Sequence record: OZ346222.1
Direction: 5' to 3' (one strand)
DNA from: a phage
Length of the DNA stretch: 64,000 nucleotides
Shown here in pieces: positions 1 to 64,000 of the stretch (position 1 is the first letter of the stretch; each line of letters starts with the position of its first letter). Under the pieces are notes generated by a model that was given only the letters and a program-made list of their open reading frames with translations, had not been told where the DNA came from and did not search any database. Both the position numbers and the translations under genes were made by a program.

Positions 1-42
1 AAGTAATATAACTTTCCAACAAACTATTTAAGGCGGCGAGAT

Positions 43-729
43 ATGGCAGAGATTAAGTCGGATGTTAACCACATCCACACTCTGCCAGATTTTGTTCAGG
101 GAGGTCTTGACTACCTACCTGGAGATTTTCTGGCTGAGAAGGTTAATTTAGTCACATTCTTAACCGTATACCTTAAAAGGTTGGAGGATGTTGATAAGAT
201 GCTGGTAGGTTTGGCTGAAGGAAGATTGCTTAACAATGCCAGCGGAAGATACCTTGACGAAGTTGGTAATCAACTTGGTATTCTTAGGAATGGACTTTCA
301 GATGCTGATTTTCGTGCCACACTAATTATTCAGCAGGCCGCAGCATCAAGGGGCGGGACTCGCGAAGATGTCATCTCCACCTTGCGACAATTGTTCGGAA
401 GAGACAATTTCGATACGTGGAAAGGAGACAACTTCAGGTTTGACATAAATATTAGAAAAACTTGCTTTGACATATTGCAGTCTATCGATCAGATCTTAGA
501 TATGCTACCATTGCCTTGTCATTTGCGTCTTACAGAATCGCAAGGGCAAGCTTTTGGTTTTGAAGGGGACTCTACAGCTCTGGGCTTCGGATCAGTGTGG
601 GAAGAAAACCAATTCGGAGTTGGTGGGCTGGCTACTTTGCTATATGTTCCTGACGTAAGACCTGATTGGGACACCACAACCATTTATTGTGAAAGTATTA
701 CAGTAAACGCAACTAGACAGGAGGGTTAA
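43..729 (+). CDS. hypothetical virion protein (possible baseplate/tail component)
   Basis: 228-aa ORF at head of rightward structural gene block; stop overlaps start of next gene (TAATG at 727-731); no diagnostic motif recognised. Confidence 0.45.
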   Translation: MAEIKSDVNHIHTLPDFVQGGLDYLPGDFLAEKVNLVTFLTVYLKRLEDVDKMLVGLAEGRLLNNASGRYLDEVGNQLGILRNGLSDADFRATLIIQQAAASRGGTREDVISTLRQLFGRDNFDTWKGDNFRFDINIRKTCFDILQSIDQILDMLPLPCHLRLTESQGQAFGFEGDSTALGFGSVWEENQFGVGGLATLLYVPDVRPDWDTTTIYCESITVNATRQEG

Positions 730-2801
730 TGGCAACAGCTGTTTTTAAACCTTACCGTGATTACTCTACAATGGCTGCACAGTTTCATTACCGCACAGTT
801 CAGGATACTGCCGTTCCTGGTAGAGATTATGATCATGTTGAGGGCGATGTAACTATCCCAGTTGGGGCAACCAGTATTGAGATCCCAGTGGAAATTGTTG
901 ACAAATTACCCAACAGGTTGCCAAGAAGCTTCTTTATGGAGTTTTCATCAAAATCTCAAGGAGTGATGATTGGAACACAAAGGGCGAAATGTACAATAGT
1001 TTCAGATGAGAATCTTGACAGGATATCTTGGGATACTGTTGAGGAGAGAATGTTTCACCCAAGATATTGGGTTACAACCACTCAGCAGACTGAAAGTACC
1101 TGTATTGTTGCAGATAACAACTGTTGTATTAACCGTTTAGTGTCAAGAACATATGGAGGTATGGCTGGGTGCATTTGGGAAACAGTTGACAAGTATGACC
1201 ATTTCGGTATTGGGTTTGATGATCACTATGAGATGAGAAACACCAAGCTTTGGTTCAGAATGTCAATAACCAACGCCAGCAACTTCTCCACTCCTGAAAA
1301 GATGATTATGACTGTAGACCTTGTTGATGGCACAATCATCTATGTTCCTTTAGCTCAATATGCTGTCAGCATCTCAGAGGATAAAAATGTTGCAGAAATT
1401 CATATTGATTTTGAGGACTGCGTCGGGATGGACCAGAACAACAACATGATGGGTGTTGATCCTCGGCAGGTGAGAAGGATTTTAATACCACTTATGCCTA
1501 AAGACTGGGTAAGTAATAGCACAGATCCAAGAACGGAAAATGTAGAGTGTGAGTTGCGCCTAGATCTGCTTCAGCCAGACACAGGCTGGAAAATGATGCA
1601 ACTTAATAATATCCAGGTGAGAGAGCACGACGTTGGGATCTGCACCGCATATGACGATATGTGGAACGTGTCCCCTTTAAGGGTGTTGAACAATATCAAG
1701 CGTCTGGGCTATACCGGAACCATAAACCATTATGTTGGTATGAGTCATTATTATGACTACACATGGTCAGGAACCCAATGGTCTATAAACAGAACAGGAG
1801 CGCTAAACGCTGCAGCTTATAAATGGCATGATGATTTTATGTACAATGCCAAACGACATAACTTCGACGTTATGCAATCTGTAAGTTTTGAGCTTTTCAG
1901 CGATGCCTGCCCGTTGGAATGGACCCAAAGAGACTGGAACGATAACTACGCTAAAACAGGGTATACACCTTGTAGCTACCTCCTGTCTCCAACCATTGAA
2001 GAGGGTATGAATTTCCTTACTGCAGTATTTAAGAATTTTGCATCAGCCGCTATGAGAAACAACCTGCCAGTGATTATGCAGGTTGGTGAACCGTGGTGGT
2101 GGTACAATACCGATACTCGTAGACCTTGTATTTATGATTACCCTACAAAACAGGCGTTTTATGATGAGACAGGCGAGTATGCATTAGATATTGGGACTAT
2201 TGACGATCCTAAAACTGGCGGTGTTTACGATAAGTATGTAGCATTTTGTCGTGGTAAGCTTGGCGCTCGTATTGCGGCTATTTCAAAGGCAATAAAGGCA
2301 CACGCTGCATCAGCTCAGATGACAGCTCTGCTGTTTTTCCCAACCATTATGGAAACCGAGCTTACGCAAAAGCTTAACCTTGCTGACCAATATAAAAAGG
2401 AAGCAGGTGCTCTTGATTTCTTCTGCACCGAGTGCTACGATTGGGTGATGCAGGGAGGTATTGAAAAGGCAAAAGAGTCTGTAAACATACCTATCGTTAA
2501 GTTAGGTTGGCAACCGTCTGAAATACAATACCTTGCAGGGTTCGTTCCTAGTAAAGAGCTTGCTCCGGTATATGGTTACGACCCAACCAGGAATTACCAA
2601 GAATTTTTATGGAGATGTATTTGCGGAAACATGGCAACTATAGAGTATAGATATCCTGAGGTAAAACAGTATGTGTGGGCATACCCGCAAGTAATGTCTG
2701 ACAGCATCACTGTTACCGCTAGAGATTCTACCGTGCTTCATATGGGGCAGGTTGCTCTGAAAGGGTATGTAGAAGATGTTGTCCCGCCAGACTTCTCATA
2801 A
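729..2801 (+). CDS. hypothetical structural protein
   Basis: 690-aa ORF translationally coupled to upstream gene, immediately upstream of tail fiber genes; Trp/Tyr-rich, beta-rich composition. Confidence 0.5.
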   Translation: MATAVFKPYRDYSTMAAQFHYRTVQDTAVPGRDYDHVEGDVTIPVGATSIEIPVEIVDKLPNRLPRSFFMEFSSKSQGVMIGTQRAKCTIVSDENLDRISWDTVEERMFHPRYWVTTTQQTESTCIVADNNCCINRLVSRTYGGMAGCIWETVDKYDHFGIGFDDHYEMRNTKLWFRMSITNASNFSTPEKMIMTVDLVDGTIIYVPLAQYAVSISEDKNVAEIHIDFEDCVGMDQNNNMMGVDPRQVRRILIPLMPKDWVSNSTDPRTENVECELRLDLLQPDTGWKMMQLNNIQVREHDVGICTAYDDMWNVSPLRVLNNIKRLGYTGTINHYVGMSHYYDYTWSGTQWSINRTGALNAAAYKWHDDFMYNAKRHNFDVMQSVSFELFSDACPLEWTQRDWNDNYAKTGYTPCSYLLSPTIEEGMNFLTAVFKNFASAAMRNNLPVIMQVGEPWWWYNTDTRRPCIYDYPTKQAFYDETGEYALDIGTIDDPKTGGVYDKYVAFCRGKLGARIAAISKAIKAHAASAQMTALLFFPTIMETELTQKLNLADQYKKEAGALDFFCTECYDWVMQGGIEKAKESVNIPIVKLGWQPSEIQYLAGFVPSKELAPVYGYDPTRNYQEFLWRCICGNMATIEYRYPEVKQYVWAYPQVMSDSITVTARDSTVLHMGQVALKGYVEDVVPPDFS

Positions 2802-2813
2802 TCAGGAGATAAA

Positions 2814-3854
2814 ATGTCAAAACCTAGTTTTCCATTAGAGATTTGGGCAGAGGAGGATCAGGTTCTGCCTAACACCCACAGACAGAACAGGCTACGCCCG
2901 ATTGATGATTTGTGGAGAAAAGGTTGGGATCTTGGTCAAAAGCCCTCATGTGAAGAACTTAACTATATTTTCAATATGCTCGGGACTTGGGCAAAATACA
3001 TCGCTGACGAGCAGATCCCCGCTCAAGAAGGCCGTTATCTGGTACGTGATAATAACTTGAGTGATCTTTTGAACATTCCTGTTGCCCGTAGAAACCTTGG
3101 GATTATTACTAAGGAAGAGGCAGACGCCAGGTATGTAAAAGTTACAGGTGATACAATGACAGGCCCATTGGGTTTGCAACGTATCAACTTTAAAGCTGCC
3201 GAGTCAGATAAGGCTTGGATAGAGACAACTATTGGCCCAGATAAGACAACTCTCGACTTTGGGTTAAGTGATAATACCGGGTCGTTTGATGATGGTGGTA
3301 CATCTACAGTGGATGCGTTCCGTTGGAGATTCCAGCCAACTCAGCCGGATATTAATCCAGAGTTCACTTTGATGTACCTTAACGCGATCACGGCTAACCG
3401 TGCGCTGTTGAAAGTGGTAGGCAATGTTGAAGTTGTCGATAACATGAGGTGCAATAACCTTACTATCAGCAATACAGCGACATTCACCAACTGTAATGTG
3501 GCTAGTCAGTTGACGGCTGGGTCAGTGTATGTTAATGGTGGTGCAAGTTGTGACAGTATGGTTGTAAGAAGCCAGCACTGTGTTGTCGGTAACAGAAATG
3601 TGGTTCGCTCTGTGAACGGAGTGACGGCTAACGGTAACGGTGATGTAACGATCACTATCCCGCAGACAGGTGTGCAAGACATCAGAATCGGTGCAAGACT
3701 TGTGGACGGAGTTTCTGAATCTCCAATCCGCAACGGCTACGTTGTCACAGGCTGGCATTTCGGTGACAAAAAAGAGATGCGTGGTTCAACCTACTGGGCA
3801 GGACCTTTACAAAAACTTGTAAATGGTCAATGGATCACTGTTAATTATGCATAG
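2814..3854 (+). CDS. tail fiber protein (paralog A)
   Basis: 346 aa; GDTMTGPL tail-fibre motif, LNAITANRA, NRNVVRSVNG..NG.VTI repeats, C-terminus QKLVNGQWITVNYA shared with the 4866..5912 paralog; RBS AGGAGA upstream. Confidence 0.7.
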   Translation: MSKPSFPLEIWAEEDQVLPNTHRQNRLRPIDDLWRKGWDLGQKPSCEELNYIFNMLGTWAKYIADEQIPAQEGRYLVRDNNLSDLLNIPVARRNLGIITKEEADARYVKVTGDTMTGPLGLQRINFKAAESDKAWIETTIGPDKTTLDFGLSDNTGSFDDGGTSTVDAFRWRFQPTQPDINPEFTLMYLNAITANRALLKVVGNVEVVDNMRCNNLTISNTATFTNCNVASQLTAGSVYVNGGASCDSMVVRSQHCVVGNRNVVRSVNGVTANGNGDVTITIPQTGVQDIRIGARLVDGVSESPIRNGYVVTGWHFGDKKEMRGSTYWAGPLQKLVNGQWITVNYA

Positions 3855-3868
3855 ATCGGAGGACTAGC

Positions 3869-4453
3869 ATGAAAATACTTCAAGAGTTTAAACTTTACCA
3901 ACCGGGATCTGGCGAATACCGCACCAACAAGGAAACCAAGGAGCTGACCCCTCAAGAGGTTGAGGATTACACAGCATACACTGGGTATTTTTTACGTAAT
4001 GATGATGGCGATTGGTATGTGCAGTCACGAACATTACGACAAGAAAATCCGGGGTGTATCTTCCTACTTGTTGACGAGAAGGGAATTCTTAAGACATCTA
4101 CAGAAGAACCTGATGCCTTATGGCCTGCTCCAGGTCTTCGTGTGGTTATCGCCAAAAAAGAAGAGGTACCAGAAAACATTATGCTTCACCACGACGCTTT
4201 GCGTTTAGTTGGTGATGAATTTGTCACAGACAATGAATTCTTTGTTCAACAGGCAGAGGGTGTCATAGAGACAGAACTTGCTTGGGCTACTGCTAGAATT
4301 GGTGCCTATCAAGACATGATTGACCTTGAATATGATCTTACTGATGACCAGAAACGTAACATCAGAGATTTGAAAATGTACAGGGTAAAACTTCTTGAAA
4401 TAGATACATCTAAAGCCCCTGACATTTTCTTCCCGGAGCGACCTACCCTCTAA
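3869..4453 (+). CDS. hypothetical protein (tail-fiber-associated position)
   Basis: 194-aa ORF between the two fiber paralogs; acidic; RBS GGAGGA upstream. Confidence 0.45.
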   Translation: MKILQEFKLYQPGSGEYRTNKETKELTPQEVEDYTAYTGYFLRNDDGDWYVQSRTLRQENPGCIFLLVDEKGILKTSTEEPDALWPAPGLRVVIAKKEEVPENIMLHHDALRLVGDEFVTDNEFFVQQAEGVIETELAWATARIGAYQDMIDLEYDLTDDQKRNIRDLKMYRVKLLEIDTSKAPDIFFPERPTL

Positions 4454-4464
4454 GAGGAGGTGTT

Positions 4465-4779
4465 GTGGAGTTGGATTTGGCGGCATTGTACGGTATCTGC
4501 ATGGGTACCGTTGTCCCGATCTGTGTATGGGCTTTCAACCAGTGGCACACCAAATGGAAAGGCATTTCCAAGAGGTTGGATGAACTGGAGAAAGACCTCA
4601 TCTTAGTGAAAAACAGTATGGTTACAAAAGATAAACTTGATTCCGTTATCGAGACCCGGTTAAGTAAGCTAGAGGCCGATATTAACGACCTTAAGCAGGA
4701 TGTCAGGACAGATGTCTCCGGTATCCGAGCTGATGTACAAAAGATTTTGCACATGCTCGTAGAGCATAGTAAAAGGTAA
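4465..4779 (+). CDS. membrane-anchored coiled-coil protein (i-spanin-like topology)
   Basis: GTG start 4 nt after AAGAGGAGG; N-terminal hydrophobic segment (ALYGICMGTVVPICVWAF) followed by heptad-rich coiled coil; topology resembles Rz-type spanins but no homology was established. Confidence 0.35.
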   Translation: MELDLAALYGICMGTVVPICVWAFNQWHTKWKGISKRLDELEKDLILVKNSMVTKDKLDSVIETRLSKLEADINDLKQDVRTDVSGIRADVQKILHMLVEHSKR

Positions 4780-4865
4780 ACAAAGGTCAGAACGGAAAGG
4801 ACTCTGTTCTTGCATTTTGTTCCCTAAAGTGTTAAAATAGTCCTAAGGAATTTTCTCAGGAGAAC

Positions 4866-5912
4866 GTGATGACTAAACCAGTTATCCCTCTTGATATTTG
4901 GGCCAATCAGGATGTTGTGCTTGAAAATACGGGAGAGTTGAATAAGTCTCAACCAAAAAAAGAAGAGAGATTGAAAGGTTGGGATATGACACAAAGAGTG
5001 GCATGTGAAGTTGTTAACTTTGAACTTCACATGCTTTCTGCGTGGTTGAAGCATTTAACAGAAGATGTTGTCCCAGGATGGGATAATAGATTCTTAAGGG
5101 TCACTAATAATCTAGCAGACGTTCCAGACAAAGCTGCTGCACGTCAAGTTCTCAATGTATACTCACCTGAAGAAATGGACGATCTATATGTTGACAAGTC
5201 TGGAGACATAATGACTCAGACTCAAACTTTAGGTCTTCAAAGAATCGAGTTTGCATCTGCGTCAACAGACAGTGCGGCAATATATACCACCATAACTCCA
5301 GACAAGACGACGATGGATTTCTGGATTATGGACAACATCGGTGGTGCTGACGGCACAGACCTTGATGATCCTTCTCACCAAATAGATGGGTTCCGTTGGA
5401 GATTTCAACCTTCTGGTGGGCAGCCTGTGTTTTCAGCTATGAAGCTCAATGCTATAACTGCCAACCGTGCAAGACTGGCTATCCAAGGAAATCTTGAATG
5501 CAACGATGCAAAAAGTTCCTCTGCAAATGCCAATGCGGTCACGATACCAAGAGCCACTGTTAATGGACAACAATCCTGCGGAAGCGCTCAAATAGGTGGA
5601 AGAGTTGATTGTAACGATGAAACCGTCAGGGGCCAATATGCAACAGTTGGTGGAAGAAACGTGGTCCGCAGGGTAAATGGTAACGGCGCAGACAGTAGTG
5701 GTAACCTTACTATTCCTATGCCTAGCAGAGGGGTTGATGATGTAAGGATAGCAAACCGTTTCAAAACCACCTACAGAGAGTCAAGAGTCTACCCTGGACA
5801 TGTGATGTGCTCTGGTAACTACGCTTATAAACACCCTTATCAAGGTGATTACTGGACAGGTGCTATCCAAAAACTTGTAAATGGTCAATGGATCACTATA
5901 TCTTATGCTTAA
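4866..5912 (+). CDS. tail fiber protein (paralog B)
   Basis: 348 aa; same architecture as 2814..3854 (DGFRWRFQP, LNAITANRA, GRNVVRRVNGNG, C-terminal QKLVNGQWITISYA) with a divergent central region. Confidence 0.7.
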   Translation: MMTKPVIPLDIWANQDVVLENTGELNKSQPKKEERLKGWDMTQRVACEVVNFELHMLSAWLKHLTEDVVPGWDNRFLRVTNNLADVPDKAAARQVLNVYSPEEMDDLYVDKSGDIMTQTQTLGLQRIEFASASTDSAAIYTTITPDKTTMDFWIMDNIGGADGTDLDDPSHQIDGFRWRFQPSGGQPVFSAMKLNAITANRARLAIQGNLECNDAKSSSANANAVTIPRATVNGQQSCGSAQIGGRVDCNDETVRGQYATVGGRNVVRRVNGNGADSSGNLTIPMPSRGVDDVRIANRFKTTYRESRVYPGHVMCSGNYAYKHPYQGDYWTGAIQKLVNGQWITISYA

Positions 5913-5923
5913 AAAGAGGGTAA

Positions 5924-6190
5924 ATGAAACTAACTCAGTTTTTATGGGGACTGGTTGCGGCATCTGATGACCCTACGAAAGTATCCCAAACTAAGCTATG
6001 GTCGAACATAGGCATGGCGGTGATGACTGGGGTGTTTATTCATATGGGGTATAATGATACGCTTCCTGAATGGTATGCGTGGATATACGCGCCTTCAGTA
6101 GCTTGCCCCCAGCTTATTAGCAAATTCATCTCGCTCCGGTGGGGTTGCCAGCACCCTGACCACGTTAAAAACGAAGAGCAAAAAGCTTAA
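5924..6190 (+). CDS. small membrane protein (holin-like?)
   Basis: 88 aa with 2-3 hydrophobic segments and a charged C-terminus (KNEEQKA); location next to fiber genes; function inferred from topology only. Confidence 0.3.
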   Translation: MKLTQFLWGLVAASDDPTKVSQTKLWSNIGMAVMTGVFIHMGYNDTLPEWYAWIYAPSVACPQLISKFISLRWGCQHPDHVKNEEQKA

Positions 6191-6199
6191 GGAGAAATC

Positions 6200-7945
6200 A
6201 TGGCGCAAGACATGACAAGCTTTGAGCAGGCGGTAGATCAAGTAATTGTTGATTCTGAACGTTTGCACCTGATTGTCAACGGTAACGCTGTGGATGAAGT
6301 TGTCGTAGAGGATGGGACCACCATCCCTACGGTACGAAAAGCCATGCTTGACACCCTTTATTTTAAAACGCCACCGATCCCTTGGGCGTATGGTGCATCC
6401 ACAACAGTTTTTAACCAGCTGTACGAGTTTAAAGGGGACACAGGCCCTCAGTGGTGGTACGCTCCCGCAGCATCAAAATCTAACCCGGTTAGAATGCCAG
6501 CAGATCCTTCACAATCTCCAAACTGGAGATTATATACCGATTCTGCAGTAATGGCAAAATACTACGCAAAACTTAACAGTCCGAGGTTCGAAGGTGACCC
6601 GCGAGTACCTACGCCTCCAATGGACGACAAATCCGAGTCTATAGCAAACACAGAGTTTGTTGTTGACTATGTGGATAGCATATTTGAAGCCATGGAGGGA
6701 ATGAAAGTTACTGTAGGGTCTTTGGTGGTAAAAGGTCTTACAGAACTTGCTAACACTATAGTTGGTGGCACACTCACCTTACATGGGCCTGTTAATGGAG
6801 CAGATTCTACTGCACGCTTCAGGAACCTAATCCTCACGGCAAATACTTCTACACTTACTTTTGCGTGGAGTGATCCTAAGCATGCAGACTGGAGAAGCAC
6901 AGAGCTGCAACCTCATGAAGTGTCCACCCACAGGGTTATAGCTGACACTATAACTTCTGGGAAACCAGTGGCTAATAATAACGATGTGCATTTTGATGGT
7001 CTAGGTAATAACTTTTTTGACTACGTGTACATTCGTGGTAATGCCATGAAGGCAGCAACCGAACCGACATTGCAGGTAGATGGAACCACCAGGGTTAAGA
7101 ACCTTGAGGTGACAGGCACTGTTACAGGGATAACATACTCTGTCGATGGCACCATGATCTACCCTAGCTATATTGAAAGCACGGGTGATGCATTGATAAA
7201 TGGCGATTTGGAGGTTGGCGGGTCTGTAGTTATTCGAGGTACAGCCTCTATCCAAAATATAGCTCTGAATACTCTAAGAGTCAATGAGCGTGCAACTTTT
7301 GAAGGAGAAGGGCTTACAGCCAATAAAGGTACAATTACCGAGCTGACCACCACCACTTTAACTGCAACAACTGCAAACTCTGAAAACTGCAACATTACCA
7401 GAAACTTGCAGGTAAATGGAGATGTTAGTTTAAACGCCGCAGGGACTGGCACCACCTACCTTCACAATCTTGAAATATCCGGCACAGTGACCGGATGGCT
7501 GCCAGACTTCTCTAATGTCAACTTTGTCTGTAATGGCATTAACTCCAGTGGTAAGATAACCACCTCTCAAGAAATTGAGGCTGGTAAAACCATCACTGCC
7601 CCTACTTTCCACGCAGGAAAGGTAGATTTTGACTTAGAGGAGGTTGACGCGTCCAGTGGGACATGGACACCTAACGGGCAGGCCAGTATGTATGTTGTCC
7701 ACGCTAAAGGGGATTTTACAATAGGTCAGTGGCCTGGGACATCAGCGGAAGATAAACCTTATCCATTCACTGCAGTTATCTATGTCATTCAGGATGCTGT
7801 AGGTCACAACGTGACTTTGCACGATAAGTATGCTATCCTGTCGGCAACACCTGTTATTAACAACAGGGCTAACAGTGTTACCTTGCTGCAATTAACGTAT
7901 TGTGGTGTTGGTGATATTGTAGACGTAGTAATTGCACAACGTTAA
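6200..7945 (+). CDS. tail fiber / tailspike-like protein
   Basis: 581 aa; repeated G-T/S-rich beta-strand motifs (VTGTVTG, GDLEVGGSVVIRG, NLQVNGDVSLNAAGTG) typical of fibrous or beta-helical receptor-binding proteins; followed by hairpin terminator. Confidence 0.55.
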   Translation: MAQDMTSFEQAVDQVIVDSERLHLIVNGNAVDEVVVEDGTTIPTVRKAMLDTLYFKTPPIPWAYGASTTVFNQLYEFKGDTGPQWWYAPAASKSNPVRMPADPSQSPNWRLYTDSAVMAKYYAKLNSPRFEGDPRVPTPPMDDKSESIANTEFVVDYVDSIFEAMEGMKVTVGSLVVKGLTELANTIVGGTLTLHGPVNGADSTARFRNLILTANTSTLTFAWSDPKHADWRSTELQPHEVSTHRVIADTITSGKPVANNNDVHFDGLGNNFFDYVYIRGNAMKAATEPTLQVDGTTRVKNLEVTGTVTGITYSVDGTMIYPSYIESTGDALINGDLEVGGSVVIRGTASIQNIALNTLRVNERATFEGEGLTANKGTITELTTTTLTATTANSENCNITRNLQVNGDVSLNAAGTGTTYLHNLEISGTVTGWLPDFSNVNFVCNGINSSGKITTSQEIEAGKTITAPTFHAGKVDFDLEEVDASSGTWTPNGQASMYVVHAKGDFTIGQWPGTSAEDKPYPFTAVIYVIQDAVGHNVTLHDKYAILSATPVINNRANSVTLLQLTYCGVGDIVDVVIAQR

Positions 7946-7949
7946 TATA

Positions 7950-7982
7950 TCTAACCGCTCCTGACGGGGCGGTTTTCTTATC
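7950..7982 (+). terminator. rho-independent terminator
   Basis: CCGCTCC-TGAC-GGGGCGG hairpin (one G.U pair) followed by TTTTCTTAT directly after the 6200..7945 stop. Confidence 0.5.
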
Positions 7983-7993
7983 TGGAGAACACA

Positions 7994-10900
7994 ATGCTTC
8001 CAATCCCTTTGCTAAAACTTGGTCGTCATTTCCTCGATAAGAGGGGTGGAATTAAGGAACTTGCTGTTCTGTCATACCCAATAGACAACAGTGATGGTAC
8101 AAGCAACACAGTATCCTATGTAAATAGCTTGGCTATACTTTTTGATGATGGTCAGCTTAATATTACGGGCTATAACAAGTTCGGGGAGTGTCGCACTGGG
8201 GATCGTAACCCTATAAACTACCCAAGCGAAACAGCCTGGAATGTTGATCATGTGTGGAGAGCAGACCGTGCGTTTGTGATCCGGACTTTTGATAACCAGT
8301 TTTTCTACATCGGCTGCACTGCAGGTCTTATCGGATCCACTGCGGCAGGCGGTAATGATGTTTGCGTAAACGAGTGGACACCTCTTCCGGAACAGATTGT
8401 TAAAGGGTTGCACCTTGACACCCACCCAGAGCGCCTTATTGAGGTGATGGGTGGTATTAACAACACTGTCTGGGTTATTGCAGAGGCAGAAGGCACTGGC
8501 ATACTTAAACTATATGGATCTGGTAACAACACCTACGGATCTTTGCATGTAGATAAAAATCAGCATGCAACCCCTGTAAAGATTGGTGAGACATCGGAAA
8601 ATCCGGAAACAGGTCCTTGGAAAAACCCAAGCATCAACTGCGAGGTGCATGACAACTCTGTTATTTTCGGTGGTCCTAGAGGCTTCTGGATTGCTGGATA
8701 CGACTTTCTAAGAAATAACAGTAGAAACGACCTTGTTTGGCCTCCTGTGCAGATTACTCGTAACGATTTGAGGGGCATTCCTGCAGATGAAGAGTGGAAA
8801 GGGTTTATGTGCGGTCCTAACGGGGCAATAATTGCCACACAGAGGATGCACAAACCAAATGACCAGCAGCTTGTTAACGTATTCTACGGGCAAGACGTTT
8901 GGGGAGATGACACGTGGCGTTCCTTAAATATCACCTACACCCATGAGGTGATAATGGCTCGTGGATACGGCACAAGTGGCATTTTCTTCAATAATGGCAC
9001 TAAACAGTATCGTGGATTCTCTCGCAACTTGTGTAATGATATTGGTGCACAATCTGCAAACAATAGCCCTAGGGCTAATTTTATCCACTATCAGGCTCTT
9101 GCTACAGCTAAATATGTTGAGCAACGCCTGCCAGTTAGCTGGACAGAGAGTGTTTATTTCCAAGGCATCCACAGGGAAGGTTTCTTAGGAACCTTTACTG
9201 TTGTTAATGGCAAACTTTGGTGGTCAGGCATCCCAAGGGGGAGTTTTGCAGGATCTAACAACCTCTTTGGCGGCAGACTTAACAGCCAAGGGTTCACAGA
9301 GATTCCGGAGAATTGGTATAAAAATGTCCCGGTAGATAGCTGGGGTATCGAAGACATCTTTGATGTCAATGGTGTGAGCAATGTTAGCAACATTTACATC
9401 GGAGATACTGTCAAGATGAAATTGAAACCTCAGCCGGAGGGTGCTACGTTCATTATTGACAAGATTGAGTTGGTAAATGCTGCAGGCACTGTTGTTACAG
9501 ATGCAAACTATCAGTTCTCCACTAACTGGAACCATGGTGGTGCTAACGAAGTTGTGGTCACCCAGTATAACCGTAACATCAACAGACGTGGTTTGTATTC
9601 TATCAAGATCACCTACCATGACAAGCATGGCACTGGAAGAACCTATACGACAAGAACTTTGAACTGGAACACTATAGTTCCTGCGTATCCGTCCAACGGC
9701 AAGTGGCATACCGTTGGTAGAAACAAGCAGTTCCATGTTAACGATACTGTATACTTTGGGCTGAATGGGACCCAGCCTGCAGTAGAAGGGGATACATCGT
9801 ATATGGTCAGACTCCACAGAATGGATGCTGGATCAGTCACTTATGATGTGACCCAAGAGATCTACGATCAAAGACGTGCCACGTATGACAATATTGTAAA
9901 AACACAAGCCTTGTGGGAGTTCAATCCTAATGGCAAGGGTGGTAAAATGTTGCAGGTTAATGAGCAGAACGGAACGTCGTTGACTGTTCACGAACACCCA
10001 GACCCTTGGCCTGATCCTGGAAAACCTCGCCCGGGAGCTCGTACACTGAAAATTGTCAGCCATGATGCAGGATATTTCGGAATACGCTGGGAAGCTACAG
10101 TAAGATATGTCGACGGGACAACAAACAACATAGGGATTACACTTGGCGGCACTAGTGAAGATAACTCGCTGAAAATTGCCTACACGCCCAGAGGTATCTC
10201 TATTGATAGTATGGATGTTGTTCGCAATGGCTACGGCGATGTGAATGTCAAAGTTACTCTTGGCGAACATCTTGGTGGGGAAAGGATCATCATGTATACC
10301 TTTGATCATGATCCACGCACCAATGGAACTTATGCAAATCAGGCATGGAGTTACCTGATAAATGCACCTGAGCCGAATACTAAAGAGTTCTACTATGGTA
10401 TGAAGCGAGATGTGTGCAAGAAAACAGGAACACATGACTGGATTGCTATCTGCGTTAAAGATGAGCGCACAGCTTGGGATGAGCCTGTTAACAGATGGTT
10501 CATAGGTATTCCTACCAGAAGTGATAAGTATGTCGCAGAATATATTGTATGCATGGGCGGTACCAACCTAAACATGTGTTGGAACGAAGATGTAAACAAA
10601 TACTCTGATTATGACTATATGAGGGATTACTCTTGTAATTTGTGGTTTAACCAAACTACAGGTTACCCTCCAAGACAGGCGAGAGTAAACCCTGCAATCT
10701 TCACAGACACGCAGGTTTTCTTGACAAAACAGGCCAACGAGGTTCAGACCTTCAAGAATAAATACGCTCCTAACAAGTGGTTCTACAACTGTTACGGCGC
10801 ATTTTTCTGGGGACCTGGTGAGTTACCTGGTGGGGGATCTTGCTTGAATGAGGCAACTTACGCAAGTGACTACATCATGGGGCAGGTCAAGAAGTATAAG

Positions 10901-13630
10901 ATAATCCCCGGTCCTGAGACTTTGGGCAATGCCGTTGACCCTTATATCATCATGACTGCACTGAGATCAAACATGGATGGGACATCCATGTCCATGCAAA
11001 TTCCGGTAACAAACGGATACAAACGTGTTGTGATGATCATTAAGTGCGACCTGATAGGTAAACAAGTTCTTGCAGAAAACGGGACATCCACACATCCTTT
11101 TGAGATCGCTCTGCACTATCAGTTTGCTGACTCACCTTTTGCAGGGGATAAGAGAATATCTGATACAGACGCACAGCGTTGTAAGAAAGTATTGTTGGGT
11201 GCAGGTTGGTGGTGGTATGAGTTTGATTTAACAGACAAATTCACCGACACGTCTAAAGTTGTAACAGGACTTCGTCTAGACCTTGGCGAGAACATGCACA
11301 AAGCTGTTTGTGATGGCACCTATGGTGACCCTACAATATACCTAAAATATGTTTCTTTTGAGCATCCGGAAGATGTTGTCTACGGTCCAAAACTGAGATT
11401 GTTTGGCAGCTGGATTGCAAAAGATAGGGTAGGCATGGGTAAGAAGGTAAGAGGGCTCTTGGTTGATGCAGGAACAGAAGACATGCTGGTTAATGCAGTG
11501 TGGCCTGAATTACCTGGGACTCAGTGGGACAACTCAGCCAAATCTATAAACTGGTTTAACATTCATAGGGCCATGTGGACCACTAACTGCTACTTGTGGA
11601 GAGAGCTTAACGATCAGGCCTTTGGATTCAGCGATGGTAGAAGGATGGCGATCATTTGCTGGACAACACTGCAAAGATGTTATGACCATGACTATGAGAT
11701 TGGGGGCAGGGCATGGAAAAATATCAGGGATAGAATCATAACCAATTTTGCAGACGACAACGGTGGTGGAGCACATAACTTTGGCACAAGCCGACTCATC
11801 CATTTGAACGGATCCTCAGCCTACAAGAAAGAAGGTTACTCTGGGTCTATGATCGAGTGGGGTCTGGTGAAAGATGCTCGCGTATTGATGGGCCAGCAAC
11901 TTGCTGCCGCAATAGGTCCCAGCGCAGTGCAGTCGGTTAAACCAGCGTGGTTCGATATTCCATTGTGGTCACCCGGAACACCGGGAACTGCTGCAATCAA
12001 CCCTACCACTGGGGATCTAGAAATCTCCTGGGAGGACTTGAAGCAGGTCGGTGGTTGGGACAAAACAGGGTACCAGGTTCAGTGGTGGAGAGCTGATGGA
12101 TCTTTAGCTGCTGATGAGTTTGTTAAGGACAATTTCTACACTATGTCCTCTGCAAAAGCACAGCAATTATTTGGTCAGGCAACTCCGTCAACGATCACCA
12201 TGTCTATGTGCTGTAAAGACAACAGGACTGGAGCTTTGGGGCCAAGGGTTGCTAAAGTTTTCTCAGGTATTAAATGGAATCTACCTGTCCAAAGTATTTC
12301 ATGGAAGCAAATAGGTGATAACAAGCTGCTGGTTACCCCTGCCTGTCAGTTCAACGCAACTCTTAACGTTGATCCTGCTGTTGCGGCAAACTCAGCTAAA
12401 GCTTCTGACTTCTCTGTGTCTAACACTGCTATGGCAGATGTGAGGAAGATTGACACGCTGAACGCCAGAATTACCTGTAAAAACACTTATGGCACATTCC
12501 AGATCATCAACAACTTCACAGATGCTGATTCTAAGGTAGTGAGGACAGCAAGCCAGACTTTGAGTTTAGGAACTCTGGCCTATGCGGCCCTAATCACTGA
12601 ACAGTCGGCAACACTCCAAGGAGGTGGTGTAGGCAAGTCCATTACAACACCTGTGTGGAAGCCAAATGAGTGGGTTGTGTTTGATTTGACTGTGGACTTC
12701 TCCAGCGATAATAACTGGACATGGGTAAGGAATTGTTTGTCACAGTTGATGGGCGGTCCAAGCTCCGTTAGTGATAGTCACGACTCTACTGACCCGAGTG
12801 TGTTCCAGGTAGGTAAAACTCACCCAGAGACTGGAGAAACGTTGCCTGACAGGAAGTATGCTTTGGTTTGCATCTCTTACGGGAAGGCAGATGTCACCTT
12901 CTCAGGGACACACACTTATAACGGAACCTACAACTTCTCAAGGAAGTATAGTCTCAAAGCAGGGAACATTATAGACGAGGTTGGTGTGCTGTATAATCCG
13001 GGCAACGGCATAGGGATTGTTGGTGGTAAACTGCAGATGCAGGAACCTTCTATTACCCCTTCCAACGTATCCGGGATTAGAAAGACTTGGGAAAGTAGTA
13101 ATACCAACATTGCAACAGTGGATGCCACCACAGGACTGGTAACATTTAAAGCTACTGGGAATGTCACCATAAAGTTTGTAGTTACAGATGATGCAGGGCG
13201 CAAAACGTCTTCAACATCTTTTACTGTCAAACAGATGGCACCACAGTGGAGAATGTGGATAGGTACAGCAACAAACGGGGCATACCCTAATCCGGCAGGT
13301 ACTTCTGGTATGAAGACTTTCTCTACAAGCAAACCGATGGAGTACGGCAGCGGTCCTAAGGTAGGGCAGATGGTGTACTTTGGTGCGTATATTCCTGAAA
13401 TTATAGGGCTTCCGAGAAGTCAGCTTCAGTTGCTGTTTGGGGCTGGTGTTGACGATCTTGCCACTTTCGGGTATAGCGACAACATCGAGGCTGCAAGGAG
13501 TTCAGGATGGGTAGGGTTCAGAATGGAGTCTGGAAAGGAAGGCAGGATTCTAGGGACAGCCTCTATAGGTGTTATGTTCCCTGGTGACCAGCAGTATCGT
13601 CTAGAAGCCTACGCAACCTTTTCTCGTTAA
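7994..13630 (+). CDS. giant virion-associated protein with C-terminal Ig-like (Big_2-type) domain; putative adhesin/fiber
   Basis: 1878-aa uninterrupted ORF; Trp/Cys/Asn/Gly/Thr-rich, not the Ala/helix-rich profile of a tape measure; segment ATVDATTGLVTFKATGNVTIKFVVTDDAGRKTSSTSFTV matches bacterial Ig-like group 2 pattern. Confidence 0.55.
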   Translation: MLPIPLLKLGRHFLDKRGGIKELAVLSYPIDNSDGTSNTVSYVNSLAILFDDGQLNITGYNKFGECRTGDRNPINYPSETAWNVDHVWRADRAFVIRTFDNQFFYIGCTAGLIGSTAAGGNDVCVNEWTPLPEQIVKGLHLDTHPERLIEVMGGINNTVWVIAEAEGTGILKLYGSGNNTYGSLHVDKNQHATPVKIGETSENPETGPWKNPSINCEVHDNSVIFGGPRGFWIAGYDFLRNNSRNDLVWPPVQITRNDLRGIPADEEWKGFMCGPNGAIIATQRMHKPNDQQLVNVFYGQDVWGDDTWRSLNITYTHEVIMARGYGTSGIFFNNGTKQYRGFSRNLCNDIGAQSANNSPRANFIHYQALATAKYVEQRLPVSWTESVYFQGIHREGFLGTFTVVNGKLWWSGIPRGSFAGSNNLFGGRLNSQGFTEIPENWYKNVPVDSWGIEDIFDVNGVSNVSNIYIGDTVKMKLKPQPEGATFIIDKIELVNAAGTVVTDANYQFSTNWNHGGANEVVVTQYNRNINRRGLYSIKITYHDKHGTGRTYTTRTLNWNTIVPAYPSNGKWHTVGRNKQFHVNDTVYFGLNGTQPAVEGDTSYMVRLHRMDAGSVTYDVTQEIYDQRRATYDNIVKTQALWEFNPNGKGGKMLQVNEQNGTSLTVHEHPDPWPDPGKPRPGARTLKIVSHDAGYFGIRWEATVRYVDGTTNNIGITLGGTSEDNSLKIAYTPRGISIDSMDVVRNGYGDVNVKVTLGEHLGGERIIMYTFDHDPRTNGTYANQAWSYLINAPEPNTKEFYYGMKRDVCKKTGTHDWIAICVKDERTAWDEPVNRWFIGIPTRSDKYVAEYIVCMGGTNLNMCWNEDVNKYSDYDYMRDYSCNLWFNQTTGYPPRQARVNPAIFTDTQVFLTKQANEVQTFKNKYAPNKWFYNCYGAFFWGPGELPGGGSCLNEATYASDYIMGQVKKYKIIPGPETLGNAVDPYIIMTALRSNMDGTSMSMQIPVTNGYKRVVMIIKCDLIGKQVLAENGTSTHPFEIALHYQFADSPFAGDKRISDTDAQRCKKVLLGAGWWWYEFDLTDKFTDTSKVVTGLRLDLGENMHKAVCDGTYGDPTIYLKYVSFEHPEDVVYGPKLRLFGSWIAKDRVGMGKKVRGLLVDAGTEDMLVNAVWPELPGTQWDNSAKSINWFNIHRAMWTTNCYLWRELNDQAFGFSDGRRMAIICWTTLQRCYDHDYEIGGRAWKNIRDRIITNFADDNGGGAHNFGTSRLIHLNGSSAYKKEGYSGSMIEWGLVKDARVLMGQQLAAAIGPSAVQSVKPAWFDIPLWSPGTPGTAAINPTTGDLEISWEDLKQVGGWDKTGYQVQWWRADGSLAADEFVKDNFYTMSSAKAQQLFGQATPSTITMSMCCKDNRTGALGPRVAKVFSGIKWNLPVQSISWKQIGDNKLLVTPACQFNATLNVDPAVAANSAKASDFSVSNTAMADVRKIDTLNARITCKNTYGTFQIINNFTDADSKVVRTASQTLSLGTLAYAALITEQSATLQGGGVGKSITTPVWKPNEWVVFDLTVDFSSDNNWTWVRNCLSQLMGGPSSVSDSHDSTDPSVFQVGKTHPETGETLPDRKYALVCISYGKADVTFSGTHTYNGTYNFSRKYSLKAGNIIDEVGVLYNPGNGIGIVGGKLQMQEPSITPSNVSGIRKTWESSNTNIATVDATTGLVTFKATGNVTIKFVVTDDAGRKTSSTSFTVKQMAPQWRMWIGTATNGAYPNPAGTSGMKTFSTSKPMEYGSGPKVGQMVYFGAYIPEIIGLPRSQLQLLFGAGVDDLATFGYSDNIEAARSSGWVGFRMESGKEGRILGTASIGVMFPGDQQYRLEAYATFSR

Positions 13631-13639
13631 CAAGGGGGT

Positions 13640-13675
13640 AAATAAAAAGGGGCCAAACGGCCCCTTTCTTTTTAT
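13640..13675. terminator. bidirectional rho-independent terminator between convergent gene blocks
   Basis: AAAAAGGGGCC-AAAC-GGCCCCTTTCTTTTT: perfect GC hairpin with A-tract upstream and T-tract downstream, between + strand stop 13630 and - strand stop 13678. Confidence 0.7.
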
Positions 13676-13677
13676 AG

Positions 13678-13878
13678 TTAGTAATACTCCCAACATGCCC
13701 CATCTTCAGACGGCTTGACGCGCTTACCTTTATGGTCAACATAGGTATAGCCACAACCTTCACAAATAACAGGTGCTGCATAGCCTTCCTTCCACTGATC
13801 CTCAGTGATCAATCCTTTCAGATCTCCGCAGTCACGACCAAACAACTCTTCAGAACAGTCTTTACAAAAATCAGCCAT
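13678..13878 (-). CDS. small Cys-rich (zinc-ribbon-like) protein
   Basis: 66 aa with CxxC ... CxxC spacing (CKDC ... CEGC). Confidence 0.45.
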   Translation of the reverse strand: MADFCKDCSEELFGRDCGDLKGLITEDQWKEGYAAPVICEGCGYTYVDHKGKRVKPSEDGACWEYY

Positions 13879-13947
13879 CTCTATCAGTCTCCATATTTAA
13901 CCAATCTATATTACATATTGCCGAAGAAACAGTATTTCATTTCATCA

Positions 13948-14166
13948 TCACAGATCTCCAACAACTTCCCAAATACCCCAGTGAGCATCTATATCCTTGA
14001 TAAAGTATCTTTCTCCACGGTTTGTCCACACACCTATCCCAACTTTACCATCTATCCCATTGTATACATCTGCCTCATACTCTTTGCCCGGTGTAAAGTG
14101 TACACCCATCATAAGGGCTGTTATTCCATTAGGATTTTTAAATTTAACAAATTTTACTTTGCTCAT
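13948..14166 (-). CDS. hypothetical protein
   Basis: 72-aa ORF in leftward block; start/stop junction with upstream gene. Confidence 0.4.
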   Translation of the reverse strand: MSKVKFVKFKNPNGITALMMGVHFTPGKEYEADVYNGIDGKVGIGVWTNRGERYFIKDIDAHWGIWEVVGDL

Positions 14167-14167
14167 A

Positions 14168-14497
14168 TTACTTAATCCTTGCAGTTACAGTAGCGCTATA
14201 CCCCATGTAGTTATGAGACATAAAGAATGTAAGCCCTTTAAGTTCAGGATTCTTTCTAAGAAATCGTTTCAATTTTCGAATGCAATTAACACCATGATCA
14301 TAGTTTGAGAAATTAAATTTAATACCCTGCTCCATCATAGTGCACACTTCTCCATGGGTATGCCATTGTCTATCGTGGTCACAAAACCAGTAACCAATAC
14401 CTTCTTTTTCTTGGATATGCAATCCCCAAAATACTTTATGCATTGGATATTTTGGTTTTCTACCATGATAATGTAGTTTAATATTCACATGTGCCAT
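14168..14497 (-). CDS. hypothetical protein
   Basis: 109-aa ORF, His/Trp-rich. Confidence 0.45.
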   Translation of the reverse strand: MAHVNIKLHYHGRKPKYPMHKVFWGLHIQEKEGIGYWFCDHDRQWHTHGEVCTMMEQGIKFNFSNYDHGVNCIRKLKRFLRKNPELKGLTFFMSHNYMGYSATVTARIK

Positions 14498-14666
14498 TTT
14501 TTTGTTACTCCGTTCTGTATCTGTGATAATGAGAATAGCAAACTGGGGTGTGTGCTGTCAACAACATTTTTAAGCGTTTTGGGGAAGTTTTTTGAAAGGT
14601 GGGTGTAATCACAAGAGAGGGTGGAGTTATTGAAGGCACAGGCCTCTTTTGAGGCCTTAAAATCGA

Positions 14667-15047
14667 TTATGACACTTTGACGTAGCGCTCTGACAGAGCT
14701 GGAAAGCCAAAAGCAGTACCTATACTACCGTATGCTACCCACCATTGAAGTTCATCGTGACACCATTTTCCGATCAGGAAGGTGCTGGAGTAGCGGGTCA
14801 GTATTTTGGCATAAGCTTTAGGGTCTGCATCTTCTGGGATAATGATACTTGGAACATCTTTGTTATGGCCACAGCAGCAGTTTAGAGTTTTCAATCCTGC
14901 CGCCCATAGACTCATGATAGGCTTAGCCATGCACTTATCAAGGCACACACGTTTTTTGCCGTCACGGAGCTTTTTAGGCACATCAACGATAACATTTTGA
15001 TGCTTGGCACCTTTCACTTTCCAATTATAGGATTTACACTTGCACAT
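14667..15047 (-). CDS. hypothetical Cys-rich protein
   Basis: 126-aa ORF with multiple Cys clusters (CLDKC, CCCGH). Confidence 0.45.
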   Translation of the reverse strand: MCKCKSYNWKVKGAKHQNVIVDVPKKLRDGKKRVCLDKCMAKPIMSLWAAGLKTLNCCCGHNKDVPSIIIPEDADPKAYAKILTRYSSTFLIGKWCHDELQWWVAYGSIGTAFGFPALSERYVKVS

Positions 15048-15077
15048 TTAATCAGTCTCCATCTAGAAAGCAATACT

Positions 15078-15248
15078 TTACTTAAAATCTTTGTCACCTA
15101 TTACGATTGCACGAATCCACTCATTGTGATGTTCAATGGCGGTAAGGTGTAACATAATGCAGTGATTGTCATTACCAAACACGGTGCGGTAAGCTTTAGC
15201 AGCACCATGATATAACTTCCACATCAGGTAATGATATCTTCGCCTCAT
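15078..15248 (-). CDS. small hypothetical protein (sub-60 aa)
   Basis: About 56-aa ORF whose ATG overlaps the stop of the upstream 15245..15724 gene (ATGA); below the track length cutoff; coordinates hand-counted. Confidence 0.3.
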   Translation of the reverse strand: MRRRYHYLMWKLYHGAAKAYRTVFGNDNHCIMLHLTAIEHHNEWIRAIVIGDKDFK

Positions 15249-15724
15249 GGCTCTTTCTCCGGTTCAGGATCTGGGTAATCTTCAATAATAAAGGGCCATC
15301 CGTTCCGCTTAGCCTCAGACTTGTACTCAATCTCCTTCATTGCAAACTCTAACTGATTTTTAGCCGGAATACATGCCGGAGAATCATCAACCCAGATATC
15401 TGGGTAGATATCAAACTGCGCCAGGTAGGATGCCTTCTGAACACCGCCAGTATAAAACACACCAACATCGAGCTCCTTGCGCCAATACTCAATGTCCACA
15501 TTGTCTTGAGTAATGAATCGGAAAGTCACAAGGTATACTGTCCACCCCTCCTTCTTCAGGTCCCTGATCAGGCGGGAGAAGATGAACGGACTCGCATTGA
15601 ACGTTCCATCAAAGTCAATGGCAATGATGTGTGTGCCGTGGCGAGTCTCATATGGATTGCTTGTGGTAAGATTGCTGTAGTTAAAAGGAACTTCTTCCCC
15701 GCAGTAGCTGTAGTCCATATTCAC
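15245..15724 (-). CDS. HAD-superfamily phosphatase (nucleotidase / polynucleotide 3'-phosphatase-like)
   Basis: 159 aa; N-terminal IAIDFDGT matches HAD motif I (DxDGT) with a hydrophobic lead-in. Confidence 0.5.
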   Translation of the reverse strand: MNMDYSYCGEEVPFNYSNLTTSNPYETRHGTHIIAIDFDGTFNASPFIFSRLIRDLKKEGWTVYLVTFRFITQDNVDIEYWRKELDVGVFYTGGVQKASYLAQFDIYPDIWVDDSPACIPAKNQLEFAMKEIEYKSEAKRNGWPFIIEDYPDPEPEKEP

Positions 15725-15996
15725 ACCTTCTCGTTGATAAATTTACGGGCGGTTTGGTGAGTTGTTTCTGCTGTCTTCAGAATGATATTAATTTTATTGT
15801 CAAGATCATTCATCTCTGCAGTTAATTCAGGAATCTCTCCGGCATGCATAGTGAAATCATACATAGACATGCCCAGAATCTCATTGATGCGGCGGTTGCA
15901 TTCTGCAGCACGCTGGTTCATTTTCCAAGCTAACACCAAAGCCTCCTGCGTAGCCTCTAGTGCAAAATCTAATACATCGGCCTCTTCTTTCGTCAT
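15721..15996 (-). CDS. hypothetical protein
   Basis: 91-aa ORF, coupled to neighbours. Confidence 0.45.
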   Translation of the reverse strand: MTKEEADVLDFALEATQEALVLAWKMNQRAAECNRRINEILGMSMYDFTMHAGEIPELTAEMNDLDNKINIILKTAETTHQTARKFINEKV

Positions 15997-16051
15997 CTCA
16001 GTCTCTCCTGTTGTATTGTTGGTAGGTGCATGAACACCTTATATCTCACTT

Positions 16052-16618
16052 TTATTCAAACTGCAATAGTAAGTCCACCACCGCGCTAGGTCTGTCAACA
16101 AATTCCCCAGGTCCACATGCCCACAGAGGGTATCCGTCTACATACCGCCAAATCCAACCTGCAGTGTGGAGTTCGAGCAGGGCAGTACCGTCCTTACTGT
16201 CAACCACTCTTTCCCACAGTGTTGGGCAGCGAAGCTTGAGAATCGGATCACCTCCCTTATACCCGTCCATGTAGATACCCATTGCAAAGTTCAGCATCAT
16301 CTTTTTGTGCACTGATCTCTTACTGAGGGTGCTCATCACTTCCTCTTTGTGAATGTTTGTAAGCTTCTCTTTGGCTACCCGCAGATCGTTGCAACCATTG
16401 TTCAGCAGATCTTCCAGACACTTGATCCGGAGGTCGTGAATGTCTTTGTCGTGTACCGTTGGCACAGGGTCGTAGCGGTATAGCACTGTTGATACAAGGT
16501 TGCTCGGGTGTGGGTCTGACAGCAACCCATAACCCCAATACTCTTCTGTATCTGAAAGGACAAGACACCCAATGTCTCTGTCAAGCTTTCCTGTGTTGTA
16601 AGCCACATTGACCGCCAT
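16052..16618 (-). CDS. hypothetical protein
   Basis: 188-aa ORF. Confidence 0.5.
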   Translation of the reverse strand: MAVNVAYNTGKLDRDIGCLVLSDTEEYWGYGLLSDPHPSNLVSTVLYRYDPVPTVHDKDIHDLRIKCLEDLLNNGCNDLRVAKEKLTNIHKEEVMSTLSKRSVHKKMMLNFAMGIYMDGYKGGDPILKLRCPTLWERVVDSKDGTALLELHTAGWIWRYVDGYPLWACGPGEFVDRPSAVVDLLLQFE

Positions 16619-16620
16619 GA

Positions 16621-16866
16621 CTATAGCTCCACTAGCAAAGTGCTTTCAAAGTGCCGTTCATGCAGACCGTTGTAAGGGACCACTTCCACAACACCATCAC
16701 GGACATACGGGGCCATCATAGTGGTATAATCTCCAAACGGGTTGGTATTGTCACTAACCACAACCACCTTCTGCCCTTCCTTGGCAGAGTGCCAAATAGA
16801 TCTACACTTCATCAGGTGTTCGAGAGCTCCAGGTAAAATTTTGTTACGTTCTTTACGGGTCTTCAT
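16621..16866 (-). CDS. hypothetical protein
   Basis: 81-aa ORF, overlaps neighbour by 4 nt. Confidence 0.45.
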   Translation of the reverse strand: MKTRKERNKILPGALEHLMKCRSIWHSAKEGQKVVVVSDNTNPFGDYTTMMAPYVRDGVVEVVPYNGLHERHFESTLLVEL

Positions 16867-17312
16867 AACAGATATAGCTCCTTATGAAAGTGGTCTTTTA
16901 ATTTCTCACTGAGAAACTTCTTGATACCTTCCTCTAAAGTGTTTTCGATGTAGTCCAGCTTAACTGCTTCGATGGACATATCATAGATTGCCAGCTCTAA
17001 GCTGTCAAGTCCCATCATAGCATGAACCATAAGATTTTCATCTTCAGATACATTCAGGGGACTTCCTATAACATCTGGAGGCAGAATAGTTTCCCAATTA
17101 TTCTGGGTGGTAGTTCTCCCGCCATCTACTTTACGGCGCAGTTCGAATGTGTTCTTAGTGTAGAACACTTCATAAGAAACGATACGACTGTCACTCTCAT
17201 AATAAACGAAGTTCAGGTAGGAGCCTAGCCGCAGTCGGCAAACTTCCACCCCAAACCATTGTTTCTTATAAGAATTCAGGCTAATGCTGTCGCATTCACG
17301 TTTGCTCAACAC
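16863..17312 (-). CDS. hypothetical protein
   Basis: 149-aa ORF. Confidence 0.5.
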   Translation of the reverse strand: MLSKRECDSISLNSYKKQWFGVEVCRLRLGSYLNFVYYESDSRIVSYEVFYTKNTFELRRKVDGGRTTTQNNWETILPPDVIGSPLNVSEDENLMVHAMMGLDSLELAIYDMSIEAVKLDYIENTLEEGIKKFLSEKLKDHFHKELYLL

Positions 17313-17564
17313 GGCTATCTCCTTTTTGTTAATCTTCGTAAATCAGGATTTCTGCTTTAGGTTTTCGTGCTTTCAGGTCCAGCTCTATCCAGTGCACCAT
17401 AGCTGTTTCAAGAAAAACAGCTTGGATGCATCCGTCCTCAGCGTGCCCCCACCAACATAACGAGATCTTCACCTTCGTCATCTGCATCACGAACATAAAG
17501 AATCTCTCCAGATTCGAAGTCTTTCACAACCTGATTGCTAGATAATTTTCGAATTTTTGCCATA

Positions 17565-17828
17565 TCAGAAACCCTCTAAAAAGCTCTTGTAGAAAACAAT
17601 CTCAGTATCCACACCAGTCACAATCTTGTCGTTCCTGATTTCATCGGTAAGATAGGTGTCAAAACGCAGAACCTGTGTGGTGTTGTCACACATCCACTCA
17701 GCTGTGACCATTGCGAAAATCTTAGCATCTTCATTATCTGGTGTGAATGTTACCACCTCACCGCACTTAAACTTTTCGATAGGCTGAGTGTTAGCTTTCG
17801 GTTCTGCGATAGTGATTTTTGTGGTCAT
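17565..17828 (-). CDS. small protein, tandem paralog 3 of 3
   Basis: 87 aa; same length and shared pattern (basic N-terminus, C/PG-x-VV core) as the two upstream copies; junction overlaps. Confidence 0.5.
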   Translation of the reverse strand: MTTKITIAEPKANTQPIEKFKCGEVVTFTPDNEDAKIFAMVTAEWMCDNTTQVLRFDTYLTDEIRNDKIVTGVDTEIVFYKSFLEGF

Positions 17829-18091
17829 TATTCTCCTCCTTCTTTTGAATAGCTTGTCTCTCCAAGGATGGTAATTTTGGTGTCAAGCTCTGTAACTTTC
17901 ATGTTTGGCGGCAGATCGTACAACTCATTATTTTCTAAATCGAACCCCCACACACAATGTTCTCCTGTTTTGACAATCATAACTATGTTTTGAATGCCGT
18001 CTCCGTCGCAACTTACCACGGTCCCACACGGAAAACTGTCTGCACGCTTTTTGTTCTTCACCTTAGAATTGAATACAATGCTGGTAGCCAT
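17828..18091 (-). CDS. small protein, tandem paralog 2 of 3
   Basis: 87 aa; FPCGTVVSCDGDG core; ATG overlaps neighbour stop. Confidence 0.5.
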   Translation of the reverse strand: MATSIVFNSKVKNKKRADSFPCGTVVSCDGDGIQNIVMIVKTGEHCVWGFDLENNELYDLPPNMKVTELDTKITILGETSYSKEGGE

Positions 18092-18354
18092 TATTGTTCC
18101 TCCACCATAACTTCGCCAAGAATTTCTATGCAGGCATCCATTTCTGTAACAACCAAACTGTGAGGTAGTTCTACAAACACCTTTCTGAACAGGTCAAATA
18201 CCCCAACATATATGTTTGCAGGATGTGATTTTACAACAAGTGCTGTATTCACATCCCCAAGTTCATCAACAAACATCACCACAGTGCCCGGAGCTACTGA
18301 GGACAGATACTTCTTAGTTTTACGGTTTGATGCAAATTTTAACTCTGTTGCCAT
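18091..18354 (-). CDS. small protein, tandem paralog 1 of 3
   Basis: 87 aa; VAPGTVVMFVDELGD core; ATG overlaps neighbour stop. Confidence 0.5.
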   Translation of the reverse strand: MATELKFASNRKTKKYLSSVAPGTVVMFVDELGDVNTALVVKSHPANIYVGVFDLFRKVFVELPHSLVVTEMDACIEILGEVMVEEQ

Positions 18355-18369
18355 AAATAACCTCCTCTC

Positions 18370-19851
18370 TTACTTAGCGTACTCGATTAATTCCACAGTT
18401 TTCCCAAAGCTCGGGATATAATTTTTATTATACCCCTCAGTGAGGACCCATAGAGTATCGTACTTTTTCCACTTGTTGTCAACAACCTTTTGTTCAAAGT
18501 TATGCTCAAAGTATAGGTCGGTCAGGACGATGACATCTTTTGCATTAGGTATGTTGGCATCCAGATACTCGAACACGCAAGCAGCTGTTGTGCCCCATGT
18601 TGAGTGGACCTCATAGTTGATCATCTCGTCTATGTTGCCGCGAGTGTATACTTTAACCTCTCCAACCTCAGTTGACCAACAGAACATTGTAACCTTAAAC
18701 TCTTTATACAGATTGCACAATCCGGTGATTTCATTGAACATTTTCTTTAAAGTTCTTTGAGAGATCGAGCCAGAAACGTCTAAAGCCACCACAATATCTA
18801 TAGTGTTTTCCGGATTACGACCAGGAACAATAACGTGCTGGTTCTTGTTTATAGCCCCAACTTTTCGCATTGTGCTGGTCAAAGACCCAGATCGGCGACC
18901 AGGTTTTCTGTAGGTCAGTTCGGCCTTTCTTTTAGACAACATACGTTGCTTAATGATGTCTATATAGTTGATTACAGGCTTACCTCTGTTCTTGACAAAC
19001 TCACGCACCGCCTCAGGGCAACGGCCTCCGGACGCTTGCATTGCTGCCTCCAGCATATCACCAGAGTCCTGCATGGCCTGATCTTTATCAGATTGGCTGA
19101 TTACAGGTTGTGGCTGATCATACCCCATAGCCTTTCCAAGATTATCACTGGTGCCACCGTTCCCACTCATGTGATCATCGGTTTGTCGCTTATCACTTTG
19201 AGAGTTCTCACCTTTACCGTTCTTACTTTTACCGTTATTCTGATCTCTTTGCTTATCAAGAACTGCATAAACGTTCTCAGCAATCCATCCATGAAACTTC
19301 ATGTCGCAGTAGCAGCTGGCTAAGAAGCCAAAAGGCTTACCTTTCATGAACGTAGTGCTTTTCCCCTTCGGGAAGAAAACACAAGGAGGTTTGCTAAAGT
19401 CAACCACAAGGCCTGTGTTGATAACGTGATCACAAGCAATATTGAACAGTTCCGGCTCAAAGCTTTTACCACGGACTAGGTGATCACAGATAATATGCCC
19501 CACCTCATGTGACAGAAGGAAGGCCACCTCTTTCACAGATTTTGGGGAATAGAAAACTTCAGCCATCTCAAACTGCTCGTCAGTTAGAGAAGCCTTAAGA
19601 ATAGCCTTGCGTTCATCAGCCAATCCCATAATGAACTCAGGACTGTAATAGATGCGTTTATGGTCGGTTGCCATGGTGGAGCACCATGTGTGGTTTTCTA
19701 CGAACTGCAACCCTGACAGTAGTGTGCCATAAAACGGCAGCTTTTCAAGGAGATACATACGTGCAGCCTGCAACATTCTCAGGGCATCATCTTTCTGCGA
19801 GGCAATGATTTCTGAACTTCTGCTATCCATTAAAACTCCAGAAGGGGCCAT
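18370..19851 (-). CDS. vWA-domain protein with N-terminal HExxH metallopeptidase-like domain
   Basis: 493 aa; HEVGHIICDH (HExxH) in the N-terminal half; VVALDVSGSI (DxSxS MIDAS motif) in the C-terminal half; architecture typical of VWA partners of MoxR-type ATPases. Confidence 0.65.
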   Translation of the reverse strand: MAPSGVLMDSRSSEIIASQKDDALRMLQAARMYLLEKLPFYGTLLSGLQFVENHTWCSTMATDHKRIYYSPEFIMGLADERKAILKASLTDEQFEMAEVFYSPKSVKEVAFLLSHEVGHIICDHLVRGKSFEPELFNIACDHVINTGLVVDFSKPPCVFFPKGKSTTFMKGKPFGFLASCYCDMKFHGWIAENVYAVLDKQRDQNNGKSKNGKGENSQSDKRQTDDHMSGNGGTSDNLGKAMGYDQPQPVISQSDKDQAMQDSGDMLEAAMQASGGRCPEAVREFVKNRGKPVINYIDIIKQRMLSKRKAELTYRKPGRRSGSLTSTMRKVGAINKNQHVIVPGRNPENTIDIVVALDVSGSISQRTLKKMFNEITGLCNLYKEFKVTMFCWSTEVGEVKVYTRGNIDEMINYEVHSTWGTTAACVFEYLDANIPNAKDVIVLTDLYFEHNFEQKVVDNKWKKYDTLWVLTEGYNKNYIPSFGKTVELIEYAK

Positions 19852-19863
19852 TGGCCCCTGTCA

Positions 19864-20907
19864 TTATTTAACGTGTTTGAAAATACCTGCCAACTCGGTC
19901 ATTGTCATGCGGGTGGTCTTCATAAGATCTGTCATAGCTTTCTCCATAATTGGAGATACTACCATAAAGTTTCCTTTAGTGAAACCTTTATTCCAGTCGG
20001 TCACCAACAGGGGTTTAAGTCCAGCTCCAAGACGTTCACCAGTTAAAGCACAGCATTTGCGAATATACGAACTCTTAAATTGGCTGAACGACAGATCAAC
20101 TTTCATACCTACATCGTAGAACGTTTGACAATAGAAAGTGTAAGCTTTGGCAATCTCAACATCATCAGGTAGTGCAGGAACCTCTTCTGTAAGCTCCTCT
20201 TCGACCTCCTGAGTCTCTTTTTCCTCTTCATGCACCTGTTGCGTCATTTCTTCAATCTCTTCTGTGATAGGCTCGTTTACAATGTCGGAAATGTGCTTCT
20301 TGGGTGCACGATAAGTAACTTTAGACATCGGTAGCATATCTTCCTCCTCTTCTTCGTCAAAGAGTGCTAGTTTATCCTCTTCCGTTCCATATTGCAAGAT
20401 GAAATCTTCAAAAGTATAATCACCTTTCAATTTCTCCATACGCTCTTCGCTCAGGTGGAGCATCATCTGCTGGACAATTTTTCGATCAGTTTCGTCTTTA
20501 ATCAAGACTGCAGTCTTTTTATCTACCAGACAGTCCTTTAGAGAGTTGCATCTCAATCCCACCACACAACAGTTATCAACCGCATAAGGACCTTCATCAT
20601 CTATCCGCTCCAGAGATGGGTAGAAAGGATTCCCCAGCCCGTTTTCATCTGTGTGCATGTCAAAAGGTATAAGGGTATAGTCGCATACTCCATCTCCTAA
20701 AAGTTTTTTACCAAATAGGAGATATTCTTCCCATGACAGGTCGAACTCTATATCTCGTTTCCGTGCGTTATTCTGTTTGCGTCTATATTTTTTGAGCAAG
20801 CGCTCTAACTCTTCTGGTGTATAATATTTTTCAAGATTCATGAGTCGTCTCTCGTGCTCTGTAAGTGAAGAAATCGTATCAATTGTCTCAACAGATGTCA
20901 ACATCAA
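19864..20907 (-). CDS. hypothetical protein with Glu-rich acidic central region
   Basis: 347 aa; acidic stretch (EEEKETQEVEEELTEEV); contains the PMSKVTYRA peptide shared with gene 22172..22528. Confidence 0.5.
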   Translation of the reverse strand: MMLTSVETIDTISSLTEHERRLMNLEKYYTPEELERLLKKYRRKQNNARKRDIEFDLSWEEYLLFGKKLLGDGVCDYTLIPFDMHTDENGLGNPFYPSLERIDDEGPYAVDNCCVVGLRCNSLKDCLVDKKTAVLIKDETDRKIVQQMMLHLSEERMEKLKGDYTFEDFILQYGTEEDKLALFDEEEEEDMLPMSKVTYRAPKKHISDIVNEPITEEIEEMTQQVHEEEKETQEVEEELTEEVPALPDDVEIAKAYTFYCQTFYDVGMKVDLSFSQFKSSYIRKCCALTGERLGAGLKPLLVTDWNKGFTKGNFMVVSPIMEKAMTDLMKTTRMTMTELAGIFKHVK

Positions 20908-20914
20908 AAACGTG

Positions 20915-20943
20915 TTGACTTTACTCTAACTCCACAATATAGT
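20915..20943 (+). promoter_or_regulatory. sigma70-type promoter for rightward gene block
   Basis: TTGACT-17 nt-TATAGT in the divergent intergenic region about 40 nt upstream of the 20984 start. Confidence 0.5.
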
Positions 20944-20983
20944 GCACCCATTCGAAAGAAAACTAACATAGGAGCACTTACTT

Positions 20984-21883
20984 ATGGCAAATCTTAACAG
21001 TTTTAGTACGCGGTGGAAACAGGACATAACAACCAATCTTTCAGCTGGGGACATCCTTTCTGCAATTTACGAGGCTTTAGATGATAAAGCTACTTCAAAA
21101 GCGGTTTGTACCAACCCATTAATTCCTATAGTGATGAAGGTTATTGAGCGTAGATTGGTATCTGGGTCTGATAAGTGGACATATTTAGATAATGAAGGAC
21201 ACACCTATTCCAATGGGTATGTCGATATAAAAGTAGAATACGCGGTATCATACCGCCGGAGCGGTTCTGTAACTTTCAACTTCTCTGGAGGTTTTCGATC
21301 TCTGGCTACCTCACCTTTTGTTTCCTCAGAGGAGAAGTATGAGCTGCCATTTCTTTGGATGATGGCTAACGCGACAGGAAAAACCCCCGTTAGCATCCGA
21401 GTAAAATACAACTACAACGGATCTAGTAAGATCTATGCCGAAAGTGTCTCAGCAAGTTTTTATTTTGTGATGGGGGATGGAATCCTCAAACATATAAAGA
21501 TGTGCGATATGCATGATGTTATAAATGAAGTGACTGATAAGAATGTTCTAGTGAAAGACCTCAACAATTTTTATACACCCGGAGACTATTACGTCAGCCG
21601 TCCACTGTGCATCTTTAATGCCGCACACCCTCTAGGTGAGTATTTGATCGCCAATAGCGATATTGCCAATAACCGCTTCGAGGTAGCAAGAGTTCAGAAT
21701 GAGGTATTGACATCTTGCAAGAGCGGTGATAAGTTTACCGAAGAAGAGATGGGTGTTTTAGAAATGATGGGATATAAGTGTAGCCTTTGGGTAGATGAGG
21801 TGTTCAATGATTGCATCTATGGACAGGATATTTACCCATTAAAGAAGTATACTGATTCCAGTTTAATTTACGCGGAGATTTGA
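20984..21883 (+). CDS. hypothetical protein
   Basis: 299-aa ORF, first gene of rightward block; RBS AGGAG upstream. Confidence 0.55.
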   Translation: MANLNSFSTRWKQDITTNLSAGDILSAIYEALDDKATSKAVCTNPLIPIVMKVIERRLVSGSDKWTYLDNEGHTYSNGYVDIKVEYAVSYRRSGSVTFNFSGGFRSLATSPFVSSEEKYELPFLWMMANATGKTPVSIRVKYNYNGSSKIYAESVSASFYFVMGDGILKHIKMCDMHDVINEVTDKNVLVKDLNNFYTPGDYYVSRPLCIFNAAHPLGEYLIANSDIANNRFEVARVQNEVLTSCKSGDKFTEEEMGVLEMMGYKCSLWVDEVFNDCIYGQDIYPLKKYTDSSLIYAEI

Positions 21884-22158
21884 CTATGATGAAGTCATGT
21901 GGTAGTGTATATTATGTTGGTGAGAATGTTCAGGCAGATAGTGTGTGGAAATCCATTAAGTCCACCACCGATGATGCCTTTCTGAGCGGGTTATGTTTTC
22001 CCAGCCCAGGGGACACTCTCCCTTACCCTGGAGATTTTGTTGTCAACAAGATGGACGGTTATACCGTGTGCCTGATGGTTGAAAAAATCTTTTTAGACAC
22101 TAGACACAATCACCGTCTTGTGTTAAAATTTCAAGAATGTAAAATGACAATTGCCTAA
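21880..22158 (+). CDS. hypothetical protein
   Basis: 92-aa ORF overlapping upstream stop (ATGA). Confidence 0.45.
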   Translation: MTMMKSCGSVYYVGENVQADSVWKSIKSTTDDAFLSGLCFPSPGDTLPYPGDFVVNKMDGYTVCLMVEKIFLDTRHNHRLVLKFQECKMTIA

Positions 22159-22171
22159 GGAGACCTTGCCG

Positions 22172-22528
22172 ATGTCTAAAGTTACTTATCGTGCAGCTAT
22201 TTACTGCAATGAACACCCAATCAATAATGATGGTCACTGCCTTTTTAAAGAAAATCAATTGGGCTGTATTGTCCTCCCTGATGAAGGGGAAGGTTATCTG
22301 ATTGCGTTGACAGGGTTTGAACCTGAAGCTCTGGAAGCCAATCTTGACTACCTGGTAGAGGAGGGTGCTGCAGACCTGGTTGCCAATGGCCTCTCCATAA
22401 GCCTTGACGAAGTGGAGCGCTTCATGGGCAATTACCGTGTAGTGCGTGAGTTTACTATCGAGGTGGAAACTCCCGAGTGGGGTAGCCATGAAACTAATGC
22501 CGAAGAAAAAGAAGAGGAGGTAGAATAA
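22172..22528 (+). CDS. hypothetical acidic protein
   Basis: Start taken at first ATG (track ORF begins at TTG 22151) with TAAGGAG 9 nt upstream; acidic C-terminus. Confidence 0.45.
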   Translation: MSKVTYRAAIYCNEHPINNDGHCLFKENQLGCIVLPDEGEGYLIALTGFEPEALEANLDYLVEEGAADLVANGLSISLDEVERFMGNYRVVREFTIEVETPEWGSHETNAEEKEEEVE

Positions 22529-22785
22529 TGAAAGTGCAGATCTTGACTAATGCCGAGAAGATGTTTATTGAAGATACACCTTTTGAAGCTGGTGAGCTAC
22601 AGTTCGTTTATTTTGTTGACTTAGATAAGGTGTTTCCTGCACTGAATCTAGGTTTGGATGAAGTTCCTCATAAGGTTTTGTGCCAAGTTGTTCGTGCCTT
22701 AGCGGCAGAGGGGGAGTTCCACACCCTTCAAGATATCCAGACCTACGGGTATCTTGAACTACAACGAGAAGAAGAGGTGGACTGA
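22528..22785 (+). CDS. hypothetical protein
   Basis: 85-aa ORF; ATG overlaps upstream stop. Confidence 0.5.
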   Translation: MKVQILTNAEKMFIEDTPFEAGELQFVYFVDLDKVFPALNLGLDEVPHKVLCQVVRALAAEGEFHTLQDIQTYGYLELQREEEVD

Positions 22786-22787
22786 TA

Positions 22788-23168
22788 ATGGCTCAGTGGA
22801 AGACAACAGTTGACCTTCATGATCAGTGGTTAGGACGCATCACTGAAGACGGGAAGCTAGTGGAGTGGGACAATAAGCATGTTAGCGAGTTGGCAAGTAT
22901 TGTGGCTGGCAAGTTACGCTCCAAGTTCCCTGAACAACTGGATCCTGATAGTTCAAAGTTCGATCCTGAGTTAGAGGATGTTGTATACTACTTCGACACC
23001 GTTGATGACTACGACGCGTGGTTTGCAGCACGGGAGCTTTACCCACAAGGCTCTGCTATGCGCCAGATGGAAGAAGATTATCCTCCGTGTGAGCAATTCA
23101 ATAGTGCAATGACTTGCCTCTATGATTGGGCAGATAAGAACCTTGTCTGGATTCGGACTGCATTTTAG
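22788..23168 (+). CDS. hypothetical protein
   Basis: 126-aa ORF. Confidence 0.5.
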   Translation: MAQWKTTVDLHDQWLGRITEDGKLVEWDNKHVSELASIVAGKLRSKFPEQLDPDSSKFDPELEDVVYYFDTVDDYDAWFAARELYPQGSAMRQMEEDYPPCEQFNSAMTCLYDWADKNLVWIRTAF

Positions 23169-23212
23169 TGGGCAGGAATGGCGGCAAGGATGCTGCTTAA
23201 GGAGTAGTAGAG

Positions 23213-23482
23213 ATGTTATACCAGCAATATGAACTTCGTGCAGAAAAAGAGTTAAATTTTGACAAAGATATTCACAGATATTATTATGGGAAAGTTAGAG
23301 GGCAAGCAAGAAAGTGTACTCCAACACTCTTTTATGCCAGCAGACGACTAGCGCCAGAAGAGGCAACAGCAGAAAGGGTTGCGTACAACTGGAGAGTCAC
23401 GTATGATATTGACAGATTCGATGTGATATCTGTTTTGGAAAACTTTGAAAACACTTACACACAAGTAGAGGACTTTTACTAA
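23213..23482 (+). CDS. hypothetical protein
   Basis: 89-aa ORF, RBS GGAG upstream. Confidence 0.5.
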   Translation: MLYQQYELRAEKELNFDKDIHRYYYGKVRGQARKCTPTLFYASRRLAPEEATAERVAYNWRVTYDIDRFDVISVLENFENTYTQVEDFY

Positions 23483-24666
23483 TGTCAAGAAACGTATTCG
23501 AAAGTGGTCAAATCACTGTCCGTGAGTTGCCAGCTATTATTCAGTTTGCCCAACGTCATAGCCGATCTGTCCTAATTTTGGGACCAATGGGTGTGGGTAA
23601 AAGCCAGGTGATGAAGCAGATCGCTGATAATATGTTCGGTGAGCGAGATGACAACCTTGTTGACGTGCGACTGTCAGATAAAGATCCTGCCGACTTATCT
23701 GGGCTACCTATCCCTGTAGAAGCGGATGGAACTACACGTACAGTGTTTGCAATTCCAGAATTTTGGCCTGCGGATCCTGACTGGAGCGGAATTATCTTTC
23801 TGGATGAGCTCACTCATGCAGATAACTACCTGCAAAAGGTTGCAATGCAAATTATGCTTGACCACAAGTGCGGCACCTATGCATTCCCTAAGGGTTCTGT
23901 TTTTGTGGCTGCGGGTAACCGTTCTACAGATGGTGCGGTTCTTTCGGCGCTCGAAGCCCCTCTGGCTAACCGTTTTATCATTGTAGAGGTTACAAGCAAT
24001 GCAGAGGTGTTTATTGAGGACTACGCATTCCTCAACGGGGTTCACTCCTCTGTAATTGGGTATCTGAAAAGAGTTCCATCAGCTATTGATAATTATGAGG
24101 CTATGGCTGAGATTAATTGTCCATCTTTTGCCACACCACGATCTTGGGTTGCTGCATCTGACATCTTGCACGATTTTGACAGCGGTATTATTTCTGACGC
24201 TATGGCCCGTGTTCTTCTACAAGGTGCTATTGGTCACACTGCAGCGGTAGAGATCTGGACTTACCACACCAAGAAACGTAATTTACCGGAAATCGGTCGG
24301 ATTATGGCAGGTGGCTGCAAAGAATACGTAGGTCCTAAGCAGCCAGACATTTTGTGGATTCTTGGATCTGAAGGTTGTATCGCTATTCGCAATATGATGG
24401 AAAATGCAAGTATCTCCGACGAAGATCTTGTTAGCTGTGTGGCAAACTTCCTCGATTTCCTTTGGGAAAATTTCAAGGACGAGAACCGAGATTTTGTATT
24501 CTCAGTCTTTATGGCGATGATGAAACCTAACGCCTTAGGAAATGCCTTGCTTATCGGTAAAGGGCGTGACAAGATTGTTGCTCAGTTGATCAAAGCATAT
24601 CCAAACCTGATGAAGATTGTAAAAGAGTTTGGTGAAGAGTTTAGCGCCATTTTGGCTAAAGCTTAA
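23482..24666 (+). CDS. AAA+ ATPase, MoxR-like
   Basis: 394 aa; Walker A GPMGVGKS, Walker B IIFLDELTHA; size and motifs typical of MoxR/CbbQ-type ATPases that pair with vWA proteins. Confidence 0.65.
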   Translation: MSRNVFESGQITVRELPAIIQFAQRHSRSVLILGPMGVGKSQVMKQIADNMFGERDDNLVDVRLSDKDPADLSGLPIPVEADGTTRTVFAIPEFWPADPDWSGIIFLDELTHADNYLQKVAMQIMLDHKCGTYAFPKGSVFVAAGNRSTDGAVLSALEAPLANRFIIVEVTSNAEVFIEDYAFLNGVHSSVIGYLKRVPSAIDNYEAMAEINCPSFATPRSWVAASDILHDFDSGIISDAMARVLLQGAIGHTAAVEIWTYHTKKRNLPEIGRIMAGGCKEYVGPKQPDILWILGSEGCIAIRNMMENASISDEDLVSCVANFLDFLWENFKDENRDFVFSVFMAMMKPNALGNALLIGKGRDKIVAQLIKAYPNLMKIVKEFGEEFSAILAKA

Positions 24667-24675
24667 GGGGGTTGT

Positions 24676-25056
24676 ATGGCTAAAGTAGGTAAGCGGGGAA
24701 ACTACCTGGTGGTATTGACCGAGGAGCCGGAGAAGGAGTACGAGTGCAGCTCCACTTGCGTGATCGATATCCGAGAAAAGGATGTGGATGAAATCTGGTT
24801 TGAAATATTAGACGCTTGCGACAGCAGTGATTATTTCTTCATCTATGTCAACGATAAGGCTGGATTCTTCCATGACGACGGAGAGTTGCCGTATGAAATC
24901 TATGAACTTGTAGAGGCTTGCCATCGTGGAGATGCGGAGTTGTTTGGCCTACGGCTGAAAAGCGGTAAATTCTTCTATCAAGATGAGTGCATGAATCTTC
25001 ATAACTTTGTAGAGGGAACTTGCAACGATGGAGAGATTTTGGCACACTACGATTAA
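24676..25056 (+). CDS. hypothetical acidic protein
   Basis: 126-aa ORF, Asp/Glu-rich; RBS GGGGG upstream. Confidence 0.5.
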   Translation: MAKVGKRGNYLVVLTEEPEKEYECSSTCVIDIREKDVDEIWFEILDACDSSDYFFIYVNDKAGFFHDDGELPYEIYELVEACHRGDAELFGLRLKSGKFFYQDECMNLHNFVEGTCNDGEILAHYD

Positions 25057-25065
25057 TTTCTAAGA

Positions 25066-25096
25066 CCTCCCCCGCTTCGGCGGGGATTTTCTATTT
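25066..25096 (+). terminator. rho-independent terminator
   Basis: CCCCCGC-TTCG-GCGGGG hairpin followed by ATTTTCTATTT. Confidence 0.55.
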
Positions 25097-25105
25097 GGAG
25101 TCATT

Positions 25106-25606
25106 GTGAAAATTAAGATCTTTGCTATTATTTTGAGCGCACTTTTATCGCTGCCTGTTGTTGCAGCACCAAAACAAAAAGTATATCATACTTGCAAGCC
25201 ATCAGATACTAAGGAAAACATTCTGGCATGCAATATCTACAGGGAAGCTAGAGGAGATGGCACGATGGGTATGCTGGCATCTGGGTTTGCCACACTAAAC
25301 AGGAAATCCCACCCTAAATACCCAGACACTATAAGAAAGATTGTCTACCAACCTAACCAGTTTTCGTGGACAAACCACGGCAAAACTTTTAAGGTGACAG
25401 AAAAAGATTCATGGGATCACGCTAAAAGTCTTGCAAAGATGCTTCTAAAGGTCTATAATAACAACCATGTTGCATACATGGCTATGGACATAACAGGTGG
25501 AGCAACACACTACCATACAACCAAAGTACGACCGAAATGGGCAAAAAAGATGCAGAGGACAGCTCAATTCGGGAGCCATATCTACTACAAGGAGCGCAAT
25601 AAATGA
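25106..25606 (+). CDS. secreted cell-wall hydrolase, SleB/CwlJ-like
   Basis: GTG start 5 nt after GGAG; N-terminal signal peptide (MKIKIFAIILSALLSLPVVAAP); core YREARGDG...LNRKSHPKYPDTIRKIVYQPNQFSW resembles the SleB-type hydrolase signature. Confidence 0.55.
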   Translation: MKIKIFAIILSALLSLPVVAAPKQKVYHTCKPSDTKENILACNIYREARGDGTMGMLASGFATLNRKSHPKYPDTIRKIVYQPNQFSWTNHGKTFKVTEKDSWDHAKSLAKMLLKVYNNNHVAYMAMDITGGATHYHTTKVRPKWAKKMQRTAQFGSHIYYKERNK

Positions 25607-27585
25607 TCGTAAACAGTAATGAAACTAAAGCGGTACTAACCGGGAATATGGAGGTCACCAGGGGCTCAATTTCTCTGAACAAAGAGACTTTTGGGCTAAT
25701 CATTAAAGGGATTTACGAAGATAAGGTGCTGGCAAGCTGCCGTGAACCAATCTTCAATGCCGTGGACTCCCATGTTGAGTCTGGACGGGGTGATGTACCG
25801 ATCATTATTCACTCTCCTACAGACCTTGAACCATACTTCTTTGTGCAGGACGTTGGATTGGGCATGTCAGAAGAGATGGTCCGCAACACTTTCATGAACC
25901 TCGGGGAGTCAACCAAGCGCAACAGCAACGCTCTGGTAGGTAATAAAGGTGTTGGTTCAAAGGCTCCGTTCAGCATGGTGGACACTTTCGATGTTATCAG
26001 TGTGCACAATGGTGTTGAAAGCACATATCTATTGTTCTTGGATCAGGGTATCCCAAACGTTACCAAGATCCGTGAGCGGAAGACTGAAGAGCACAACGGG
26101 GTAAAAGTTCAGTTCCATGTTAAGAAAGAGCATGTCCTGAAATATCGCACTGCTATTGCATCGTGCTTACGCTATGCGAAGTTTCCGTTCATCGTCACCG
26201 ATCCTATGACCAGTAAGATGTTAGAAGGTGACAAGGTTGAGGCACAGTATCATTACGAGAAGGATGGCTGGAAAATGACCATCCTGAAAGGTTATACCAG
26301 TTCTGATGAGAGCCGTGTTGTGATGGGTCACCAACCTTACCGCTCCAAGTTCCTGGAGACATTGACCGATTACCCTGCAATCTGCGTGGAAATTCCTATT
26401 GGGGATTGCAATATTAACCCTGGGCGTGAATGGACCATAGAGGGCCATGACGACGGTGGATTCCAGGATCGCCTGGAGGCCTTTGTCAAAGAAGGTATAC
26501 GTCTTCGCGGGGCAGAAGTTGTTGCAGAACTGGAGACGGCAAAAACCTCCGCAGAAGCACGTGAAATGATGAAGAATAGTGGAGTGTTCGGACACATCTT
26601 CGGCAAAAACTTTATGTGGAACCGTTGGGAAGAAACAGGGCTTGGCGACTTAGGCGATTGTGAAATTTTCGCTGGCGGCTTAAATAAAGGCCGCATAGGC
26701 TATGCTCGTTACGGAAAGTCGGAGTTCTTACGAGGTGTATACCTTGTATTTAACGACGGAGACGGCAAATATAACCGGAATAAGTGTAACTACTTAAGCG
26801 AGATCACCGGACGCAACGTTTTCTATTGCCGGAACACGGATCTGGTGAAAGAGTTTAAAGAGGCGGCACACCATCCGTTCTTTGCAGATACGGTCAAATT
26901 GTTATCGGAGCTTCCACGCCGACCTGCGAAGAAAGGTGAAACCAAAACTCGTTACGAGCCAGGCTACTGGGTTAAGAAGCTTAGAGAGGATGGCTACTTC
27001 CATCGTGAGCGCCTCACGAAGGCAGAGTTCAAGAAGATTAAGCATTGCATCCCTTATGAGGGGGATATCCAACGGGGAAGCTGCTGGCTGGGCCAGATGA
27101 GTAACATCTACCAGCAAAATTATGACCGTGTGCGTGCGGCACTCCAGATTCCTGAAGGGGAAGACCTGTACCTGGTATCAGAATCCCGTCTGCTTTGGAC
27201 TGATCCTGATTGCCAGTATGTTACAGAGAAAAATGTGGAACATTTGTTGAAAGAGGACGCCTGGAAATTCTTACTGACTCGCGCAGCAAATGAAACTTCA
27301 TATGACAACCTGTATAGACAATTAGGGAAAATTATCCCCATGCAGGATTTTGGAAATTATCGGCCACATTTCCACAAGTGGGAAGGTAACACCGCGTGGA
27401 AGCACAGTGAGCTAAATCATCGTGCCAAAATCTTAATCGCCAACCGGGTTAAGTGCGGGAAGGCCTATATTGCAAGATTGGAAAAGAAATATCCACTTTT
27501 GAAGCATGTGGGCTTGAAATATTGGGACACTTCTGCTATGATTGAATACCGTGAACTGATCGATACAAAGAATAACATCAAATAA
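25603..27585 (+). CDS. rIIA-like protein with N-terminal GHKL-type ATPase fold
   Basis: 660 aa; FVQDVGLGMSEE (DxGxG box) and GNKGVGSKAPF (GxxGxG box) in N-terminal 130 aa match the Bergerat ATP-binding fold found in phage rIIA proteins. Confidence 0.45.
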   Translation: MIVNSNETKAVLTGNMEVTRGSISLNKETFGLIIKGIYEDKVLASCREPIFNAVDSHVESGRGDVPIIIHSPTDLEPYFFVQDVGLGMSEEMVRNTFMNLGESTKRNSNALVGNKGVGSKAPFSMVDTFDVISVHNGVESTYLLFLDQGIPNVTKIRERKTEEHNGVKVQFHVKKEHVLKYRTAIASCLRYAKFPFIVTDPMTSKMLEGDKVEAQYHYEKDGWKMTILKGYTSSDESRVVMGHQPYRSKFLETLTDYPAICVEIPIGDCNINPGREWTIEGHDDGGFQDRLEAFVKEGIRLRGAEVVAELETAKTSAEAREMMKNSGVFGHIFGKNFMWNRWEETGLGDLGDCEIFAGGLNKGRIGYARYGKSEFLRGVYLVFNDGDGKYNRNKCNYLSEITGRNVFYCRNTDLVKEFKEAAHHPFFADTVKLLSELPRRPAKKGETKTRYEPGYWVKKLREDGYFHRERLTKAEFKKIKHCIPYEGDIQRGSCWLGQMSNIYQQNYDRVRAALQIPEGEDLYLVSESRLLWTDPDCQYVTEKNVEHLLKEDAWKFLLTRAANETSYDNLYRQLGKIIPMQDFGNYRPHFHKWEGNTAWKHSELNHRAKILIANRVKCGKAYIARLEKKYPLLKHVGLKYWDTSAMIEYRELIDTKNNIK

Positions 27586-27595
27586 GGAGACCAAG

Positions 27596-28801
27596 ATGAT
27601 TTTCATCTACGAACATTTCAAAACCCGTAAAGAAGCACGAGACCGCCGTGCAGAACTTGAGAAGAAGGGTTTCACATGTGCCATTGAGAAAGGCGACACA
27701 ACCTGGACACTGGCAGTGGGTGCCCCAGAGTTGTTCGATCCTGACCGTGACAGCGTCTGCTACACCCGTGAGGATTTTGAAACCCGCGAAGAGGCCCGTT
27801 TATCCCGCTATGGATTGGAAGATAATGGTAAGTACGCCATGATCTTAGACTTAGGCGAAGGTTCCGTTAAACGTTGGGGCGTGGTATACCCACTGTGTGT
27901 TGTTCACGGTGTGGGGTTCACTGGGGTGGCAATCAAGTCAGAAGAACCTTTAGTAGAAGTTAAAGATCCGGTGCTGGAGGTGGTGAGCAGTGTGTCTCAG
28001 CAACAAACTCGAAGCATCGAGCCTTTGGTAGTTATTTGTGGGGAACTCCTCCAGATCACCTGCAACGAAGGCATTTTTGAAATTCGCCGCAGCGAAAGTG
28101 AGGAAGTTTACCAGAAAGTCTTCGACCATATCTCTGTTCAGGAATATGACGAGGCAATTGGTGAAATCCTTGTCTGGCTGGAACGCAAGAATGAGTTCAC
28201 CACACTTGCAGACAACCTGATCATGAAAGATGGTAAGCTCTACTACTACGGTGTAGAGATGCGATCCACCATTGCAAAGAAAATTGAGAAAGATTATGCA
28301 GACGGAACGCTGGATGACCGCTATGTGAAATTCCTCGTTCGCCTGCTACGCAATCCTTCTGCAAAATCTGTAAACATGCTCTACGATTTTATGCAGGCCA
28401 ATGATATTCAGATTGCAGAAGATGGTCGAATCATTTGCTACAAAGGGGTTCAGTTTAACGGTAGCAAGTGGGTGGATTGGCACAGTGGTAAAGTCCCACA
28501 ATACCAAGGTGCTTTTGTATCCATGCCTCGTAACTTTGTAGAGGATGATCCTGAAGCTGCGTGCTCCTATGGCTTACACTGCGCCAGCAAAGAGTATGCG
28601 AAGAGCTACGGCACTGTAATGCCTGTCATGGTTGACCCTGCAGATGTGGTTAGTGTGCCATACCAACACAATAGCGCTAAGTGCCGTGCATGCCGCTATG
28701 AGATTGTGGTAGCTCCGGAAGCACGCAAGGACGGAGACCCGATTGAATACGTGGTTGACCGAGACGGTAACACTATCGACATTCTTTACGAGGAGGCGTA
28801 A
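27596..28801 (+). CDS. hypothetical protein (position consistent with an rIIB-like partner)
   Basis: 401-aa ORF immediately downstream of rIIA-like gene, RBS AAGGAGA; no diagnostic motif, rIIB assignment is positional only. Confidence 0.35.
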   Translation: MIFIYEHFKTRKEARDRRAELEKKGFTCAIEKGDTTWTLAVGAPELFDPDRDSVCYTREDFETREEARLSRYGLEDNGKYAMILDLGEGSVKRWGVVYPLCVVHGVGFTGVAIKSEEPLVEVKDPVLEVVSSVSQQQTRSIEPLVVICGELLQITCNEGIFEIRRSESEEVYQKVFDHISVQEYDEAIGEILVWLERKNEFTTLADNLIMKDGKLYYYGVEMRSTIAKKIEKDYADGTLDDRYVKFLVRLLRNPSAKSVNMLYDFMQANDIQIAEDGRIICYKGVQFNGSKWVDWHSGKVPQYQGAFVSMPRNFVEDDPEAACSYGLHCASKEYAKSYGTVMPVMVDPADVVSVPYQHNSAKCRACRYEIVVAPEARKDGDPIEYVVDRDGNTIDILYEEA

Positions 28802-30171
28802 TGGAAAAAGGGCAGTATGATGTAGGCACAGATGCTGCCCTCGTTGCAATCATGAGCGGTGAGAATGTCTTCGTTTCAGGACCAGCAGGTTGTGGGAAGA
28901 CGTACCTCATCAACATGATCCAGTCAATGTATGGAGACTCTTGCATAACGGTTGCCCCGACAGGGGTAGCCGCTTTAAACGTTAATGGAGCAACAGCACA
29001 CCGAACCTTCGATCTTGCAGCAGGTGTGAGCATGGAGTCAGACTGGACCGCAATAAGGGCAAAAACAGCAAAGCCTTTGAAAAGCAAGGCATTTACCATC
29101 CTGATTATCGATGAAATCTCTATGATCCGTGCTGATAAGTTTATAGAGATGGATAGGAAACTTCGCTTCCTTCGAAAAAATGACAAACCTTTCGGAGGCA
29201 TACAGGTCATATTGTTTGGCGATTTTTACCAGGCACCTCCTGTTGTCTCTTCTATGGAGAAGGAAGCCTACTTCAACTTCTACCATACAGACCTGTGTTG
29301 CTATACCGAATCTTGGAAAGAGCTTGACCTCCACAACATAGCCCTAATAGATCAGTTCCGACAGGAGTCTATTCGATTTGCCACAATGCTCAACTGTGTT
29401 CGTGAGGGTCGTCGCATAAAAGAGGTTGTAGCAGAACTTAATGCTCGCTGTTACAAAGGCGGTGTACCAACAGACGCTCTCACAATTTGCGCCACCAACA
29501 AACAAGCAGAGGAAGTGAACAGAAGGTTCTATGATGCCATCAACGCCCCGGAGAAGGTATACACTGGGGAAATGAAGGGTAAGTTTCCCTCCACCCTGCC
29601 AGTTGAGCAGGAGATGAAGTTGAAAATTGGCATGAAAGTTATGATAACCGCCAACGATGTTGACCCGACGCACAAAGTACCTTATTATGTTAACGGAACA
29701 CGTGCCACAATTGTTAAATTTAAGAACAAGGCGGTGGTGGTAGAGCTTGAAGATGGAACACAGGTTGACATAGAGCAGAGGTTGTGGGAGAATAACGAGT
29801 ATAAGCCATCTCAGAGATACAACATTGCAGAAAGGAAGATGGAGAAGTTTATAGAGAGGGTAGTGATTGGGTCATACAAGCAACTTCCTCTGAAATCTGG
29901 GTACGCCGTAACATCTCATAAAAGTCAAGGACTTACGCTAGATTGTTACAACCTAGACCTTGGAAAGAACGGAGCTTTCTCTCCTGGGATGACGTATGTC
30001 GCTTTGAGCAGAGTTAAGACAATACAAGGAATAAACTTGTTGCGTCCACTAAGAGAAGTTGACATTATTGTTGACCCGCGAGTCGTAGAGTTTTACAATA
30101 CAACATTCCCTGACTTAGACAAAATTGTCAGGAAAGATTTTGAAACCAGAGCCGAAGAGGGGGGCGTATGA
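28801..30171 (+). CDS. Dda / PIF1-RecD-like superfamily 1 DNA helicase
   Basis: 456 aa; Walker A GPAGCGKTY, Walker B ILIIDEISM, C-terminal YVALSRVK motif characteristic of RecD/PIF1/Dda helicases. Confidence 0.7.
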   Translation: MEKGQYDVGTDAALVAIMSGENVFVSGPAGCGKTYLINMIQSMYGDSCITVAPTGVAALNVNGATAHRTFDLAAGVSMESDWTAIRAKTAKPLKSKAFTILIIDEISMIRADKFIEMDRKLRFLRKNDKPFGGIQVILFGDFYQAPPVVSSMEKEAYFNFYHTDLCCYTESWKELDLHNIALIDQFRQESIRFATMLNCVREGRRIKEVVAELNARCYKGGVPTDALTICATNKQAEEVNRRFYDAINAPEKVYTGEMKGKFPSTLPVEQEMKLKIGMKVMITANDVDPTHKVPYYVNGTRATIVKFKNKAVVVELEDGTQVDIEQRLWENNEYKPSQRYNIAERKMEKFIERVVIGSYKQLPLKSGYAVTSHKSQGLTLDCYNLDLGKNGAFSPGMTYVALSRVKTIQGINLLRPLREVDIIVDPRVVEFYNTTFPDLDKIVRKDFETRAEEGGV

Positions 30172-30509
30172 GTTTGTGGAGAAATATCGTTAACTACGTG
30201 TGTGGCAATCCAACTCCTGAAGAGAAGGATGTTGTGATTCACGATTTTACTAAAAGATCTCGTGAAAAAGATCTACTGCTAACAAAGGTGACTGATAAAG
30301 ATCCTGCAGTAGGGGACTGGGCAGGTTTTGCATTCACATCGGACAAATACACCTTTAACAAAGGTGACTACCTTGTTGTGGATTTTAACGAAGACATCGA
30401 GGGTGCTGAACCTTACTATCAGACCCTTATTGTTGCAGGGTGTGTTGATCTCTCTGCAGGCATGCACAGTTTGATTCTTTTTGAGCTTGACTCTGAAGAC
30501 CTTGAGTAG
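30168..30509 (+). CDS. hypothetical protein
   Basis: 113-aa ORF, overlaps upstream stop. Confidence 0.5.
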   Translation: MSLWRNIVNYVCGNPTPEEKDVVIHDFTKRSREKDLLLTKVTDKDPAVGDWAGFAFTSDKYTFNKGDYLVVDFNEDIEGAEPYYQTLIVAGCVDLSAGMHSLILFELDSEDLE

Positions 30510-30570
30510 TAAGATGTGAGTATAAAGGGGAGGCCTCCTCCCCACAAAAAACTAAGGAGAGCACCAAACG

Positions 30571-31899
30571 ATGAGCAAAACCAAATTAGAACTTACCTGG
30601 ATAGGTAAAAACGAGCGCAAAAAATTAGAGCCACACATTTTGTTAGAAGACCCGAGCAAGTCTTATCACGCCAGCCAAAAAGTGACCGAAAACGATATTT
30701 TTGATAATAAACTGATTTTTGGCGATAACTTATTAGCATTGAAGGCGCTAGAGCAAGAATATGCAGGCAAAGTGAAGTGTGTTTACATAGACCCACCATT
30801 CAACACCGGGAGGGCTTTTGAGCACTACGATGATAGTCTGGAGCATTCCATTTGGCTGGGCTTAATGAGGGATAGGTTAGAAATAATTCGTAATCTTCTA
30901 AGTGATGACGGGGTAATATTCGTTCACTTAGATGATTGCGAAATGGCGTATTTAAAAGTTTTGATGGACGAGATTTTTGGTCGTGCAAATCAGTTAAATA
31001 CCATATCGATGACCACAAATTCCCCTTCGGGATTTAAGGCAACAGGAGCCACAGTTTTCTCCACAGCAAACTTTTTGCTTGTATATGCAAAAGATCGCAC
31101 CCAGAAACCGCTTAACAAAATCTATATACCTAAAGGGTATGATACCGGATATAACAAATACCTATTAAACCCGGATGATCATTATAAAAATTGGACGTGG
31201 TGCGGTATTGCCGATGCGTTTGCAAAGGCCAATGGCTATAAAGATGCAAAAGAAGCCAAGAAAAAACTGCCTGACACATTCGATGATGAATTAGCACAAT
31301 TTGCAATTGATAATGCAGAACGTGTATTTCAATCTGTTGCAATTGGTGGTGGTGCTAAAATAAAGAGAAAAGAAACTATAGAGAAGTCAAAGAAAGATAG
31401 GGATAAGGTTTATGTACATCCAAATGAGGATGTTGAAGGATTTTATATCGCAAATGGTAGGCAAATGGTCTTTTACTCCAACAGGCTTTTGGAAATTGAC
31501 GGTGATATGCAACCTGCGGAACTAATAACTGATGTTTGGACAGACATTAGTTGGAATGGAATAGCAAATGAAGGCGGCGTTAGTTTCAAAAATGGGAAAA
31601 AACCAGAAGCGCTTTTGAAGCGGATTTTCGAAATGTGTACGCGAGAAGGTGATTTGGTATTGGATTCATTCGGTGGTTCGGGAACTACTGCCGCTGTAGC
31701 TCACAAGATGAAAAGACGTTGGATCTCCATCGAGATTGGTGATCATTGCCATACCCATATTATTCCGCGCTTGGAAAAAGTGATCGATGGGGAAGATCAA
31801 GGTGGTATTTCTAAGTCTGTAAACTGGCAAGGTGGTGGTGGCTTCCGTTATTACAAACTTGCCCCGACCTTAATTGCGAAAGATAAGTCTGATCAATAA
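30571..31899 (+). CDS. DNA methyltransferase, beta-class (N6-adenine or N4-cytosine)
   Basis: 442 aa; catalytic DPPF motif near N-terminus (YIDPPFNTG) and SAM-binding FGGSGTT near C-terminus; motif IV before motif I defines the beta-class amino-MTase order. Confidence 0.7.
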   Translation: MSKTKLELTWIGKNERKKLEPHILLEDPSKSYHASQKVTENDIFDNKLIFGDNLLALKALEQEYAGKVKCVYIDPPFNTGRAFEHYDDSLEHSIWLGLMRDRLEIIRNLLSDDGVIFVHLDDCEMAYLKVLMDEIFGRANQLNTISMTTNSPSGFKATGATVFSTANFLLVYAKDRTQKPLNKIYIPKGYDTGYNKYLLNPDDHYKNWTWCGIADAFAKANGYKDAKEAKKKLPDTFDDELAQFAIDNAERVFQSVAIGGGAKIKRKETIEKSKKDRDKVYVHPNEDVEGFYIANGRQMVFYSNRLLEIDGDMQPAELITDVWTDISWNGIANEGGVSFKNGKKPEALLKRIFEMCTREGDLVLDSFGGSGTTAAVAHKMKRRWISIEIGDHCHTHIIPRLEKVIDGEDQGGISKSVNWQGGGGFRYYKLAPTLIAKDKSDQ

Positions 31900-31912
31900 A
31901 GAGTACAATCAA

Positions 31913-32218
31913 ATGATGAAACGTTATAAACCATACACTTTTGAAATCGATTTCGAACTTGACGATATGTTCACTGTAGAAGCTCAGGCAGTTGTCCAGT
32001 TGCCAGACCCGGAGTGCCGTGATTCTGATGTTGACTATTACGGATTTAGACAGATCACTGATGTGCATGTTTACCACAACGGTGAAGAGGTGGACTTCCA
32101 CCAACTGCCAAACGATATTCGCCACTCAATTTACAAACGTGCAGCCCGTGAACTAGAGTCCTATCTGGATGCAGCGACGACAGCAGCTGCATTTGCCGAA
32201 GAAGTGGGAGGTTTCTGA
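31913..32218 (+). CDS. hypothetical protein
   Basis: Start chosen at first internal ATG of track ORF 31874..32218 to avoid overlap with the MTase gene; uncertain. Confidence 0.4.
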   Translation: MMKRYKPYTFEIDFELDDMFTVEAQAVVQLPDPECRDSDVDYYGFRQITDVHVYHNGEEVDFHQLPNDIRHSIYKRAARELESYLDAATTAAAFAEEVGGF

Positions 32219-32616
32219 TGATTACAGGTGTGAAGATTCTCCAATACCACTTAACCAAATTGGAAGATGCTGAAAAAGAGCTTGCAGAAGTTCTGAATAG
32301 TGGATATACTTTGCTATCATGCGCCTGCTCAGACACCTACGTTGTGTGGACACTTATCCGGAAGGAAGAGCCTGCAGGGATCTTGGTGCCAAACCCTAAG
32401 ATTATTAGTGAGGTGGATGACTATTCCCAGGACGGCCTGCCAGAAGGCTGGGAAGTATGGGAAGGTGGTGAAAACCCTGCACCAGGTAAGTGGGTAAAAT
32501 ATAAACTACGTAGTGGTGCACAGTACGCTGACTACTCTGATGACCTAGACTGGAGTCATTCTTCACCAGGATCGTCTGCAAGTTCATATGATATCGTTGC
32601 TTTTCAGGAAGAATAA
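32218..32616 (+). CDS. hypothetical protein
   Basis: 132-aa ORF; ATG overlaps upstream stop. Confidence 0.5.
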   Translation: MITGVKILQYHLTKLEDAEKELAEVLNSGYTLLSCACSDTYVVWTLIRKEEPAGILVPNPKIISEVDDYSQDGLPEGWEVWEGGENPAPGKWVKYKLRSGAQYADYSDDLDWSHSSPGSSASSYDIVAFQEE

Positions 32617-32628
32617 GGAGATAGTGTT

Positions 32629-33111
32629 ATGTCAGCTTTTATGTGGAAAGTAGGTTACGCAGCTCCTGAAATGTGTGAGGCTTGCTTTGTGAAAATAGGC
32701 CGCGAGGATATCGACAAAGTGATCCTTAAGTTTCGTGATGTGGCTGTGATCGGCAACCGAGTGCTTAAGCACTTAAAGAATTTGAAGCTCACCAAAAAGA
32801 AATTCTTCGGGCTTTTCGAAGAGAAAGTTGATGCTTGGACCCATTGCATTCAGGAAGCTAAATCTCACTACAGCGCTATCGTTACCCCAGAACGGGTAGC
32901 CAAGATGGAAGGATTCATCAACAGCACAGAGTTTGAGTGCCTGAAAGCTGCACTTGATAGTTATCCGAAATGCCTCAAGCACTTGGACAAGTATGTAGAA
33001 AAGGATGGGGAAATGTACCTAACCCTGGACGCATATTATGAGATGCAAGAAATTTTAAATTTAGATTTGACATTGGTATCCACCGAGTATACAATAGGTA
33101 TCCGGGTTTAA
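32629..33111 (+). CDS. hypothetical protein
   Basis: 160-aa ORF with RBS AGGAG; followed by terminator. Confidence 0.5.
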   Translation: MSAFMWKVGYAAPEMCEACFVKIGREDIDKVILKFRDVAVIGNRVLKHLKNLKLTKKKFFGLFEEKVDAWTHCIQEAKSHYSAIVTPERVAKMEGFINSTEFECLKAALDSYPKCLKHLDKYVEKDGEMYLTLDAYYEMQEILNLDLTLVSTEYTIGIRV

Positions 33112-33116
33112 CACTA

Positions 33117-33150
33117 GGCCCTGCCCGAAAGGGTGGGGCTTTTTGCATTA
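33117..33150 (+). terminator. rho-independent terminator (copy 1 of a duplicated terminator sequence)
   Basis: GCCCTGCCC-GAAA-GGGTGGGGC hairpin plus TTTTTG; identical hairpin recurs at about 43512. Confidence 0.55.
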
Positions 33151-33162
33151 GGAGACAGCAAA

Positions 33163-33927
33163 TTGAAATTTATCTACAAAGAACACTACCACAAAGGTGT
33201 TGTGTGGAGCCTGTTTGACGGATCTGGTGGTGCAGTCATTGACTGGGCAAAAGCTGGGTATCTGTGCCTGTGCTTTAATGCAGAAGGTGCTGATCACGGC
33301 AGTTATGCAGAGGTGATAACCGATCATCCCAACATTCACTATGTGGATTATTGGATTGACCCATGGTTCCCTCAGGAAACTTTTTGCATGTACCCAGCTC
33401 CAGACTTTATTCTTGCATTTCCTCCGTGCACGCATTTAGCGGTATCAGGTGCTGCACATTTTAAGAAAAAGCTGGCTAAGGATCCTTTGATCCAAATTAA
33501 TGCTGTAAAGGATGCTCGGGTTGCGGAAGAGTTGGGAGAGATTTACGATTGCCCGTGGCATGTAGAGAATCCTGTAGGGGTTATGTCCACACTGTGGCGA
33601 AAACCTGATTACCGTTTTCATCCTTCGGATTATGGTGGGTATTTACCGGAGGATGATGTAAACCCCTGGTTTCCTGAATTTATAGCTCCACGTGATGCCT
33701 ATCCAAAAATAACTTGCGGCTGGATAGGCAATGGATTTATAATCCCGGCCACAAAACCTGTCCCGCAAATAGTTGACGCGGTTAGCGGGTATTCCATGCA
33801 ACACGCCAAGCTGGGTGGAAAGAGTGCAAGAACGAAGATGATCCGAAGCCTCACGCCACGTGGCTGGGCAAAAGCCGTATTCTTAGCAAACGAGCCTGTA
33901 GTAAGGAGCAGAATTAATGGGAAGTAA
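33163..33927 (+). CDS. compact DNA (cytosine-5)-methyltransferase-like protein
   Basis: Motif I-like WSLFDGSGG, motif IV-like FPPCTHLAVSG (catalytic Pro-Cys) and motif VI-like HVENPVG in canonical order; protein only about 254 aa; start placed at TTG 33163 (GGAG 8 nt upstream) because the in-frame GTG at 33133 lies inside the terminator hairpin. Confidence 0.45.
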   Translation: MKFIYKEHYHKGVVWSLFDGSGGAVIDWAKAGYLCLCFNAEGADHGSYAEVITDHPNIHYVDYWIDPWFPQETFCMYPAPDFILAFPPCTHLAVSGAAHFKKKLAKDPLIQINAVKDARVAEELGEIYDCPWHVENPVGVMSTLWRKPDYRFHPSDYGGYLPEDDVNPWFPEFIAPRDAYPKITCGWIGNGFIIPATKPVPQIVDAVSGYSMQHAKLGGKSARTKMIRSLTPRGWAKAVFLANEPVVRSRINGK

Positions 33928-35995
33928 ATTTATGGCATCTGCATACAACCGTTTCGGTGAGCCAAACCCGAAAGCAACTAAGTATAAAAGTGGGGGAAGT
34001 GTGAAACGAGACTATCGTGATGAAAAAGAGGTTGAAACTGTAGAGACTGTTTTAGAAAATACTAAAATCGTCCCTGTCCCACAACAAAATATCGGTCTGA
34101 TGGCTGCACAATATTTTGGTGTGCGATCAGCATTATCCCAAGAAGATGGTGTGACAGTCACTGCAACATATTTCCCATATTACGACCGCTACGGAAATCT
34201 GTCCGGTTTCAAAAAGCGTGACTGGACGATTCCTAAAGAGCAAAGAGGCCATTTCTCCGTTGTTGGCATAGTAAAGGCTAACTCTCAGATGTTTGGTCAA
34301 AAGCTGTGTGCATCTTCCAACAACCGTAAGCAGATTAACGTTTGTGAGGGAGAAGGTGATGTTATTGCAGCATGGCAGGCTGCATATCAGATACAAGTAA
34401 AAGGGATTCTCACCAACGCTAAAGCCCCGGCAAAGGTGAAACAGTGGGCTAAAGAGGTCCAGGACGGGATCGATGCAGTTATCAACGGTGGCGATCTGGC
34501 AGGAAAACCATGCCTGCCTTTTGTTGGAATTAACTGTGGATGTGCAAACGCAGTAGATACTTTTGCAAACAATGAGAAGTTTATCCGTAGCTATGGAACA
34601 GTTGTGCTGGCAATGGATAACGATGCAGCTAACGAGGTAGAGAAGCAAAAACACGTCATTAAAGGTGTTGAGGCCACGCACAATATCGCAGCATTTTTGA
34701 TGGCTGATAACGTTTACCACGTAGAATACCCTGGTGAAGTAAATGACCCTGACGGGGTAAAAGATATCCGTGACATGCTGAAGGCTAAAAAGCTGGAAGA
34801 TATTGTCAACATGTTCCGGCACCCTGTTAAATATGTGCCTGATGCTGTGTCGGATTTAGAAGACTTCTCTATCGAGTCTTTGCGGAAAAAGACTTCCAAC
34901 GGGGTAGATATCAGCGCAGAGTTCCCAAAACTGCAAAAAATGCTAAAAGGCTTGCACAAAGGGACACTCGTAATGCTTACAGGGCCATCAGGGGGCGGTA
35001 AAACAACTGTAGCTAAAAAACTGGAACATTGTATTGCAAGATACCTAATGGACCCGACATGCCCGAAGGCTGATGACTATGAAGAGGATGATCGTCTATG
35101 TATGATCCATCTTGAGGAGGACCCGGAGGAAGCAATTAACTCCTTGTATGCAAACCAGTTAGGGTTTGATGTTAAAGAGTTTGTTGAAGATCCTAGCCAG
35201 TTTTTAACTGATCAAGAACACGCAGAGATTCACCAATCATGGGCAAAAGCTGGAAAAATCAAAGTGTTCAAACATTTCGGATCTATTCCGGTGGACGAGT
35301 TGATTACCAAGCTTAAGCAAATGGTTTGCCTGTACCATTGCCGTTATATTGTGCTGGATCACCTGTCCATGGTAATTTCAGGGCTTAATGTTAAGGATGA
35401 GCGAAAAGAACTGGACATGGCTATGACTCAGCTGGCTGCGTTTTGTAAGCAGTTTAACGTGTTTATCTTAGTGATCGCTCACCTCAAACGTACAGAGATT
35501 GTGCCTCCTAAGGACAAGGATGGTAACCCGTTACCTTTCTGGTATCCTGTGCGAAAAGAGAATTTGCGAGGATCGGCGGGGCTTGAACAGTTGAGTTGGG
35601 TAGTCATAGGTGTCGAGGCCGAAGAAATGGTGGATCGTTCTCGTGGACGTGTCCGTCTGGTAGGTCTTAAAAACCGTCCAGCAAAAACTTTAGGTATTGC
35701 TGACACTTTGGTTATGGACCCGCACACAGGTAAGTTCCATGATGCCAGTAATTGGTACTGGGACAAAGAAATGCAAATGTTTACAGACGGAGAAGGTGGG
35801 GAGGTTGTTTGGAGACCTCAGGCTATGTTTGAGGATCAGGAGCATGCAGTTGTAGAAACACCTATGGGCAAGGTTGTGGCTGATAAGGTTGTAACTCCTA
35901 CTGTTAAGCCTGTTGACACGCAGGAAGACCTCCAGTACGATGATCCATCCTCTGACCCGGTCCCTGGTTTTGAGGATGATGAAACGCCTTTTTAA
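33917..35995 (+). CDS. DNA primase-helicase (Toprim primase fused to DnaB-like helicase)
   Basis: 692 aa; Toprim-like EGEGD and MDNDAANE motifs in N-terminal half; Walker A GPSGGGKTT and Walker B IVLDHL in C-terminal half; RBS AAGGAG. Confidence 0.65.
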   Translation: MGSKFMASAYNRFGEPNPKATKYKSGGSVKRDYRDEKEVETVETVLENTKIVPVPQQNIGLMAAQYFGVRSALSQEDGVTVTATYFPYYDRYGNLSGFKKRDWTIPKEQRGHFSVVGIVKANSQMFGQKLCASSNNRKQINVCEGEGDVIAAWQAAYQIQVKGILTNAKAPAKVKQWAKEVQDGIDAVINGGDLAGKPCLPFVGINCGCANAVDTFANNEKFIRSYGTVVLAMDNDAANEVEKQKHVIKGVEATHNIAAFLMADNVYHVEYPGEVNDPDGVKDIRDMLKAKKLEDIVNMFRHPVKYVPDAVSDLEDFSIESLRKKTSNGVDISAEFPKLQKMLKGLHKGTLVMLTGPSGGGKTTVAKKLEHCIARYLMDPTCPKADDYEEDDRLCMIHLEEDPEEAINSLYANQLGFDVKEFVEDPSQFLTDQEHAEIHQSWAKAGKIKVFKHFGSIPVDELITKLKQMVCLYHCRYIVLDHLSMVISGLNVKDERKELDMAMTQLAAFCKQFNVFILVIAHLKRTEIVPPKDKDGNPLPFWYPVRKENLRGSAGLEQLSWVVIGVEAEEMVDRSRGRVRLVGLKNRPAKTLGIADTLVMDPHTGKFHDASNWYWDKEMQMFTDGEGGEVVWRPQAMFEDQEHAVVETPMGKVVADKVVTPTVKPVDTQEDLQYDDPSSDPVPGFEDDETPF

Positions 35996-36053
35996 TGTTT
36001 AACAAAGAGTGGGAGGGGTAGTACAACCGCCTCCCCTTTAAGGAGAACTGTAT

Positions 36054-38483
36054 ATGAGTATGTGGTCTTTCGATTTTGAGTCATCCGGTTTGCTGGAAGA
36101 CCCAGATCTTTATTATCACTGCGGTCTGTTTAAAGAGCTGAATAAGAACCGTTTTATGCTGTTCCTTCCTCTAAATGACCGCACACACTACTCCGAGGAG
36201 GATATAGAAAAGGCTAAGAACTTCATTCTGTCAAAGAAAACTCTTTATAAAGATTTTGAAGTTCGCATAGCAGATTTTTCGGAGTTGGAAGGTTGGCTTA
36301 CAGGCAATTCTGACTGGTCACCAACAGCTTTGAACTGCCATAACTGCTACAGTTATGACTTTATGCTAATGGAAAGATTATCCGGTATTCATTTTGATAT
36401 GTTCCGTGATCCTAAATGCATGGGGACTATCAACGACCACCAGGTTAACCTGTTTGATACGTTGGCTATGAGCCGAATCTTGTGGCCTGATCGCCCTTTA
36501 CCAAAAGGTTGTCCGGACGCTGTATTCAACCCGGTTACTAAGAAAATGCAACCTGTTGGTCCTCACGGCCTTATGGCATGGGGCTACGCCCTTGGTAACC
36601 AGAAAGTTCAAATTGATGACTGGCGCGATCTTCCGTTGTGGAAGTATGTGGATCGTGTATTCGAGGACGTTATCATCCAGGAGCTGCTCTGGAAAGAGCT
36701 GGTAGCGGAATCAAAAGGTGTATTCTACGGCAAATCTGACATGCAGAACTTTATGTACGATCCAGCCAAAGAGAAGCCGAAAGGGTTCAAGAAGATCACC
36801 TGGAAGAACGCATTACGTCGAGGCATGCTGCAGCACTTCCTGATGGAGCTGCAGGCCCGTCAGGGTGTATACTTCGACATAGATGGAGCTATTGCTTTAC
36901 GTGACCGTTGCGATGCGTGGATGAAAGAAATCGCTGATCGTGTTGAACCACAACTACCTTTAAAAGAGCTGTCAATGTCTCAGCGGCCCAAGTTCCCTGA
37001 AAAGCCGTTTAACCAAGACGGGACAATCTCTAATAATGGTTGGAAATGGTTAAAAGATAAGCTTGGCTATCCTGTAGACATGAGTGCTTTAGAGTTCAAA
37101 GCCCCGCCTAAGCGAGCATTTACCTCTACAGGAGATGTCAGCAAGATGGGGATAAAATGGTGTGAAGAGATGGGCTGCAAAGACCCCGATAAGATGGCTG
37201 ATTTCTTGAGAGGCTATATTAAGGGCACCTCCACACCACAACCCTTACCTAAAGAGCTGATGGATCAGGCAATAAGTGATCTGCAGCAGAAGCGAATGCC
37301 TGACTGCAAGATACCTATGAAAATCAGCAATCAGGACGACATCAAGCGATACCTAATCAGTGCTGGTTGGCTCCCAACAATGTGGAGAACTAAAGATGTA
37401 ACTAAAGACAGCAAGAAGAAAGCTTTACCTGATGCAGATGTTGATGCACGAGTATATGCATATATGGACGAGCTTTTGGAGTCAGAGTATTGTGACCTAA
37501 TTATCAACTTCTGGAACAAAACTGATGCTAAGTTCCAGACAACCGTGCACAAGTTCCGAAGCTTTCCTAACTCCGAAAGGATTAAAAAGGAAGTATTCGG
37601 GAAAATACGTAGAAAAGCCAGGGCACTTATTACTTCTCCGCAACTGAAAGATACGTTTGGACACCTATGCCCAAATCTTGAAAAATTGAACGGAGAGATG
37701 GCTAAAGATATCGTCTTGTGGTTATCATTGCGAAACCGCAGATCGGTCCTTGATCCAATCAAGGAGGATAAGGTTGATACTGGTCTTCTTAATCACCCAC
37801 GTTTGAAGATTGACCATAAGCTTCCTGCTAAAAGCTCTGGATTAACAAACACTTCCAGACAGAAACACAGTATTTGTGCAAACATGCCTAAACCATCTCC
37901 TAAAGTGGTTATGGGTAAAGAGATGCGTAGTCTGTGGGGTGTTCCTCCGGGATACTTTGAGATCGGTATTGACGGGTCCAACTTAGAGCAGCTTATCGGG
38001 GCTTGGGGTGCCTTTGAGTTCGACAACGGCCTGTATTATGATGTTGTAAGTAACGGAGACGCACACCAAAACAATGCTGAGGCATATACAAAAGTGGCAG
38101 GCAGAGAGGTGTCCCGTAACGACGGTAAACCTATCACGTATGGGGTTATGTACGGGGCACAAAAAGATAAAGTTGCAGATATGTTGGACATCTCCCCAGA
38201 GTTGGGACAAAGGGTAATCGATGCACTCTGGGATGCCAACCCAGGTCTTAAGGGGCGCAAAGAGGATCTGGAGAAATTCTGGGAAGCAACAGGTAAGAAG
38301 TTTATCTACTCTTTTGATGGTCATGCTATCTGGACCCGATCTAAACACTCTTTACTTAATGCATACCAACAAAATGGCGGTGCATCGTTGTGTGACTTAG
38401 TTGGAATACTCATGCACCACCAGATGGTGAAGCGTGGGTGGTACGATGAAGGTGTTCGTCGTATTATTTATTACCATAAATAA
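36054..38483 (+). CDS. DNA polymerase, family A: exon 1 (3'-5' exonuclease + polymerase through motif B)
   Basis: 809-aa ORF; Exo I-like FDFESSG at N-terminus; motif A-like IGIDGSNLEQL; motif B-like KPITYGVMYGAQ; ORF terminates ...RRIIYYH-K-stop exactly where motif C (HDE) is expected. Confidence 0.7.
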   Translation: MSMWSFDFESSGLLEDPDLYYHCGLFKELNKNRFMLFLPLNDRTHYSEEDIEKAKNFILSKKTLYKDFEVRIADFSELEGWLTGNSDWSPTALNCHNCYSYDFMLMERLSGIHFDMFRDPKCMGTINDHQVNLFDTLAMSRILWPDRPLPKGCPDAVFNPVTKKMQPVGPHGLMAWGYALGNQKVQIDDWRDLPLWKYVDRVFEDVIIQELLWKELVAESKGVFYGKSDMQNFMYDPAKEKPKGFKKITWKNALRRGMLQHFLMELQARQGVYFDIDGAIALRDRCDAWMKEIADRVEPQLPLKELSMSQRPKFPEKPFNQDGTISNNGWKWLKDKLGYPVDMSALEFKAPPKRAFTSTGDVSKMGIKWCEEMGCKDPDKMADFLRGYIKGTSTPQPLPKELMDQAISDLQQKRMPDCKIPMKISNQDDIKRYLISAGWLPTMWRTKDVTKDSKKKALPDADVDARVYAYMDELLESEYCDLIINFWNKTDAKFQTTVHKFRSFPNSERIKKEVFGKIRRKARALITSPQLKDTFGHLCPNLEKLNGEMAKDIVLWLSLRNRRSVLDPIKEDKVDTGLLNHPRLKIDHKLPAKSSGLTNTSRQKHSICANMPKPSPKVVMGKEMRSLWGVPPGYFEIGIDGSNLEQLIGAWGAFEFDNGLYYDVVSNGDAHQNNAEAYTKVAGREVSRNDGKPITYGVMYGAQKDKVADMLDISPELGQRVIDALWDANPGLKGRKEDLEKFWEATGKKFIYSFDGHAIWTRSKHSLLNAYQQNGGASLCDLVGILMHHQMVKRGWYDEGVRRIIYYHK

Positions 38484-38753
38484 CATTGTGGCTTCATAGA
38501 GTAATCTATGTCGAATAACCTCTTTAACTGCGGGAAGCCTAAACCTTATGGCAAGGTAATCCGCAACGAAGCGCTCAAAAGAGCGAACGCTCAGAGGCCA
38601 TTCCGAAAGGAAGTAGACCAGCAAGTGCGGTCGAAATGGGAGGATTCCTGTGGTTGCTTATCATAGGAATATGAGATGGTCCGATCCTACGTGAAAACGT
38701 ATGGCTATGCACGTAATGGTGCGGGGTAGCTTAACGACCTACCTGAACTATTG
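38478..38753 (+). other. putative group I intron (about 276 nt, no ORF) interrupting the DNA polymerase gene at motif C
   Basis: Exon 1 ends in U (CAU His codon); intervening sequence ends in G; downstream frame resumes with GAT GAG (DE) to complete HDE; intron-internal GUGG about 10 nt in can pair with exon-terminal CCAU (P1 with U.G at splice site); boundaries +/- 2 nt. Confidence 0.5.
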
Positions 38754-39107
38754 GATGAGTACCAACTTCAAGTGCCTGACACACCGAAGTATAAGACTGT
38801 GTACACCTTCGACACAATTGAAGAACTGGAAGCATTTAAGGCAGAGCAGGAAGCCAAACTTCATGTGTTCGACGGTCATAAGTACAAAAAGGCACGCAAG
38901 GATGAGGACGGAAACGAAGTGGTTGACAGAGACGGAAACACGGTGTACGATCCTATCCTGAACGATGACGGAAAGCTTGAACTTATCTGGAGCCCTGTGG
39001 GTGAAATGGTGGTACATTGCTTCTGGCAAGCTTCTAAAATGATGGGAGTCCCGTTCCAGATCACAGGTGAATACTTGTGTGGTCGTAATTGGGGTGATTG
39101 TCACTAA
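38754..39107 (+). CDS. DNA polymerase, family A: exon 2 (motif C aspartate through C-terminus)
   Basis: Frame of track ORF 38751..39107 read from codon 2: DEYQLQV... ending ...GVPFQITGEYLCGRNWGDCH, resembling the Pol I C-terminus (...VPLLVEVGSGENWDQAH); no RBS or ATG of its own. Confidence 0.5.
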   Translation, partial: DEYQLQVPDTPKYKTVYTFDTIEELEAFKAEQEAKLHVFDGHKYKKARKDEDGNEVVDRDGNTVYDPILNDDGKLELIWSPVGEMVVHCFWQASKMMGVPFQITGEYLCGRNWGDCH

Positions 39108-39156
39108 TGTAAACTATCAACACATGGAAGTGTTGTTGAGCAAAGAGGAGACTTTT

Positions 39157-39441
39157 ATGGTAGTAGAACCAACAAAAACATTTACATCCATGACTATCCC
39201 TGTTATTATGCAGGTGGAGTGTGTTCAGGTATCTCAAGTGTGGCCTGGCACCAAAATCCCAACAGGGCCTGATTTCTTTCAGGTTGGGAAAGTGTACAAT
39301 GTCTGGAAGGCACCAGATTGTTACCCTTTCATTAAAGATGACCGTGGGATGCTGTGGTATCTTGGAAATGACTTGACACTGCACCTTGGGAATGCTATTA
39401 TTGCAGTATTCAGACTTAACAAGAAGGAGACCGATCAATGA
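39157..39441 (+). CDS. small hypothetical protein (small-protein family member)
   Basis: Start at ATG with AAAGAGGAG upstream; Gly/aromatic-rich. Confidence 0.45.
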   Translation: MVVEPTKTFTSMTIPVIMQVECVQVSQVWPGTKIPTGPDFFQVGKVYNVWKAPDCYPFIKDDRGMLWYLGNDLTLHLGNAIIAVFRLNKKETDQ

Positions 39442-39665
39442 CGACTTTGGTTAAAGCCACCTTTGTAGAAGAAAAGATGACAGACATGTCATTCTTTAAA
39501 GAAGGAAAGACCTACGAGGTTTATTACGATAAAGCTCGTGCAAACAAAATGATTAAAGACGAGGAAGGGGTTGACTGGTATATCTCTCACCTGGCAAACG
39601 GTGAGTATCATATCTACGGAACCACTTTGCTTGCCAAGTTTGTAGTTGTTGAAGAGGACCTATGA
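39438..39665 (+). CDS. small hypothetical protein (small-protein family member)
   Basis: 75 aa; RBS AAGGAGA; ATGA overlap with upstream gene. Confidence 0.5.
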   Translation: MTTLVKATFVEEKMTDMSFFKEGKTYEVYYDKARANKMIKDEEGVDWYISHLANGEYHIYGTTLLAKFVVVEEDL

Positions 39666-39856
39666 AAGTAAAGTATCTTGCTGAAGGTATGAATAGGTAT
39701 TTTACCCTTGGTGAAGAATATTGGCCCTTTACAAACAACGGCGATGTCTACGTGAAAGATAATTTCGGCACGCCGTGGTTTCTGCACTCTAATGGGCTGG
39801 GATACTCCATTTACTGCGGTGCAGTGAACAACACAACTCTTGCAGAGTTCGTTTAG
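39662..39856 (+). CDS. small hypothetical protein (small-protein family member)
   Basis: 64 aa; RBS GAAGAGGA; ATGA overlap. Confidence 0.5.
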   Translation: MKVKYLAEGMNRYFTLGEEYWPFTNNGDVYVKDNFGTPWFLHSNGLGYSIYCGAVNNTTLAEFV

Positions 39857-39866
39857 AGGAGGTAGG

Positions 39867-40238
39867 ATGTTAGTAAAAGGTACCCACACAGTCAAACAAC
39901 GTATTGAAGTTGAGATTGATGATTGTGAGCTGAAGCATATTTTACGGTCATGCTCCAACGTTTTGCTCCTTAGTATTCTTCAGGAGCGAGCGGAGAACGA
40001 GTTCTTAAATGCATTGGCAGGCCGTCCCGGTGACTTCTGTGTGCGTAAGCGTGGTGACAACAAGTCGTGGTTGTGGGAGATCGATGCCGACTGGGATTAC
40101 CACAAAAATGAGGGTATAGATGAGCCTATTCGTGAACTGACGGACAAAGAGATTCAGATGTACAATGAAGTTTGTCATTGGGCAACACGCCAACAAATTT
40201 ACCTAGACCCTGTGTGGCTGATTGAAAATAGTCGTTGA
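39867..40238 (+). CDS. hypothetical protein
   Basis: Start at ATG with AGAGGAGG upstream (track ORF from 39840). Confidence 0.5.
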   Translation: MLVKGTHTVKQRIEVEIDDCELKHILRSCSNVLLLSILQERAENEFLNALAGRPGDFCVRKRGDNKSWLWEIDADWDYHKNEGIDEPIRELTDKEIQMYNEVCHWATRQQIYLDPVWLIENSR

Positions 40239-40263
40239 CAAGAAGTAAGGTTAGATGTAAGAT
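40235..40263 (+). promoter_or_regulatory. sigma70-type promoter
   Basis: TTGACA-17 nt-TAAGAT about 50 nt upstream of the 40315 gene. Confidence 0.45.
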
Positions 40264-40314
40264 ACTCCTCACAAACAGAGTATTGATTGTTAAATAATTA
40301 AGGAGACCTCTAAG

Positions 40315-40569
40315 ATGAAAATCATGTTGAAACCAGAATGCGTTGCAAACGACCGAGCTTTTAAAGATTGCACACTTGGCGCTACTTATGAAGCAGAGTT
40401 TTGTGAGAACCCTTTGGTAAAAGCCCTTTTGGAAGAAGGGGCCCCTCTATCACAAGAAGAGCTTGATGAGCTGGAAAACTCAGCACAGTGCCTTACCTTT
40501 AAAGATGATGAAGGAGACTCTGTCTGGTGCACTGTTAACGAAGTAGTTTTTGTAAAAACTGAACATTAA
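40315..40569 (+). CDS. small hypothetical acidic protein
   Basis: 84 aa; RBS TAAGGAGA. Confidence 0.5.
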   Translation: MKIMLKPECVANDRAFKDCTLGATYEAEFCENPLVKALLEEGAPLSQEELDELENSAQCLTFKDDEGDSVWCTVNEVVFVKTEH

Positions 40570-40573
40570 TACT

Positions 40574-40602
40574 TGACAACAGCGATAGGACCTAATACAA
40601 TG
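40574..40602 (+). promoter_or_regulatory. sigma70-type promoter overlapping an inverted repeat
   Basis: TTGACA-17 nt-TACAAT; AGGACC...GGTCCT inverted repeat overlaps the -10 element. Confidence 0.45.
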
Positions 40603-40632
40603 GTCCTATCAAAACGAAAGGGGACCACAGCA

Positions 40633-40893
40633 ATGACCAAACAATATCAACGAATTAAAGCCAAGGTTAAGCCAGACTATCTAGAGAAGGACTCTGCTTT
40701 TCGGGACTGCACAGCTGACAAAGTTTACACAGGGGCCGTCCTGTTGAACGATAAACTTGAAGTAGATGTGCTGGGTAAAGAGGCCGTTATCGAGGATGAC
40801 AACGGTGACTGTGTTTTCTGCACCACACGAGAGCTAGAAGTCTTAGAATATTTCGGTGAAATCTTCAACTCCTTAGACGACGAGGAAGCGTGA
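40633..40893 (+). CDS. small hypothetical protein
   Basis: Start at ATG after AAAGGGGA (track ORF from 40573 would include the promoter). Confidence 0.5.
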   Translation: MTKQYQRIKAKVKPDYLEKDSAFRDCTADKVYTGAVLLNDKLEVDVLGKEAVIEDDNGDCVFCTTRELEVLEYFGEIFNSLDDEEA

Positions 40894-41282
40894 TGAAAAA
40901 TATTTGGGATATCGATATCTTTGAAGCCTCTAAGCTTGACGGTGCTGATGGAGTGATTATGGTGTCTGATGGCAAGGCAACACTAACTTCCGGAGATATC
41001 ATCTATGCCTTGGACGAGCTGGCGCTTCTGAAATCTACCGGTAACACTTTGGAGGAGCGTCTTCAAGGATTCGCTTTCAAAGAAGGTACAAATACAGCCA
41101 TGATGTGCACCACACGGACAGTCCAGGTTGGTAACGGTGTCTATATGATTATTGCTGTGTGTCCTAAATTCAGCAACGTCAACAAAGATGATGCTGACGC
41201 GGTCAACGATGTGGTTGTTCTCTTCGTGGGTGACGCTATGGCAGATCTGATGAATGCAGGAGAAGCAGCAAATGAAGACTGA
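40890..41282 (+). CDS. hypothetical protein
   Basis: 130 aa; ATGA overlap with upstream gene. Confidence 0.5.
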   Translation: MMKNIWDIDIFEASKLDGADGVIMVSDGKATLTSGDIIYALDELALLKSTGNTLEERLQGFAFKEGTNTAMMCTTRTVQVGNGVYMIIAVCPKFSNVNKDDADAVNDVVVLFVGDAMADLMNAGEAANED

Positions 41283-41574
41283 AAACATCACCCCAGCAGG
41301 GTTCTTAAAAGTATACCGTGAACTGCTATATACTACAGAGGACAGTGTTCTAGAGTATCCAGAATATCTTTTGCTGTATAAGTATCTGCAGGAGGCTGGT
41401 GAAAATCTGCCAGTTAGTGCAGAAGGTGGTCCAAACTGGATATACAGCGCATGGAGAAAGGTTGACATTCTCCCAAACCCAGGTAAAGATATGGTAGTTT
41501 GGCAGCTTATCAACAACATCGGGATTCCAATCTTTGATGAAGCTGTTAAAATCTATTTTGAACTTGACGATTAA
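41272..41574 (+). CDS. hypothetical protein
   Basis: Start at ATG with AGGAGAAG upstream. Confidence 0.5.
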   Translation: MKTENITPAGFLKVYRELLYTTEDSVLEYPEYLLLYKYLQEAGENLPVSAEGGPNWIYSAWRKVDILPNPGKDMVVWQLINNIGIPIFDEAVKIYFELDD

Positions 41575-41591
41575 TATCAGGAGACCTTAAG

Positions 41592-41837
41592 ATGACTGAA
41601 GCAGTTGCTCGCGCAGGACAGAAAGTACGTTGTGTTGAAGTAGGTTTTGGTGGCAAAGGGTGTCAAAACTTGACTCAAGGCAAGGAATATGCTGTTATCT
41701 CTGGTGGTGGCGACGAAAGTATTGTGTTCGAGGGTCACATCCTGGATGCTGAAAACTTTGAAATCTTTGACGACGATGGGGATCCGATCACCTGCCTGCT
41801 GGACGGGAATTGGGGAACTTTCGAAGTGATTGGCTAA
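41592..41837 (+). CDS. small hypothetical protein
   Basis: 81 aa; RBS AGGAGA; Gly-rich. Confidence 0.5.
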   Translation: MTEAVARAGQKVRCVEVGFGGKGCQNLTQGKEYAVISGGGDESIVFEGHILDAENFEIFDDDGDPITCLLDGNWGTFEVIG

Positions 41838-41920
41838 CAAATACCTATTGTAATTTACAGAAGGGGATGCTAAAATAGTGTCTCCTTCTATGTTGTTCAA
41901 ATAAAATCGGAGATTCCATA

Positions 41921-42289
41921 ATGGAACAAATGAACGATCAAGAGTCGGTTGCGATGAACGAGCAAGAACAACCTCAAGAATTTTTCTTAGGGTTAAGTAA
42001 AGATCAAGTGTCTCTTTTGCTAGTGCTTTCTTCTTTCATGGGAAGACTTCAGGAGCTCACACAACAACCGGAGGCTGAACAATTATTTCAGGCTCTGCGT
42101 GAAGAAGAAAAATATCGTCGTTTGGACTATGCCTTAGGTTGGGTAGCTCAACAACGAGATATGCTGATGGCCCTCTCTGGGACCACAAGTTTTGCAATGG
42201 GCCTGTTGGCTCAAGTTCAGGACAAATTAATTCAAGCAGGGTTTGCACACACGGCAAACACTAACGAAGAACAAGGAGACAAAGAATGA
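41921..42289 (+). CDS. hypothetical protein
   Basis: 122 aa; RBS GGAG; possible TTGTAA-17-TAAAAT promoter about 40 nt upstream. Confidence 0.5.
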   Translation: MEQMNDQESVAMNEQEQPQEFFLGLSKDQVSLLLVLSSFMGRLQELTQQPEAEQLFQALREEEKYRRLDYALGWVAQQRDMLMALSGTTSFAMGLLAQVQDKLIQAGFAHTANTNEEQGDKE

Positions 42290-43500
42290 GCGTTATTCAA
42301 CAATTCGCTAACCCGATGAATCCGCGTGAAACTGTTTTACTGGCTCACGGCATGATTAAACGCGTCAGCATCAAGCCTATCAAAGGTGCTGATCCTACAA
42401 CAGGTATTAAAACCACTGTGTGGCAAGGTAAGAAAATTGAATCCAGCCACACCATCTCTTTACTGATTTCTGAACTGGATTCCTCTGATAACCTACTTCA
42501 AGGTGGTGAAGAAGTTTGGATCAGTATGGGCGATAAGCTGCTTAAACCGGGTCATCAAGACTCTGTCTCTGTTAAAATTGATGACAAGTGGGAAACCGTA
42601 ACGCCAGGATGGATCGTAAATATTCCTTTGAAGGCAAACGAGCATAACGGTAAGACCTATTACAAAGGCTCACTGGCTAAGATGGTTAAGCTGGGTGTAG
42701 GAGAGGCTCCAGCAGCGACTCAGCAGCAAAAACAGCAACAAGGTGTACAATCACAAGGCCAGAAGCAGAATGCCAATCAGGACGTTTTACGCATCTATGG
42801 CGATGTGACTCAGATTGTTGGCAACGTGGTTACTGTCAATGACCACAAGATTGGCGAAGGTGCTATGGTTGTCACCGATGAGCAGCTTAAAGATCTGGTG
42901 GTAGGTGGTCGTGTTGCAGCCATTGTTGACAAAGACACCGGAAACATTATCAGTGGTTTCAAAGCCTACCCCCCTAAGGCAGAGAACGGCACTCAAGGCT
43001 CCGGTGGCAAGCGTAAATCCTCTTACGACCCTATCGGTGTGGAAACGGGGCATAGCATCAATGCGTTGCAGATCATCCTGGATCGCGGGTTTAAGGTAGA
43101 CGACCCACTGGGCGTGGCTAAAACACTGCACGTAGTCACCATTGAGCTTAAGAAAGAGTATGCTCAGGCCACCAACCGAACTGAAGATGAAGTAGGTGCC
43201 AGTGTCGGTAATGCGGTGTTGAACGCTTGTCGCCGTATTGACAAGAAAACGAAAGTTGATGATTTTGCAGCGGCAATTACTGCAGAAGCAAAAGATGTCT
43301 TGACTAATCTGGCTGAGCCGTTGTACGATTGGATCAAGAACGGTGCTGGGTCAACTGACCATCAAGAACCTCAGGCTACCAAACAGGAAGCAGCTCCACA
43401 GCAAAACACTGTAGACGCTCCTCCTGTAAATGATGAGGAAGATGACCCAATGGATCAGAATCCAGCACAGTACTCCTTTGATGATGACATCCCTTTTTAA
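42286..43500 (+). CDS. ssb: single-stranded DNA-binding protein
   Basis: 404 aa; Gln/Gly-rich flexible central linker; C-terminus ...QYSFDDDIPF identical in its last six residues to the conserved acidic tip of E. coli SSB (DDDIPF); RBS AAGGAGA. Confidence 0.6.
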   Translation: MSVIQQFANPMNPRETVLLAHGMIKRVSIKPIKGADPTTGIKTTVWQGKKIESSHTISLLISELDSSDNLLQGGEEVWISMGDKLLKPGHQDSVSVKIDDKWETVTPGWIVNIPLKANEHNGKTYYKGSLAKMVKLGVGEAPAATQQQKQQQGVQSQGQKQNANQDVLRIYGDVTQIVGNVVTVNDHKIGEGAMVVTDEQLKDLVVGGRVAAIVDKDTGNIISGFKAYPPKAENGTQGSGGKRKSSYDPIGVETGHSINALQIILDRGFKVDDPLGVAKTLHVVTIELKKEYAQATNRTEDEVGASVGNAVLNACRRIDKKTKVDDFAAAITAEAKDVLTNLAEPLYDWIKNGAGSTDHQEPQATKQEAAPQQNTVDAPPVNDEEDDPMDQNPAQYSFDDDIPF

Positions 43501-43510
43501 CAATTAGTTA

Positions 43511-43545
43511 ACATAGCCCTGCCCGAAAGGGTGGGGCATTTTTAT
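43511..43545 (+). terminator. rho-independent terminator (copy 2 of duplicated terminator sequence)
   Basis: GCCCTGCCC-GAAA-GGGTGGGGC hairpin plus ATTTTTAT; same hairpin as at about 33117. Confidence 0.55.
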
Positions 43546-43562
43546 ATAAGGAGATCTGAAAA

Positions 43563-43979
43563 ATGACATTAGAAGATATCATTGTTAAACCTGAGAACTA
43601 TGACCAATACAACCTGTCAACTCAATCTGTAGACCTTGGATGCGCCACGGTCAGTGCGTGGCCGGTTAACGGAAAAGAGCTAGATAAATGCTTAGAAGCT
43701 CACATGTCTATTAACAAGTTTCTGGATGAAAATACTCACTGGCTTGAGGGTGCAGGAGTATATGCTTCATGGTTGGAGAGTATGGGATTCGACTACCAAT
43801 CTGAAGAAGGGTGGTGGAGCTATTTAGCTATCTGTCCAGAGACGCTACAATGCTTCATGAAATACTCTGAAGATTTAGAGTACCGGGCGGTGGTTGATAG
43901 TGCTATTGCCCGTTATAGCCGTAAACCTTTTTCCCACGACATTAAAACTGTGGAAGAGTTTGTTGAAGTTTTCTGTTGA
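43563..43979 (+). CDS. hypothetical protein
   Basis: 138 aa; RBS TAAGGAGA. Confidence 0.5.
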   Translation: MTLEDIIVKPENYDQYNLSTQSVDLGCATVSAWPVNGKELDKCLEAHMSINKFLDENTHWLEGAGVYASWLESMGFDYQSEEGWWSYLAICPETLQCFMKYSEDLEYRAVVDSAIARYSRKPFSHDIKTVEEFVEVFC

Positions 43980-44075
43980 CACAGGTTGAAAGGTGTGCAA
44001 TTATAACTTCATATGACTGGAGGACGTGATGAACGAAGAAAACTGGGATGTATAACTAACAGGAGGCCACTGCCC

Positions 44076-44273
44076 ATGATTTATCGAATCCGTGTAAGAG
44101 AAGATGCACCAGGCTGTTACTTTGACTGGCGTGGGTGGTGGTTTCTCCACCCAATGGATGGACTCACAGATAGAATGCTGGATGCTGCCCTTTATACAGA
44201 TACCGACATAGAGTATAATCTCTATCTGAAGGACGGTATAGATAACGGCCTGTTTGAAGCAATTCCTGTGTAA
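44076..44273 (+). CDS. small hypothetical protein
   Basis: Start at ATG after AGGAGG (track ORF from 44013); Trp/Arg-rich. Confidence 0.45.
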   Translation: MIYRIRVREDAPGCYFDWRGWWFLHPMDGLTDRMLDAALYTDTDIEYNLYLKDGIDNGLFEAIPV

Positions 44274-44341
44274 GAGACTGTGATAGCTATGTTTTATGAT
44301 CTTCCTGTAGCGCCACCACCTGTTGAACCCGGAGAACTAAG

Positions 44342-44767
44342 ATGATCTATGAAATGCCAAAACTGATTCGTGACGATGCCCAAAACGCTCACACCATTAT
44401 TATGGGCAAACGCATGGATATTATTTGTCATAAAGATTTCTGGGAAGGAAGTTACTTCACAGAGTATTTTGGTAAACTGGATAATGGTCTGCTGATCCAG
44501 TTCTACACCGATGCGGAAAACAACATTCCCTGGGAGTTCGAAACTGAAGATATTCATAAACTTTTCACCTTCCTCGATATTAAGGTTAAGGCCAAGTTTG
44601 AAGAGGGTGAGTGCGACGATTGTGGATTTTATGAGGTAACAGATTTCTATCTTCCAAGTGGTAAGAACCTTTACTATGAAAGCCACTTCGGTAACTCAAA
44701 TATGCCACAGTGCTGGACTGAGTTTTTTGAAATTGTGGAAGAGGAGCTGGCATATCGTGATTATTGA
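44342..44767 (+). CDS. hypothetical protein
   Basis: 141 aa; RBS GGAG. Confidence 0.5.
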   Translation: MIYEMPKLIRDDAQNAHTIIMGKRMDIICHKDFWEGSYFTEYFGKLDNGLLIQFYTDAENNIPWEFETEDIHKLFTFLDIKVKAKFEEGECDDCGFYEVTDFYLPSGKNLYYESHFGNSNMPQCWTEFFEIVEEELAYRDY

Positions 44768-45215
44768 TACTGTAGAGGGAGATTTAATCTCCCTTTTTAA
44801 GAGCGGTGCTGGTCACCTGATCCACGGTTGTAACTGCTTCCACACAATGGGTAAGGGTGTAGCAAAACAGATTGCCCGTGAGTTCCCTCAAGCATTGGAA
44901 GCTGATAAAATGACTATGCACGGTTGCCTAAGTAAACTGGGCGCGTTCTCCCGCTGGGAGCACTTATCTCCGAGAGGTATTGTCTACGGAATAAATCTGT
45001 ATACTCAGTTCTACCCAGGGCCTAATGCTGAATATTTCTCAATACTGAAAGGCTTTGAGCGAGTCAATGAAGTATTTGAGGGGTCGATTTTACCATTCTA
45101 CATCCCTAAGATCGGGTGCGGCATAGGTGGTTTGAAGTGGGAACATGTAGAGGACATTATTAACCTTGCCACTTTTGATATAGATATTATCGTGGTGGAG
45201 TACAAAGAGTGTTGA
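44757..45215 (+). CDS. macro-domain protein (ADP-ribose binding / ADP-ribosyl hydrolase-like)
   Basis: GTG start about 10 nt after GAGGAG (track ORF from 44658 overlaps upstream gene); motifs GHLIHGCNCFHTMGKGVAKQI and IPKIGCGIGGL resemble the macro-domain phosphate-binding loops (aligned by eye). Confidence 0.5.
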   Translation: MIIDTVEGDLISLFKSGAGHLIHGCNCFHTMGKGVAKQIAREFPQALEADKMTMHGCLSKLGAFSRWEHLSPRGIVYGINLYTQFYPGPNAEYFSILKGFERVNEVFEGSILPFYIPKIGCGIGGLKWEHVEDIINLATFDIDIIVVEYKEC

Positions 45216-45240
45216 CAGCTATATTTTAAGATGGTATAGT
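45212..45240 (+). promoter_or_regulatory. sigma70-type promoter
   Basis: TTGACA-17 nt-TATAGT upstream of the 45270 gene. Confidence 0.5.
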
Positions 45241-45269
45241 CGCCACAACGATTAAGACAGAGGAGCACT

Positions 45270-45464
45270 ATGGAGACTAAAATCTTAATTCTAGCTGTGA
45301 TAGATACAACAGAAGGAGCCATGTTTGAATCTGCAGGAGGGTATTTCTACCTGCCCTATGGAAAAAGAACTTCCGAGCCGAGTAAAGATTCAATCCTTAA
45401 AGTGTTCCCGTGTGCTTTCTGGCTGGAGATCTTGGTAGAAGATTGCAGAGGACTAGGGAGATAA
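45270..45464 (+). CDS. small hypothetical protein
   Basis: 64 aa; RBS AGAGGAG. Confidence 0.5.
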   Translation: METKILILAVIDTTEGAMFESAGGYFYLPYGKRTSEPSKDSILKVFPCAFWLEILVEDCRGLGR

Positions 45465-45466
45465 TT

Positions 45467-45661
45467 ATGAGAAACAAGAAAGAGCTTTACTCTGGTGAGT
45501 GGATAAACGATCAACAGGTAGGAGAGGTAACCTGCTTCCGGTGCTTTACTAGGTACAATCTTAAAACTGCACCAAAAAGTGTTCCAAAGACTGACGGTTA
45601 TTACATAAAAGAACCTCATTGCCCAAAATGCAAATGCCGATTATACTGGAGTAACCTGTAA
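45467..45661 (+). CDS. small zinc-ribbon protein
   Basis: Start at ATG after AGGGAG; CFRCFTRY ... CPKCKC Cys pairs. Confidence 0.45.
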   Translation: MRNKKELYSGEWINDQQVGEVTCFRCFTRYNLKTAPKSVPKTDGYYIKEPHCPKCKCRLYWSNL

Positions 45662-45665
45662 AAGA

Positions 45666-45693
45666 TTGACATCTGAAAACTGCGGTGTATAAT
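45666..45693 (+). promoter_or_regulatory. near-consensus sigma70 promoter
   Basis: TTGACA-16 nt-TATAAT upstream of the 45725 gene. Confidence 0.55.
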
Positions 45694-45724
45694 ATAAACA
45701 TAAACTAGCAGAGAGTGATATATT

Positions 45725-45916
45725 ATGGTAATTTTTAATCGAGACGGTATCATAGTTAGACAGCACCCATTCCTTGAATACTATCAAATTGAGCAATGGT
45801 GCTACGGGGATTGCAGTCACTCCTATGGGCAAAGTTGGGGATATCGCACAGTTTTTGAATCAACAGATCTTGATAAGGTAAGACAGAAAGTTTTAGAACT
45901 TATTAACAACAAGTGA
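45725..45916 (+). CDS. small hypothetical protein
   Basis: 63-aa ORF downstream of consensus promoter. Confidence 0.45.
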   Translation: MVIFNRDGIIVRQHPFLEYYQIEQWCYGDCSHSYGQSWGYRTVFESTDLDKVRQKVLELINNK

Positions 45917-45923
45917 GTATGAT

Positions 45924-46259
45924 ATGGTAACATTAGAAAGACGTAAAGCTATCGCCGCCACACTGGCAGACATCTTTTGGGAGTGCAATTTAAAAGATAC
46001 CCGATATTGTGGCGCATCTGTAGATGCATTATTCCCACGGCCCACTATTGTTGCAATGGGAAACCTGTCAAACGTGGTGTATGGAGCATGGGACAAAGAA
46101 GGTGGATTTTATATCTGGCAACCTGACTACGGGACCTGGAAAGAGGTAAGGGGTGCGGATGACTTTGGGCCTGCAGTTGCCAAAACGATGGATGGCTGGA
46201 AAATCTATGTCGGTAACGACATGAAGCTGAAAGGCGAGATTGTTTACTGGTTACCTTAA
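45924..46259 (+). CDS. hypothetical protein
   Basis: 111-aa ORF. Confidence 0.5.
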   Translation: MVTLERRKAIAATLADIFWECNLKDTRYCGASVDALFPRPTIVAMGNLSNVVYGAWDKEGGFYIWQPDYGTWKEVRGADDFGPAVAKTMDGWKIYVGNDMKLKGEIVYWLP

Positions 46260-46280
46260 TAAAACGCAGGAGATAAAGTT

Positions 46281-46526
46281 ATGAACAAAGGGTGGACATT
46301 TGTAGACGGCGTTAAAAACATGCCTCTAGGAAAGTATATTGTAGCCATGGCAGATGAGAATGGCAAGGTGGATTTCGGAGTTTGCGAGGTTGTTCTTGCA
46401 GGATCTGGTGACTATGCTCACAAAACTGGGATAATTAACGGTCATTTCTACTTTGATTACAACCCTGTTGTGGCGTATATGGCTATGCCAGAGTTCGAGC
46501 TCCCAAAGGAGGGTGCGGATGTTTAA
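46281..46526 (+). CDS. small hypothetical protein
   Basis: 81 aa; RBS AGGAGA. Confidence 0.5.
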   Translation: MNKGWTFVDGVKNMPLGKYIVAMADENGKVDFGVCEVVLAGSGDYAHKTGIINGHFYFDYNPVVAYMAMPEFELPKEGADV

Positions 46527-46716
46527 GCTTAAATCTGCATGGAACATCGCTGTGGGGGACGAGATCCGCATCCCAGGTGGAAAGACCATTATGAAGATAT
46601 CTCGTATCGAGTACGAAGGTGATCGTGTATTTCATATCTTTGCAGAAGATGGTCGAGAAATTTATATACAGGCAGGCTCTCACATCTATATTCGTAAGAA
46701 AGGGGACGACAAATGA
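46519..46716 (+). CDS. small hypothetical protein
   Basis: Start at ATG with AAGGAGGG upstream; overlaps upstream gene end by 8 nt. Confidence 0.45.
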   Translation: MFKLKSAWNIAVGDEIRIPGGKTIMKISRIEYEGDRVFHIFAEDGREIYIQAGSHIYIRKKGDDK

Positions 46717-47042
46717 CAGAGATCATCATTTCAACTGCAGGGTATGTGTTCCTGACAATCATTGCACTGACCATTCTGGTGGTGGTATATGGAATTGTTA
46801 TTCTCCCTATTCTTGAGACAATTAGTTTGTGTCGGTGTTGGAGAAAGGCTTACGGTCCACAGCCGTGGAAGGACTGGCCCCACCTGGTGCACATAGCGTT
46901 CTCTTATGCTTATGATCACGCCAGCAGTGCATGCATAACCGGGTATCACGCCCACAACTGGAGCTGGGAAGGGTTGAGGAAATGGAATGTTACAAAGACC
47001 ATACCTCTGCGCATGTACAAACCTAAAAACAAAGACAGCTGA
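46713..47042 (+). CDS. membrane protein
   Basis: 109 aa; ATGA overlap; N-terminal hydrophobic span (YVFLTIIALTILVVVYGIVILPIL). Confidence 0.5.
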   Translation: MTEIIISTAGYVFLTIIALTILVVVYGIVILPILETISLCRCWRKAYGPQPWKDWPHLVHIAFSYAYDHASSACITGYHAHNWSWEGLRKWNVTKTIPLRMYKPKNKDS

Positions 47043-47355
47043 TACTTGAAAATCCCTGGCATATCAAGTGTAAGGAGGATTTCTAAAATGGATTTCCTCC
47101 TTTTGATATTTCACCGGGCCAGATATTTTAAAATTCTTAGAAAATCAGAAAATGGATCGAAAACTAAAATGGATTTTTCAAGACAGGCACGATAAGATGT
47201 GCTGCTCATTCTATCGTTCGCACCGTACTTTAAGTCACTATTCCAGATTTTTCCGCACATACTCTCACCCTTCTACCAGAACTTTCCCAGCTTACCTCTG
47301 ACCTTTTATAACAATAAGTCCATTATTATCAGAAAGTTTCGGCACATCTCTTTCG

Positions 47356-47550
47356 GTACTCGATCTGTTTTTCATTTCAAAGACCTGATTTTCTGAAAAT
47401 TTTTCTCGATAAATTTCTTAGTACTCGATCTGTTTTTCATTTCAAAGACCTGATTTTCTGAAAATTTTTCTCGATAAATTTCTTAGTACTCGATCTGTTT
47501 TTCGTTTTCTGAATCGGATTTTCTGGAAATCGTTCCAGCTCTCGACCTGA
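47356..47550. repeat. tandem direct repeat, 65-bp unit, about 3 copies (third degenerate)
   Basis: Unit GTACTCGATCTGTTTTTCATTTCAAAGACCTGATTTTCTGAAAATTTTTCTCGATAAATTTCTTA starts at about 47356, 47421 and 47486 in an ORF-poor AT-rich region; AAATGGAT and GATTTTCTG sub-motifs recur on both sides. Confidence 0.7.
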
Positions 47551-47744
47551 AATTTTTGGGGACGAAATCGATTTTTCGTTTTCAGAAATGGATTTTTAAA
47601 ATTTCTATATGGGAATATTTTATGGGATACTGTTTTATAGGAAATTGTTACGGAGGGTAATTAGCATGCTAATTAAATTTATTAAATGCGAGGAGTTCTC
47701 ATTTAGAATTTTGAATGATAATCATTCTCGTTTGCAGAATAACG

Positions 47745-47767
47745 GGCAGGCCCGGTGATTGTCTCCC
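47745..47767. repeat. conserved 23-nt GC-rich motif, copy A (GGCAGGCCCGGTGATTGTCTCCC)
   Basis: Near-identical copy in inverted orientation at about 57523..57547; related variant CCGGTGGTTGTCTCCCCC at about 47887. Confidence 0.55.
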
Positions 47768-48124
47768 GGCCCCTACTGCCCCGGCTTGTTATTATAGTAT
47801 CACACAGGACAAAGAAAGCAAGGATTTTTTGCATAAATTTTTAAATGATAATGATAACCGTTCTCATTTTATGCAGCGCCCATCCCCGGTGGTTGTCTCC
47901 CCCGTCACCGGTGCCTGCCGTCCTTTCGATAGGTATATCGTGCCACCTGGCGGGGCCGCTGTCAACACTTTTCAAAAAATTTTTCTAACCTGATGCGCTA
48001 ACCGCTGCAACCTGGCGGGGTCAGCCTGGCAGGACCTAACTGACCGGGTAGGAGAGAATGAAGGCTTGTAAACCTGGTGGGCCTATGCTACAGGATAGGT
48101 AACAATTGAAGAGGAGGTACAAAA

Positions 48125-48292
48125 ATGAAAGGTAATATGATCCCCCTAGAAAATGTAGCTATTAATGACGCTGAGGCTATCGCCCTGGTTGAAAAGGCTA
48201 TGGCGGGAGCGTTGGAACATAAAGAAGAGTACGAAAAATGGTGGTTAACCTGGCGGGGGCGGCAGGTGGATTCTATCATAAAAATAATTTAA
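48125..48292 (+). CDS. small hypothetical protein (about 55 aa)
   Basis: ATG 5 nt after strong RBS GAAGAGGAGG; below track cutoff; coordinates hand-counted. Confidence 0.4.
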   Translation: MKGNMIPLENVAINDAEAIALVEKAMAGALEHKEEYEKWWLTWRGRQVDSIIKII

Positions 48293-48301
48293 AATAGTCG
48301 T

Positions 48302-48329
48302 TGACAACAAGGTTAATCATGGTATTATT
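48302..48329 (+). promoter_or_regulatory. sigma70-type promoter
   Basis: TTGACA-16 nt-TATTAT upstream of the 48379 gene. Confidence 0.5.
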
Positions 48330-48378
48330 ACCCTACAAGGTGAACAACACCGCACTAACCAGTAAAGAGGATAAATTT

Positions 48379-48576
48379 ATGAACGCATACGGGATCAAAG
48401 TACGTCGCAACACTCGCCAGGTGGTCACCAATCAAGTGATTTGCCGGGTGGATGTAACCATCAACAACGGGCAAGGCCTTTATAAATTTCGTCGCGGTCA
48501 TAGCTATACCCTGCAACAGCTTAATCGTTGCGCCCTGACAAAAGGTCAGATCAACCATTGGTTTAATAAAAAATAA
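48379..48576 (+). CDS. small basic protein
   Basis: Start at ATG after AAAGAGGA (track ORF from 48301 would cover the promoter); Arg/Lys-rich. Confidence 0.5.
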   Translation: MNAYGIKVRRNTRQVVTNQVICRVDVTINNGQGLYKFRRGHSYTLQQLNRCALTKGQINHWFNKK

Positions 48577-48640
48577 GTATTGACATACAGTCCGACACCA
48601 AATACACTAAAAGCACAAAAGACACTAAGAGGATAAAATC

Positions 48641-49039
48641 ATGAAAACCACTACCTTTAATTTTGATAATGCAGACTTTTCTTTTTCTGATGTCAAGAAC
48701 TGCCGCCGTGATCGTGGATTTTACAAGGCTTATAATCTGGTGGGCCTGGACGATGACAATAATTTGCACGAAGTAGCTGAGATCCGGTATTATGCCGCCG
48801 CCAGCGGTAACACTAACTACTGCGTTTTTTGGATACACGACAACAAGAACAATAAGTACGGTTATACTGGTGGCAAGGCGAGCGGTCACGGTTACGATAA
48901 AGCTAATGCAGCACTTGAGAGCGCATTAAATGCTATGGGGATCACTGCCAACGGCTGGATCTATGAAGAAGAGTTTTTGTCGGCACTTGCTGACCACCTG
49001 GGCTATAAAAAGCACATTGTAACATGCGCCCACGAATAA
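48641..49039 (+). CDS. hypothetical protein
   Basis: 132 aa; RBS AAGAGGA; TTGACA-17-TACACT promoter about 60 nt upstream. Confidence 0.55.
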   Translation: MKTTTFNFDNADFSFSDVKNCRRDRGFYKAYNLVGLDDDNNLHEVAEIRYYAAASGNTNYCVFWIHDNKNNKYGYTGGKASGHGYDKANAALESALNAMGITANGWIYEEEFLSALADHLGYKKHIVTCAHE

Positions 49040-49121
49040 AAATTGTTGACACGCTGCAAAATTCAAGTAAACTAGTCACAAAAGGCGGGAATGTTTCCCG
49101 CCAACACAAAGGAAAAAGATC

Positions 49122-49526
49122 ATGAATAAGAACGTACGCCGCATCATGAACGAACTGGCAAACGATGAAAAAATTATTGACATGCATTTGATCAACATTT
49201 GCCGCCGTTGTGTAACATACAACAACCGCGCCGCAAAAGCGCGTGAGATGAACGCAAAAGGCACCTTAAAGCCATTCCAGGTGGTGGTAAAGGCCATTAA
49301 AGATGTAACTAATACGGCAAACCAGGTACAGGGGAACACCAACGAGAGTACCAATATTGATCCGGCTTACATCATGAAACGGATCCGGACCTGCAAGAAC
49401 AAAGAGCAAGTGTATAATGTCATAGACTGGTTGGATTCTATGGGCGATGTGGTGTACAATAGATTCTCGGCAGCTATTGAGATCCAGCTTGACAGGTTAG
49501 ACGGTAAAGTACTTAAAACTTACTAA
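49122..49526 (+). CDS. hypothetical protein
   Basis: 134 aa; promoter TTGACA...TAAACT, leader hairpin GGCGGGAA-TGT-TTCCCGCC, CA-rich spacer, RBS. Confidence 0.55.
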   Translation: MNKNVRRIMNELANDEKIIDMHLINICRRCVTYNNRAAKAREMNAKGTLKPFQVVVKAIKDVTNTANQVQGNTNESTNIDPAYIMKRIRTCKNKEQVYNVIDWLDSMGDVVYNRFSAAIEIQLDRLDGKVLKTY

Positions 49527-49537
49527 ATTTATTTTTA

Positions 49538-49561
49538 GATGGCCTTGACTCCAGGGCCATC
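49538..49561. promoter_or_regulatory. dyad-symmetric element GATGGCC-N10-GGCCATC with TTGACT in the spacer (copy 1 of 3)
   Basis: Part of a roughly 44-nt block TTATTTTTAGATGGCCTTGACTCCAGGGCCATCAATAAAGTAAA repeated at about 50159 and 53897, each directly after a gene stop. Confidence 0.5.
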
Positions 49562-49726
49562 AATAAAGTAAATTAATCTCAGCTAAGCGAAAAAGGGGGC
49601 TTTAAGATGAGCACTACACGCCAATACACAAAGGTAACTATTATCGCCTGCGTTGTCGGTTACATCCTGGCGCAAATGTTAATGAGTAGCGCTAACAGTT
49701 TTGCAAAATTTTTCTTAAATTTTTAA

Positions 49727-49754
49727 TTGACAAGCTAACTTAGATTGATATACT
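49727..49754 (+). promoter_or_regulatory. sigma70-type promoter
   Basis: TTGACA-16 nt-TATACT, followed by leader hairpin GGGAA-AAC-TTCCC and CA-rich spacer. Confidence 0.5.
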
Positions 49755-49805
49755 TAAACACGTAAACGGGAAAACTTCCCAGAACACACAAAAGGAGAAA
49801 ACACC

Positions 49806-50147
49806 ATGACTACTATGGCCGCCGCAGAAAAAGCTATTCAGATCGCCGCACTGAAAAAACAGATCGCAGACCTTGAGAACAAGATCGATAACTTTGAAAT
49901 CGACGAGGACAAGTACGACGAAAACTATGATGAATGGTTAGACGAGATCTACGGCGAAATTATGATCGGAAACATTTCTTTTCTTCCGTCGCGTATCCTC
50001 AAGGAGCTAGATCCTATCGCTTACCGCTGCGGATTTAGCGACTACATCGACAGCCTGGATATTGAGGACGATGAAGAATACCAGGAATTACAGACAGAGT
50101 TAGAAGAAGCAAAAGAAGAGCTTGCAGAACTGGAAGAAAACGAGTAA
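49806..50147 (+). CDS. highly acidic coiled-coil protein
   Basis: 113 aa, strongly Asp/Glu-rich; RBS AAAGGAGAAA. Confidence 0.55.
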   Translation: MTTMAAAEKAIQIAALKKQIADLENKIDNFEIDEDKYDENYDEWLDEIYGEIMIGNISFLPSRILKELDPIAYRCGFSDYIDSLDIEDDEEYQELQTELEEAKEELAELEENE

Positions 50148-50158
50148 GATTATTTTTA

Positions 50159-50182
50159 GATGGCCTTGACTCCAGGGCCATC
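50159..50182. promoter_or_regulatory. dyad-symmetric element GATGGCC-N10-GGCCATC (copy 2 of 3)
   Basis: Identical to copy 1 including flanks. Confidence 0.5.
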
Positions 50183-50236
50183 AATAAAGTAAACTTTATA
50201 CTGTTAACACTGAACTAATGCATAGGAGTTAAAACC

Positions 50237-50482
50237 ATGGCAGCACTAATCACCAAATATTATGCCCCTACCAACACCAAAAGCGCCCGTATCATGGTAA
50301 AAGGCTTCGGACGTAAAAAGGTGTACACCTGGGATTATGCCTTAGACACGGAAGACAACTACACCAACGCGATGACCGATTTTATTAATGATCTGAACAC
50401 GCGGATCTTGACAAATTATAAAATTACCGATATTGCCTATATAGGGGAAGGCGGGATCTGTTTTGTCGGTATCGTCAAATAA
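50237..50482 (+). CDS. small hypothetical protein
   Basis: 81 aa; RBS TAGGAG. Confidence 0.5.
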   Translation: MAALITKYYAPTNTKSARIMVKGFGRKKVYTWDYALDTEDNYTNAMTDFINDLNTRILTNYKITDIAYIGEGGICFVGIVK

Positions 50483-50557
50483 GCTGTTTTTTCGGTGGTC
50501 CTGGTAGCAGGGCCATCTATAAAGATAGTTTATCAATACAATGAAAGGAGAAAGTAC

Positions 50558-50911
50558 ATGATCAGCGGGGCAAGTTTTATTATTGGCGCTATTGCTACGG
50601 CTTTAATTGTAAACAAGATCCAATCTAAAAACGAAAAAGATAGCAACGCCCTTACAGAATACCCGTTTTGGGTATTCAACGACAATGAAGACTATATTAT
50701 CAAGTACAAGAATGAGAAGGGCGACCAGGTAACACCGCGACCGATCCCGGCTTACAAGATGCAAGAAACACTATACCGCCTAAAGGCTGGAGGCGCAAAA
50801 ATCGTAGACTTTTGGGGATACGATCACACAGATCAGGAAGTTATAAAGCGCCGTATCCGGGCTATTCAGGCCAATATTGAAGTTAGCAAGGGGGGAATAT
50901 ATGAAGATTAA
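50558..50911 (+). CDS. membrane-anchored protein
   Basis: Start at ATG after AAAGGAGAAAG; N-terminal hydrophobic span (ASFIIGAIATALIV). Confidence 0.5.
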   Translation: MISGASFIIGAIATALIVNKIQSKNEKDSNALTEYPFWVFNDNEDYIIKYKNEKGDQVTPRPIPAYKMQETLYRLKAGGAKIVDFWGYDHTDQEVIKRRIRAIQANIEVSKGGIYED

Positions 50912-51098
50912 TTTTGAGAAGATTGTAAAGCGATCTCATGCTTCCGAAGAGCTGCCGGAACGCCGCCAGCGCAACAATAAACTGAATAAGCCAAAAAGAT
51001 TTGGGAAGATCTGGCGGAATCATTATGATCGCAAATTACCGGGCCTGCTTTTGGAACGTGAACGACAGGCGGAACGATACCGCCACAAAGGCAAATAA
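50901..51098 (+). CDS. small basic protein
   Basis: Start at internal ATG of track ORF 50877..51098 after a G-rich RBS; Arg/Lys-rich; followed by terminator. Confidence 0.45.
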   Translation: MKINFEKIVKRSHASEELPERRQRNNKLNKPKRFGKIWRNHYDRKLPGLLLERERQAERYRHKGK

Positions 51099-51106
51099 CA
51101 ACCAAC

Positions 51107-51137
51107 GCCCCGCCATTGTGCGGGGCTTTTTATTTCT
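51107..51137 (+). terminator. rho-independent terminator
   Basis: GCCCCGC-CATTGT-GCGGGGC hairpin followed by TTTTTATTTC. Confidence 0.6.
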
Positions 51138-51279
51138 ATCCTACGAATAGCGCCCCTGGTTGGCCCTGTAAGCGCCAAAAAGGCCCCACCTATGCAATCG
51201 CCCACCTTTAACCTGAAAACATCGCTTAGGGCCGTTTTATGGCGTTAAAAATATCATTGACAGTGATTTTATTTAAAGC

Positions 51280-51308
51280 TTGACATCTTAAACAGGTTAG
51301 CTATACTA
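51280..51308 (+). promoter_or_regulatory. sigma70-type promoter with AT-rich upstream element
   Basis: TTGACA-16 nt-TATACT with A/T-rich upstream sequence and a second TTGACA about 22 nt upstream. Confidence 0.5.
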
Positions 51309-51341
51309 ACCACATCAAAGAGAGAGAAAGGAGTAAACGCC

Positions 51342-51602
51342 ATGCGTAAATTAAAAAATTTTGATAAAGTTGATGTTGTCCTGAATAATTTTTACTACTG
51401 CAACAACAAGGCCATTTGGTGGCGTGATAGTTCCACCGATAAAGTCAAGGCGCGCTTTCTCCAGGGGCACTGGCAAGGCCGCCCAGTGATTAAAATCATG
51501 GGGCAATTGGTAGCGTTTAAAAATTGCCGCCGTGTTGATGACGTTGAAGAGATCTTGAATATTTTACGCCACAATAATTTAAAAAATAGTGTTGACAAGT
51601 AA
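51342..51602 (+). CDS. hypothetical protein
   Basis: 86 aa; RBS AAAGGAG. Confidence 0.55.
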   Translation: MRKLKNFDKVDVVLNNFYYCNNKAIWWRDSSTDKVKARFLQGHWQGRPVIKIMGQLVAFKNCRRVDDVEEILNILRHNNLKNSVDK

Positions 51603-51620
51603 ATCTCAATAAGTATACTT
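51592..51620 (+). promoter_or_regulatory. sigma70-type promoter
   Basis: TTGACA-16 nt-TATACT, then hairpin GGCGGGAA-GTT-TTCCCGCC, CA-rich spacer and RBS. Confidence 0.5.
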
Positions 51621-51676
51621 AAGCACACAGGCGGGAAGTTTTCCCGCCACTAACAAAGAAAATAGGAGAAAATATC

Positions 51677-52300
51677 ATGACCACCGTTAACATTACCACA
51701 GGTTGCAATTTATCTTTCGACGTGCTGACCGACGAACAAAAAGAAAAAGCTGTTGAAATGGTCCGCGAAAGAGAAGAACACAGCGGGGATAACTTTTTTG
51801 CAGAAAGTGTAATTGAATACTATAAAGAATATGTTTTTCCAGAGTACGGGCTTGAAGATACCAAGGTACAGTGGTCCGGCTTTTGGTGTCAAGGCGACGG
51901 CGCATCAATTAGCGCTGAAAATGTAAACTTAGAAAAATTCTTGCGTAAGGTTAAAGCGCTTACAAAATTTCGCTCAATTAGACACTTGTTCGGCACAATG
52001 CACGATGGCGAACTATCAGCCAGCGTTGAACGTATCCCGTTTAGCCATTATCATCACGAAAACACAATAGGCGGGTGCATCGATACCAACTGGCTAGACC
52101 TGACCACCAAGCAAGAGGATAAAATTGAAGAGCTGGAAGAGCTGATCACCGAGACGGTACGGGAGCTATCCCGCAAGGTTTACGTAGACCTGGAGCAGGC
52201 CTATCTTGAACAATTCACTACCGAAAACCTGATCGGCCTTATCGAGGCCAATGATTGGCGGTTTGATGTGGATGAGTATGGCGAGATGACTTTTTCATAA
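51677..52300 (+). CDS. hypothetical protein
   Basis: 207 aa; RBS TAGGAGAAAA. Confidence 0.55.
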   Translation: MTTVNITTGCNLSFDVLTDEQKEKAVEMVREREEHSGDNFFAESVIEYYKEYVFPEYGLEDTKVQWSGFWCQGDGASISAENVNLEKFLRKVKALTKFRSIRHLFGTMHDGELSASVERIPFSHYHHENTIGGCIDTNWLDLTTKQEDKIEELEELITETVRELSRKVYVDLEQAYLEQFTTENLIGLIEANDWRFDVDEYGEMTFS

Positions 52301-52389
52301 ATAAAGTGTTGCAATAACCTAAAAACCTGCTATATTAAAACTCAAGGGGCAAGACGTTTGCCCCCACACAAAACAAAGAGGAAAACATC

Positions 52390-52770
52390 ATGAAAAACAC
52401 TACTAAAGCTATTGACACCGTTATGTTTAACCTGGTTACCTTTCGCGAGGATATGAAAGATCTTCCACGTGAAACAGTGTGCGATCACATTGAAAACTAT
52501 CGCAAACTAATCAAAGAGTTGCCTTTAAAACGTGACCAGTATGCGGCTAACGCCATGCTTAATGCCATGATCAAAAAGATGATTCAGTGTGATTTAACTC
52601 TGGCCTATGACTATGCGGGTGGTCGTTTTGCAGTATACAATCAGCCCGTGCCCGGTATGGGCACCACCGAAGAATTGCACGCGCTCAATCTAAAACAAGA
52701 CGTATGGGATAACATGCCCCGCGTGGTGGTGTGGGCAGAAAGCGGAAAGATTTACGGCGATAATTTTTAA
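52390..52770 (+). CDS. hypothetical protein
   Basis: 126 aa; promoter TTGCAA...TATATT, hairpin GGGGCAA-GACG-TTGCCCC, CA-rich spacer, RBS AAAGAGGAAAA. Confidence 0.55.
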   Translation: MKNTTKAIDTVMFNLVTFREDMKDLPRETVCDHIENYRKLIKELPLKRDQYAANAMLNAMIKKMIQCDLTLAYDYAGGRFAVYNQPVPGMGTTEELHALNLKQDVWDNMPRVVVWAESGKIYGDNF

Positions 52771-52780
52771 TCAGGTAACA

Positions 52781-52810
52781 GGCGGCATATTTGCCGCCTT
52801 ATTGTTAAAC
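52781..52810 (+). terminator. rho-independent terminator
   Basis: GGCGGCA-TATT-TGCCGCC hairpin followed by TTATTGTT. Confidence 0.5.
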
Positions 52811-52834
52811 AGAGTTGCAAAAGAGGTACATAGA

Positions 52835-53206
52835 ATGGAATTTATTATTTTGGCTGTAGTAGTTGCCTTGTTCAACGCCTGGATCGCTGGCAAGATGGGT
52901 AGATCCGCCTTTTTATGGTTTATTATATCTATTTTCCTGGGGGTGGTTGCAACTATTGTACTTGTTATCCTTGCAATTGTTGACAAGGGGAATAATAGAA
53001 AGGGTAAAGTATTTTCAGACCTGTACGACGCTCAAACGTTTGTCAACGCCTATTATAGTGATCTTCCAGTCTCCCTACGCTGCAGCCTGGCACAACAAGT
53101 TTTCGATGAGGCTAAAACCAGAGATCAAGCCCATGAGATATGTTTAACTGAGGCGGATCGCCTATTTGAGAGGAATAGAAAATATGTGGGCCAACCGTTT
53201 AAATAA
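52835..53206 (+). CDS. membrane protein (two predicted TM helices)
   Basis: Start at ATG after AAAGAGG; hydrophobic spans FIILAVVVALFNAWIAG and FLWFIISIFLGVVATIVLVILAIV. Confidence 0.5.
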   Translation: MEFIILAVVVALFNAWIAGKMGRSAFLWFIISIFLGVVATIVLVILAIVDKGNNRKGKVFSDLYDAQTFVNAYYSDLPVSLRCSLAQQVFDEAKTRDQAHEICLTEADRLFERNRKYVGQPFK

Positions 53207-53429
53207 TGCCACGTTAATTAATCCCTTTAGTGAAGATTTGAAGCCAGCCGCCTGGCGTGATGGATTCAATAACGAACGCTTTATTTTCAAGCCTGATCTT
53301 GAGGAATTTTATAACAATGGATCGAACAACAGCGGAGATAATTTTTCTTGGGATGTGCGTGGTGATGGTACTCCTGGGGGCCATTGTAAACCACGTCACT
53401 ACTACCAGGAGGAAAGAGGGAGACGATGA
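53184..53429 (+). CDS. small hypothetical protein
   Basis: Start at ATG after GAGGAA; overlaps upstream gene end by about 23 nt, so start is uncertain. Confidence 0.4.
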   Translation: MWANRLNNATLINPFSEDLKPAAWRDGFNNERFIFKPDLEEFYNNGSNNSGDNFSWDVRGDGTPGGHCKPRHYYQEERGRR

Positions 53430-53545
53430 CAACCAAGGATAAGCCCCGTACCGATAAGGCGCGCCGGGTTATGGTATGGCTTGAGATCATCGCCCTTGAA
53501 ATATTGCTAGGCGTAGGGATGTACTTTATCGCTGTAAGTAACTAA

Positions 53546-53580
53546 GAGCGGCCCCCGATCATGGGGGCCTATCTTTTAAA
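53546..53580 (+). terminator. rho-independent terminator
   Basis: GGCCCCC-GATCAT-GGGGGCC hairpin followed by TATCTTTT. Confidence 0.6.
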
Positions 53581-53683
53581 AAATTTTTCTTCCGGGGTGT
53601 TGCAATCCGGTCCGGAATGTGGATAATAACAATCAACGGGGAGCTAATCCCCACCACCACAAAAACCAGAAAGGAGAAACAAA

Positions 53684-53884
53684 ATGAGCAACAATATCCG
53701 CGTTATTAACTTCAAAAAAGAAGAAAAAATTGCCGTGCTGATTGACGGTCAAGAAATCTTCAAGGGCGACTATGAAGATCATCAAACGGCGATTAGTATC
53801 ACTCGCGTGATTGGTTATCATAATTTCTACCCCCAAGGCGCTGAGGCAGCAGTTAAACGAATCAAAGAGATTGTAGGCCTGTAA
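53684..53884 (+). CDS. small hypothetical protein
   Basis: 66 aa; promoter TTGCAA-17-ATAATA, hairpin GGGGA-GCTAA-TCCCC, CA-rich spacer ACCACCACAAAAACC, RBS AAAGGAGAAA. Confidence 0.55.
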   Translation: MSNNIRVINFKKEEKIAVLIDGQEIFKGDYEDHQTAISITRVIGYHNFYPQGAEAAVKRIKEIVGL

Positions 53885-53896
53885 AATTTATTTTTA

Positions 53897-53920
53897 GATG
53901 GCCTTGACTTCAGGGCCATC
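53897..53920. promoter_or_regulatory. dyad-symmetric element GATGGCC-N10-GGCCATC (copy 3 of 3)
   Basis: Two substitutions relative to copies 1-2 (TTGACTTCAG, CGATAAAG); directly after the 53684..53884 stop. Confidence 0.5.
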
Positions 53921-53977
53921 GATAAAGTAAATTTAAACCCTGTTAAAATACCACGCAGTTAACAAGGAGTGATAGAC

Positions 53978-54277
53978 ATGTTTATCCAGGCTAATAATCT
54001 TTATTTCTTTGATGGTCAGATCGTAGATGGTGTGGAAGTGGAGATCACCGGGTGCCCTGGCGGTCAGGCTATGACTTTTCGGAATAATGCCTTTGATGAT
54101 TCTCATATCGTTATGAGAATGGAAGTTACGAAGCTGGACGACAAGAAAACACTTATTGACTATTCTGTGAAAGATCATCCAGACTACCGCATGATCCATG
54201 GTGATTTGTGCATTGTTGACCGTGACAAGGTGGGCGGCATTGTGATCGCTATTGTGAACGATGTTTTCTCAAACTAA
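53978..54277 (+). CDS. hypothetical protein
   Basis: Start at ATG after AAGGAG (track ORF from 53969). Confidence 0.5.
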   Translation: MFIQANNLYFFDGQIVDGVEVEITGCPGGQAMTFRNNAFDDSHIVMRMEVTKLDDKKTLIDYSVKDHPDYRMIHGDLCIVDRDKVGGIVIAIVNDVFSN

Positions 54278-54294
54278 TTTCAGCAGGCGATTTT

Positions 54295-54645
54295 ATGAAA
54301 GTCAAACTATATTACCTTAATGAGCTTAACCCCCTTGCCCAGGTCCGCGCCCTAGCTAATACCTTGATTTGTGAGAAATCTGTATATTGTGTTGAGCTTA
54401 ACGCCATGCGTGAACGTCTCAAAGGTGGTTACTTTGACATCCATGCTGCAATCAACGGCCTGAATATGGAATTTATACGCTTACGTAACAGCCGCCGGAA
54501 TCTGGCAAGAATGGAACAAGATCCGGCCCACCTTCGTAAGCTGGTTATTGAAAATCATCTGATGTTTAATGCCGAGGGTGATTATTACCATTTTCACCGC
54601 AAACGCTGGTACCGTGGCGGCAATACAGGCAAGAATGCAAAATAA
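54295..54645 (+). CDS. hypothetical protein
   Basis: 116-aa ORF; weak RBS. Confidence 0.45.
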   Translation: MKVKLYYLNELNPLAQVRALANTLICEKSVYCVELNAMRERLKGGYFDIHAAINGLNMEFIRLRNSRRNLARMEQDPAHLRKLVIENHLMFNAEGDYYHFHRKRWYRGGNTGKNAK

Positions 54646-54847
54646 GGCCCCTAGCAGGGCCTGCAGCAATATAATCACATAAAGGCCATGCGGTTGCATG
54701 GCCTTTATTATTTTGGCGTTACAACGGCATACGGGGCGCTTAAAAAATTTTTAAAGAAGTACTTGCATCATTCCCGACAATATGGATAATAAGAGTTGTC
54801 GAGGGGGAGGCCCCCAATCGTTGACCAGATAGATAGGAGTTAAAATC

Positions 54848-55132
54848 ATGGCTATTGTTACCGCTGGCGATGTAGTAGAAATGGAAGCAAAATACTTAAA
54901 AGCGGGTATGCACATCCTACGGAATGATCAAGAGCTATTATTAACGATGGTTGACTATAATCACGGCCAGGATTATCCAAGCATCGACTACTTTTTTGAG
55001 TATGTTGATGAAGAGTTGAAAGAGGATGAGGCCTATTGCGGTGAGTTCTGCAACTTCTTTTGTCCTGATGAGGTTGTAAAGGTTATTTATCAACCTGGCG
55101 TAGCTTTCCCGCTGCACGCTATCAATAAATAA
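54848..55132 (+). CDS. hypothetical acidic protein
   Basis: 94 aa; promoter TTGCAT-17-ATAATA, leader hairpin GGGGGAGGCCCCC, RBS TAGGAG. Confidence 0.55.
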   Translation: MAIVTAGDVVEMEAKYLKAGMHILRNDQELLLTMVDYNHGQDYPSIDYFFEYVDEELKEDEAYCGEFCNFFCPDEVVKVIYQPGVAFPLHAINK

Positions 55133-55187
55133 ACCTGGCGGGGCCGAAAAGGCCCCCAATTATGAAAATAAAGAGAGGCAAATCATC

Positions 55188-55421
55188 ATGATGGAACAAA
55201 TTAAACGCGCCGAGGCTATTAATGGCAACGTGATCTATTTTGTCAGCAAAAACGAAAAAGGCGTACCATATGCGGCAGTAATAGTACAACCTGACGGCGA
55301 TTATTGGTTTACTGTGTACGGCGCTTATTCTTTTGGGCGTCCAGTGCATGATAAAATTTTGAAAGTAGCGAACCCTACCGGGAAGAATATCACAGCAGAA
55401 AAATTTTTTGAAAATAGTTGA
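55188..55421 (+). CDS. small hypothetical protein
   Basis: 77 aa; RBS AAAGAGAGG. Confidence 0.5.
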   Translation: MMEQIKRAEAINGNVIYFVSKNEKGVPYAAVIVQPDGDYWFTVYGAYSFGRPVHDKILKVANPTGKNITAEKFFENS

Positions 55422-55446
55422 CATGACCATATAAGACTGTAATATA
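55418..55446 (+). promoter_or_regulatory. sigma70-type promoter
   Basis: TTGACA-16 nt-TAATAT, then G/C hairpin, CA-rich spacer and RBS. Confidence 0.5.
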
Positions 55447-55497
55447 TAAATCAAAGGGGGCAACGAACCCCACCAACTACAAAGAGGATAAAAATCA

Positions 55498-55677
55498 TGG
55501 CTATTATTGCAAAGACTGAGATCATAGGCTTAGATTCTATTCTCCTCGCATATGAGGAAGCTATAGAAATGTATGTGGTTTCCTATGGTGAGTATATCCG
55601 TGAATATAAATCTATTGATCTGGCTTTTGAATGTTATATCCGCCAGGTTAATAAAGCGTACGATGATTATCGTTAAA
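55498..55677 (+). CDS. small hypothetical protein (about 59 aa)
   Basis: ATG after AAAGAGGATAAAAATC; below track cutoff; coordinates hand-counted. Confidence 0.45.
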
Positions 55678-55682
55678 ATAGT

Positions 55683-55711
55683 TTGACAACAGCCATCTTA
55701 CAAAGCATAAT
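55683..55711 (+). promoter_or_regulatory. sigma70-type promoter
   Basis: TTGACA-18 nt-ATAATA, then hairpin GGCGG...CCGCC and RBS. Confidence 0.45.
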
Positions 55712-55763
55712 ACATAAGGCGGTGGAATGGTCCGCCACCTGGAACAAAGAAGAGGTAAACACC

Positions 55764-56009
55764 ATGAAAAGCAATAAAGGTTATAACGGTTACAAAAACA
55801 AAACTCATTGGAATGTAAGCCTTTGGATTAATAACGATGAGTCATTGTACCGGTTGGCCCAAGGCTTTATTAACGCCAATGCTAATCGTAATGATGCGGC
55901 GCGGGATATGATGCTTTTTCTGGAGCTAACCGGACAAGATAAGACCCTGGACGGCTTCAAGTACAGCACTACGGCGATCCGTGCCGCGATGGTTGGAATG
56001 AAACACTAA
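55764..56009 (+). CDS. small hypothetical protein
   Basis: Start at ATG after AAAGAAGAGG (track ORF from 55683 would cover the promoter). Confidence 0.5.
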   Translation: MKSNKGYNGYKNKTHWNVSLWINNDESLYRLAQGFINANANRNDAARDMMLFLELTGQDKTLDGFKYSTTAIRAAMVGMKH

Positions 56010-56200
56010 AAGCACATAGCTGCCTTACCCTGGGGCTGTGGTAGCGGCCCCATGAATAAGGTTACTAACAGAAGAGAATAAACACCATGAAACAGAAATT
56101 AATCGATGCAGTGATCTTGGTTATTGCCCTGGGTATTGGCCTGATTGCAACCATGTCTAATATGATCTTGTCTTCCAACGGTATCGGGTGAGGTTGGCAA

Positions 56201-56416
56201 ATGATCACTAACAAAACAGGCAAAACGGAATTTTTACGCAACTTACAGATCGGCAAGCCTGAGATCTGGTACTGCACTAAAACACCGCGTGACGAAATGA
56301 AAGACTTCACCGCCACGCTGCAACGGGTAAAGATATCTATCACGCAGAAAAAGGCCTTACTAGTGGTGGAAGGGGAGATCCCCCAAACCGTTGTTATAGT
56401 TGATCGTACAGCATAG
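56201..56416 (+). CDS. small hypothetical protein
   Basis: 71-aa ORF; weak RBS. Confidence 0.45.
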   Translation: MITNKTGKTEFLRNLQIGKPEIWYCTKTPRDEMKDFTATLQRVKISITQKKALLVVEGEIPQTVVIVDRTA

Positions 56417-56507
56417 TTTAATTTATACAGATACCTGAAAATTAACCAACAAAGCATAAACAGGCGGTTACCGCCGCCTTAAACGTAGCAGAAAGAGGAT
56501 AGGCACA

Positions 56508-56792
56508 ATGAAAAAGATGATCGCAGTGGTTACCCTGGTTGTTGGACTTAATGCGCCTGTAATGGCTAAAGAGCTGGCAAAAGAGGTTAATCTAACGGAT
56601 ATTCATGCCGTCAATCAAATCGGGGTTACTTATCGCTTATGCCTTGCCGCTAAAACTTTTAAGGACGGCACAACAGAGTACTACGGATTCGAGGGTATCC
56701 GGTGCGGTGAGCTTGCTCGCGACCTTAAGGAAGATCCAGACCTGGAGGATCTGCCCATAACCGTGAACGGGAAAACTTACGTGAACCGTTAA
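56508..56792 (+). CDS. small secreted/periplasmic protein
   Basis: 94 aa; N-terminal signal peptide MKKMIAVVTLVVGLNAPVMA; RBS AAAGAGGATAGG. Confidence 0.55.
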   Translation: MKKMIAVVTLVVGLNAPVMAKELAKEVNLTDIHAVNQIGVTYRLCLAAKTFKDGTTEYYGFEGIRCGELARDLKEDPDLEDLPITVNGKTYVNR

Positions 56793-56937
56793 CCATGAGA
56801 AAGATAATTATTACCATGGGGATCGTGGCGGCAATGTTGGCGATCTTTCCCTTTATGGTTAGGTATGTGCTGATTAATGTTGTCCTGGTAGTCAGCGATC
56901 TGGTGTTATATATTAACTCATTGTTTTAGGCGCGATA

Positions 56938-57129
56938 ATGACAGCGGAAGAAGTTAAAAAAGTACTGGCGGTACTGCGTTATCATAATCATTGCAAGGTG
57001 AAGAATGATCCTGATTATCTTGATTCATCCCTTGAAGAGGATACACTACAAGCCATAAGCAACATGCAAGAATTGCTTAAGCGTATGACAGAGAAAAACC
57101 GACCGGACTACATAGGGGGTAAAATATGA
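56938..57129 (+). CDS. small hypothetical protein
   Basis: 63-aa ORF. Confidence 0.45.
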   Translation: MTAEEVKKVLAVLRYHNHCKVKNDPDYLDSSLEEDTLQAISNMQELLKRMTEKNRPDYIGGKI

Positions 57130-57437
57130 TCGCTATTACGCCAACCGTTTTAGATTGGTATCGGCAACGCATAGCGCCTCCGCTGGCTATCTTCAAAGAT
57201 GCGGAAGCAAAACAACGCCGGATCTCAATACATGAGATCATCAACCTTAACGCTGGAGGCACACCATACCGCCCAGGACCTGGCCGTGAGATGGACAATA
57301 CATTGGCGATCCTGAAGATACGCCGTAAACGGTCCTCCCTTACGCTGGATTCATTACACACAATGCAGTCTCCGTTCCAGGTGACTGGGAAACGGATCGC
57401 CAGGTCCTGGACAAAGGCCAATGACCGGACCGTATAA
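57126..57437 (+). CDS. hypothetical basic protein
   Basis: 103 aa; ATGA overlap with upstream gene; preferred over the overlapping minus-strand ORF because it continues the co-directional coupled gene series. Confidence 0.45.
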   Translation: MIAITPTVLDWYRQRIAPPLAIFKDAEAKQRRISIHEIINLNAGGTPYRPGPGREMDNTLAILKIRRKRSSLTLDSLHTMQSPFQVTGKRIARSWTKANDRTV

Positions 57438-57522
57438 ATAAAAAGTGTTTTGGTACTGATTTTGGGGTTGACTTGTTCGGCCCCTTTTGCTATTCTTATT
57501 AAACGGGCGGCACTTGGGAACA

Positions 57523-57547
57523 GGGGGAGACAATCACCAGGCCTGCC
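57523..57547. repeat. conserved 23-nt GC-rich motif, copy B (inverted relative to copy A at about 47745)
   Basis: GGGGGAGACAATCACCAGGCCTGCC is the reverse complement of GGCAGGCC(C/T)GGTGATTGTCTCCC at about 47745. Confidence 0.55.
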
Positions 57548-57572
57548 TGTCATATAAGAACTATAAAAACCG

Positions 57573-57601
57573 TTGACATCTGCCAGGGGGTGGGGTAACA
57601 T
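57573..57601 (+). promoter_or_regulatory. sigma70-type promoter
   Basis: TTGACA-17 nt-TAACAT, then hairpin GGGCA...TGCCC, CA-rich spacer CACACAACAACC, RBS. Confidence 0.5.
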
Positions 57602-57655
57602 TTATCTTGAAGGGGCAAAGGTGCCCACACAACAACCAGAAGAGAGGAAAACACT

Positions 57656-57928
57656 ATGTCAAGCTGGATTAATCAAGAAGTCGAATCACGTTTTAATGCT
57701 ATTTGGGATCTCATCGAAAAAGAAGACGGCACATCAAGCCCCTACCTCAACAATTTGGAATTCCATTTTGTGGAAGCGATGAACGCAGAACATGATCACG
57801 AAGGTGGTGCGGACGAGTTCGCTAAAGGGTATGGCTTCAACAATGCCAACGAAATGATCGAGGCGGTTGTACTCCAGGCTGAGGAAGATTATCAATTAAA
57901 AACGCTTGAATTCTGCCGCCGCAAGTAA
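57656..57928 (+). CDS. hypothetical acidic protein
   Basis: 90 aa; RBS AGAGAGGAAAA. Confidence 0.55.
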   Translation: MSSWINQEVESRFNAIWDLIEKEDGTSSPYLNNLEFHFVEAMNAEHDHEGGADEFAKGYGFNNANEMIEAVVLQAEEDYQLKTLEFCRRK

Positions 57929-57988
57929 TAAGATAATGACACGGGCCGGGAGGCCCACTAATCAGAACCACACAAAGAGGTAAACATC

Positions 57989-58252
57989 ATGAAACGTCTT
58001 GATCAGCTTAAACTAGTTCAGTACATGGCCTACAAAGTTCTTGAAGTCCAAAAAGGTAGCAAAAAAGAGGTTTGCGAGAAAGCGTACAAGATCTTTACCC
58101 GTAAAAAAGATGATTGGATGTTACGCCAGACCAAAAAAGCCGATATCTTGGGGTACCTGGAAGAAGAGATCCGACTTGAAGAGCAAGAAGAGATCCGCCG
58201 CAGTGAGGCAGATTATCAGGCAGCCTGGGAAAACTGGATGAGCAACAAATAA
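57989..58252 (+). CDS. hypothetical protein
   Basis: 87 aa; leader hairpin GGGCC-GGGA-GGCCC, CA-rich spacer, RBS AAAGAGG. Confidence 0.55.
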   Translation: MKRLDQLKLVQYMAYKVLEVQKGSKKEVCEKAYKIFTRKKDDWMLRQTKKADILGYLEEEIRLEEQEEIRRSEADYQAAWENWMSNK

Positions 58253-58319
58253 TACAACAAGTTGCACGATCAGGGGGCAATAAAGCCCCTTGATCACATA
58301 AAAATTATGCTATCCTTGG

Positions 58320-58348
58320 TTGACAAGGATCGGCAGTTTTGCTATATT
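58320..58348 (+). promoter_or_regulatory. sigma70-type promoter
   Basis: TTGACA-17 nt-TATATT upstream of the 58397 gene. Confidence 0.5.
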
Positions 58349-58396
58349 CTTTTTGAAGGGAAGTTGTAAGAAAATTAACTAAGAGGTAAAAACACC

Positions 58397-58816
58397 ATGA
58401 ACATTAAATCTAATAATCCGGCATATAGCTTTGATAACGCTTTTTGTCACGGTCCGGCGGCGAAAGGATTCGAAATCGATGGTAAACTAATTATTGTCAA
58501 TGTTGACGGGGAAGAGGTTGCAGTATATCCGGTGGCAGACGTAAAAAGCCGTTTACAATGCCGCATGGATGTTACCGCCTATCAGCTTGATCCGGTCCGC
58601 ATAGTTGCCCTGGTCCTGGAAGAAGAAATTAAAGCCATGCACCATAGCAACAGATTTATTGGTGACGCGCAGGATAATATGAAAGTATGCCGCCATAAAG
58701 TTAATGAAGTGCTTAAAGAGTACGGCTATAAAGATCTTATGATCAAACGTGAGGAAAAATTCCGCTACCGTAACGACCTGGCAAATCGGATTTTTGAAAT
58801 ATACGAATCATTATAA
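58397..58816 (+). CDS. hypothetical protein
   Basis: 139 aa; RBS TAAGAGG; followed by terminator. Confidence 0.55.
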   Translation: MNIKSNNPAYSFDNAFCHGPAAKGFEIDGKLIIVNVDGEEVAVYPVADVKSRLQCRMDVTAYQLDPVRIVALVLEEEIKAMHHSNRFIGDAQDNMKVCRHKVNEVLKEYGYKDLMIKREEKFRYRNDLANRIFEIYESL

Positions 58817-58832
58817 TTTTTTAACTGAATTA

Positions 58833-58860
58833 TCAAGGGGCTTAGGCCCCTTTCTTTTTG
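58833..58860 (+). terminator. rho-independent terminator
   Basis: AGGGGC-TTAG-GCCCCT hairpin followed by TTCTTTTTG; closes the rightward small-gene block. Confidence 0.6.
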
Positions 58861-59299
58861 TCTGCTCTTCCCCCTACCATAAACGGCCCTACCTGGCAAG
58901 TGGAATAATTGACGAGCCATCAATCCCACACACTGTACAAATATACATGTAAAATAACTATTGCATAACCTTTCATTGTGTGGTAGCGGTGCTATTTTTT
59001 ACCTGTTTTCCTTCCAAAATTGCACGTAATGCAGCTATTGCACAAAATTTAACCTGATGCACATCTCCAATATCCTGTCAACAACTAAAAATCTTTATAA
59101 GTCATACACTTACACAGCATCGAAAGCGTGTTCTACGCGAAAAATCGAGTATAACTATAGCCGCCAGATCTCAGAATTCACGTACGCACGCCATTCTATA
59201 GCCTGCAAAGTATTTATTCCAACCACAGAATAACGGAATAGTCAATACCTGAATAAAATAATTATTCGTTTAAACTGCATAACATAAATCAGCTCAGGT

Positions 59300-60830
59300 G
59301 TCAACATTTTTCGTAAACAGTCTGAAATTGTCACTGTGAGTTATCATAAACAGAGAAATCTTTAGTCGTATAATGTTTACTGTACGTTACTATACTGACT
59401 GGAATCATTAGATGACTAATAGAAAGATAAGAAATAATTAACAATACAATTATTTTACCTGTAACAATAAGACAACTATGCAAACGAATGGCATGGCGCG
59501 ACGGAGTCGCGACATAATATAAAAGCAGTAACCATCACCCCCGTGATGGTTTGTCTGCAATCTATTAATCAGATCATAGTTGCCTTGTATTCAGTTAATC
59601 ATGACATAATAAGCAAGGCAACTATAGATCTGCTAATAGTTGCCCTGCTTTTATATTATGTCATATATTATTAACTTGTTAATTGTTAACTTGCTAATTG
59701 TTTTCATGCAAACGAATGTCATGGCTTATCCTATCTGTGTAAACAGTTAAGGTGTAAACTATCCAGGCGTAAACAGTCTATGCGGGAACAATCTATACGT
59801 GAACAGTGAAACATGAAATAATAACAGTCGTTATTGTGTCGAAAGTGTATAAGGTGTCAGACAAGTTTTTCTCCTCTTTGTCAAGTGCTGCATGAAAAAT
59901 TTACAAGCTTGTATGGTAGCATTTTTGCGGCCCTGTTTACATTCAGCGATGTATGTATAATCCTTGTTGTGTGGGCGTTTAGACGTCTAGACGGTCAGAA
60001 GTCTGCAGGTTAATACCTAATCTATCGGCTGCTAACTATATCCCACACAAATAGTAAGAAATATAATTGTTATGTGCGTAAACAGTAACTCATGTTATCA
60101 ATCCCTGTATGTATCGCCAGTGGTGCGCATAATGGGTATTATGTTAAATTGCCCGTAATGATAACTATTCTCACAATGATAGGTATTCTCATTCACTCCC
60201 ACAAGATAGGTTGCAAATGTTGTGCCACTGTGTGAACGGCCTAACCTATTAATTTGCCTCACTGCCTCGATATTTGAGAATTGTTATAAGAATGAGAAGT
60301 ATTCCCATTTCGTCCGCCTGGCAGCACTCCAGTCGCTACCGCTCATGACAGGGCAGAACTAGACCCTCTTCAGATATTTCTGGCTGACTCTTCAGGTCTG
60401 TGTGGGAAAAGCCAACCTCTCCGGCGGCGGGGAGGGGGTCAATTAAAAAAAATTACGTGGTGCATGAAGCGCTCTTCAGGTAAGGCATGTGTTATGGGAT
60501 GAAACCCTCTTCAGGCAATGATATTTGTGGGTGTGATATTTGCTGGAAAGCCAGATATGACGGGACTCCTGGCGGGGCAGGGGTAGTACAGACAGGGAAA
60601 ATATGGGGGATGTAGTTGGGGAAATTGATCAGACAGGTAGAGTATGGAATATGTTACAAGTATGTTAAATAGGGAGGATGAATATCTGCAGGATTTGTGT
60701 GTAAAATCAAAGACTTAAGTGGTGTTGTGGTATTTTCTATAAATAATTCAAGTTTAATAGGTAATATTTGTCTCTATCCACTTTGTGTGGTAAACAGATT
60801 CAGATGAAATTGGTTTACAAGTGTATACAT
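59300..60830. repeat. iteron-like dispersed repeats (GTAAACAG family) and palindromes in an ORF-free region
   Basis: At least 7 copies of (G)TAAACAG in both orientations, five within about 90 bp near 59.74-59.83 kb; 12-bp inverted repeat ATAGTTGCCTTG/CAAGGCAACTAT near 59.58-59.62 kb; TGCAAACGAATG(G/T)CATGGC twice. Confidence 0.55.
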
Positions 60831-61281
60831 AATATACAAATTAAAGATACAAGAAACCCCCCTCCCCCTTCGGCTACCATTCACCTTTTCCTCTGACTGG
60901 TACTTAAACACTTATTCAGACTCTTCAGGTTATCACCCATATATCATATGGCAGTGACTGGTGTCCTCCGGCCCCTCTTTCGTCACCCGTCCGCTTCGCC
61001 ATGCTAATGCCATAGCCAATGGTTCGGTTGTTCACTCTGTTCACTCAGGTGTATCTCCATACCCCTTCAAACCGAAGAGAACAGAAAACCCGAATTACTC
61101 GGTAAAAGAAAAGAGAAGAACTTAATTTTATCAGGATAGGCAAGAATGTCAAGGCATGACTGCTCACTAAACAAGCAAACAGTCATGTGTGGAAGGTAAG
61201 TGATTGTGGTGGTGGGAAATTTAGTTGAAAGATGTGTTATAGGTGCGCTTCCAGCACTTTGGCCGGGCAGCTAATTGTGTG

Positions 61282-61497
61282 TCAGTCCAGCGGTTCATCC
61301 TCTACTTCACTGAAATCAATGTTCATGGTCTCCTCCCAACCATCGATCTCAGCACAAGAGTGGAGTTCTTTAGGGTTTACTCCCAAAGCCTCAGCAACAG
61401 AGTCTATATTTAACACCTCTGGCAGGTATGATTCATCGAATTCAAGGTAAATCAGGCCACGAGTGTTGTCAGCTCCACCAAATATCTCTATCTTCAT
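61282..61497 (-). CDS. small hypothetical acidic protein
   Basis: 71-aa ORF, first of leftward small-gene block. Confidence 0.45.
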   Translation of the reverse strand: MKIEIFGGADNTRGLIYLEFDESYLPEVLNIDSVAEALGVNPKELHSCAEIDGWEETMNIDFSEVEDEPLD

Positions 61498-61618
61498 GAA
61501 ATCTCCTCTGGAAATGAGAGTGTGAACAGGGTTTTATACGTTCTAATGCACAGGAATTATACACGTTTGCCTCTTCAGGCCATGCTTTAGCATGAGGAAC
61601 CTGTGTGGGCTCGGTGCT

Positions 61619-61831
61619 TCATAGTCTACCACCTCTGAACTCTTCGTGCTCAGGCATAATAGAGAACCAGATATCTACGATGTCCTCCCACGTCAGGTCA
61701 TCAGCCTCAGGATCTGTCTGGGACGAAGATGAAGAGTCCTCAGAATCTAAGTTTTCCTCTTTAACTGGCTCATCCAAGGGACATATGGTCACTCCTTCGG
61801 ATGTCTCTTCAGATGCATGTGTGTTGATCAT
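61619..61831 (-). CDS. small hypothetical acidic protein
   Basis: 70 aa, Asp/Glu/Ser-rich; its ATG overlaps the stop of an upstream about 34-aa hydrophobic ORF. Confidence 0.45.
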   Translation of the reverse strand: MINTHASEETSEGVTICPLDEPVKEENLDSEDSSSSSQTDPEADDLTWEDIVDIWFSIMPEHEEFRGGRL

Positions 61832-62191
61832 GTTCCCCCCGTGAGTATTCCGGCAACAGCCGCTATGGAAGTAATGATCATCAGGATCACCACTAAAACT
61901 TCAGACAATGTTCTCATTGTGTATTCCATATTCTCCAAACTGTGTGTGGATACTATCACGGGAGCGGTAATGTGTCAACAGCAACGCCGCGAGGGTTTGG
62001 TTAAAATCCGAGCGTATGGTGATTTGGGTCAAAACGGACGTGCGTTCTCGCTACGCTCGAAAGAGAGACTTGTTTGTAGAAAGCTCTTAAACGCTCTGTA
62101 ACGAGATTATCTGTCCAAGGTATGCAATCGTGCACCAGATAAAGAAAAGGACGCCACAGAGCGTCCTAGGTGTCTTAAATTTGATATTTTG

Positions 62192-62503
62192 CTATACCCA
62201 TGAGGGCTTATCAAGGTTGGAGTAGCTGAAAGGTGTCAAAAGGTGACTGTCAAAATCCCTCAAACTATCCAAATCTTTTTCCTCGTCCTGACACCATCTG
62301 TGCCTACATTTATTGTTGTAGTGCATAGAATGCATAGCGTTCTGCAACTTAACAGGTACAAGTGATTCAGGAGTAGATAGTATTGTTGGGTATGCCAGAA
62401 TCACCTCAAACAGTGGAAACACATCGAAACTAAAGTCTATCTCTGCAGAGGTTGATGGCATATAGGAGTATTTAGCCGCCTTTGTAGACATAATCCACCT
62501 CAC
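62192..62503 (-). CDS. hypothetical protein
   Basis: 103-aa ORF. Confidence 0.4.
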   Translation of the reverse strand: MRWIMSTKAAKYSYMPSTSAEIDFSFDVFPLFEVILAYPTILSTPESLVPVKLQNAMHSMHYNNKCRHRWCQDEEKDLDSLRDFDSHLLTPFSYSNLDKPSWV

Positions 62504-62617
62504 ACAGGTTTGATAATACCTTTACCGAATAATTCTTCGTATCTAATCTTATCCGGATCCCACTCTTGGATAATTTCGAAGACAATATCCAACCCAGGGA
62601 TAATCACTTCTCCAGTG

Positions 62618-62827
62618 TCAAGTTTGGCAAGAACAAAACCAGAAGGCTGAATGGTTTCCCAGTTGTGCTTCATTGGAATAGAAGACCTCGAAAATATCGC
62701 CGACCTTTATCTGTTGATCAAGATGTTCAAGATTCTCTTTCATATAGACGCAGCGGATTTTTCGTGCAGGCCAGAGACCACCTGCATCACGTTCATTTAG
62801 CTCTTTTACAGTAATCGGTATACCCAT
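62618..62827 (-). CDS. small hypothetical protein
   Basis: 69-aa ORF. Confidence 0.45.
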   Translation of the reverse strand: MGIPITVKELNERDAGGLWPARKIRCVYMKENLEHLDQQIKVGDIFEVFYSNEAQLGNHSAFWFCSCQT

Positions 62828-62847
62828 CTCAAATCTCCTTCATAGAT

Positions 62848-62880
62848 AGTAAAAAGAGGGGCCCAAGCCCCCCTCTTTGT
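62848..62880 (-). terminator. rho-independent terminator (leftward)
   Basis: GC hairpin (AGAGGGGCCCAAGCCCCCCTCT on + strand) followed by a T-run on the minus strand, just downstream of the 62883..63188 gene. Confidence 0.45.
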
Positions 62881-62882
62881 CA

Positions 62883-63188
62883 TTATTCTACAGAGCGTTT
62901 GAACAGAATGTCTGCCTCAGACATGTGCTCAACCTCTTCTTCGATTTTAGCGCGACGTTTTTCAGCCTCATAGCGAATATCGAACTCGGTAGCCACCAGA
63001 GATTTGATGAATTTAGGAGAATACAGGTGATCCTGCTTCTCAACGAGAATGATATCCTTAATGGCATCTTTCAGATCTTTAATCTGAAGTTGGAGTTCTA
63101 CCAGTTCTTCGATTGTTTTGCGAAGGCGATCACGCTCTGCAGTGTCAGAAGGAAGAGAGGTGAACAGTTCAACTTTAGATTTAGCCAT
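62883..63188 (-). CDS. coiled-coil protein
   Basis: 101 aa; Lys/Glu-rich heptad pattern. Confidence 0.5.
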   Translation of the reverse strand: MAKSKVELFTSLPSDTAERDRLRKTIEELVELQLQIKDLKDAIKDIILVEKQDHLYSPKFIKSLVATEFDIRYEAEKRRAKIEEEVEHMSEADILFKRSVE

Positions 63189-63216
63189 AGTAAGAGTCTC
63201 CTTATGTTGTTTTAAA

Positions 63217-63534
63217 TTAACGTTCTACAAAAATACCGTTCAGTTCAATAACCAGGAATTTCTGGTCTTCACTATCGTCTCGTGCCAGCACCTCACAGAC
63301 GTATCGGTCATCCCCATCATCATCGCAGTCAAATACAAGACTGAGGACTTTATCATGGTAAACCTTCGCCACTACCGCCTCGTAAGTATTGCCGATTGTG
63401 AATCCAAGATAATCTCCGATGCATTTGACAACAACATGGTCTCCAGCATTTAAGTCAATCTTCGTCATTACTGCGCTCCTTGGGTAATAATACTGTATGT
63501 AAAACTTTAACCAGAGATGTGAATAACGCCCCAA
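63217..63534 (-). CDS. hypothetical protein
   Basis: 105-aa ORF. Confidence 0.5.
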   Translation of the reverse strand: MGRYSHLWLKFYIQYYYPRSAVMTKIDLNAGDHVVVKCIGDYLGFTIGNTYEAVVAKVYHDKVLSLVFDCDDDGDDRYVCEVLARDDSEDQKFLVIELNGIFVER

Positions 63535-63623
63535 AACACACCGATAGCGCTAAAACAGACAAGGCCATCATTAAAGCTTCAGTAAAATCAGTCATTCCTC
63601 ACCTCTTGTTAGTCACTGTACTA

Positions 63624-63887
63624 TCATTTATCCTTGTCGTCAAGAACTTTTTTAAATCTTTCAGGGATATCTCCCGTTCTTAGATAGTTCATGACCTCGC
63701 AAGGTTCCCACTTGAATTTCTTACAGAGCAGGGCGGCTGAGATTGTTTCATTGCGAAAAGAAAGGATATTAATATCCCACTCTGAGAACCCCAACTTCCG
63801 AAGGGTAGCTACAGAAATCCTCACCGCAACCCAGCAGCAAAAACATGCAACAAACGCCACTGCTACAACCCACATCAGGATGTTCAT
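63624..63887 (-). CDS. membrane-anchored small protein
   Basis: 87 aa; N-terminal hydrophobic span WVVAVAFVACFCCWVAV. Confidence 0.45.
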   Translation of the reverse strand: MNILMWVVAVAFVACFCCWVAVRISVATLRKLGFSEWDINILSFRNETISAALLCKKFKWEPCEVMNYLRTGDIPERFKKVLDDKDK

Positions 63888-64000
63888 ATAAGCACCTTAC
63901 TGAAATACAAGACACAGTGTTAAGGTTACTGACCAGCAAATAATTAACAGTGCCGTTGCAACCTTTGCAAGATTTATCATAGTGCCTCTAAGATTTCATA

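Follow-up and report, generated by a model that had tools for sequence, protein, structure and literature searches.

Two paralogous short tail fibres and the 3′ ends of their genes in an rV5-like Vequintavirus genome

Short tail fibres of the closest described phages

Phage Mu alternates between two fibre ends (S/U vs. S′/U′) by inversion of its G segment, and the chaperone of T4 gp12 is gp57A. In the genus Vequintavirus, two paralogous short tail fibres and a chaperone, homologous to Mu GpS/GpU, are described in the available part of the BASEL study, in which the Mu GpS-type fibre is given as LPS-core-binding (Maffei 2021, PMC8594841). For rV5, Table S3 of Kropinski et al. maps gp30 (347 aa), gp31, gp32 and gp33 (346 aa) and lists gp31 as a "membrane protein, 1 TMD" (PMC3606486). 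In the accessible portion of the same paper, the gp33/gp30 pair is reported with 42.3% identity, an HHpred match to 1PDI (T4 gp12) is mentioned, and the two fibres are proposed to provide two specificities for LPS-core variants (Kropinski 2013, PMC3606486).

The position of such fibres on the baseplate has been modelled in two other phages. A trimer model of phi92 gp147, the single homolog in that phage, fits the downward fibre III under the wedge protein gp145, and fibre III mediates stable adsorption. In the cryo-EM model of phiTE, residues 3-92 of the short tail fibre are attached to wedge 1, i.e., they form the docking joint. The accessible parts of the literature assign no receptor, baseplate position or virion presence separately to either Vequintavirus paralog, and recent large receptor-screen and BASEL-2 preprints hold nothing specific to the two paralogs.

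The fibre locus and its two fibre genes

The DNA analysed here, a stretch of 64 kb referred to as the window, is a segment of a Vequintavirus genome (rV5-like E. coli myophage) and is 99% identical to the DNA of BASEL phage RudolfGeigy. Its 3.1-kb fibre locus (Table 1) shares 98.4% nucleotide identity with rV5 (NC_011041), with only 2 and 3 non-synonymous differences in the two fibre genes. The gene order, gp34 - fibre - chaperone - 104 aa - fibre - 88 aa - gp28, is identical to that of rV5 and RudolfGeigy, the orthologs of gp33, gp32, gp31 and gp30 have the same lengths (346, 194, 104 and 347 aa), and nothing substantive differs. Judged by sequence, the two fibre genes, hereafter A and B, are gp33 and gp30 of rV5, i.e., the published short tail fibre pair, and the pair itself is already known. 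The orthologs of A are annotated as bas52_0034, "short tail fiber protein", in the 99%-identical phage and as rv5_gp033, those of B as bas52_0037 and rv5_gp030. No tRNA was found at the locus, and an explanation by an RNA element was rejected.

Table 1. Features of the fibre locus (positions in the window)
Feature	Position	Strand	Details
Short tail fibre paralog A, rV5 gp33 ortholog, 346 aa	2814..3854	+	PHROG 4465 "tail fiber protein", end-to-end, E = 2e-171
Distal tip module of A, residues ~291-346, Mu GpS-like putative receptor-binding end	3684..3851	+	Family profile match
30-nt identical block, codons for QKLVNGQWIT	3810..3839	+	Exact match to 5868-5897
Tail fibre assembly chaperone, rV5 gp32 ortholog, 194 aa	3869..4453	+	Caudo_TAP PF02413, E = 8.5e-12
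104-aa protein, N-terminal transmembrane segment and coiled coil, rV5 gp31 ortholog	4465..4779	+	PHROG 5345 (unknown function)
Weak terminator-like hairpin	4789..4810	+	8-pair stem with 3 GC pairs, then T-rich tail; pattern match only
Short tail fibre paralog B, rV5 gp30 ortholog, 347 aa	4869..5912	+	PHROG 4465, end-to-end, E = 4.8e-166
Distal tip module of B, distinct tip type	5745..5909	+	29% identical to tip A, last 14 residues excepted
Second copy of the 30-nt identical block	5868..5897	+	Exact match to 3810-3839
88-aa membrane protein, rV5 gp29 ortholog, follows B	5924..6190	+	PHROG 1322 "membrane protein"

A sequence-only reading of the window had described two paralogous tail fibres with conserved termini and a divergent centre. 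The paralogy is confirmed by BLASTP of the products (152/356 identities, 43%, E = 5e-94), and the shared motifs that it quoted, GDxMT, FRWRFQP, LNAITANRA and RNVVRxVNG, as well as the ending QKLVNGQWIT(V/I)(N/S)YA, are all present in both proteins. The alignment of the paralogs that it had called for likewise bears out shared blocks, but not a simple split between termini and centre, as the conservation is patchy. In 20-column windows, the identity is 55-65% at residues 1-20, ~110-150, 185-205, 250-275 and the end, and 20-35% at ~50-100, 205-250 and 293-332; the distal region directly before the conserved last 14 residues, with 29% identity, is among the most divergent parts. The QK(L/x)(V/I)NGxW ending is kept in homologs only 36-40% identical, as well as in Mu GpS and the phiTE short tail fibre, and on this comparison the last-14 motif is not special to the A/B pair and is conserved family-wide. 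The start of B had been placed at GTG 4866. However, the ATG at 4869, which is used by all GenBank relatives and gives 347 aa, is preceded at a distance of 6 nt by an AGGAG and is almost certainly the true start.

The N-terminal ~100 residues of both proteins are homologous to those of the phiTE short tail fibre (9CUY/9MJN; family profile 7e-37): residues 1-108 of A match residues 1-111 of 9cuy chain c (E = 1.4e-19), and residues 2-84 of B match 9cuy with E = 1.2e-9. The homologue of the wedge-docking N-terminal domain is kept in both, with a deviation of the B clade at the family-conserved PIDDLW (D32 and L33 at least 90% conserved), which is changed to PKKEER, PEKDLR or PAKEQQ. Beyond this domain, the phiTE fibre differs: it is a single-copy protein of 554 aa that continues into a long coiled coil and ends in Ig-like domains, and flagella binding has been proposed for it. 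The C-terminal ~60 residues are homologous to Mu GpS (5YVQ, GpS with its chaperone GpU), as positions 279-348 of the fibre family profile match Mu GpS 438-503 (E = 2.7e-12) and residues 286-343 of A match 5yvq directly (E = 2e-6); a single-sequence search gave no direct match of B to Mu GpS, and the GpS homology of B is found via the family profile only. Structure prediction of the distal domains, also called for by the sequence-only reading, was carried out for the A monomer (AlphaFold2, 23-sequence alignment), whose model has a mean pLDDT of 60.6 and a pTM of 0.33, too poor for domain-level conclusions. With this model, Foldseek returned 5yvq_A as the only significant match (E = 1.6e-6, TM-score 0.17), which is given supporting weight only. 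A and B belong to the short fibres of the Mu GpS type that dock on the baseplate and are thus distinct from long fibres. They share with T4 gp12 the proposed role, i.e., secondary, irreversible LPS-core binding from the baseplate; the published 1PDI match was not reproduced, since no T4 gp12 chain appeared in PDB searches at E ≤ 1 (single sequences) or E ≤ 0.01 (profile).

The gene following A, which had been called unknown, scores 45.8 bits against PF02413 (cut-off 22.1) and matches PHROG 136 (E = 2.4e-36). It is annotated as "tail fiber chaperone" in RudolfGeigy and is the sole such gene in the cluster; a sequence search against solved structures gave only spurious matches. The TM/coiled-coil gene that had been placed between the fibres together with the "unknown" gene stands as described. 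The proposal of a duplicated receptor-binding cassette holds for the fibre gene, but not for a whole cassette, as there is only one chaperone, directly downstream of A, and B is instead followed by the 88-aa membrane protein.

Comparing the locus with that of Mu, we note one likeness and three differences. As in Mu, a Caudo_TAP chaperone lies directly downstream of a fibre gene, here A only; this chaperone is also unlike gp57A of T4. First, an invertible segment as in Mu was not found here, and the annotation of the 99%-identical relative shows no invertase. Second, there are two complete genes in the same orientation, with one chaperone for two fibres. Third, the baseplate domain at the N-terminus follows phiTE/phi92 instead of Mu. 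Phi92 gp147 (fibre III) and the short tail fibre of Justusliebigvirus (e.g., PaulScherrer bas60_0032) occupy the same position in the locus, where a chaperone gene and a gene for a small protein likewise come next. The identity to tip A is 60% in the tip, but the fibre is present in single copy and is barely similar elsewhere. More generally, tip A is 55-63% identical to the fibre tips of Justusliebigvirus and Rosemountvirus, whereas the rest of those fibres is unrelated or barely related, and for tip B the best match beyond Vequintavirus, in Salmonella phage SSE121, reaches 43-45%.

The small neighbours are conserved in related genera. Counterparts of gp31 also follow the chaperone in Av-05 and GAP31 (32-33% identical; dN/dS ≤ 0.04), and the gp29 ortholog is 52-53% identical to Av05_00104 and GAP31_230, which hold the same position; the gp29 ortholog was also considered as a chaperone or a relative of gp31 and rejected as either, being unrelated to gp31. 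In Av-05 and GAP31, the slot of B holds a 157-aa polytopic membrane protein. The interval 4780-4868, which contains the hairpin, is the sole sizeable intergenic gap of the cluster, and the annotation of phage Gotham has a predicted promoter in this gap. Tree support for A and B as sisters is only 47%, at which in-situ duplication and acquisition of B are not separated.

Sequence exchange at the 3′ ends

The exact 30-nt match between the genes was not obtained once in 100 shuffles. At their 3′ ends, A and B have 10 consecutive identical codons, compared with a background codon identity of 37% at identical residues (permutation p = 5e-5). A related lineage, L008, has a run of 9 identical codons with a different sequence (p = 2.5e-4), and the same three synonymous changes are found in the 30-nt block of both of its paralogs.

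A larger exchange is seen in an uncultured sister clade (L011, L019, L020 and L021, from four samples), in which the tips of A and B are 89-94% identical while residues 1-292 are only 42-44% identical. The trees are accordingly incongruent: on residues 1-290, the B clade is recovered with 94% support, whereas on the tip, A_L011 and B_L011 group together with 99% support. The comparison with relatives for mosaic breakpoints, which the sequence-only reading had suggested, thus yields a recombination breakpoint of this clade within the tip region.

A four-taxon site-pattern test (window vs. L008) was also tried and is weak alone, with three clustered "lineage" sites vs. 23 background sites across the gene; the case for gene conversion is stronger from the codon-run permutation and the sister clade. 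The 3′ ends of the two fibre genes thus exchange sequence by gene conversion, with a tract that measures ~30 nt in the lineage of the window and comprises the whole tip in the uncultured sister clade. The 3′ ends of A and B evolve in concert, which is possibly a new, if minor, finding; the available parts of PMC3606486 and PMC8594841 mention neither gene conversion at the 3′ ends nor the clade with the same tip on both fibres.

Two fibres, two tips and one chaperone

The explanation that we favour, and consider probable, is that of two homotrimeric short fibres with different tips, served by one chaperone and subject to conversion at their 3′ ends. Each protein would form its own homotrimeric short fibre, the first ~90 residues of which would plug into the baseplate wedge, while the last ~55 residues would be the receptor-binding tip contacting the LPS core. 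Folding of both tips would need the one chaperone, which may recognise the shared, family-conserved C-terminal strand QKLVNGQWIT. The trimeric state and the chaperone contacts are inferred from homology. Since the tips are only 29% identical in the lineage of the window, the virion would most likely carry two tip specificities for LPS-core variants. Two receptor specificities cannot, however, explain in general why a second copy is kept, since the sister clade retains both paralogs with the same tip.

The sister clade also favours the strongest alternative, which we regard as possible though rather doubtful, namely that both fibres bind the same LPS-core epitope and are kept because they are structurally non-equivalent, with different docking sites or geometries (e.g., 6 + 6 fibres, or inner and outer sets). 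The docking or geometry would be encoded in the divergent N-terminus and shaft, and the tip difference in the present lineage would be secondary. The near-identical tips on divergent N-terminal parts in that clade speak for this alternative, and the loss of the conserved PIDDLW in the B clade points the same way. In addition, the available part of the BASEL study states that all Vequintavirinae need the same LPS-core sugars and may use one secondary receptor, the paralogs being without allelic variation (PMC8594841), and phage LL12 requires Glc I. On the other hand, the tips in the lineage of the window are strongly divergent and each is under purifying selection, and close relatives in other phage groups exist for tip A but not for tip B, which suggests two functional tip types; moreover, no structure shows two docking sites, phi92 and phiTE having one short tail fibre set each. 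If this alternative is true, the tips would form an interchangeable unit common to both fibres, which gene conversion has repeatedly made uniform or replaced and which has to fit the single chaperone, and rV5-like phages would have a natural two-fibre-set baseplate, with tips that are the same or different by lineage.

The single chaperone and the homogenised 3′ end would also suit heterotrimeric fibres (A2B or AB2), in which the shared blocks and the identical C-terminal strand would serve as a common trimerisation register; the conserved blocks are in register over the full length, and the proteins have nearly the same length (346 vs. 347 aa). We consider heterotrimers improbable, as the same blocks are kept in single-copy homologs, which are necessarily homotrimers, published descriptions give the fibres of Mu (GpS), phiTE and phi92 as trimers of a single protein, and heterotypic packing would be needed both in the tip and in the divergent shaft, where residues 205-250 have 20-30% identity.

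Even less probable is that one of the two genes is a duplicate that is decaying or has no structural role and whose product stays out of virions; B would be the likeliest candidate. Absence of one copy from expression or from virions had been named by the sequence-only reading as evidence that would speak against its proposal. B is on a longer branch than A in the trees, the weak hairpin precedes it, and the rV5 mass spectrometry table (Table S5, 19 proteins) contains no gp30, gp32 or gp33, with six predicted tryptic peptides not found, although all three are named in the available text of the paper (PMC3606486). However, the absence of the fibres from this table is uninformative, because many certain structural proteins are missing from it too, and another paper that mentions rV5-like phages and mass spectrometry has proteomics for an unrelated siphophage only. 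Both fibre genes are intact with strong Shine-Dalgarno sites, and a dN/dS of 0.02-0.07 over the two genes across the genus indicates strong purifying selection (0.02-0.04 for A; 0.04-0.07 for B, over dS up to 0.29). B is intact in all genomes inspected and persists in two further divergent lineages. A lack of expression of either copy is thus not what the selection and the ribosome-binding sites indicate.

The homology of the C-terminal module to Mu S/S′ suggests a switching or diversifying system, either an invertible segment of the Mu/P1 type that alternates fibre ends or a diversity-generating retroelement. Such a system is effectively refuted, since both fibre genes are complete and in the same orientation, the inverted repeats are only imperfect ones of 14-18 nt, and the 64 kb contain no TR/VR-like repeat; a 62-nt repeat at the 3′ ends consists of A and B themselves, and its mismatches show no adenine specificity. 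In the 99%-identical relative, the annotation of the corresponding 64 kb likewise includes neither an invertase nor a reverse transcriptase, so that the earlier dismissal of a retroelement is upheld.

From the concerted 3′ ends and the sister clade with the same tip on both fibres, we predict that specificity resides in a module that can be swapped, namely the tip (residues ~291-346). The same evidence predicts a second, non-redundant function in the N-terminus and shaft. This would give a handle on the separate roles of the two paralogs in a therapeutically popular genus with broad host range, an incremental advance that may be useful for host-range engineering.

Identity of the locus and of its two fibres

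By megablast, window 2000–8000 matched 118 phage records, with Escherichia phage RudolfGeigy (BASEL Bas52, Vequintavirus) on top at 99.1% identity and 100% query coverage, and with rV5-derived records reaching 98.5%. Because of these matches, we assign the window to the genome of an rV5-like E. coli myophage, in whose RudolfGeigy relative the fibre pair is annotated within the baseplate and tail-fibre gene cluster. Between 16 and 21 unannotated GenBank MG0656xx records (e.g., MG065635, MG065654, MG065666), titled 'Campylobacter phage' and giving Campylobacter jejuni as host, are 98–99% identical to E. coli rV5-like phages across the fibre locus, and their host label looks doubtful.

The two fibres, A and B, are 43% identical in an alignment that covers both proteins in full (E = 5e-94), share PHROG 4465 and both contain the motifs quoted by the sequence-only reading, whose interpretation as paralogous tail fibres rather than a diversity-generating retroelement (DGR) was essentially right and agrees with published rV5-like descriptions. 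The pair is a rediscovery, because gp30 and gp33 of rV5 were already picked out by Kropinski et al. 2013 (PMC3606486), and the account of these loci by Maffei et al. (PMC8594841) traces their homology to the one such locus in phi92-like phages and, further back, to Mu GpS/GpU, with no considerable allelic variation in the paralogs. The feature has thus been in the literature since 2013, in a well-studied phage genus. The true start of B is most likely ATG 4869 rather than GTG 4866, i.e., an AGGAG lies 6 nt upstream of the ATG, the spacing from the GTG would be just 3 nt, and every GenBank relative uses the ATG.

The description 'conserved termini, divergent middle' needs correcting: conservation is patchy, and the tip just before the end is divergent. 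Identity between A and B is 55–65% near residues 1–20, 110–150, 185–205, 250–275 and the last 14, and 20–35% near residues 50–100, 205–250 and 293–332, with only 29% over the distal ~40 residues preceding the conserved end. The C-terminal QKLVNGxW is kept in homologs of just 36–40% overall identity and has counterparts in Mu GpS (PVQKNINGTWYNV) and the phiTE short tail fibre (PIQKKVNGVWVTI); judged from this distribution, it is a family signature and nothing peculiar to the pair.

In rV5 numbering, the locus reads gp33 (A), gp32 (chaperone), gp31, gp30 (B) and gp29. The gene between the fibres that had been called unknown is identifiable as a Caudo_TAP chaperone, the single chaperone gene at the locus, and the transmembrane/coiled-coil gene reported there is present. 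The two small membrane proteins, gp31 and gp29, show no relationship to each other, and such proteins are conserved in the tail-fibre cluster across Vequintavirinae genera.

Features of the window and domain matches of the fibres (positions in nt unless residues are stated)
Feature	Position	Strand	Remark
Paralog A	2814–3854	+	346 aa; PHROG 4465 'tail fiber protein' end to end
Tail fibre assembly chaperone	3869–4453	+	Pfam Caudo_TAP PF02413, 45.8 bits vs. cut-off 22.1; PHROG 136
104-aa conserved protein	4465–4779	+	one transmembrane segment and coiled coil; rV5 gp31 ortholog
Weak terminator-like hairpin (prediction)	4789–4810	+	in the sole real intergenic gap, 5′ of B
Paralog B	GTG 4866 (sequence-only reading, 348 aa) to 5912	+	PHROG 4465 'tail fiber protein' end to end
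88-aa membrane protein (gp29)	5924–6190	+	directly after B; not a chaperone
Small membrane protein genes, window and comparison sequences L014, L016	4465–4779, 5924–6190; L014 6138–7201; L016 6150–7219
DNA polymerase ORF	36054–38483, continuing to ~39107		interrupted by the intron
Group I catalytic intron	38468–38703	+	Rfam RF00028, 64.7 bits, E = 4e-14
Tandem array, ~65-nt units	47346–47596		two exact copies and further degenerate ones; T-rich; intergenic, early-gene region
50-nt element, four dispersed copies	49525–49574, 50146–50195, 50481–50530, 53884–53933		68–96% identical
~2 kb without ORF >70 aa	~58900–61000		at coding-strand switch; lowest G+C of the window, 0.386
A, N-terminus	residues 1–108		phiTE short tail fibre (PDB 9CUY), E = 1.4e-19
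B, N-terminus	residues 2–84		9CUY, E = 1.2e-9
Family profile (23 sequences)	N-terminus		9CUY, E = 7e-37
A, tip	residues 286–343		Mu GpS (5YVQ), E = 2e-6
Family profile (23 sequences)	C-terminus		5YVQ, E = 2.7e-12

Elsewhere in the window, the DNA polymerase CDS corresponding to the intron-interrupted gene is annotated as two joined pieces in the 99%-identical relative. Each 50-nt element contains a GC-rich hairpin (GGCCTTGACTCCAGGGCC) with A/T runs on either side, and the four resemble recurrent terminator or promoter modules in the intergenic stretches that separate small early genes. No CDS is annotated in the region of the relative corresponding to ~58900–61000, and ARAGORN found no tRNA anywhere in the window.

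Maintenance of both copies

Against five Vequintavirus genomes (dS up to 0.32), dN/dS was 0.02–0.04 for A and 0.04–0.07 for B, and the values for the chaperone, gp31 and gp29 were about as low. This substitution pattern demonstrates purifying selection on A and B and rules out that either is a pseudogene. Strong ribosome-binding sites precede both fibres. Another group has predicted a promoter in the gap before B, and neither this prediction nor the hairpin at 4789–4810 is taken as evidence here. The rV5 mass spectrometry supplement (PMC3606486, Additional file 5) tabulates just 19 proteins (gp61, 60, 64, 53, 52, 133, 79, 152, 82, 34, 237, 41, 62, 235, 106, 37, 1, 27 and 228), none of which is gp30, gp32 or gp33, although the main text names these; a look through it for six tryptic peptides predicted from A and B found none. 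Direct virion evidence is weaker than the rV5 main text conveys. Absence from the table is itself uninformative, since it also lacks many proteins whose structural role is certain.

A Mu-type invertible segment is rejected, as A and B are complete and co-oriented and there are no meaningful inverted repeats. A DGR is likewise rejected, in line with the sequence-only reading: the 64 kb hold no template/variable repeat, the sole 3′-end repeat is the A/B pair itself with mismatches that are not adenine-specific, and no reverse transcriptase is annotated across the matching region of the 99%-identical genome.

Gene conversion at the fibre 3′ ends

Codons are identical at only 37% of the residues identical between A and B, so synonymous sites between them are saturated. 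Nevertheless, all ten QKLVNGQWIT codons are identical in both (30 nt, 3810–3839 = 5868–5897), and when codon identity was permuted among identical-residue positions, an identical-codon run of at least 10 arose in 5 of 100,000 trials. L008, a lineage from SRA assemblies that stands further from the window (87% identity for A, 78% for B) and has the same gene order, shows nine consecutive identical A/B codons at the same place (p = 2.5e-4) with a nucleotide sequence unlike that of the window: CTT, GTA and CAA have become CTG, GTC and CAG in both paralogs. Such parallel synonymous change is a signature of gene conversion, and the changed block sequence argues against a fixed nucleotide-level element.

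Exchange extends over the whole tip in an uncultured sister clade of Vequintavirus, more distant from the window than L008 and represented by four independent samples, i.e., L011 (ENA ERZ15185469), L019 (Logan SRR24653873, a 135-kb contig), L020 (ENA ERZ28596771) and L021 (Logan SRR32732957), whose fibre-locus order equals that of the window and to which no deposited phage genome belongs (best match <60%). Their A and B are 42–44% identical over residues 1–292, whereas from residue 293 on they reach 89–94% protein and 74–86% DNA identity, with 100% nucleotide identity over 20 consecutive codons in L020. The tip common to both is of the A type, and the tip tree joins A and B of L011 at 99% bootstrap, in conflict with the N-terminal tree. 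The breakpoint falls right after the conserved GVxDxR motif, at the onset of the Mu GpS-like module. At the level of sequence, these comparisons demonstrate gene conversion at the fibre 3′ ends, and the passages on the paralog pair in the rV5 and BASEL publications make no mention of such concerted evolution. Relative to the window, the clade's A is 73% and B 45% identical, its gp29 homolog is longer (117–126 aa), and its chaperone has 204–208 aa.

Tip A is 55–63% identical to Justusliebigvirus and Rosemountvirus fibre tips, the rest of those fibres being unrelated or barely related, and tip B has no match >45% outside the genus. To judge from these matches, the ~55-residue tip module is mobile between phage groups. 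Tips are shuffled in single-copy family members too, e.g., P0011 groups with Av-05 over residues 1–290 and with P0025 and P0029 in the tip.

Origin and possible division of labour

Related genera of the subfamily have one short tail fibre each. Avunavirus Av-05 and Seunavirus GAP31 read gp34 – fibre – chaperone – 104-aa TM protein – 157-aa protein – 88-aa membrane protein – gp28, in which the 157-aa protein is a polytopic membrane protein without homolog in the window, whereas all genes flanking it have one; in Vequintavirus, its slot is taken by B. The phi92-like PaulScherrer reads fibre – chaperone – 113-aa protein – lateral fibre. When residues 1–290 were analysed by neighbour joining, the A and B clades received 100% and 94% bootstrap, B being the longer branch, and their sister grouping only 47%; B may stem from in-situ duplication or have been acquired from a relative.

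The identity, gene order and domain homologies of the locus are established. The AlphaFold2 monomer of A was of poor quality (pLDDT 60.6); even so, Foldseek matched it significantly to a single PDB entry, 'Complex of Mu phage tail fiber and its chaperone' (5yvq_A, E = 1.6e-6). Fibre residues 3–92 of phiTE form a joint fixed to wedge protein 1 in the cryo-EM model. Recent work on phi92 fitted a trimer of its homolog, gp147, to the downward fibre III beneath wedge protein gp145, with stable adsorption as its proposed role. By homology, each paralog would form a homotrimeric fibre docked by its N-terminus on the baseplate wedge, the C-terminal tip would bind the LPS core, and the chaperone would act at the conserved C-terminal strand. 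Genetics of LL12 and BASEL phages (PMC8594841) showed a need for LPS core through the first outer-core glucose.

As to why two fibres are kept, we rank first that the two form separate homotrimeric fibre sets, each with its own tip specificity, and share one chaperone; this fits the tips of the window lineage, which differ clearly from one another and are each conserved. Ranked second is that the fibres bind the same receptor from non-equivalent baseplate positions. Such positions fit the sister clade, which retains both paralogs with a single tip type, and the replacement of the family-conserved N-terminal PIDDLW motif in the B clade. The two are not mutually exclusive. The remaining interest of the locus lies in how the two fibres may divide their roles and in the gene conversion of their tips.

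Follow-up and report, generated by a model that had tools for sequence, protein, structure and literature searches.

The stretch of phage DNA analysed here (sequence record OZ346222.1, 64,000 nucleotides; hereafter the window) contains at 7994..13630, on the + strand, a single ATG-initiated open reading frame encoding a protein of 1,878 aa and 208.5 kDa, as the original prediction had it. Judged by its sequence, the gene is the already catalogued gp27 gene of rV5-like E. coli phages; it is an ordinary gene, deposited in more than 100 genomes, and constitutes no new system. Megablast returned gp27 orthologs from 121 phage records at ~97% DNA identity and 100% coverage, orthologs being present in more than 100 Vequintavirus genomes, and PHROG 15684 matches the protein over aa 1-1878 of 1878 (4505 bits). 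The orthologs, among them rV5 gp27 (YP_002003529), bas48_0041 and bas54_0041, are 1,875-1,878 aa long and collinear with the window protein over their full length; the window copy differs from them only allelically, with DNA identities in megablast that range from ~80% to >99% across records and lie mostly at 90-99%. The window copy has a mosaic make-up: its first 480 aa are identical to RudolfGeigy, and the remainder is nearest to Murica and CarlMeissner. Deposited labels for the orthologs are “Ig-like domain-containing protein” and “lateral tail fiber protein with intimin domain”; the function of the gp27-type protein proposed below is inferred from sequence analysis.

The gene is the last and largest of the rV5-like tail-fibre cluster. 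The order of the genes upstream of it follows rV5 gp35 to gp28 and BASEL bas48_0033 to 0040, which bears out its predicted position directly after the fibre genes, and converging genes lie downstream. A gp27-type gene is likewise the last of the fibre module in rV5, where the flanking terminators are also alike, in the BASEL phages, in divergent metagenomic relatives, and in phAPEC8, PVP-SE1, and Av-05. The features of the locus are collected in Table 1.

Table 1 Features of the gp27-type gene and its flanks; positions refer to the window.
Feature	Position	Strand	Remarks
GC-rich hairpin followed by a T-run	7953..7974	+	terminator scan; follows the stop codon of the preceding fibre gene (7945) and precedes the ribosome-binding site
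GGAG Shine-Dalgarno motif	7984..7987	+	7 nt upstream of the ATG, read from the sequence
Coding sequence	7994..13630	+	ortholog of rV5 gp27, bas48_0041, bas54_0041; PHROG 15684
N-terminal peptide MLPIPLLKL..., motif M[LFY]PIP[LIC][LF]	7994..8041	+	conserved across relatives
Putative RCC1-like beta-propeller, aa ~25-445	8066..9328	+	most conserved part of the family
Beta-rich region, aa 450-800	9341..10393	+	more variable than the propeller (conservation profile)
Region without detectable relatives, aa 801-965	10394..10888	+	invariant motifs including GGTN and WGPGE
Carbohydrate-binding-module-like beta jelly roll, aa ~966-1123	10889..11362	+	
Helix-rich conserved module, aa ~1125-1325	11366..11968	+	invariant GTEDMLV, NWFNxHRAMW, CWxxLxRCY..EIGG, EGYxGSMIEWG
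FN3-like domain, aa ~1326-1425	11969..12268	+	weak Pfam fn3 match, E 0.13
Two beta-sandwich, Ig-like domains, aa ~1500-1660	12491..12973	+	
Big_2 Ig-like domain, so-called ‘intimin domain’, aa ~1672-1756	13007..13261	+	Pfam match aa 1682-1733
Allelic C-terminal tip domain, aa ~1757-1878	13262..13627	+	candidate specificity determinant
Terminator hairpin closing the tail-fibre operon	13646..13667	.	between the gene and the converging genes; dG -18.7 kcal/mol

Pairwise comparison with three orthologs gave dN/dS values of 0.06-0.10 overall and of 0.03-0.27 in every region where the ratio could be computed; such low values demonstrate that the reading frame is not a chance one, and the gene is under strong purifying selection (dN/dS ~0.06). 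Tandem repeats are absent from its DNA. The amino acid composition is skewed much as predicted: Trp stands at 3.0%, 2.8-fold the Swiss-Prot mean, Asn, Thr, Tyr, and Gly at 1.4-1.7-fold, and Ala, Leu, and Glu are depleted. The predicted abundance of Cys did not hold up; at 1.33%, Cys is 0.96-fold the Swiss-Prot mean, against 1.79% in the other long open reading frames of the window. Word-indexed protein searches with the whole protein, aa 790-1440, and aa 1-480 retrieved family members or their fragments only, and the Pfam family PF26918.1, precomputed for the 96%-identical protein P0001, was absent from the Pfam scans run here.

Upstream of the gene, the hairpin at 7953..7974 folds with a dG of -16.7 kcal/mol (z -3.4), and hairpins of differing sequence, each followed by a T-run, occupy the equivalent position in rV5, L006 (a divergent rV5-like contig), phAPEC8, PVP-SE1, phi92, and Av-05. 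This element is a probable leaky intrinsic terminator or attenuator, and the recurrence of a hairpin and T-run ahead of the gene in six lineages suggests low expression of the gp27-type protein; the hairpin could instead stabilise the upstream mRNA rather than attenuate transcription. Downstream, the rV5 annotation carries terminators on both strands at the place corresponding to 13646..13667.

In Table S5 of the rV5 virion mass-spectrometry work, gp27 has 9 spectra from 3 peptides, which cover 3.1% of it; no peptide is fully tryptic, and two have poor Sp ranks (9 and 14). These values amount to a weak indication that gp27 is present in rV5 virions, and our literature search found no second proteome of a Vequintavirus in the narrow sense. 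In a transposon screen, bas54_0041 tolerated insertions on E. coli K-12 (10.1101/2025.11.20.689424), demonstrating that this ortholog is dispensable on that host; with dN/dS at ~0.06, the gene is therefore maintained by selection despite its dispensability on K-12. The accessible part of a cryo-EM report on two Vequintaviruses describes three resolved fibres near the baseplate and nine annotated fibre genes, and the gp27-type protein is not placed in that part of the text (PMC12143355).

At the N-terminus, the MxPIP peptide is common to phAPEC8 gp086, PVP-SE1 gp40, phi92 gp152, and Av-05 gp106 irrespective of the domain that follows it, and we infer from this pattern that it may serve as a virion-attachment anchor. 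The proposed assignment of the RCC1-like propeller draws on several comparisons: i) the window protein matches Pfam WD40_RLD (E 4e-5) and RCC1_2 (E 0.012), both under the cut-off; ii) WD40_RLD matches, all under the cut-off, were obtained for 12 of 16 family members; and iii) hhalign aligned aa 1-492 with aa 1-449 of phAPEC8 gp086 at a probability of 99.7% (E 7e-26), gp086 being annotated as a ‘tail protein’ and itself matching WD40_RLD (6e-11) and RCC1 (24.0 bits, above the cut-off of 21.7). An hhalign self-comparison of the propeller region revealed no significant internal repeat, the diversity of the alignment probably being too low, sequence and profile searches of the PDB returned nothing for aa 1-450, and the confidence of the AlphaFold model is too low here for blades to appear. 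In the related phage W70, stand-alone RCC1-domain proteins are virion components by mass spectrometry (PMC11370258).

Progressing along the chain, AlphaFold strands with pLDDT 45-73 at aa 450-560 and 735-800, set in an otherwise poorly modelled region, indicate that aa 450-800 probably form Ig-like beta-sandwich domains. The following region, aa 801-965, has pLDDT below 35, and an exhaustive HMMER search retrieved nothing for it outside the family. That search, with aa 790-1440 against 1.84 billion representatives, detected outside the family only FN3-like sequences, at aa ~1322-1390, in keeping with the beta strands modelled for the FN3-like domain at pLDDT 58-80. The helix-rich module can be traced further by way of intermediates. 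BLASTP aligned aa 1219-1419 with aa 103-288 of phi92 gp153 (E 6e-8), hhalign aligned the module with Av-05 gp106 (E 4e-5, probability 69.5%), and phi92 gp153 in turn matches N4 gp65 with an E of 5e-6 across the whole phage database. These alignments point to a relationship of the helix-rich module with phi92 gp153 and Av-05 gp106 and, indirectly through these, with N4-type gp65.

The same relatives raise the prospect that aa ~800-1325 constitute an active carbohydrate esterase or depolymerase acting on surface polysaccharide, in the manner of an enzymatic tailspike, with the Ig-like and carbohydrate-binding-type domains serving to present it. The modules of phi92 gp153 (E 0.008) and Av-05 gp106 (E 0.0035) weakly match Pfam SASA, the sialate O-acetylesterase family of SGNH fold, the central module carries the most invariant motifs outside the propeller, its GTED resembles SGNH block III (GxND), and neighbouring fibre genes of the cluster carry glycan-processing domains. 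Both SASA matches are, however, under the curated cut-off, Pfam and NCBIfam scans of the window protein returned no enzyme up to an E of 10, and the exhaustive search with aa 790-1440 turned up no enzyme family. Moreover, in hhalign alignments, which are of low confidence in these stretches, neither the block I nucleophile (LGAGW against GGDN) nor the block V His (a His-less stretch against RIHY) is conserved. The window protein was thus not recovered as a member of the SASA/SGNH esterases (PF03629), and we consider an active enzyme unlikely. An active enzyme domain was not found. Two other assignments were discarded. Reading aa 851-863 (GGTN) and 937-943 (WGPGE) as SGNH blocks I and III split by an inserted jelly roll failed because GTED at aa 1160-1163 is the partner of block III in hhalign, and because N4-type proteins carry two tandem copies of the module with no insertion. 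A likeness of the central module to the NCTSP TIM barrel of the neighbouring gene was rejected since BLASTP gave nothing meaningful.

In the C-terminal region, an Ig-like Big_2 domain had been predicted near residue 1700, and Pfam Big_2 (PF02368) indeed matches there with an E of 4e-8 and 33.5 bits for the whole protein, or 38.1 bits for the segment alone, against a cut-off of 22.8; the domain is modelled at pLDDT 82-93 and is the sole match in sequence and profile searches of the PDB. Its likeness to intimin is narrow: PDB entry 1e5u matches aa 1687-1735 only (E 0.003), NCBIfam intimin_all matches aa 1696-1734 only (22.7 bits against a cut-off of 1400), and Pfam and NCBIfam scans of the window protein gave no match to other parts of intimin. 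Beyond this domain lies the allelic tip. The MaxBurger ortholog is 53-77% identical at aa 1741-1878 and at least 90% identical at aa 301-1740, identity over the last 439 aa splits 116 Vequintavirus records mainly into two bands, and dN in the tip is 0.25 with dS saturated; dS varies along the gene as in a mosaic. On this pattern of sequence variation, we regard the tip as a candidate specificity determinant.

Ig-like domains also occur in decoration proteins of the Hoc or pb10 type, and the gp27-type protein might accordingly sit on the capsid or tail tube, with its Ig-like domains holding mucus or environmental glycans rather than a host receptor. PHROG 215 (‘structural protein with Ig domain’, head and packaging) matches aa 1592-1877, and dispensability in the laboratory would suit such a role. 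The gene nevertheless always closes the tail-fibre operon and is not part of the head module, homologs of its N-terminal region carry tail-protein annotations, and allelic variation of the tip is what host-specific recognition typically shows; in rV5, the head is decorated by gp61, a protein found in abundance by mass spectrometry. A decoration protein is not a likely identity for the product.

We modelled the chain with AlphaFold in two parts, aa 1-800 and aa 781-1878, from shallow alignments of 17 rows, and obtained mean pLDDT values of 42 (41.9) and 52, respectively. About half of the protein (aa 200-450, 560-735, 781-965, 1125-1330, and 1430-1515) has no reliably modelled fold. Where the models are confident, they match jelly rolls of carbohydrate-binding modules as well as Ig-like domains arranged in strings, as in S-layer proteins, cadherins, intimin, and phage Ig decorations; the gp27-type protein reads as a string of sugar-binding-type domains. 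In these low-confidence models, DSSP assigns ~5% helix to aa 1-800 and ~14% to aa 781-1878, ~10% overall, the remainder of the assigned structure being mostly short strands, so that the predicted lack of a predominantly helical fold is upheld.

This architecture bears on the idea, implied by the BASEL annotation with its intimin-domain label, of a canonical homotrimeric lateral tail fibre that would account for one of the three fibres resolved by cryo-EM. There is room for such an assignment, as phi92-type and rV5-type phages have three fibre sets and phi92 fibre II has no assigned gene (PMC8594841, PMC13450770). Against it, no coiled coil, triple beta-helix, beta-solenoid, collar, or S74/intramolecular chaperone was detected with Pfam, PHROGs, NCBIfam, or the models, about half of the chain being modelled without confidence; propeller, Ig, FN3, and jelly-roll domains are typical of single-chain proteins; among relatives whose structures have been solved, N4 gp65 comes nearest, and it consists of one modular chain in a one-to-one ratio with gp64; and the gene is dispensable for infective virions. 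A trimeric fibre is accordingly improbable. A tail tape measure, which size alone would suggest, can be dismissed as the original prediction did: rV5 gp49 (778 aa) is a separate protein that holds the canonical place between the tail chaperone and the baseplate hub, 22 genes away from gp27, and the gp27-type protein is poor in helix and in Ala, Leu, and Glu, matches no tape-measure family, and is dispensable.

Taking these lines of evidence as a whole, we favour, at a probability of roughly 60%, a reading of the gp27-type protein as a giant accessory tail protein of a Vequintavirus, that is, a low-copy accessory adhesin or host-range fibre. The place of its gene at the end of the fibre module, the matches of its modelled parts to Ig strings and carbohydrate-binding-module jelly rolls, and its allelic tip agree with the adhesin-like character foreseen originally. 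Under this accessory-adhesin reading, the gene would be transcribed as the last of the late tail-fibre operon through read-through of the hairpin terminator ahead of its ribosome-binding site, and because of this read-through the protein would be made in small amounts. The MxPIP peptide, and perhaps the RCC1-like propeller too, would dock it onto the baseplate and fibre network. The remainder may extend as a single-chain, beads-on-a-string arm of beta-sandwiches, jelly roll, helix-rich module with FN3, and Ig-like domains, of which the helix-rich module with FN3 would be shared with the receptor-binding sheath protein gp65 of N4. Such an arm could penetrate the polysaccharide layer and engage glycans through many weak contacts, the allelic tip tuning this binding to particular strains. 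Recognition of the essential K-12 receptors would fall to other members of the cluster: the fibre with a deacetylase domain would bind the NGR glycan, and the short fibres would bind the LPS core; the gp27-type protein would then be accessory and matter only on some natural hosts or surfaces.

A bolder version of the accessory-adhesin reading, which we put forward tentatively, likens the protein to N4 gp65: on a contractile-tailed phage, it would serve as a receptor-binding arm made of one chain, with the MxPIP peptide and propeller as its anchor, a catalytically dead esterase-like module, the jelly roll, and the tip as lectins, and a read-through terminator, conserved in at least five genera, fixing its copy number. 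Were this so, the family would record a stepwise accretion of domains from the 202 aa of phi92 gp152 to 1,878 aa, would represent a class of host-range determinants in myoviruses that are not trimeric, and might explain unassigned fibre densities in rV5-type and phi92-type phages. The rV5-like phages belong to the E. coli phages that are isolated most frequently, and therapy and biocontrol are candidate uses for them; the breadth of their host recognition has been ascribed to a large fibre set for which the assignment of genes to structures is incomplete. The gp27-type protein is the largest that they encode and is strongly selected, and concrete fragments for expression and swapping can be chosen from the domain map, from the module linked to N4 gp65, and from the allelic tip.

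Among known systems, T4 Hoc, the C-terminal domain of lambda gpV, and T5 pb6/pb10 share with the window protein a Big_2 or Ig fold and the stringing of several domains, although Hoc-type proteins are small and reside on capsids. Bacterial Big_2 adhesins (intimin, invasin, Lig proteins, and S-layer proteins) have the same fold and stringing, the resemblance to intimin being confined to ~40-50 residues of one Ig domain. N4 gp65 (PDB 9lc0, 9YF4), a non-contractile tail sheath and modular 10-domain receptor-binding protein (PMC13434306), is, like the window protein, a large modular chain of domains. The two are linked through sister-genus proteins, with phi92 gp153 aa 129-281 matching gp65 aa 912-1063 (E 6e-12) and Av-05 gp106 matching the gp65-like protein of Achromobacter phage phiAxp-2 (E 2e-24), and both the N4 group and the rV5-like group use the NGR glycan. 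The window protein itself has no direct BLASTP match to gp65 at E <1, the stretch that they share is in part a promiscuous FN3-like domain, and the NCTSP_N and TIM-barrel_NCTSP domains of gp65 are absent from it and present in the neighbouring open reading frame 729-2798; gp65 wraps the tail of a podovirus, whereas the window phage is a myovirus with a contractile sheath. Also related are the shorter proteins that sister genera encode at the end of the fibre module, namely phAPEC8 gp086 (891 aa), PVP-SE1 gp40 (604 aa), phi92 gp152 and gp153, and Av-05 gp106 (647 aa), which have in common with the window protein the module position, the MxPIP peptide, and the upstream hairpin. Its building blocks recur among them: gp086 and gp40 have the putative RCC1-like propeller, every one of them has Big_2, and gp153 and gp106 carry the gp153-type module with FN3; unlike these proteins, the window protein unites all blocks in one chain and adds ~900 aa that they lack, comprising aa 450-1120, the C-terminal Ig string, and the tip.

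The ORF at 7994-13630 on the plus strand starts with ATG and encodes a 1,878-residue protein (208.5 kDa, pI 6.6), the ortholog of gp27 of coliphage rV5, annotated there as an 'Ig-like domain-containing protein', and of bas48_0041 and bas54_0041 of the BASEL phages, labeled 'lateral tail fiber protein with intimin domain'; the bas54_0041 orthology was checked and holds. With a probability of about 0.6, we read it as an accessory adhesin of the tail, or a host-range fiber, of low copy number: a single chain of binding-type domains in which the N-terminus would anchor the protein and a swappable C-terminal tip would set its specificity. The gene is already known, with annotated copies in over 100 deposited genomes: megablast recovered it from 121 phage records, all rV5-like and mostly at 90-99% identity (108 nearly full length), and PHROG 15684 spans the protein end to end. 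Relatives as distant as 40% identity lie on metagenomic contigs with the same gene order, so the family seems, by its sequence distribution, confined to rV5-like phages.

Several neighboring observations deserve record. On one divergent rV5-like contig (L007), a 369-residue protein with a Pfam YadA_anchor domain is encoded just downstream of the gp27 homolog (17189-18298, minus strand); this domain is the membrane anchor of trimeric autotransporters and is unusual in a lytic phage. Three consecutive 87-residue ORFs, head to tail at 17565-18354 of the window (minus strand), match bas48_0052 to 0054 (264-nt hypothetical genes) by position and size and look like a tandem triplication. Fifteen GenBank 'Campylobacter phage' records with C. 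jejuni as host (MG0656xx, e.g. MG065654, MG065666) are ~95% identical to the giant gene where listed, other MG0656xx records match phi92-like or phAPEC8-like genes, and these host labels look wrong. A protein listed at NCBI as 'hypothetical protein, partial [Eggerthella lenta]' matches within the N-terminal region (window 7994-9433) at 97% identity and probably reflects coliphage contamination of the E. lenta assembly.

Pairwise Nei-Gojobori comparison with three orthologs gave dN/dS of 0.06-0.10 overall and of 0.03-0.27 by region wherever computable; judged by these ratios, the ORF is genuinely protein-coding, with purifying selection acting over its entire length. No tandem repeats were found in its DNA. 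Segment-wise jumps in dS (0 to about 1.5) and a mosaic of closest orthologs indicate within-gene recombination; the N-terminal 480 residues are identical to those of phage RudolfGeigy, the remainder being closest to Murica and CarlMeissner. The hairpin preceding the gene (dG -16.7 kcal/mol, z -3.4) has counterparts of unrelated sequence, each with a T-run and at the same position ahead of the homolog, in rV5, phAPEC8 (where a terminator is annotated at the site), PVP-SE1, phi92, Av-05 and the divergent contig L006. The gap between hairpin and ribosome-binding site is too short for a promoter, and expression is therefore most likely by read-through, at a reduced level.

Features of the giant ORF, its product and its surroundings
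Feature	Position	Strand	Basis or remark
rV5 gp35 to gp28 orthologs	upstream		baseplate protein; fiber with NCTSP_N and TIM-barrel; two short fibers; fiber chaperone; gp28 fiber
GC-rich hairpin, then T-run	7953-7974	+	between upstream-gene stop and ribosome-binding site
GGAG	7 nt upstream of ATG	+	read from sequence
N-terminal peptide MLPIPLL		+	motif M[LFY]PIP[LIC][LF], common to five other lineages
Putative RCC1-like propeller	aa ~25-445	+	sub-cut-off Pfam matches; homology to phAPEC8 gp086
Beta-rich region	aa 450-800	+	predicted model, moderate to poor confidence
Helix-rich module	aa ~1125-1325	+	invariant motifs across family
FN3-like domain	aa ~1326-1425	+	Pfam, HMMER, structure model
Ig-like sandwiches, Big_2 last	aa ~1500-1756	+	structure model, pLDDT up to 93
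Allelic tip	aa ~1757-1878	+	ortholog divergence
Second terminator hairpin	13646-13667		closes operon ahead of converging downstream genes

Across 16 family members, conservation is highest over residues 1-450, intermediate over 800-1440 and collapses after about residue 1440, past which most of the distant members have another C-terminal part. The N-terminal peptide is carried by phAPEC8 gp086, PVP-SE1 gp40, phi92 gp152, Av-05 gp106 and a protein of a divergent rV5-like contig, all products of the last gene of the fiber module; what follows the motif varies, and we infer that the peptide is the attachment element. Pfam WD40_RLD and RCC1_2 match the window protein only below cut-off, as does WD40_RLD in every one of the 12 members (of 16) that it matches. 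phAPEC8 gp086 matches WD40_RLD at 6e-11 and exceeds the RCC1 cut-off, and hhalign pairs its residues 1-449 with residues 1-492 of the window protein (probability 99.7%, E 7e-26). The related phage W70 carries stand-alone RCC1-domain proteins in its virion (PMC11370258). An exhaustive HMMER search of residues 790-1440 detected no relatives of residues 801-965 and, outside the family, only FN3-like matches.

BLASTP aligned residues 1219-1419 with phi92 gp153 (E 6e-8), which, like Av-05 gp106, weakly resembles Pfam SASA (SGNH carbohydrate esterase), below cut-off. This likeness speaks for an active esterase or depolymerase, a role we consider improbable; the nucleophile and His positions aligned to SASA-like relatives are not kept in the window family, and the helix-rich module may, at low confidence, be a non-catalytic derivative.

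The Big_2 domain foreseen near residue 1700 is present (residues 1682-1733, E 4e-8, above the curated Pfam cut-off). Foldseek against the PDB related the Ig-like region to NUP210, Sap, the S-layer proteins SbsB and SbsC, cadherins and a tail protein of phage SU10, and a BFVD search returned Hoc, PVP-SE1 gp40 and tail and head proteins that contain Ig domains. A Hoc-like decoration protein is about as doubtful as the enzyme. Still less probable is a canonical trimeric fiber: the BASEL label points that way, its 'intimin' part having as its basis about 40-50 residues of a single Ig domain, and the binding-type domains would form a single chain. A database protein 96% identical to the window protein carries a precomputed annotation of Pfam PF26918.1 and Big_2; our Pfam scans of the window protein and its family found no match to PF26918.1. 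In the tip, the MaxBurger ortholog falls to 53-77% identity over residues 1741-1878, against at least 90% over 301-1740, and the last 439 residues in 116 Vequintavirus records fall mainly into two identity bands, at least 95% and 80-90%. The BASEL paper describes moderate allelic variation in this gene and calls gene-to-fiber assignment unclear (PMC8594841).

Support from rV5 mass spectrometry for gp27 in the virion is weak (three peptides, two of them poorly ranked, 9 spectra, 3.1% coverage; PMC3606486 Table S5), and a small remainder of probability falls to a protein absent from the virion altogether. HIDEN-SEQ mapping of Bas54 is reported to show that disruptive transposon insertions are tolerated in bas54_0041, which is therefore dispensable for E. 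coli K-12 infection and infective-virion formation, and that some lateral fiber genes are conditionally essential on clinical isolates (10.1101/2025.11.20.689424). Cryo-EM of Bas49 and Bas54 resolves three fibers near the baseplate versus nine annotated fiber genes (PMC12143355). The receptors required on K-12, NGR glycan and LPS core, are ascribed to a deacetylase-domain fiber (phi92 Gp142-type) and short fibers, corresponding by annotation to window ORFs 729-2798 and 2814-3854 and 4866-5912, respectively. A tape measure, rejected in the original prediction, can be dismissed, that role belonging to a separate gene at the canonical position (rV5 gp49). The predicted location after the fiber genes was likewise correct, the upstream ORFs being orthologs of rV5 gp35 to gp28, as was most of the predicted composition: Trp is 3.0% (2.8x average), Asn, Thr and Gly are high, as is Tyr, and Ala, Leu and Glu are scarce; 'abundant Cys' was wrong, since Cys, at 1.33%, is no commoner than average and is rarer than in the background of the window itself.

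To this gp27-type gene we add a domain map, the motif common to the N-termini, the hairpin conserved ahead of the gene, a picture of domains accreted across sister genera and a link, though an indirect one, between the central module and N4 gp65; specialists will find little surprise in them. As an example of accretion, phi92 gp152 corresponds to phAPEC8 gp086 residues 1-16 joined to 411-587, the propeller being deleted. The phi92 locus encodes gp152 and gp153 at 7321-8983; gp153 is annotated without a ribosome-binding site, starts at GTG (Val) and begins mid SASA-like module, and the pair looks, from its sequence, like what is left of a once longer gene.

The link to N4 gp65, the non-contractile tail sheath and receptor-binding protein, runs through phi92 gp153 and Av-05 gp106. 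In tblastn against all phage records, gp153 matched a Vequintavirus gp27 ortholog (6e-4), N4 gp65 (5e-6) and gp65-like 'tail sheath and receptor binding protein' genes of Achromobacter phages, some N4-like (down to 3e-17), and Av-05 gp106 matches a phiAxp-2 protein at 2e-24 and N4 gp65 at 8e-16; gp65-type sheath proteins hold two copies of this module. N4 gp65 is modular, with 10 domains, binds the receptor and is present in six copies, some of which can swing off the tail (PMC13434306). The N-terminal domains of such sheath proteins occur in the 690-residue rV5 gp34 ortholog at 729-2798 (plus strand; NCTSP_N, E 8e-13; complete TIM-barrel_NCTSP, E 4e-80; a Calx-beta-like stretch), and two genes of the fiber cluster thus share different pieces of N4 gp65.

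Follow-up and report, generated by a model that had tools for sequence, protein, structure and literature searches.

A tandem family of four small acidic proteins and a replaceable cassette slot in rV5-like phages of Escherichia coli

The locus and its genes

The stretch of phage DNA analysed here, referred to as the window, comprises 64,000 nucleotides of sequence record OZ346222.1. The genes under study, A to D, form an array within a block of some 15 small, closely spaced minus-strand genes, the counterpart of genes 11-26 of phage rV5. The coordinates of the array and its surroundings are given in Table 1. Escherichia phage HeinrichReichert (Bas58) shares 99.7% identity with the region, and in that phage the block adjoins a lateral tail-fibre gene. 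The relatives matched in GenBank amount to 118 records, almost all of which belong to Vequintavirus (rV5-like myoviruses of E. coli). The name 'Campylobacter phage ...' and the host C. jejuni are given in sixteen records, which are rV5-like coliphage genomes of 135-143 kb with the same locus and are likely mislabelled or contaminant isolates.

Table 1. Features of the array and its neighbourhood in the window.
Feature	Coordinates	Strand	Description
Gene A	18091..18354	-	87 aa; A-type, A/B/ORF14 clade (phrog_10698); array slot 1
Gene B	17828..18091	-	87 aa; B-type (phrog_10698); slot 2; start overlaps the stop of A (TAATG)
Gene C	17565..17828	-	87 aa; rV5 ORF15, phrog_12861; distant paralog, highly conserved
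Gene D	17329..17563	-	rV5 ORF16, phrog_12046; 77 aa if intact; split here
GGGGG run	17446..17450	-	One-base insertion that frameshifts D; GGGG in relatives
Replaceable cassette	17840..18339		A without its first 5 codons, plus B
Upstream neighbour, same operon	18370..19851	-	DUF2201_N metallopeptidase-like + VWA-like; not a family member
Downstream neighbour, ORF17-like	16863..17312	-	149 aa; context gene
Predicted sigma-70-like promoter	20873..20901	-	TTGACA, 17 nt, TG-extended TACGAT (consensus scan)

Genes A, B and C follow one another head to tail on the minus strand and are exactly 87 codons long each. This arrangement and the overlapping start/stop junctions were the core of a sequence-only reading of the window, and both are confirmed. 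The A/B and B/C junctions are TAATG, in which stop and start overlap by one base, and at the C/D junction (TGAtATG) one base lies between them. Such overlaps are frequent in phage operons. The equality of 87 codons is partly a coincidence, because the orthologs span 83 to 88 aa. Every gene has its own Shine-Dalgarno site (GAGGAGG, GGAGG, AGGAGG and GAGGG). All four proteins are acidic overall, with pI values of 4.5-5.0. The same reading had ascribed a basic N-terminus to all of them, which is true of A and B (net charge of +4 over the first 20 residues) and much less so of C and D (+1).

A strong promoter-like site precedes the Srd-like gene, the first of the operon, and this prediction is in line with the bidirectional promoters reported to lie between genes 10 and 11 of rV5 (PMC3606486). 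In rV5, the transcription unit of genes 11-26 has sigma-70 promoters, begins with the Srd-like anti-sigma gene and is set apart from the late structural genes 27-66 (PMC3606486). Within the array, a promoter and terminator scan gave nothing convincing beyond weak 9-10/12 matches. Judging from the promoter predictions, the array would be expressed early.

The product of the upstream neighbour matches Pfam families PF13203 (E=4e-28) and PF09967 (E=6e-11). Labels for this gene in GenBank and PHROGs are inconsistent and include 'HNH endonuclease', 'putative anti-sigma factor' and 'metallopeptidase'. In the rV5 record DQ832317 (2161-3070), the DUF2201 gene is annotated as two overlapping coding sequences, ORF12 of 441 aa and ORF13 of 81 aa; relatives have a single 486-aa gene, and the split is probably a frameshift in the old sequence. 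The downstream ORF17-like gene falls in phrog_6790, labelled 'tail protein', although rV5 gp17 has no virion mass-spectrometry evidence. It is only 62% identical in one lineage (L013) in which C and D are 95-98% identical.

Paralogy, cassette slot and constraint

By protein alignment, the paralogy of A and B is clear (37% identity, E=2.7e-12 by blastp; about 39% in a separate comparison), and C is a distant paralog of both, with only 25-32% identity to them. Against a profile of A, B and ORF14, the first gene of the rV5 array, C aligned end to end and collinearly over 79 columns (hhalign probability 90%, E=2e-6). On the family HMM it scored 18.9 bits, a score that none of 3000 shuffled sequences reached (maximum 10.9). 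The array had been called a tandem triplication, a term that suits the paralogy of the three genes and not their uniformity, given about 39% identity within the A/B pair and 25-32% between C and these two.

Gene D, in the repaired form described below, matched the profile of A and B alone weakly (hhalign E=0.009; 5.2 bits, equalled by 23 of 3000 shuffles). Once C was included in the profile, it scored 16.5 bits over collinear residues 8-76, and 0 of 5000 shuffles rose above 12.1; the shuffle tests for both C and D were done by hmmsearch. Because of this result with the C-inclusive profile, repaired D is accepted as a genuine and very old fourth paralog. Pairwise and profile alignment thus place the similarity of all four proteins above chance, against the possibility that nothing beyond composition is shared.

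The four proteins match PHROG HMMs end to end: A (7.6e-43) and B (4.8e-41) match phrog_10698, C matches phrog_12861 (8.8e-62) and repaired D matches phrog_12046 (5.1e-55). More than 100 genomes already list these genes, as hypothetical proteins under three separate PHROGs. What is new is that three PHROGs annotated without function are joined into one family, together with a putative fold assignment, the cassette boundaries and a shared frameshift allele. The HMM search of phage and defence databases that had been proposed for the array returned PHROGs 10698, 12861 and 12046, and 0 hits in PADLOC. Sequence searches of A-D in Pfam, NCBIfam, PADLOC and PDB gave nothing meaningful, and no characterised defence or anti-defence family was matched in PADLOC or PHROGs, the matching PHROGs being annotated without function.

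No further member was found among 721 ORF segments of the window. An 81-aa ORF18-like gene (16621-16866) was rejected as a fifth member (hhalign E=0.38, with an HMM score no better than that of shuffles). A stop-to-stop frame at 6098-6472, non-coding in appearance, reached 8 bits (E=0.12 for that set) and was judged a chance match.

When the window is compared with rV5 DNA by blastn, it is 98% identical up to position 17839 and 96.5% identical from position 18340 onwards. Between these flanks, the 500 bp that hold A after codon 5 and all of B have no DNA similarity detectable by blastn to the 230 bp of rV5 ORF14, which places the breakpoints at 17839/17840 and 18339/18340. Among the GenBank records, this place is taken by A and B in 44 and by a lone ORF14-type gene in 74; pairwise identity among the A, B and ORF14 types is about 34-40%. 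A further lineage has A' (57% identical to A) and B' (63-70% identical to B), alongside a C with 98% and a D with 95% identity. Cassette alleles that are 34-63% identical thus sit between flanks that are 96-98% identical. In these comparisons, the A/B slot bears the signature of a replaceable accessory cassette beside two genus-core genes, C and D.

C is 99% identical to rV5 ORF15, with 20 synonymous differences and 1 non-synonymous difference (pN/pS about 0.01). The pN/pS of D is 0.12 (nomo vs FV3), and both proteins are 95-100% identical across lineages. By these substitution patterns, C and D are maintained genes under strong purifying selection. Selection to bind variable host targets, which had been suggested for the whole array, fits the slot with its one or two exchangeable genes but does not fit C and D.

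The family is small. A profile search of 5.8 billion clustered sequences recovered 23 clusters, the contigs of which all resemble rV5-like phages in size, and an exhaustive HMM scan of 1.84 billion representatives recovered 3 true representatives. The weak matches P0025 and P0026 of the exhaustive scan are long repeat proteins, leucine-rich-like and tandem-repeat, and were considered spurious. The C family counts 6 clusters and the D family 13. The array is kept in 118/118 GenBank genomes of the genus. In Seunavirus, Mydovirus and Certrevirus, the ORF17-like gene comes immediately after the DUF2201 gene, and the family HMMs found no member among the ORFs of the locus (best E=0.8). Since it is absent from the locus in these other genera of Vequintavirinae, the array is regarded as an insertion specific to Vequintavirus. 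One ORF14-type protein, P0024, is 62% identical to rV5 ORF14 and is encoded by a single gene on two short metagenome contigs (L014, L015; 1355-1606 each). It stands between an ORF of 211 aa and a cysteine-rich one of 143 aa, neither of them related to the rV5 locus, and therefore an ORF14-type gene also exists outside the array.

Functional information on homologs comes from the HIDEN-SEQ preprint, in which transposon insertions were mapped in Bas54, a Vequintavirus with the rV5-type arrangement (10.1101/2025.11.20.689424). The equivalents in Bas54 are bas54_0054 (ORF14-type), bas54_0053 (C) and bas54_0052 (D). All three were classed as 'Non-essential' on K-12, with 100%, 87% and 100% of TA sites hit, respectively. 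In the comparison with a clinical isolate, the log2FC values were +0.46, +0.33 and -1.32 (q=0.68 for the last), none of them significant (10.1101/2025.11.20.689424). This screen, the only functional one available, gave no phenotype for the homologs; its dispensability data apply to a single phage of the ORF14-type arrangement on two hosts.

Values for neighbouring genes in the clinical isolate are also available from that work (10.1101/2025.11.20.689424). The DUF2201 gene of Bas54 was depleted (log2FC -2.2, q=0.009), and the MoxR ATPase gene, with a log2FC of -7.2, was described by the authors as required against defence system DS-28. A MoxR ATPase is the usual partner of a DUF2201/VWA protein. 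The ORF17 ortholog had a log2FC of -2.28 (p=0.028, q=0.195). Sheet Data S6 in Extended Data Table 8 of the preprint bears the title 'K-12_vs_CFE303', but its logged command line and output name point to sample 311; the same numbers appear again further on in the file.

The split fourth gene

The short fourth relative noted earlier, an ORF of roughly 39 aa at about 17443-17563, is indeed a paralog but is not naturally short. It is the 41-aa 5' part (17438-17563) of the 77-aa gene D, whose remainder lies in the +1 frame from 17329 to about 17445; a 55-aa ORF in the +1 frame overlaps the end of the 41-aa ORF. In a DNA alignment with three relatives, the window has GGGGG at this point and the relatives have GGGG or AGGA. 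If one G is removed, the translation of D is 77 aa long and 100% identical to rV5 ORF16, and the extra G is the sole change in the gene. The 71-nt site as it stands in the window occurs in 0 of 118 GenBank records at an identity of at least 99%, the best among the matches listed being 70/71 with one gap. All 118 relatives have the in-frame GGGG version and an intact gene of 77-78 aa.

The 55-aa out-of-frame product corresponds to a single cluster, P0037, in a collection of 15 billion proteins. It is encoded on a Logan contig (L006, run ERR3378739) that has the same GGGGG. Over 5.9 kb, its alignment with the window has 120 mismatches and 25 gaps (2.5% overall). Near-identity of the two is confined to the stretch from about 16100 to 19000, in which A and B hold two synonymous SNPs, and the other genes of the 6-kb locus on the contig are all intact. 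In an exact-pattern scan, neither the version with four G nor the one with five turned up in IMG/VR, JGI metagenomes or GTDB genomes. Other frameshifted versions of array genes are present in raw assemblies (P0035, P0036, P0039 and P0045).

The extra G may be an error of reads or assembly at a homopolymer, in which case D is intact in the real phage. We hold this to be a serious possibility, though with somewhat less than an even chance. The break is located at a homopolymer, the five-G version is missing from all 118 curated GenBank genomes, D carries no secondary decay, and several other frameshift products of array genes come from raw assemblies. The error reading has to account for the same five-G run in the independent Logan assembly, which has two SNPs relative to the window inside the array and an overall difference of 2.5%, and in which the other genes of the locus are intact. 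Moreover, D is dispensable and null alleles would therefore be tolerated. The five-G version may accordingly be a real, recent null allele carried in a shared mosaic segment. Wild-type D would be regained exactly by a +1 slip on GGG-G, and a programmed +1 ribosomal frameshift was considered as well; it was rejected as unlikely because relatives have the in-frame version as a rule (118/118), the site is not conserved and just one other assembly has the five-G run.

Between 14600 and 20500, the window and the Logan contig are mosaic relatives, with differences of 2-20% per 250-bp bin outside the stretch of about 16100-19000. The pattern of identity suggests recent recombination among co-circulating rV5-like phages. 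On the minus strand at 20100-20350, inside the Srd-like gene (19864-20907), 56 differences including indels fall within 250 bp. This segment is the glutamate-rich linker of the Srd-like anti-sigma gene and forms a second local hot-spot of divergence.

Predicted fold, possible roles and known systems

Structure prediction suggests a common fold for A-D, that of small SH3/Tudor/Sm-like beta-barrel proteins; the models are of monomers and were built from shallow alignments of 8-10 sequences. The predicted fold has the five-stranded SH3-like barrel of the Tudor type, and in predicted-structure comparison the Tudor matches score equal to or above those of Sm/KOW type. No aromatic residue that could stand for the Tudor aromatic cage is found among the invariant columns of the A/B/ORF14 alignment. 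At sequence level, the Pfam models for Tudor, LSM, Hfq and KOW (PF00467) give no match to A-D at E values up to 1.

Our preferred reading, to which we give about an even chance, is that A-D constitute a tandem family particular to this genus, namely four acidic beta-barrel proteins of only 77-87 aa that serve as accessory binding proteins and are encoded in a sigma-70-driven, non-structural operon. The four proteins would act as stand-alone accessory binding modules directed against a host macromolecule, a competing element or part of a defence system. For the conserved C and D the target would be invariant, and for the exchangeable A/B/ORF14 slot it would vary among strains. The near-invariance of C and D counts against the binding-module reading, because it is not usual for arms-race genes. 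An arms-race role is put forward as a hypothesis, since Bas54 does not require its homologs on K-12 or in one clinical isolate. Taken as a whole, the array is neat but, as accessory-gene arrays of phages go, fairly ordinary.

The proteins could also form a hetero-oligomeric Sm/Hfq-like ring, or act as RNA- or DNA-binding barrels of the KOW/uL2/Sm kind that modulate host or phage RNA metabolism or translation, which we regard as unlikely on the whole. Its more specific form is very unlikely, namely that the four paralogs build such a ring, or compete with host Hfq or another small-barrel partner of RNA or of RNA polymerase or the ribosome, with specificity adjusted through the swappable A/B/ORF14 subunit. 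All four proteins are acidic, the absence of LSM, Hfq and KOW matches holds even at permissive E values, and the Tudor matches score as well as or better than the Sm-type ones. A copy number of three or four, one swappable gene and a D that is broken without further decay speak against an obligate ring of fixed stoichiometry, and the overlapping starts and stops lend the ring no particular weight, being ordinary in phage operons.

Two further readings would deny the proteins an accessory binding function. That they are virion or assembly proteins could be suspected from the 'tail protein' label of the ORF17-like neighbour and from the adjoining lateral tail-fibre gene in Bas58. This is extremely improbable, as rV5 gp14-16 have no structural annotation and no virion mass-spectrometry evidence (PMC3606486), the transcription unit lies apart from the late genes and transposon insertions in Bas54 were fully tolerated. 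It is quite unlikely that A-D are functionless or decaying duplicates, a selfish filler in which the frameshift of D marks the onset of decay. Such decay would agree with the dispensability of the Bas54 homologs, with the frameshifted D in the window and one other assembly, and with the further frameshifted versions P0035, P0036, P0039 and P0045. It conflicts with the strong purifying selection on C and D, with the retention of the array in every GenBank genome of the genus and with Shine-Dalgarno sites that are intact in all genes; within D itself, the extra G is unaccompanied by any other change.

The immediate significance of the locus is modest, as it concerns catalogued hypothetical proteins whose homologs have no phenotype. 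The union of three PHROGs into one family with a putative common fold provides a starting point for partner searches in rV5-like phages, a poorly understood group that finds use in phage therapy and food safety. According to HIDEN-SEQ, a host defence is countered by genes nearby in this part of the genome, those for the MoxR ATPase and the DUF2201/VWA protein. If the binding-module reading were true, the locus would be a compact natural experiment, with two near-invariant small-barrel proteins beside an exchanged slot in near-identical phages, and would imply one constant and one strain-variable host target. Were the Sm-like ring true instead, viruses would have an equivalent of the LSm paralog rings of eukaryotes.

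The known small beta-barrel domains (Tudor/royal, KOW, the uL2 C-terminal domain, EF-P domain I and Sm/Hfq) may resemble A-D in predicted fold and have no sequence-level relationship to them. Unlike Tudor, KOW and Sm domains, A-D are stand-alone and acidic, with an N-terminal strand extension and an acidic tail. Closer in size and predicted fold are uncharacterised phage proteins of about 75-90 aa in BFVD, such as those of Serratia phage Hera (A0A7T3N9D3) and Vibrio phage Thalassa (A0A2H5BHC0) and N4 Gp21. Foldseek likens their predicted structures to the family with E values of 1e-3 to 2e-2 and TM scores of 0.55-0.65, but sequence identity is only 10-22%, and any homology would be tentative.

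The nearest known system is the set of rV5 genes ORF14-16 (ABI79085-87), which occupy the same genome position, between the DUF2201 gene and ORF17. C and repaired D are 99% and 100% identical to ORF15 and ORF16, and A and B share the PHROG of ORF14. The arrangements differ in that rV5 has one gene (ORF14) where the window has A and B, each only about 40% identical to ORF14, and in that D is frameshifted in the window.

At the level of genome organisation, the array can be compared with the phage accessory regions of Silas et al. (10.1101/2023.04.06.535777), in which variable cassettes, often of counter-defence function, lie between conserved flanks. The main text of that study makes no mention of rV5-like phages. 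C and D are core-like within the genus and in this respect unlike the contents of accessory regions. The A/B slot resembles such regions in its sharp breakpoints, its one or two genes of three sequence types, its near-identical flanks and its small, non-essential genes.
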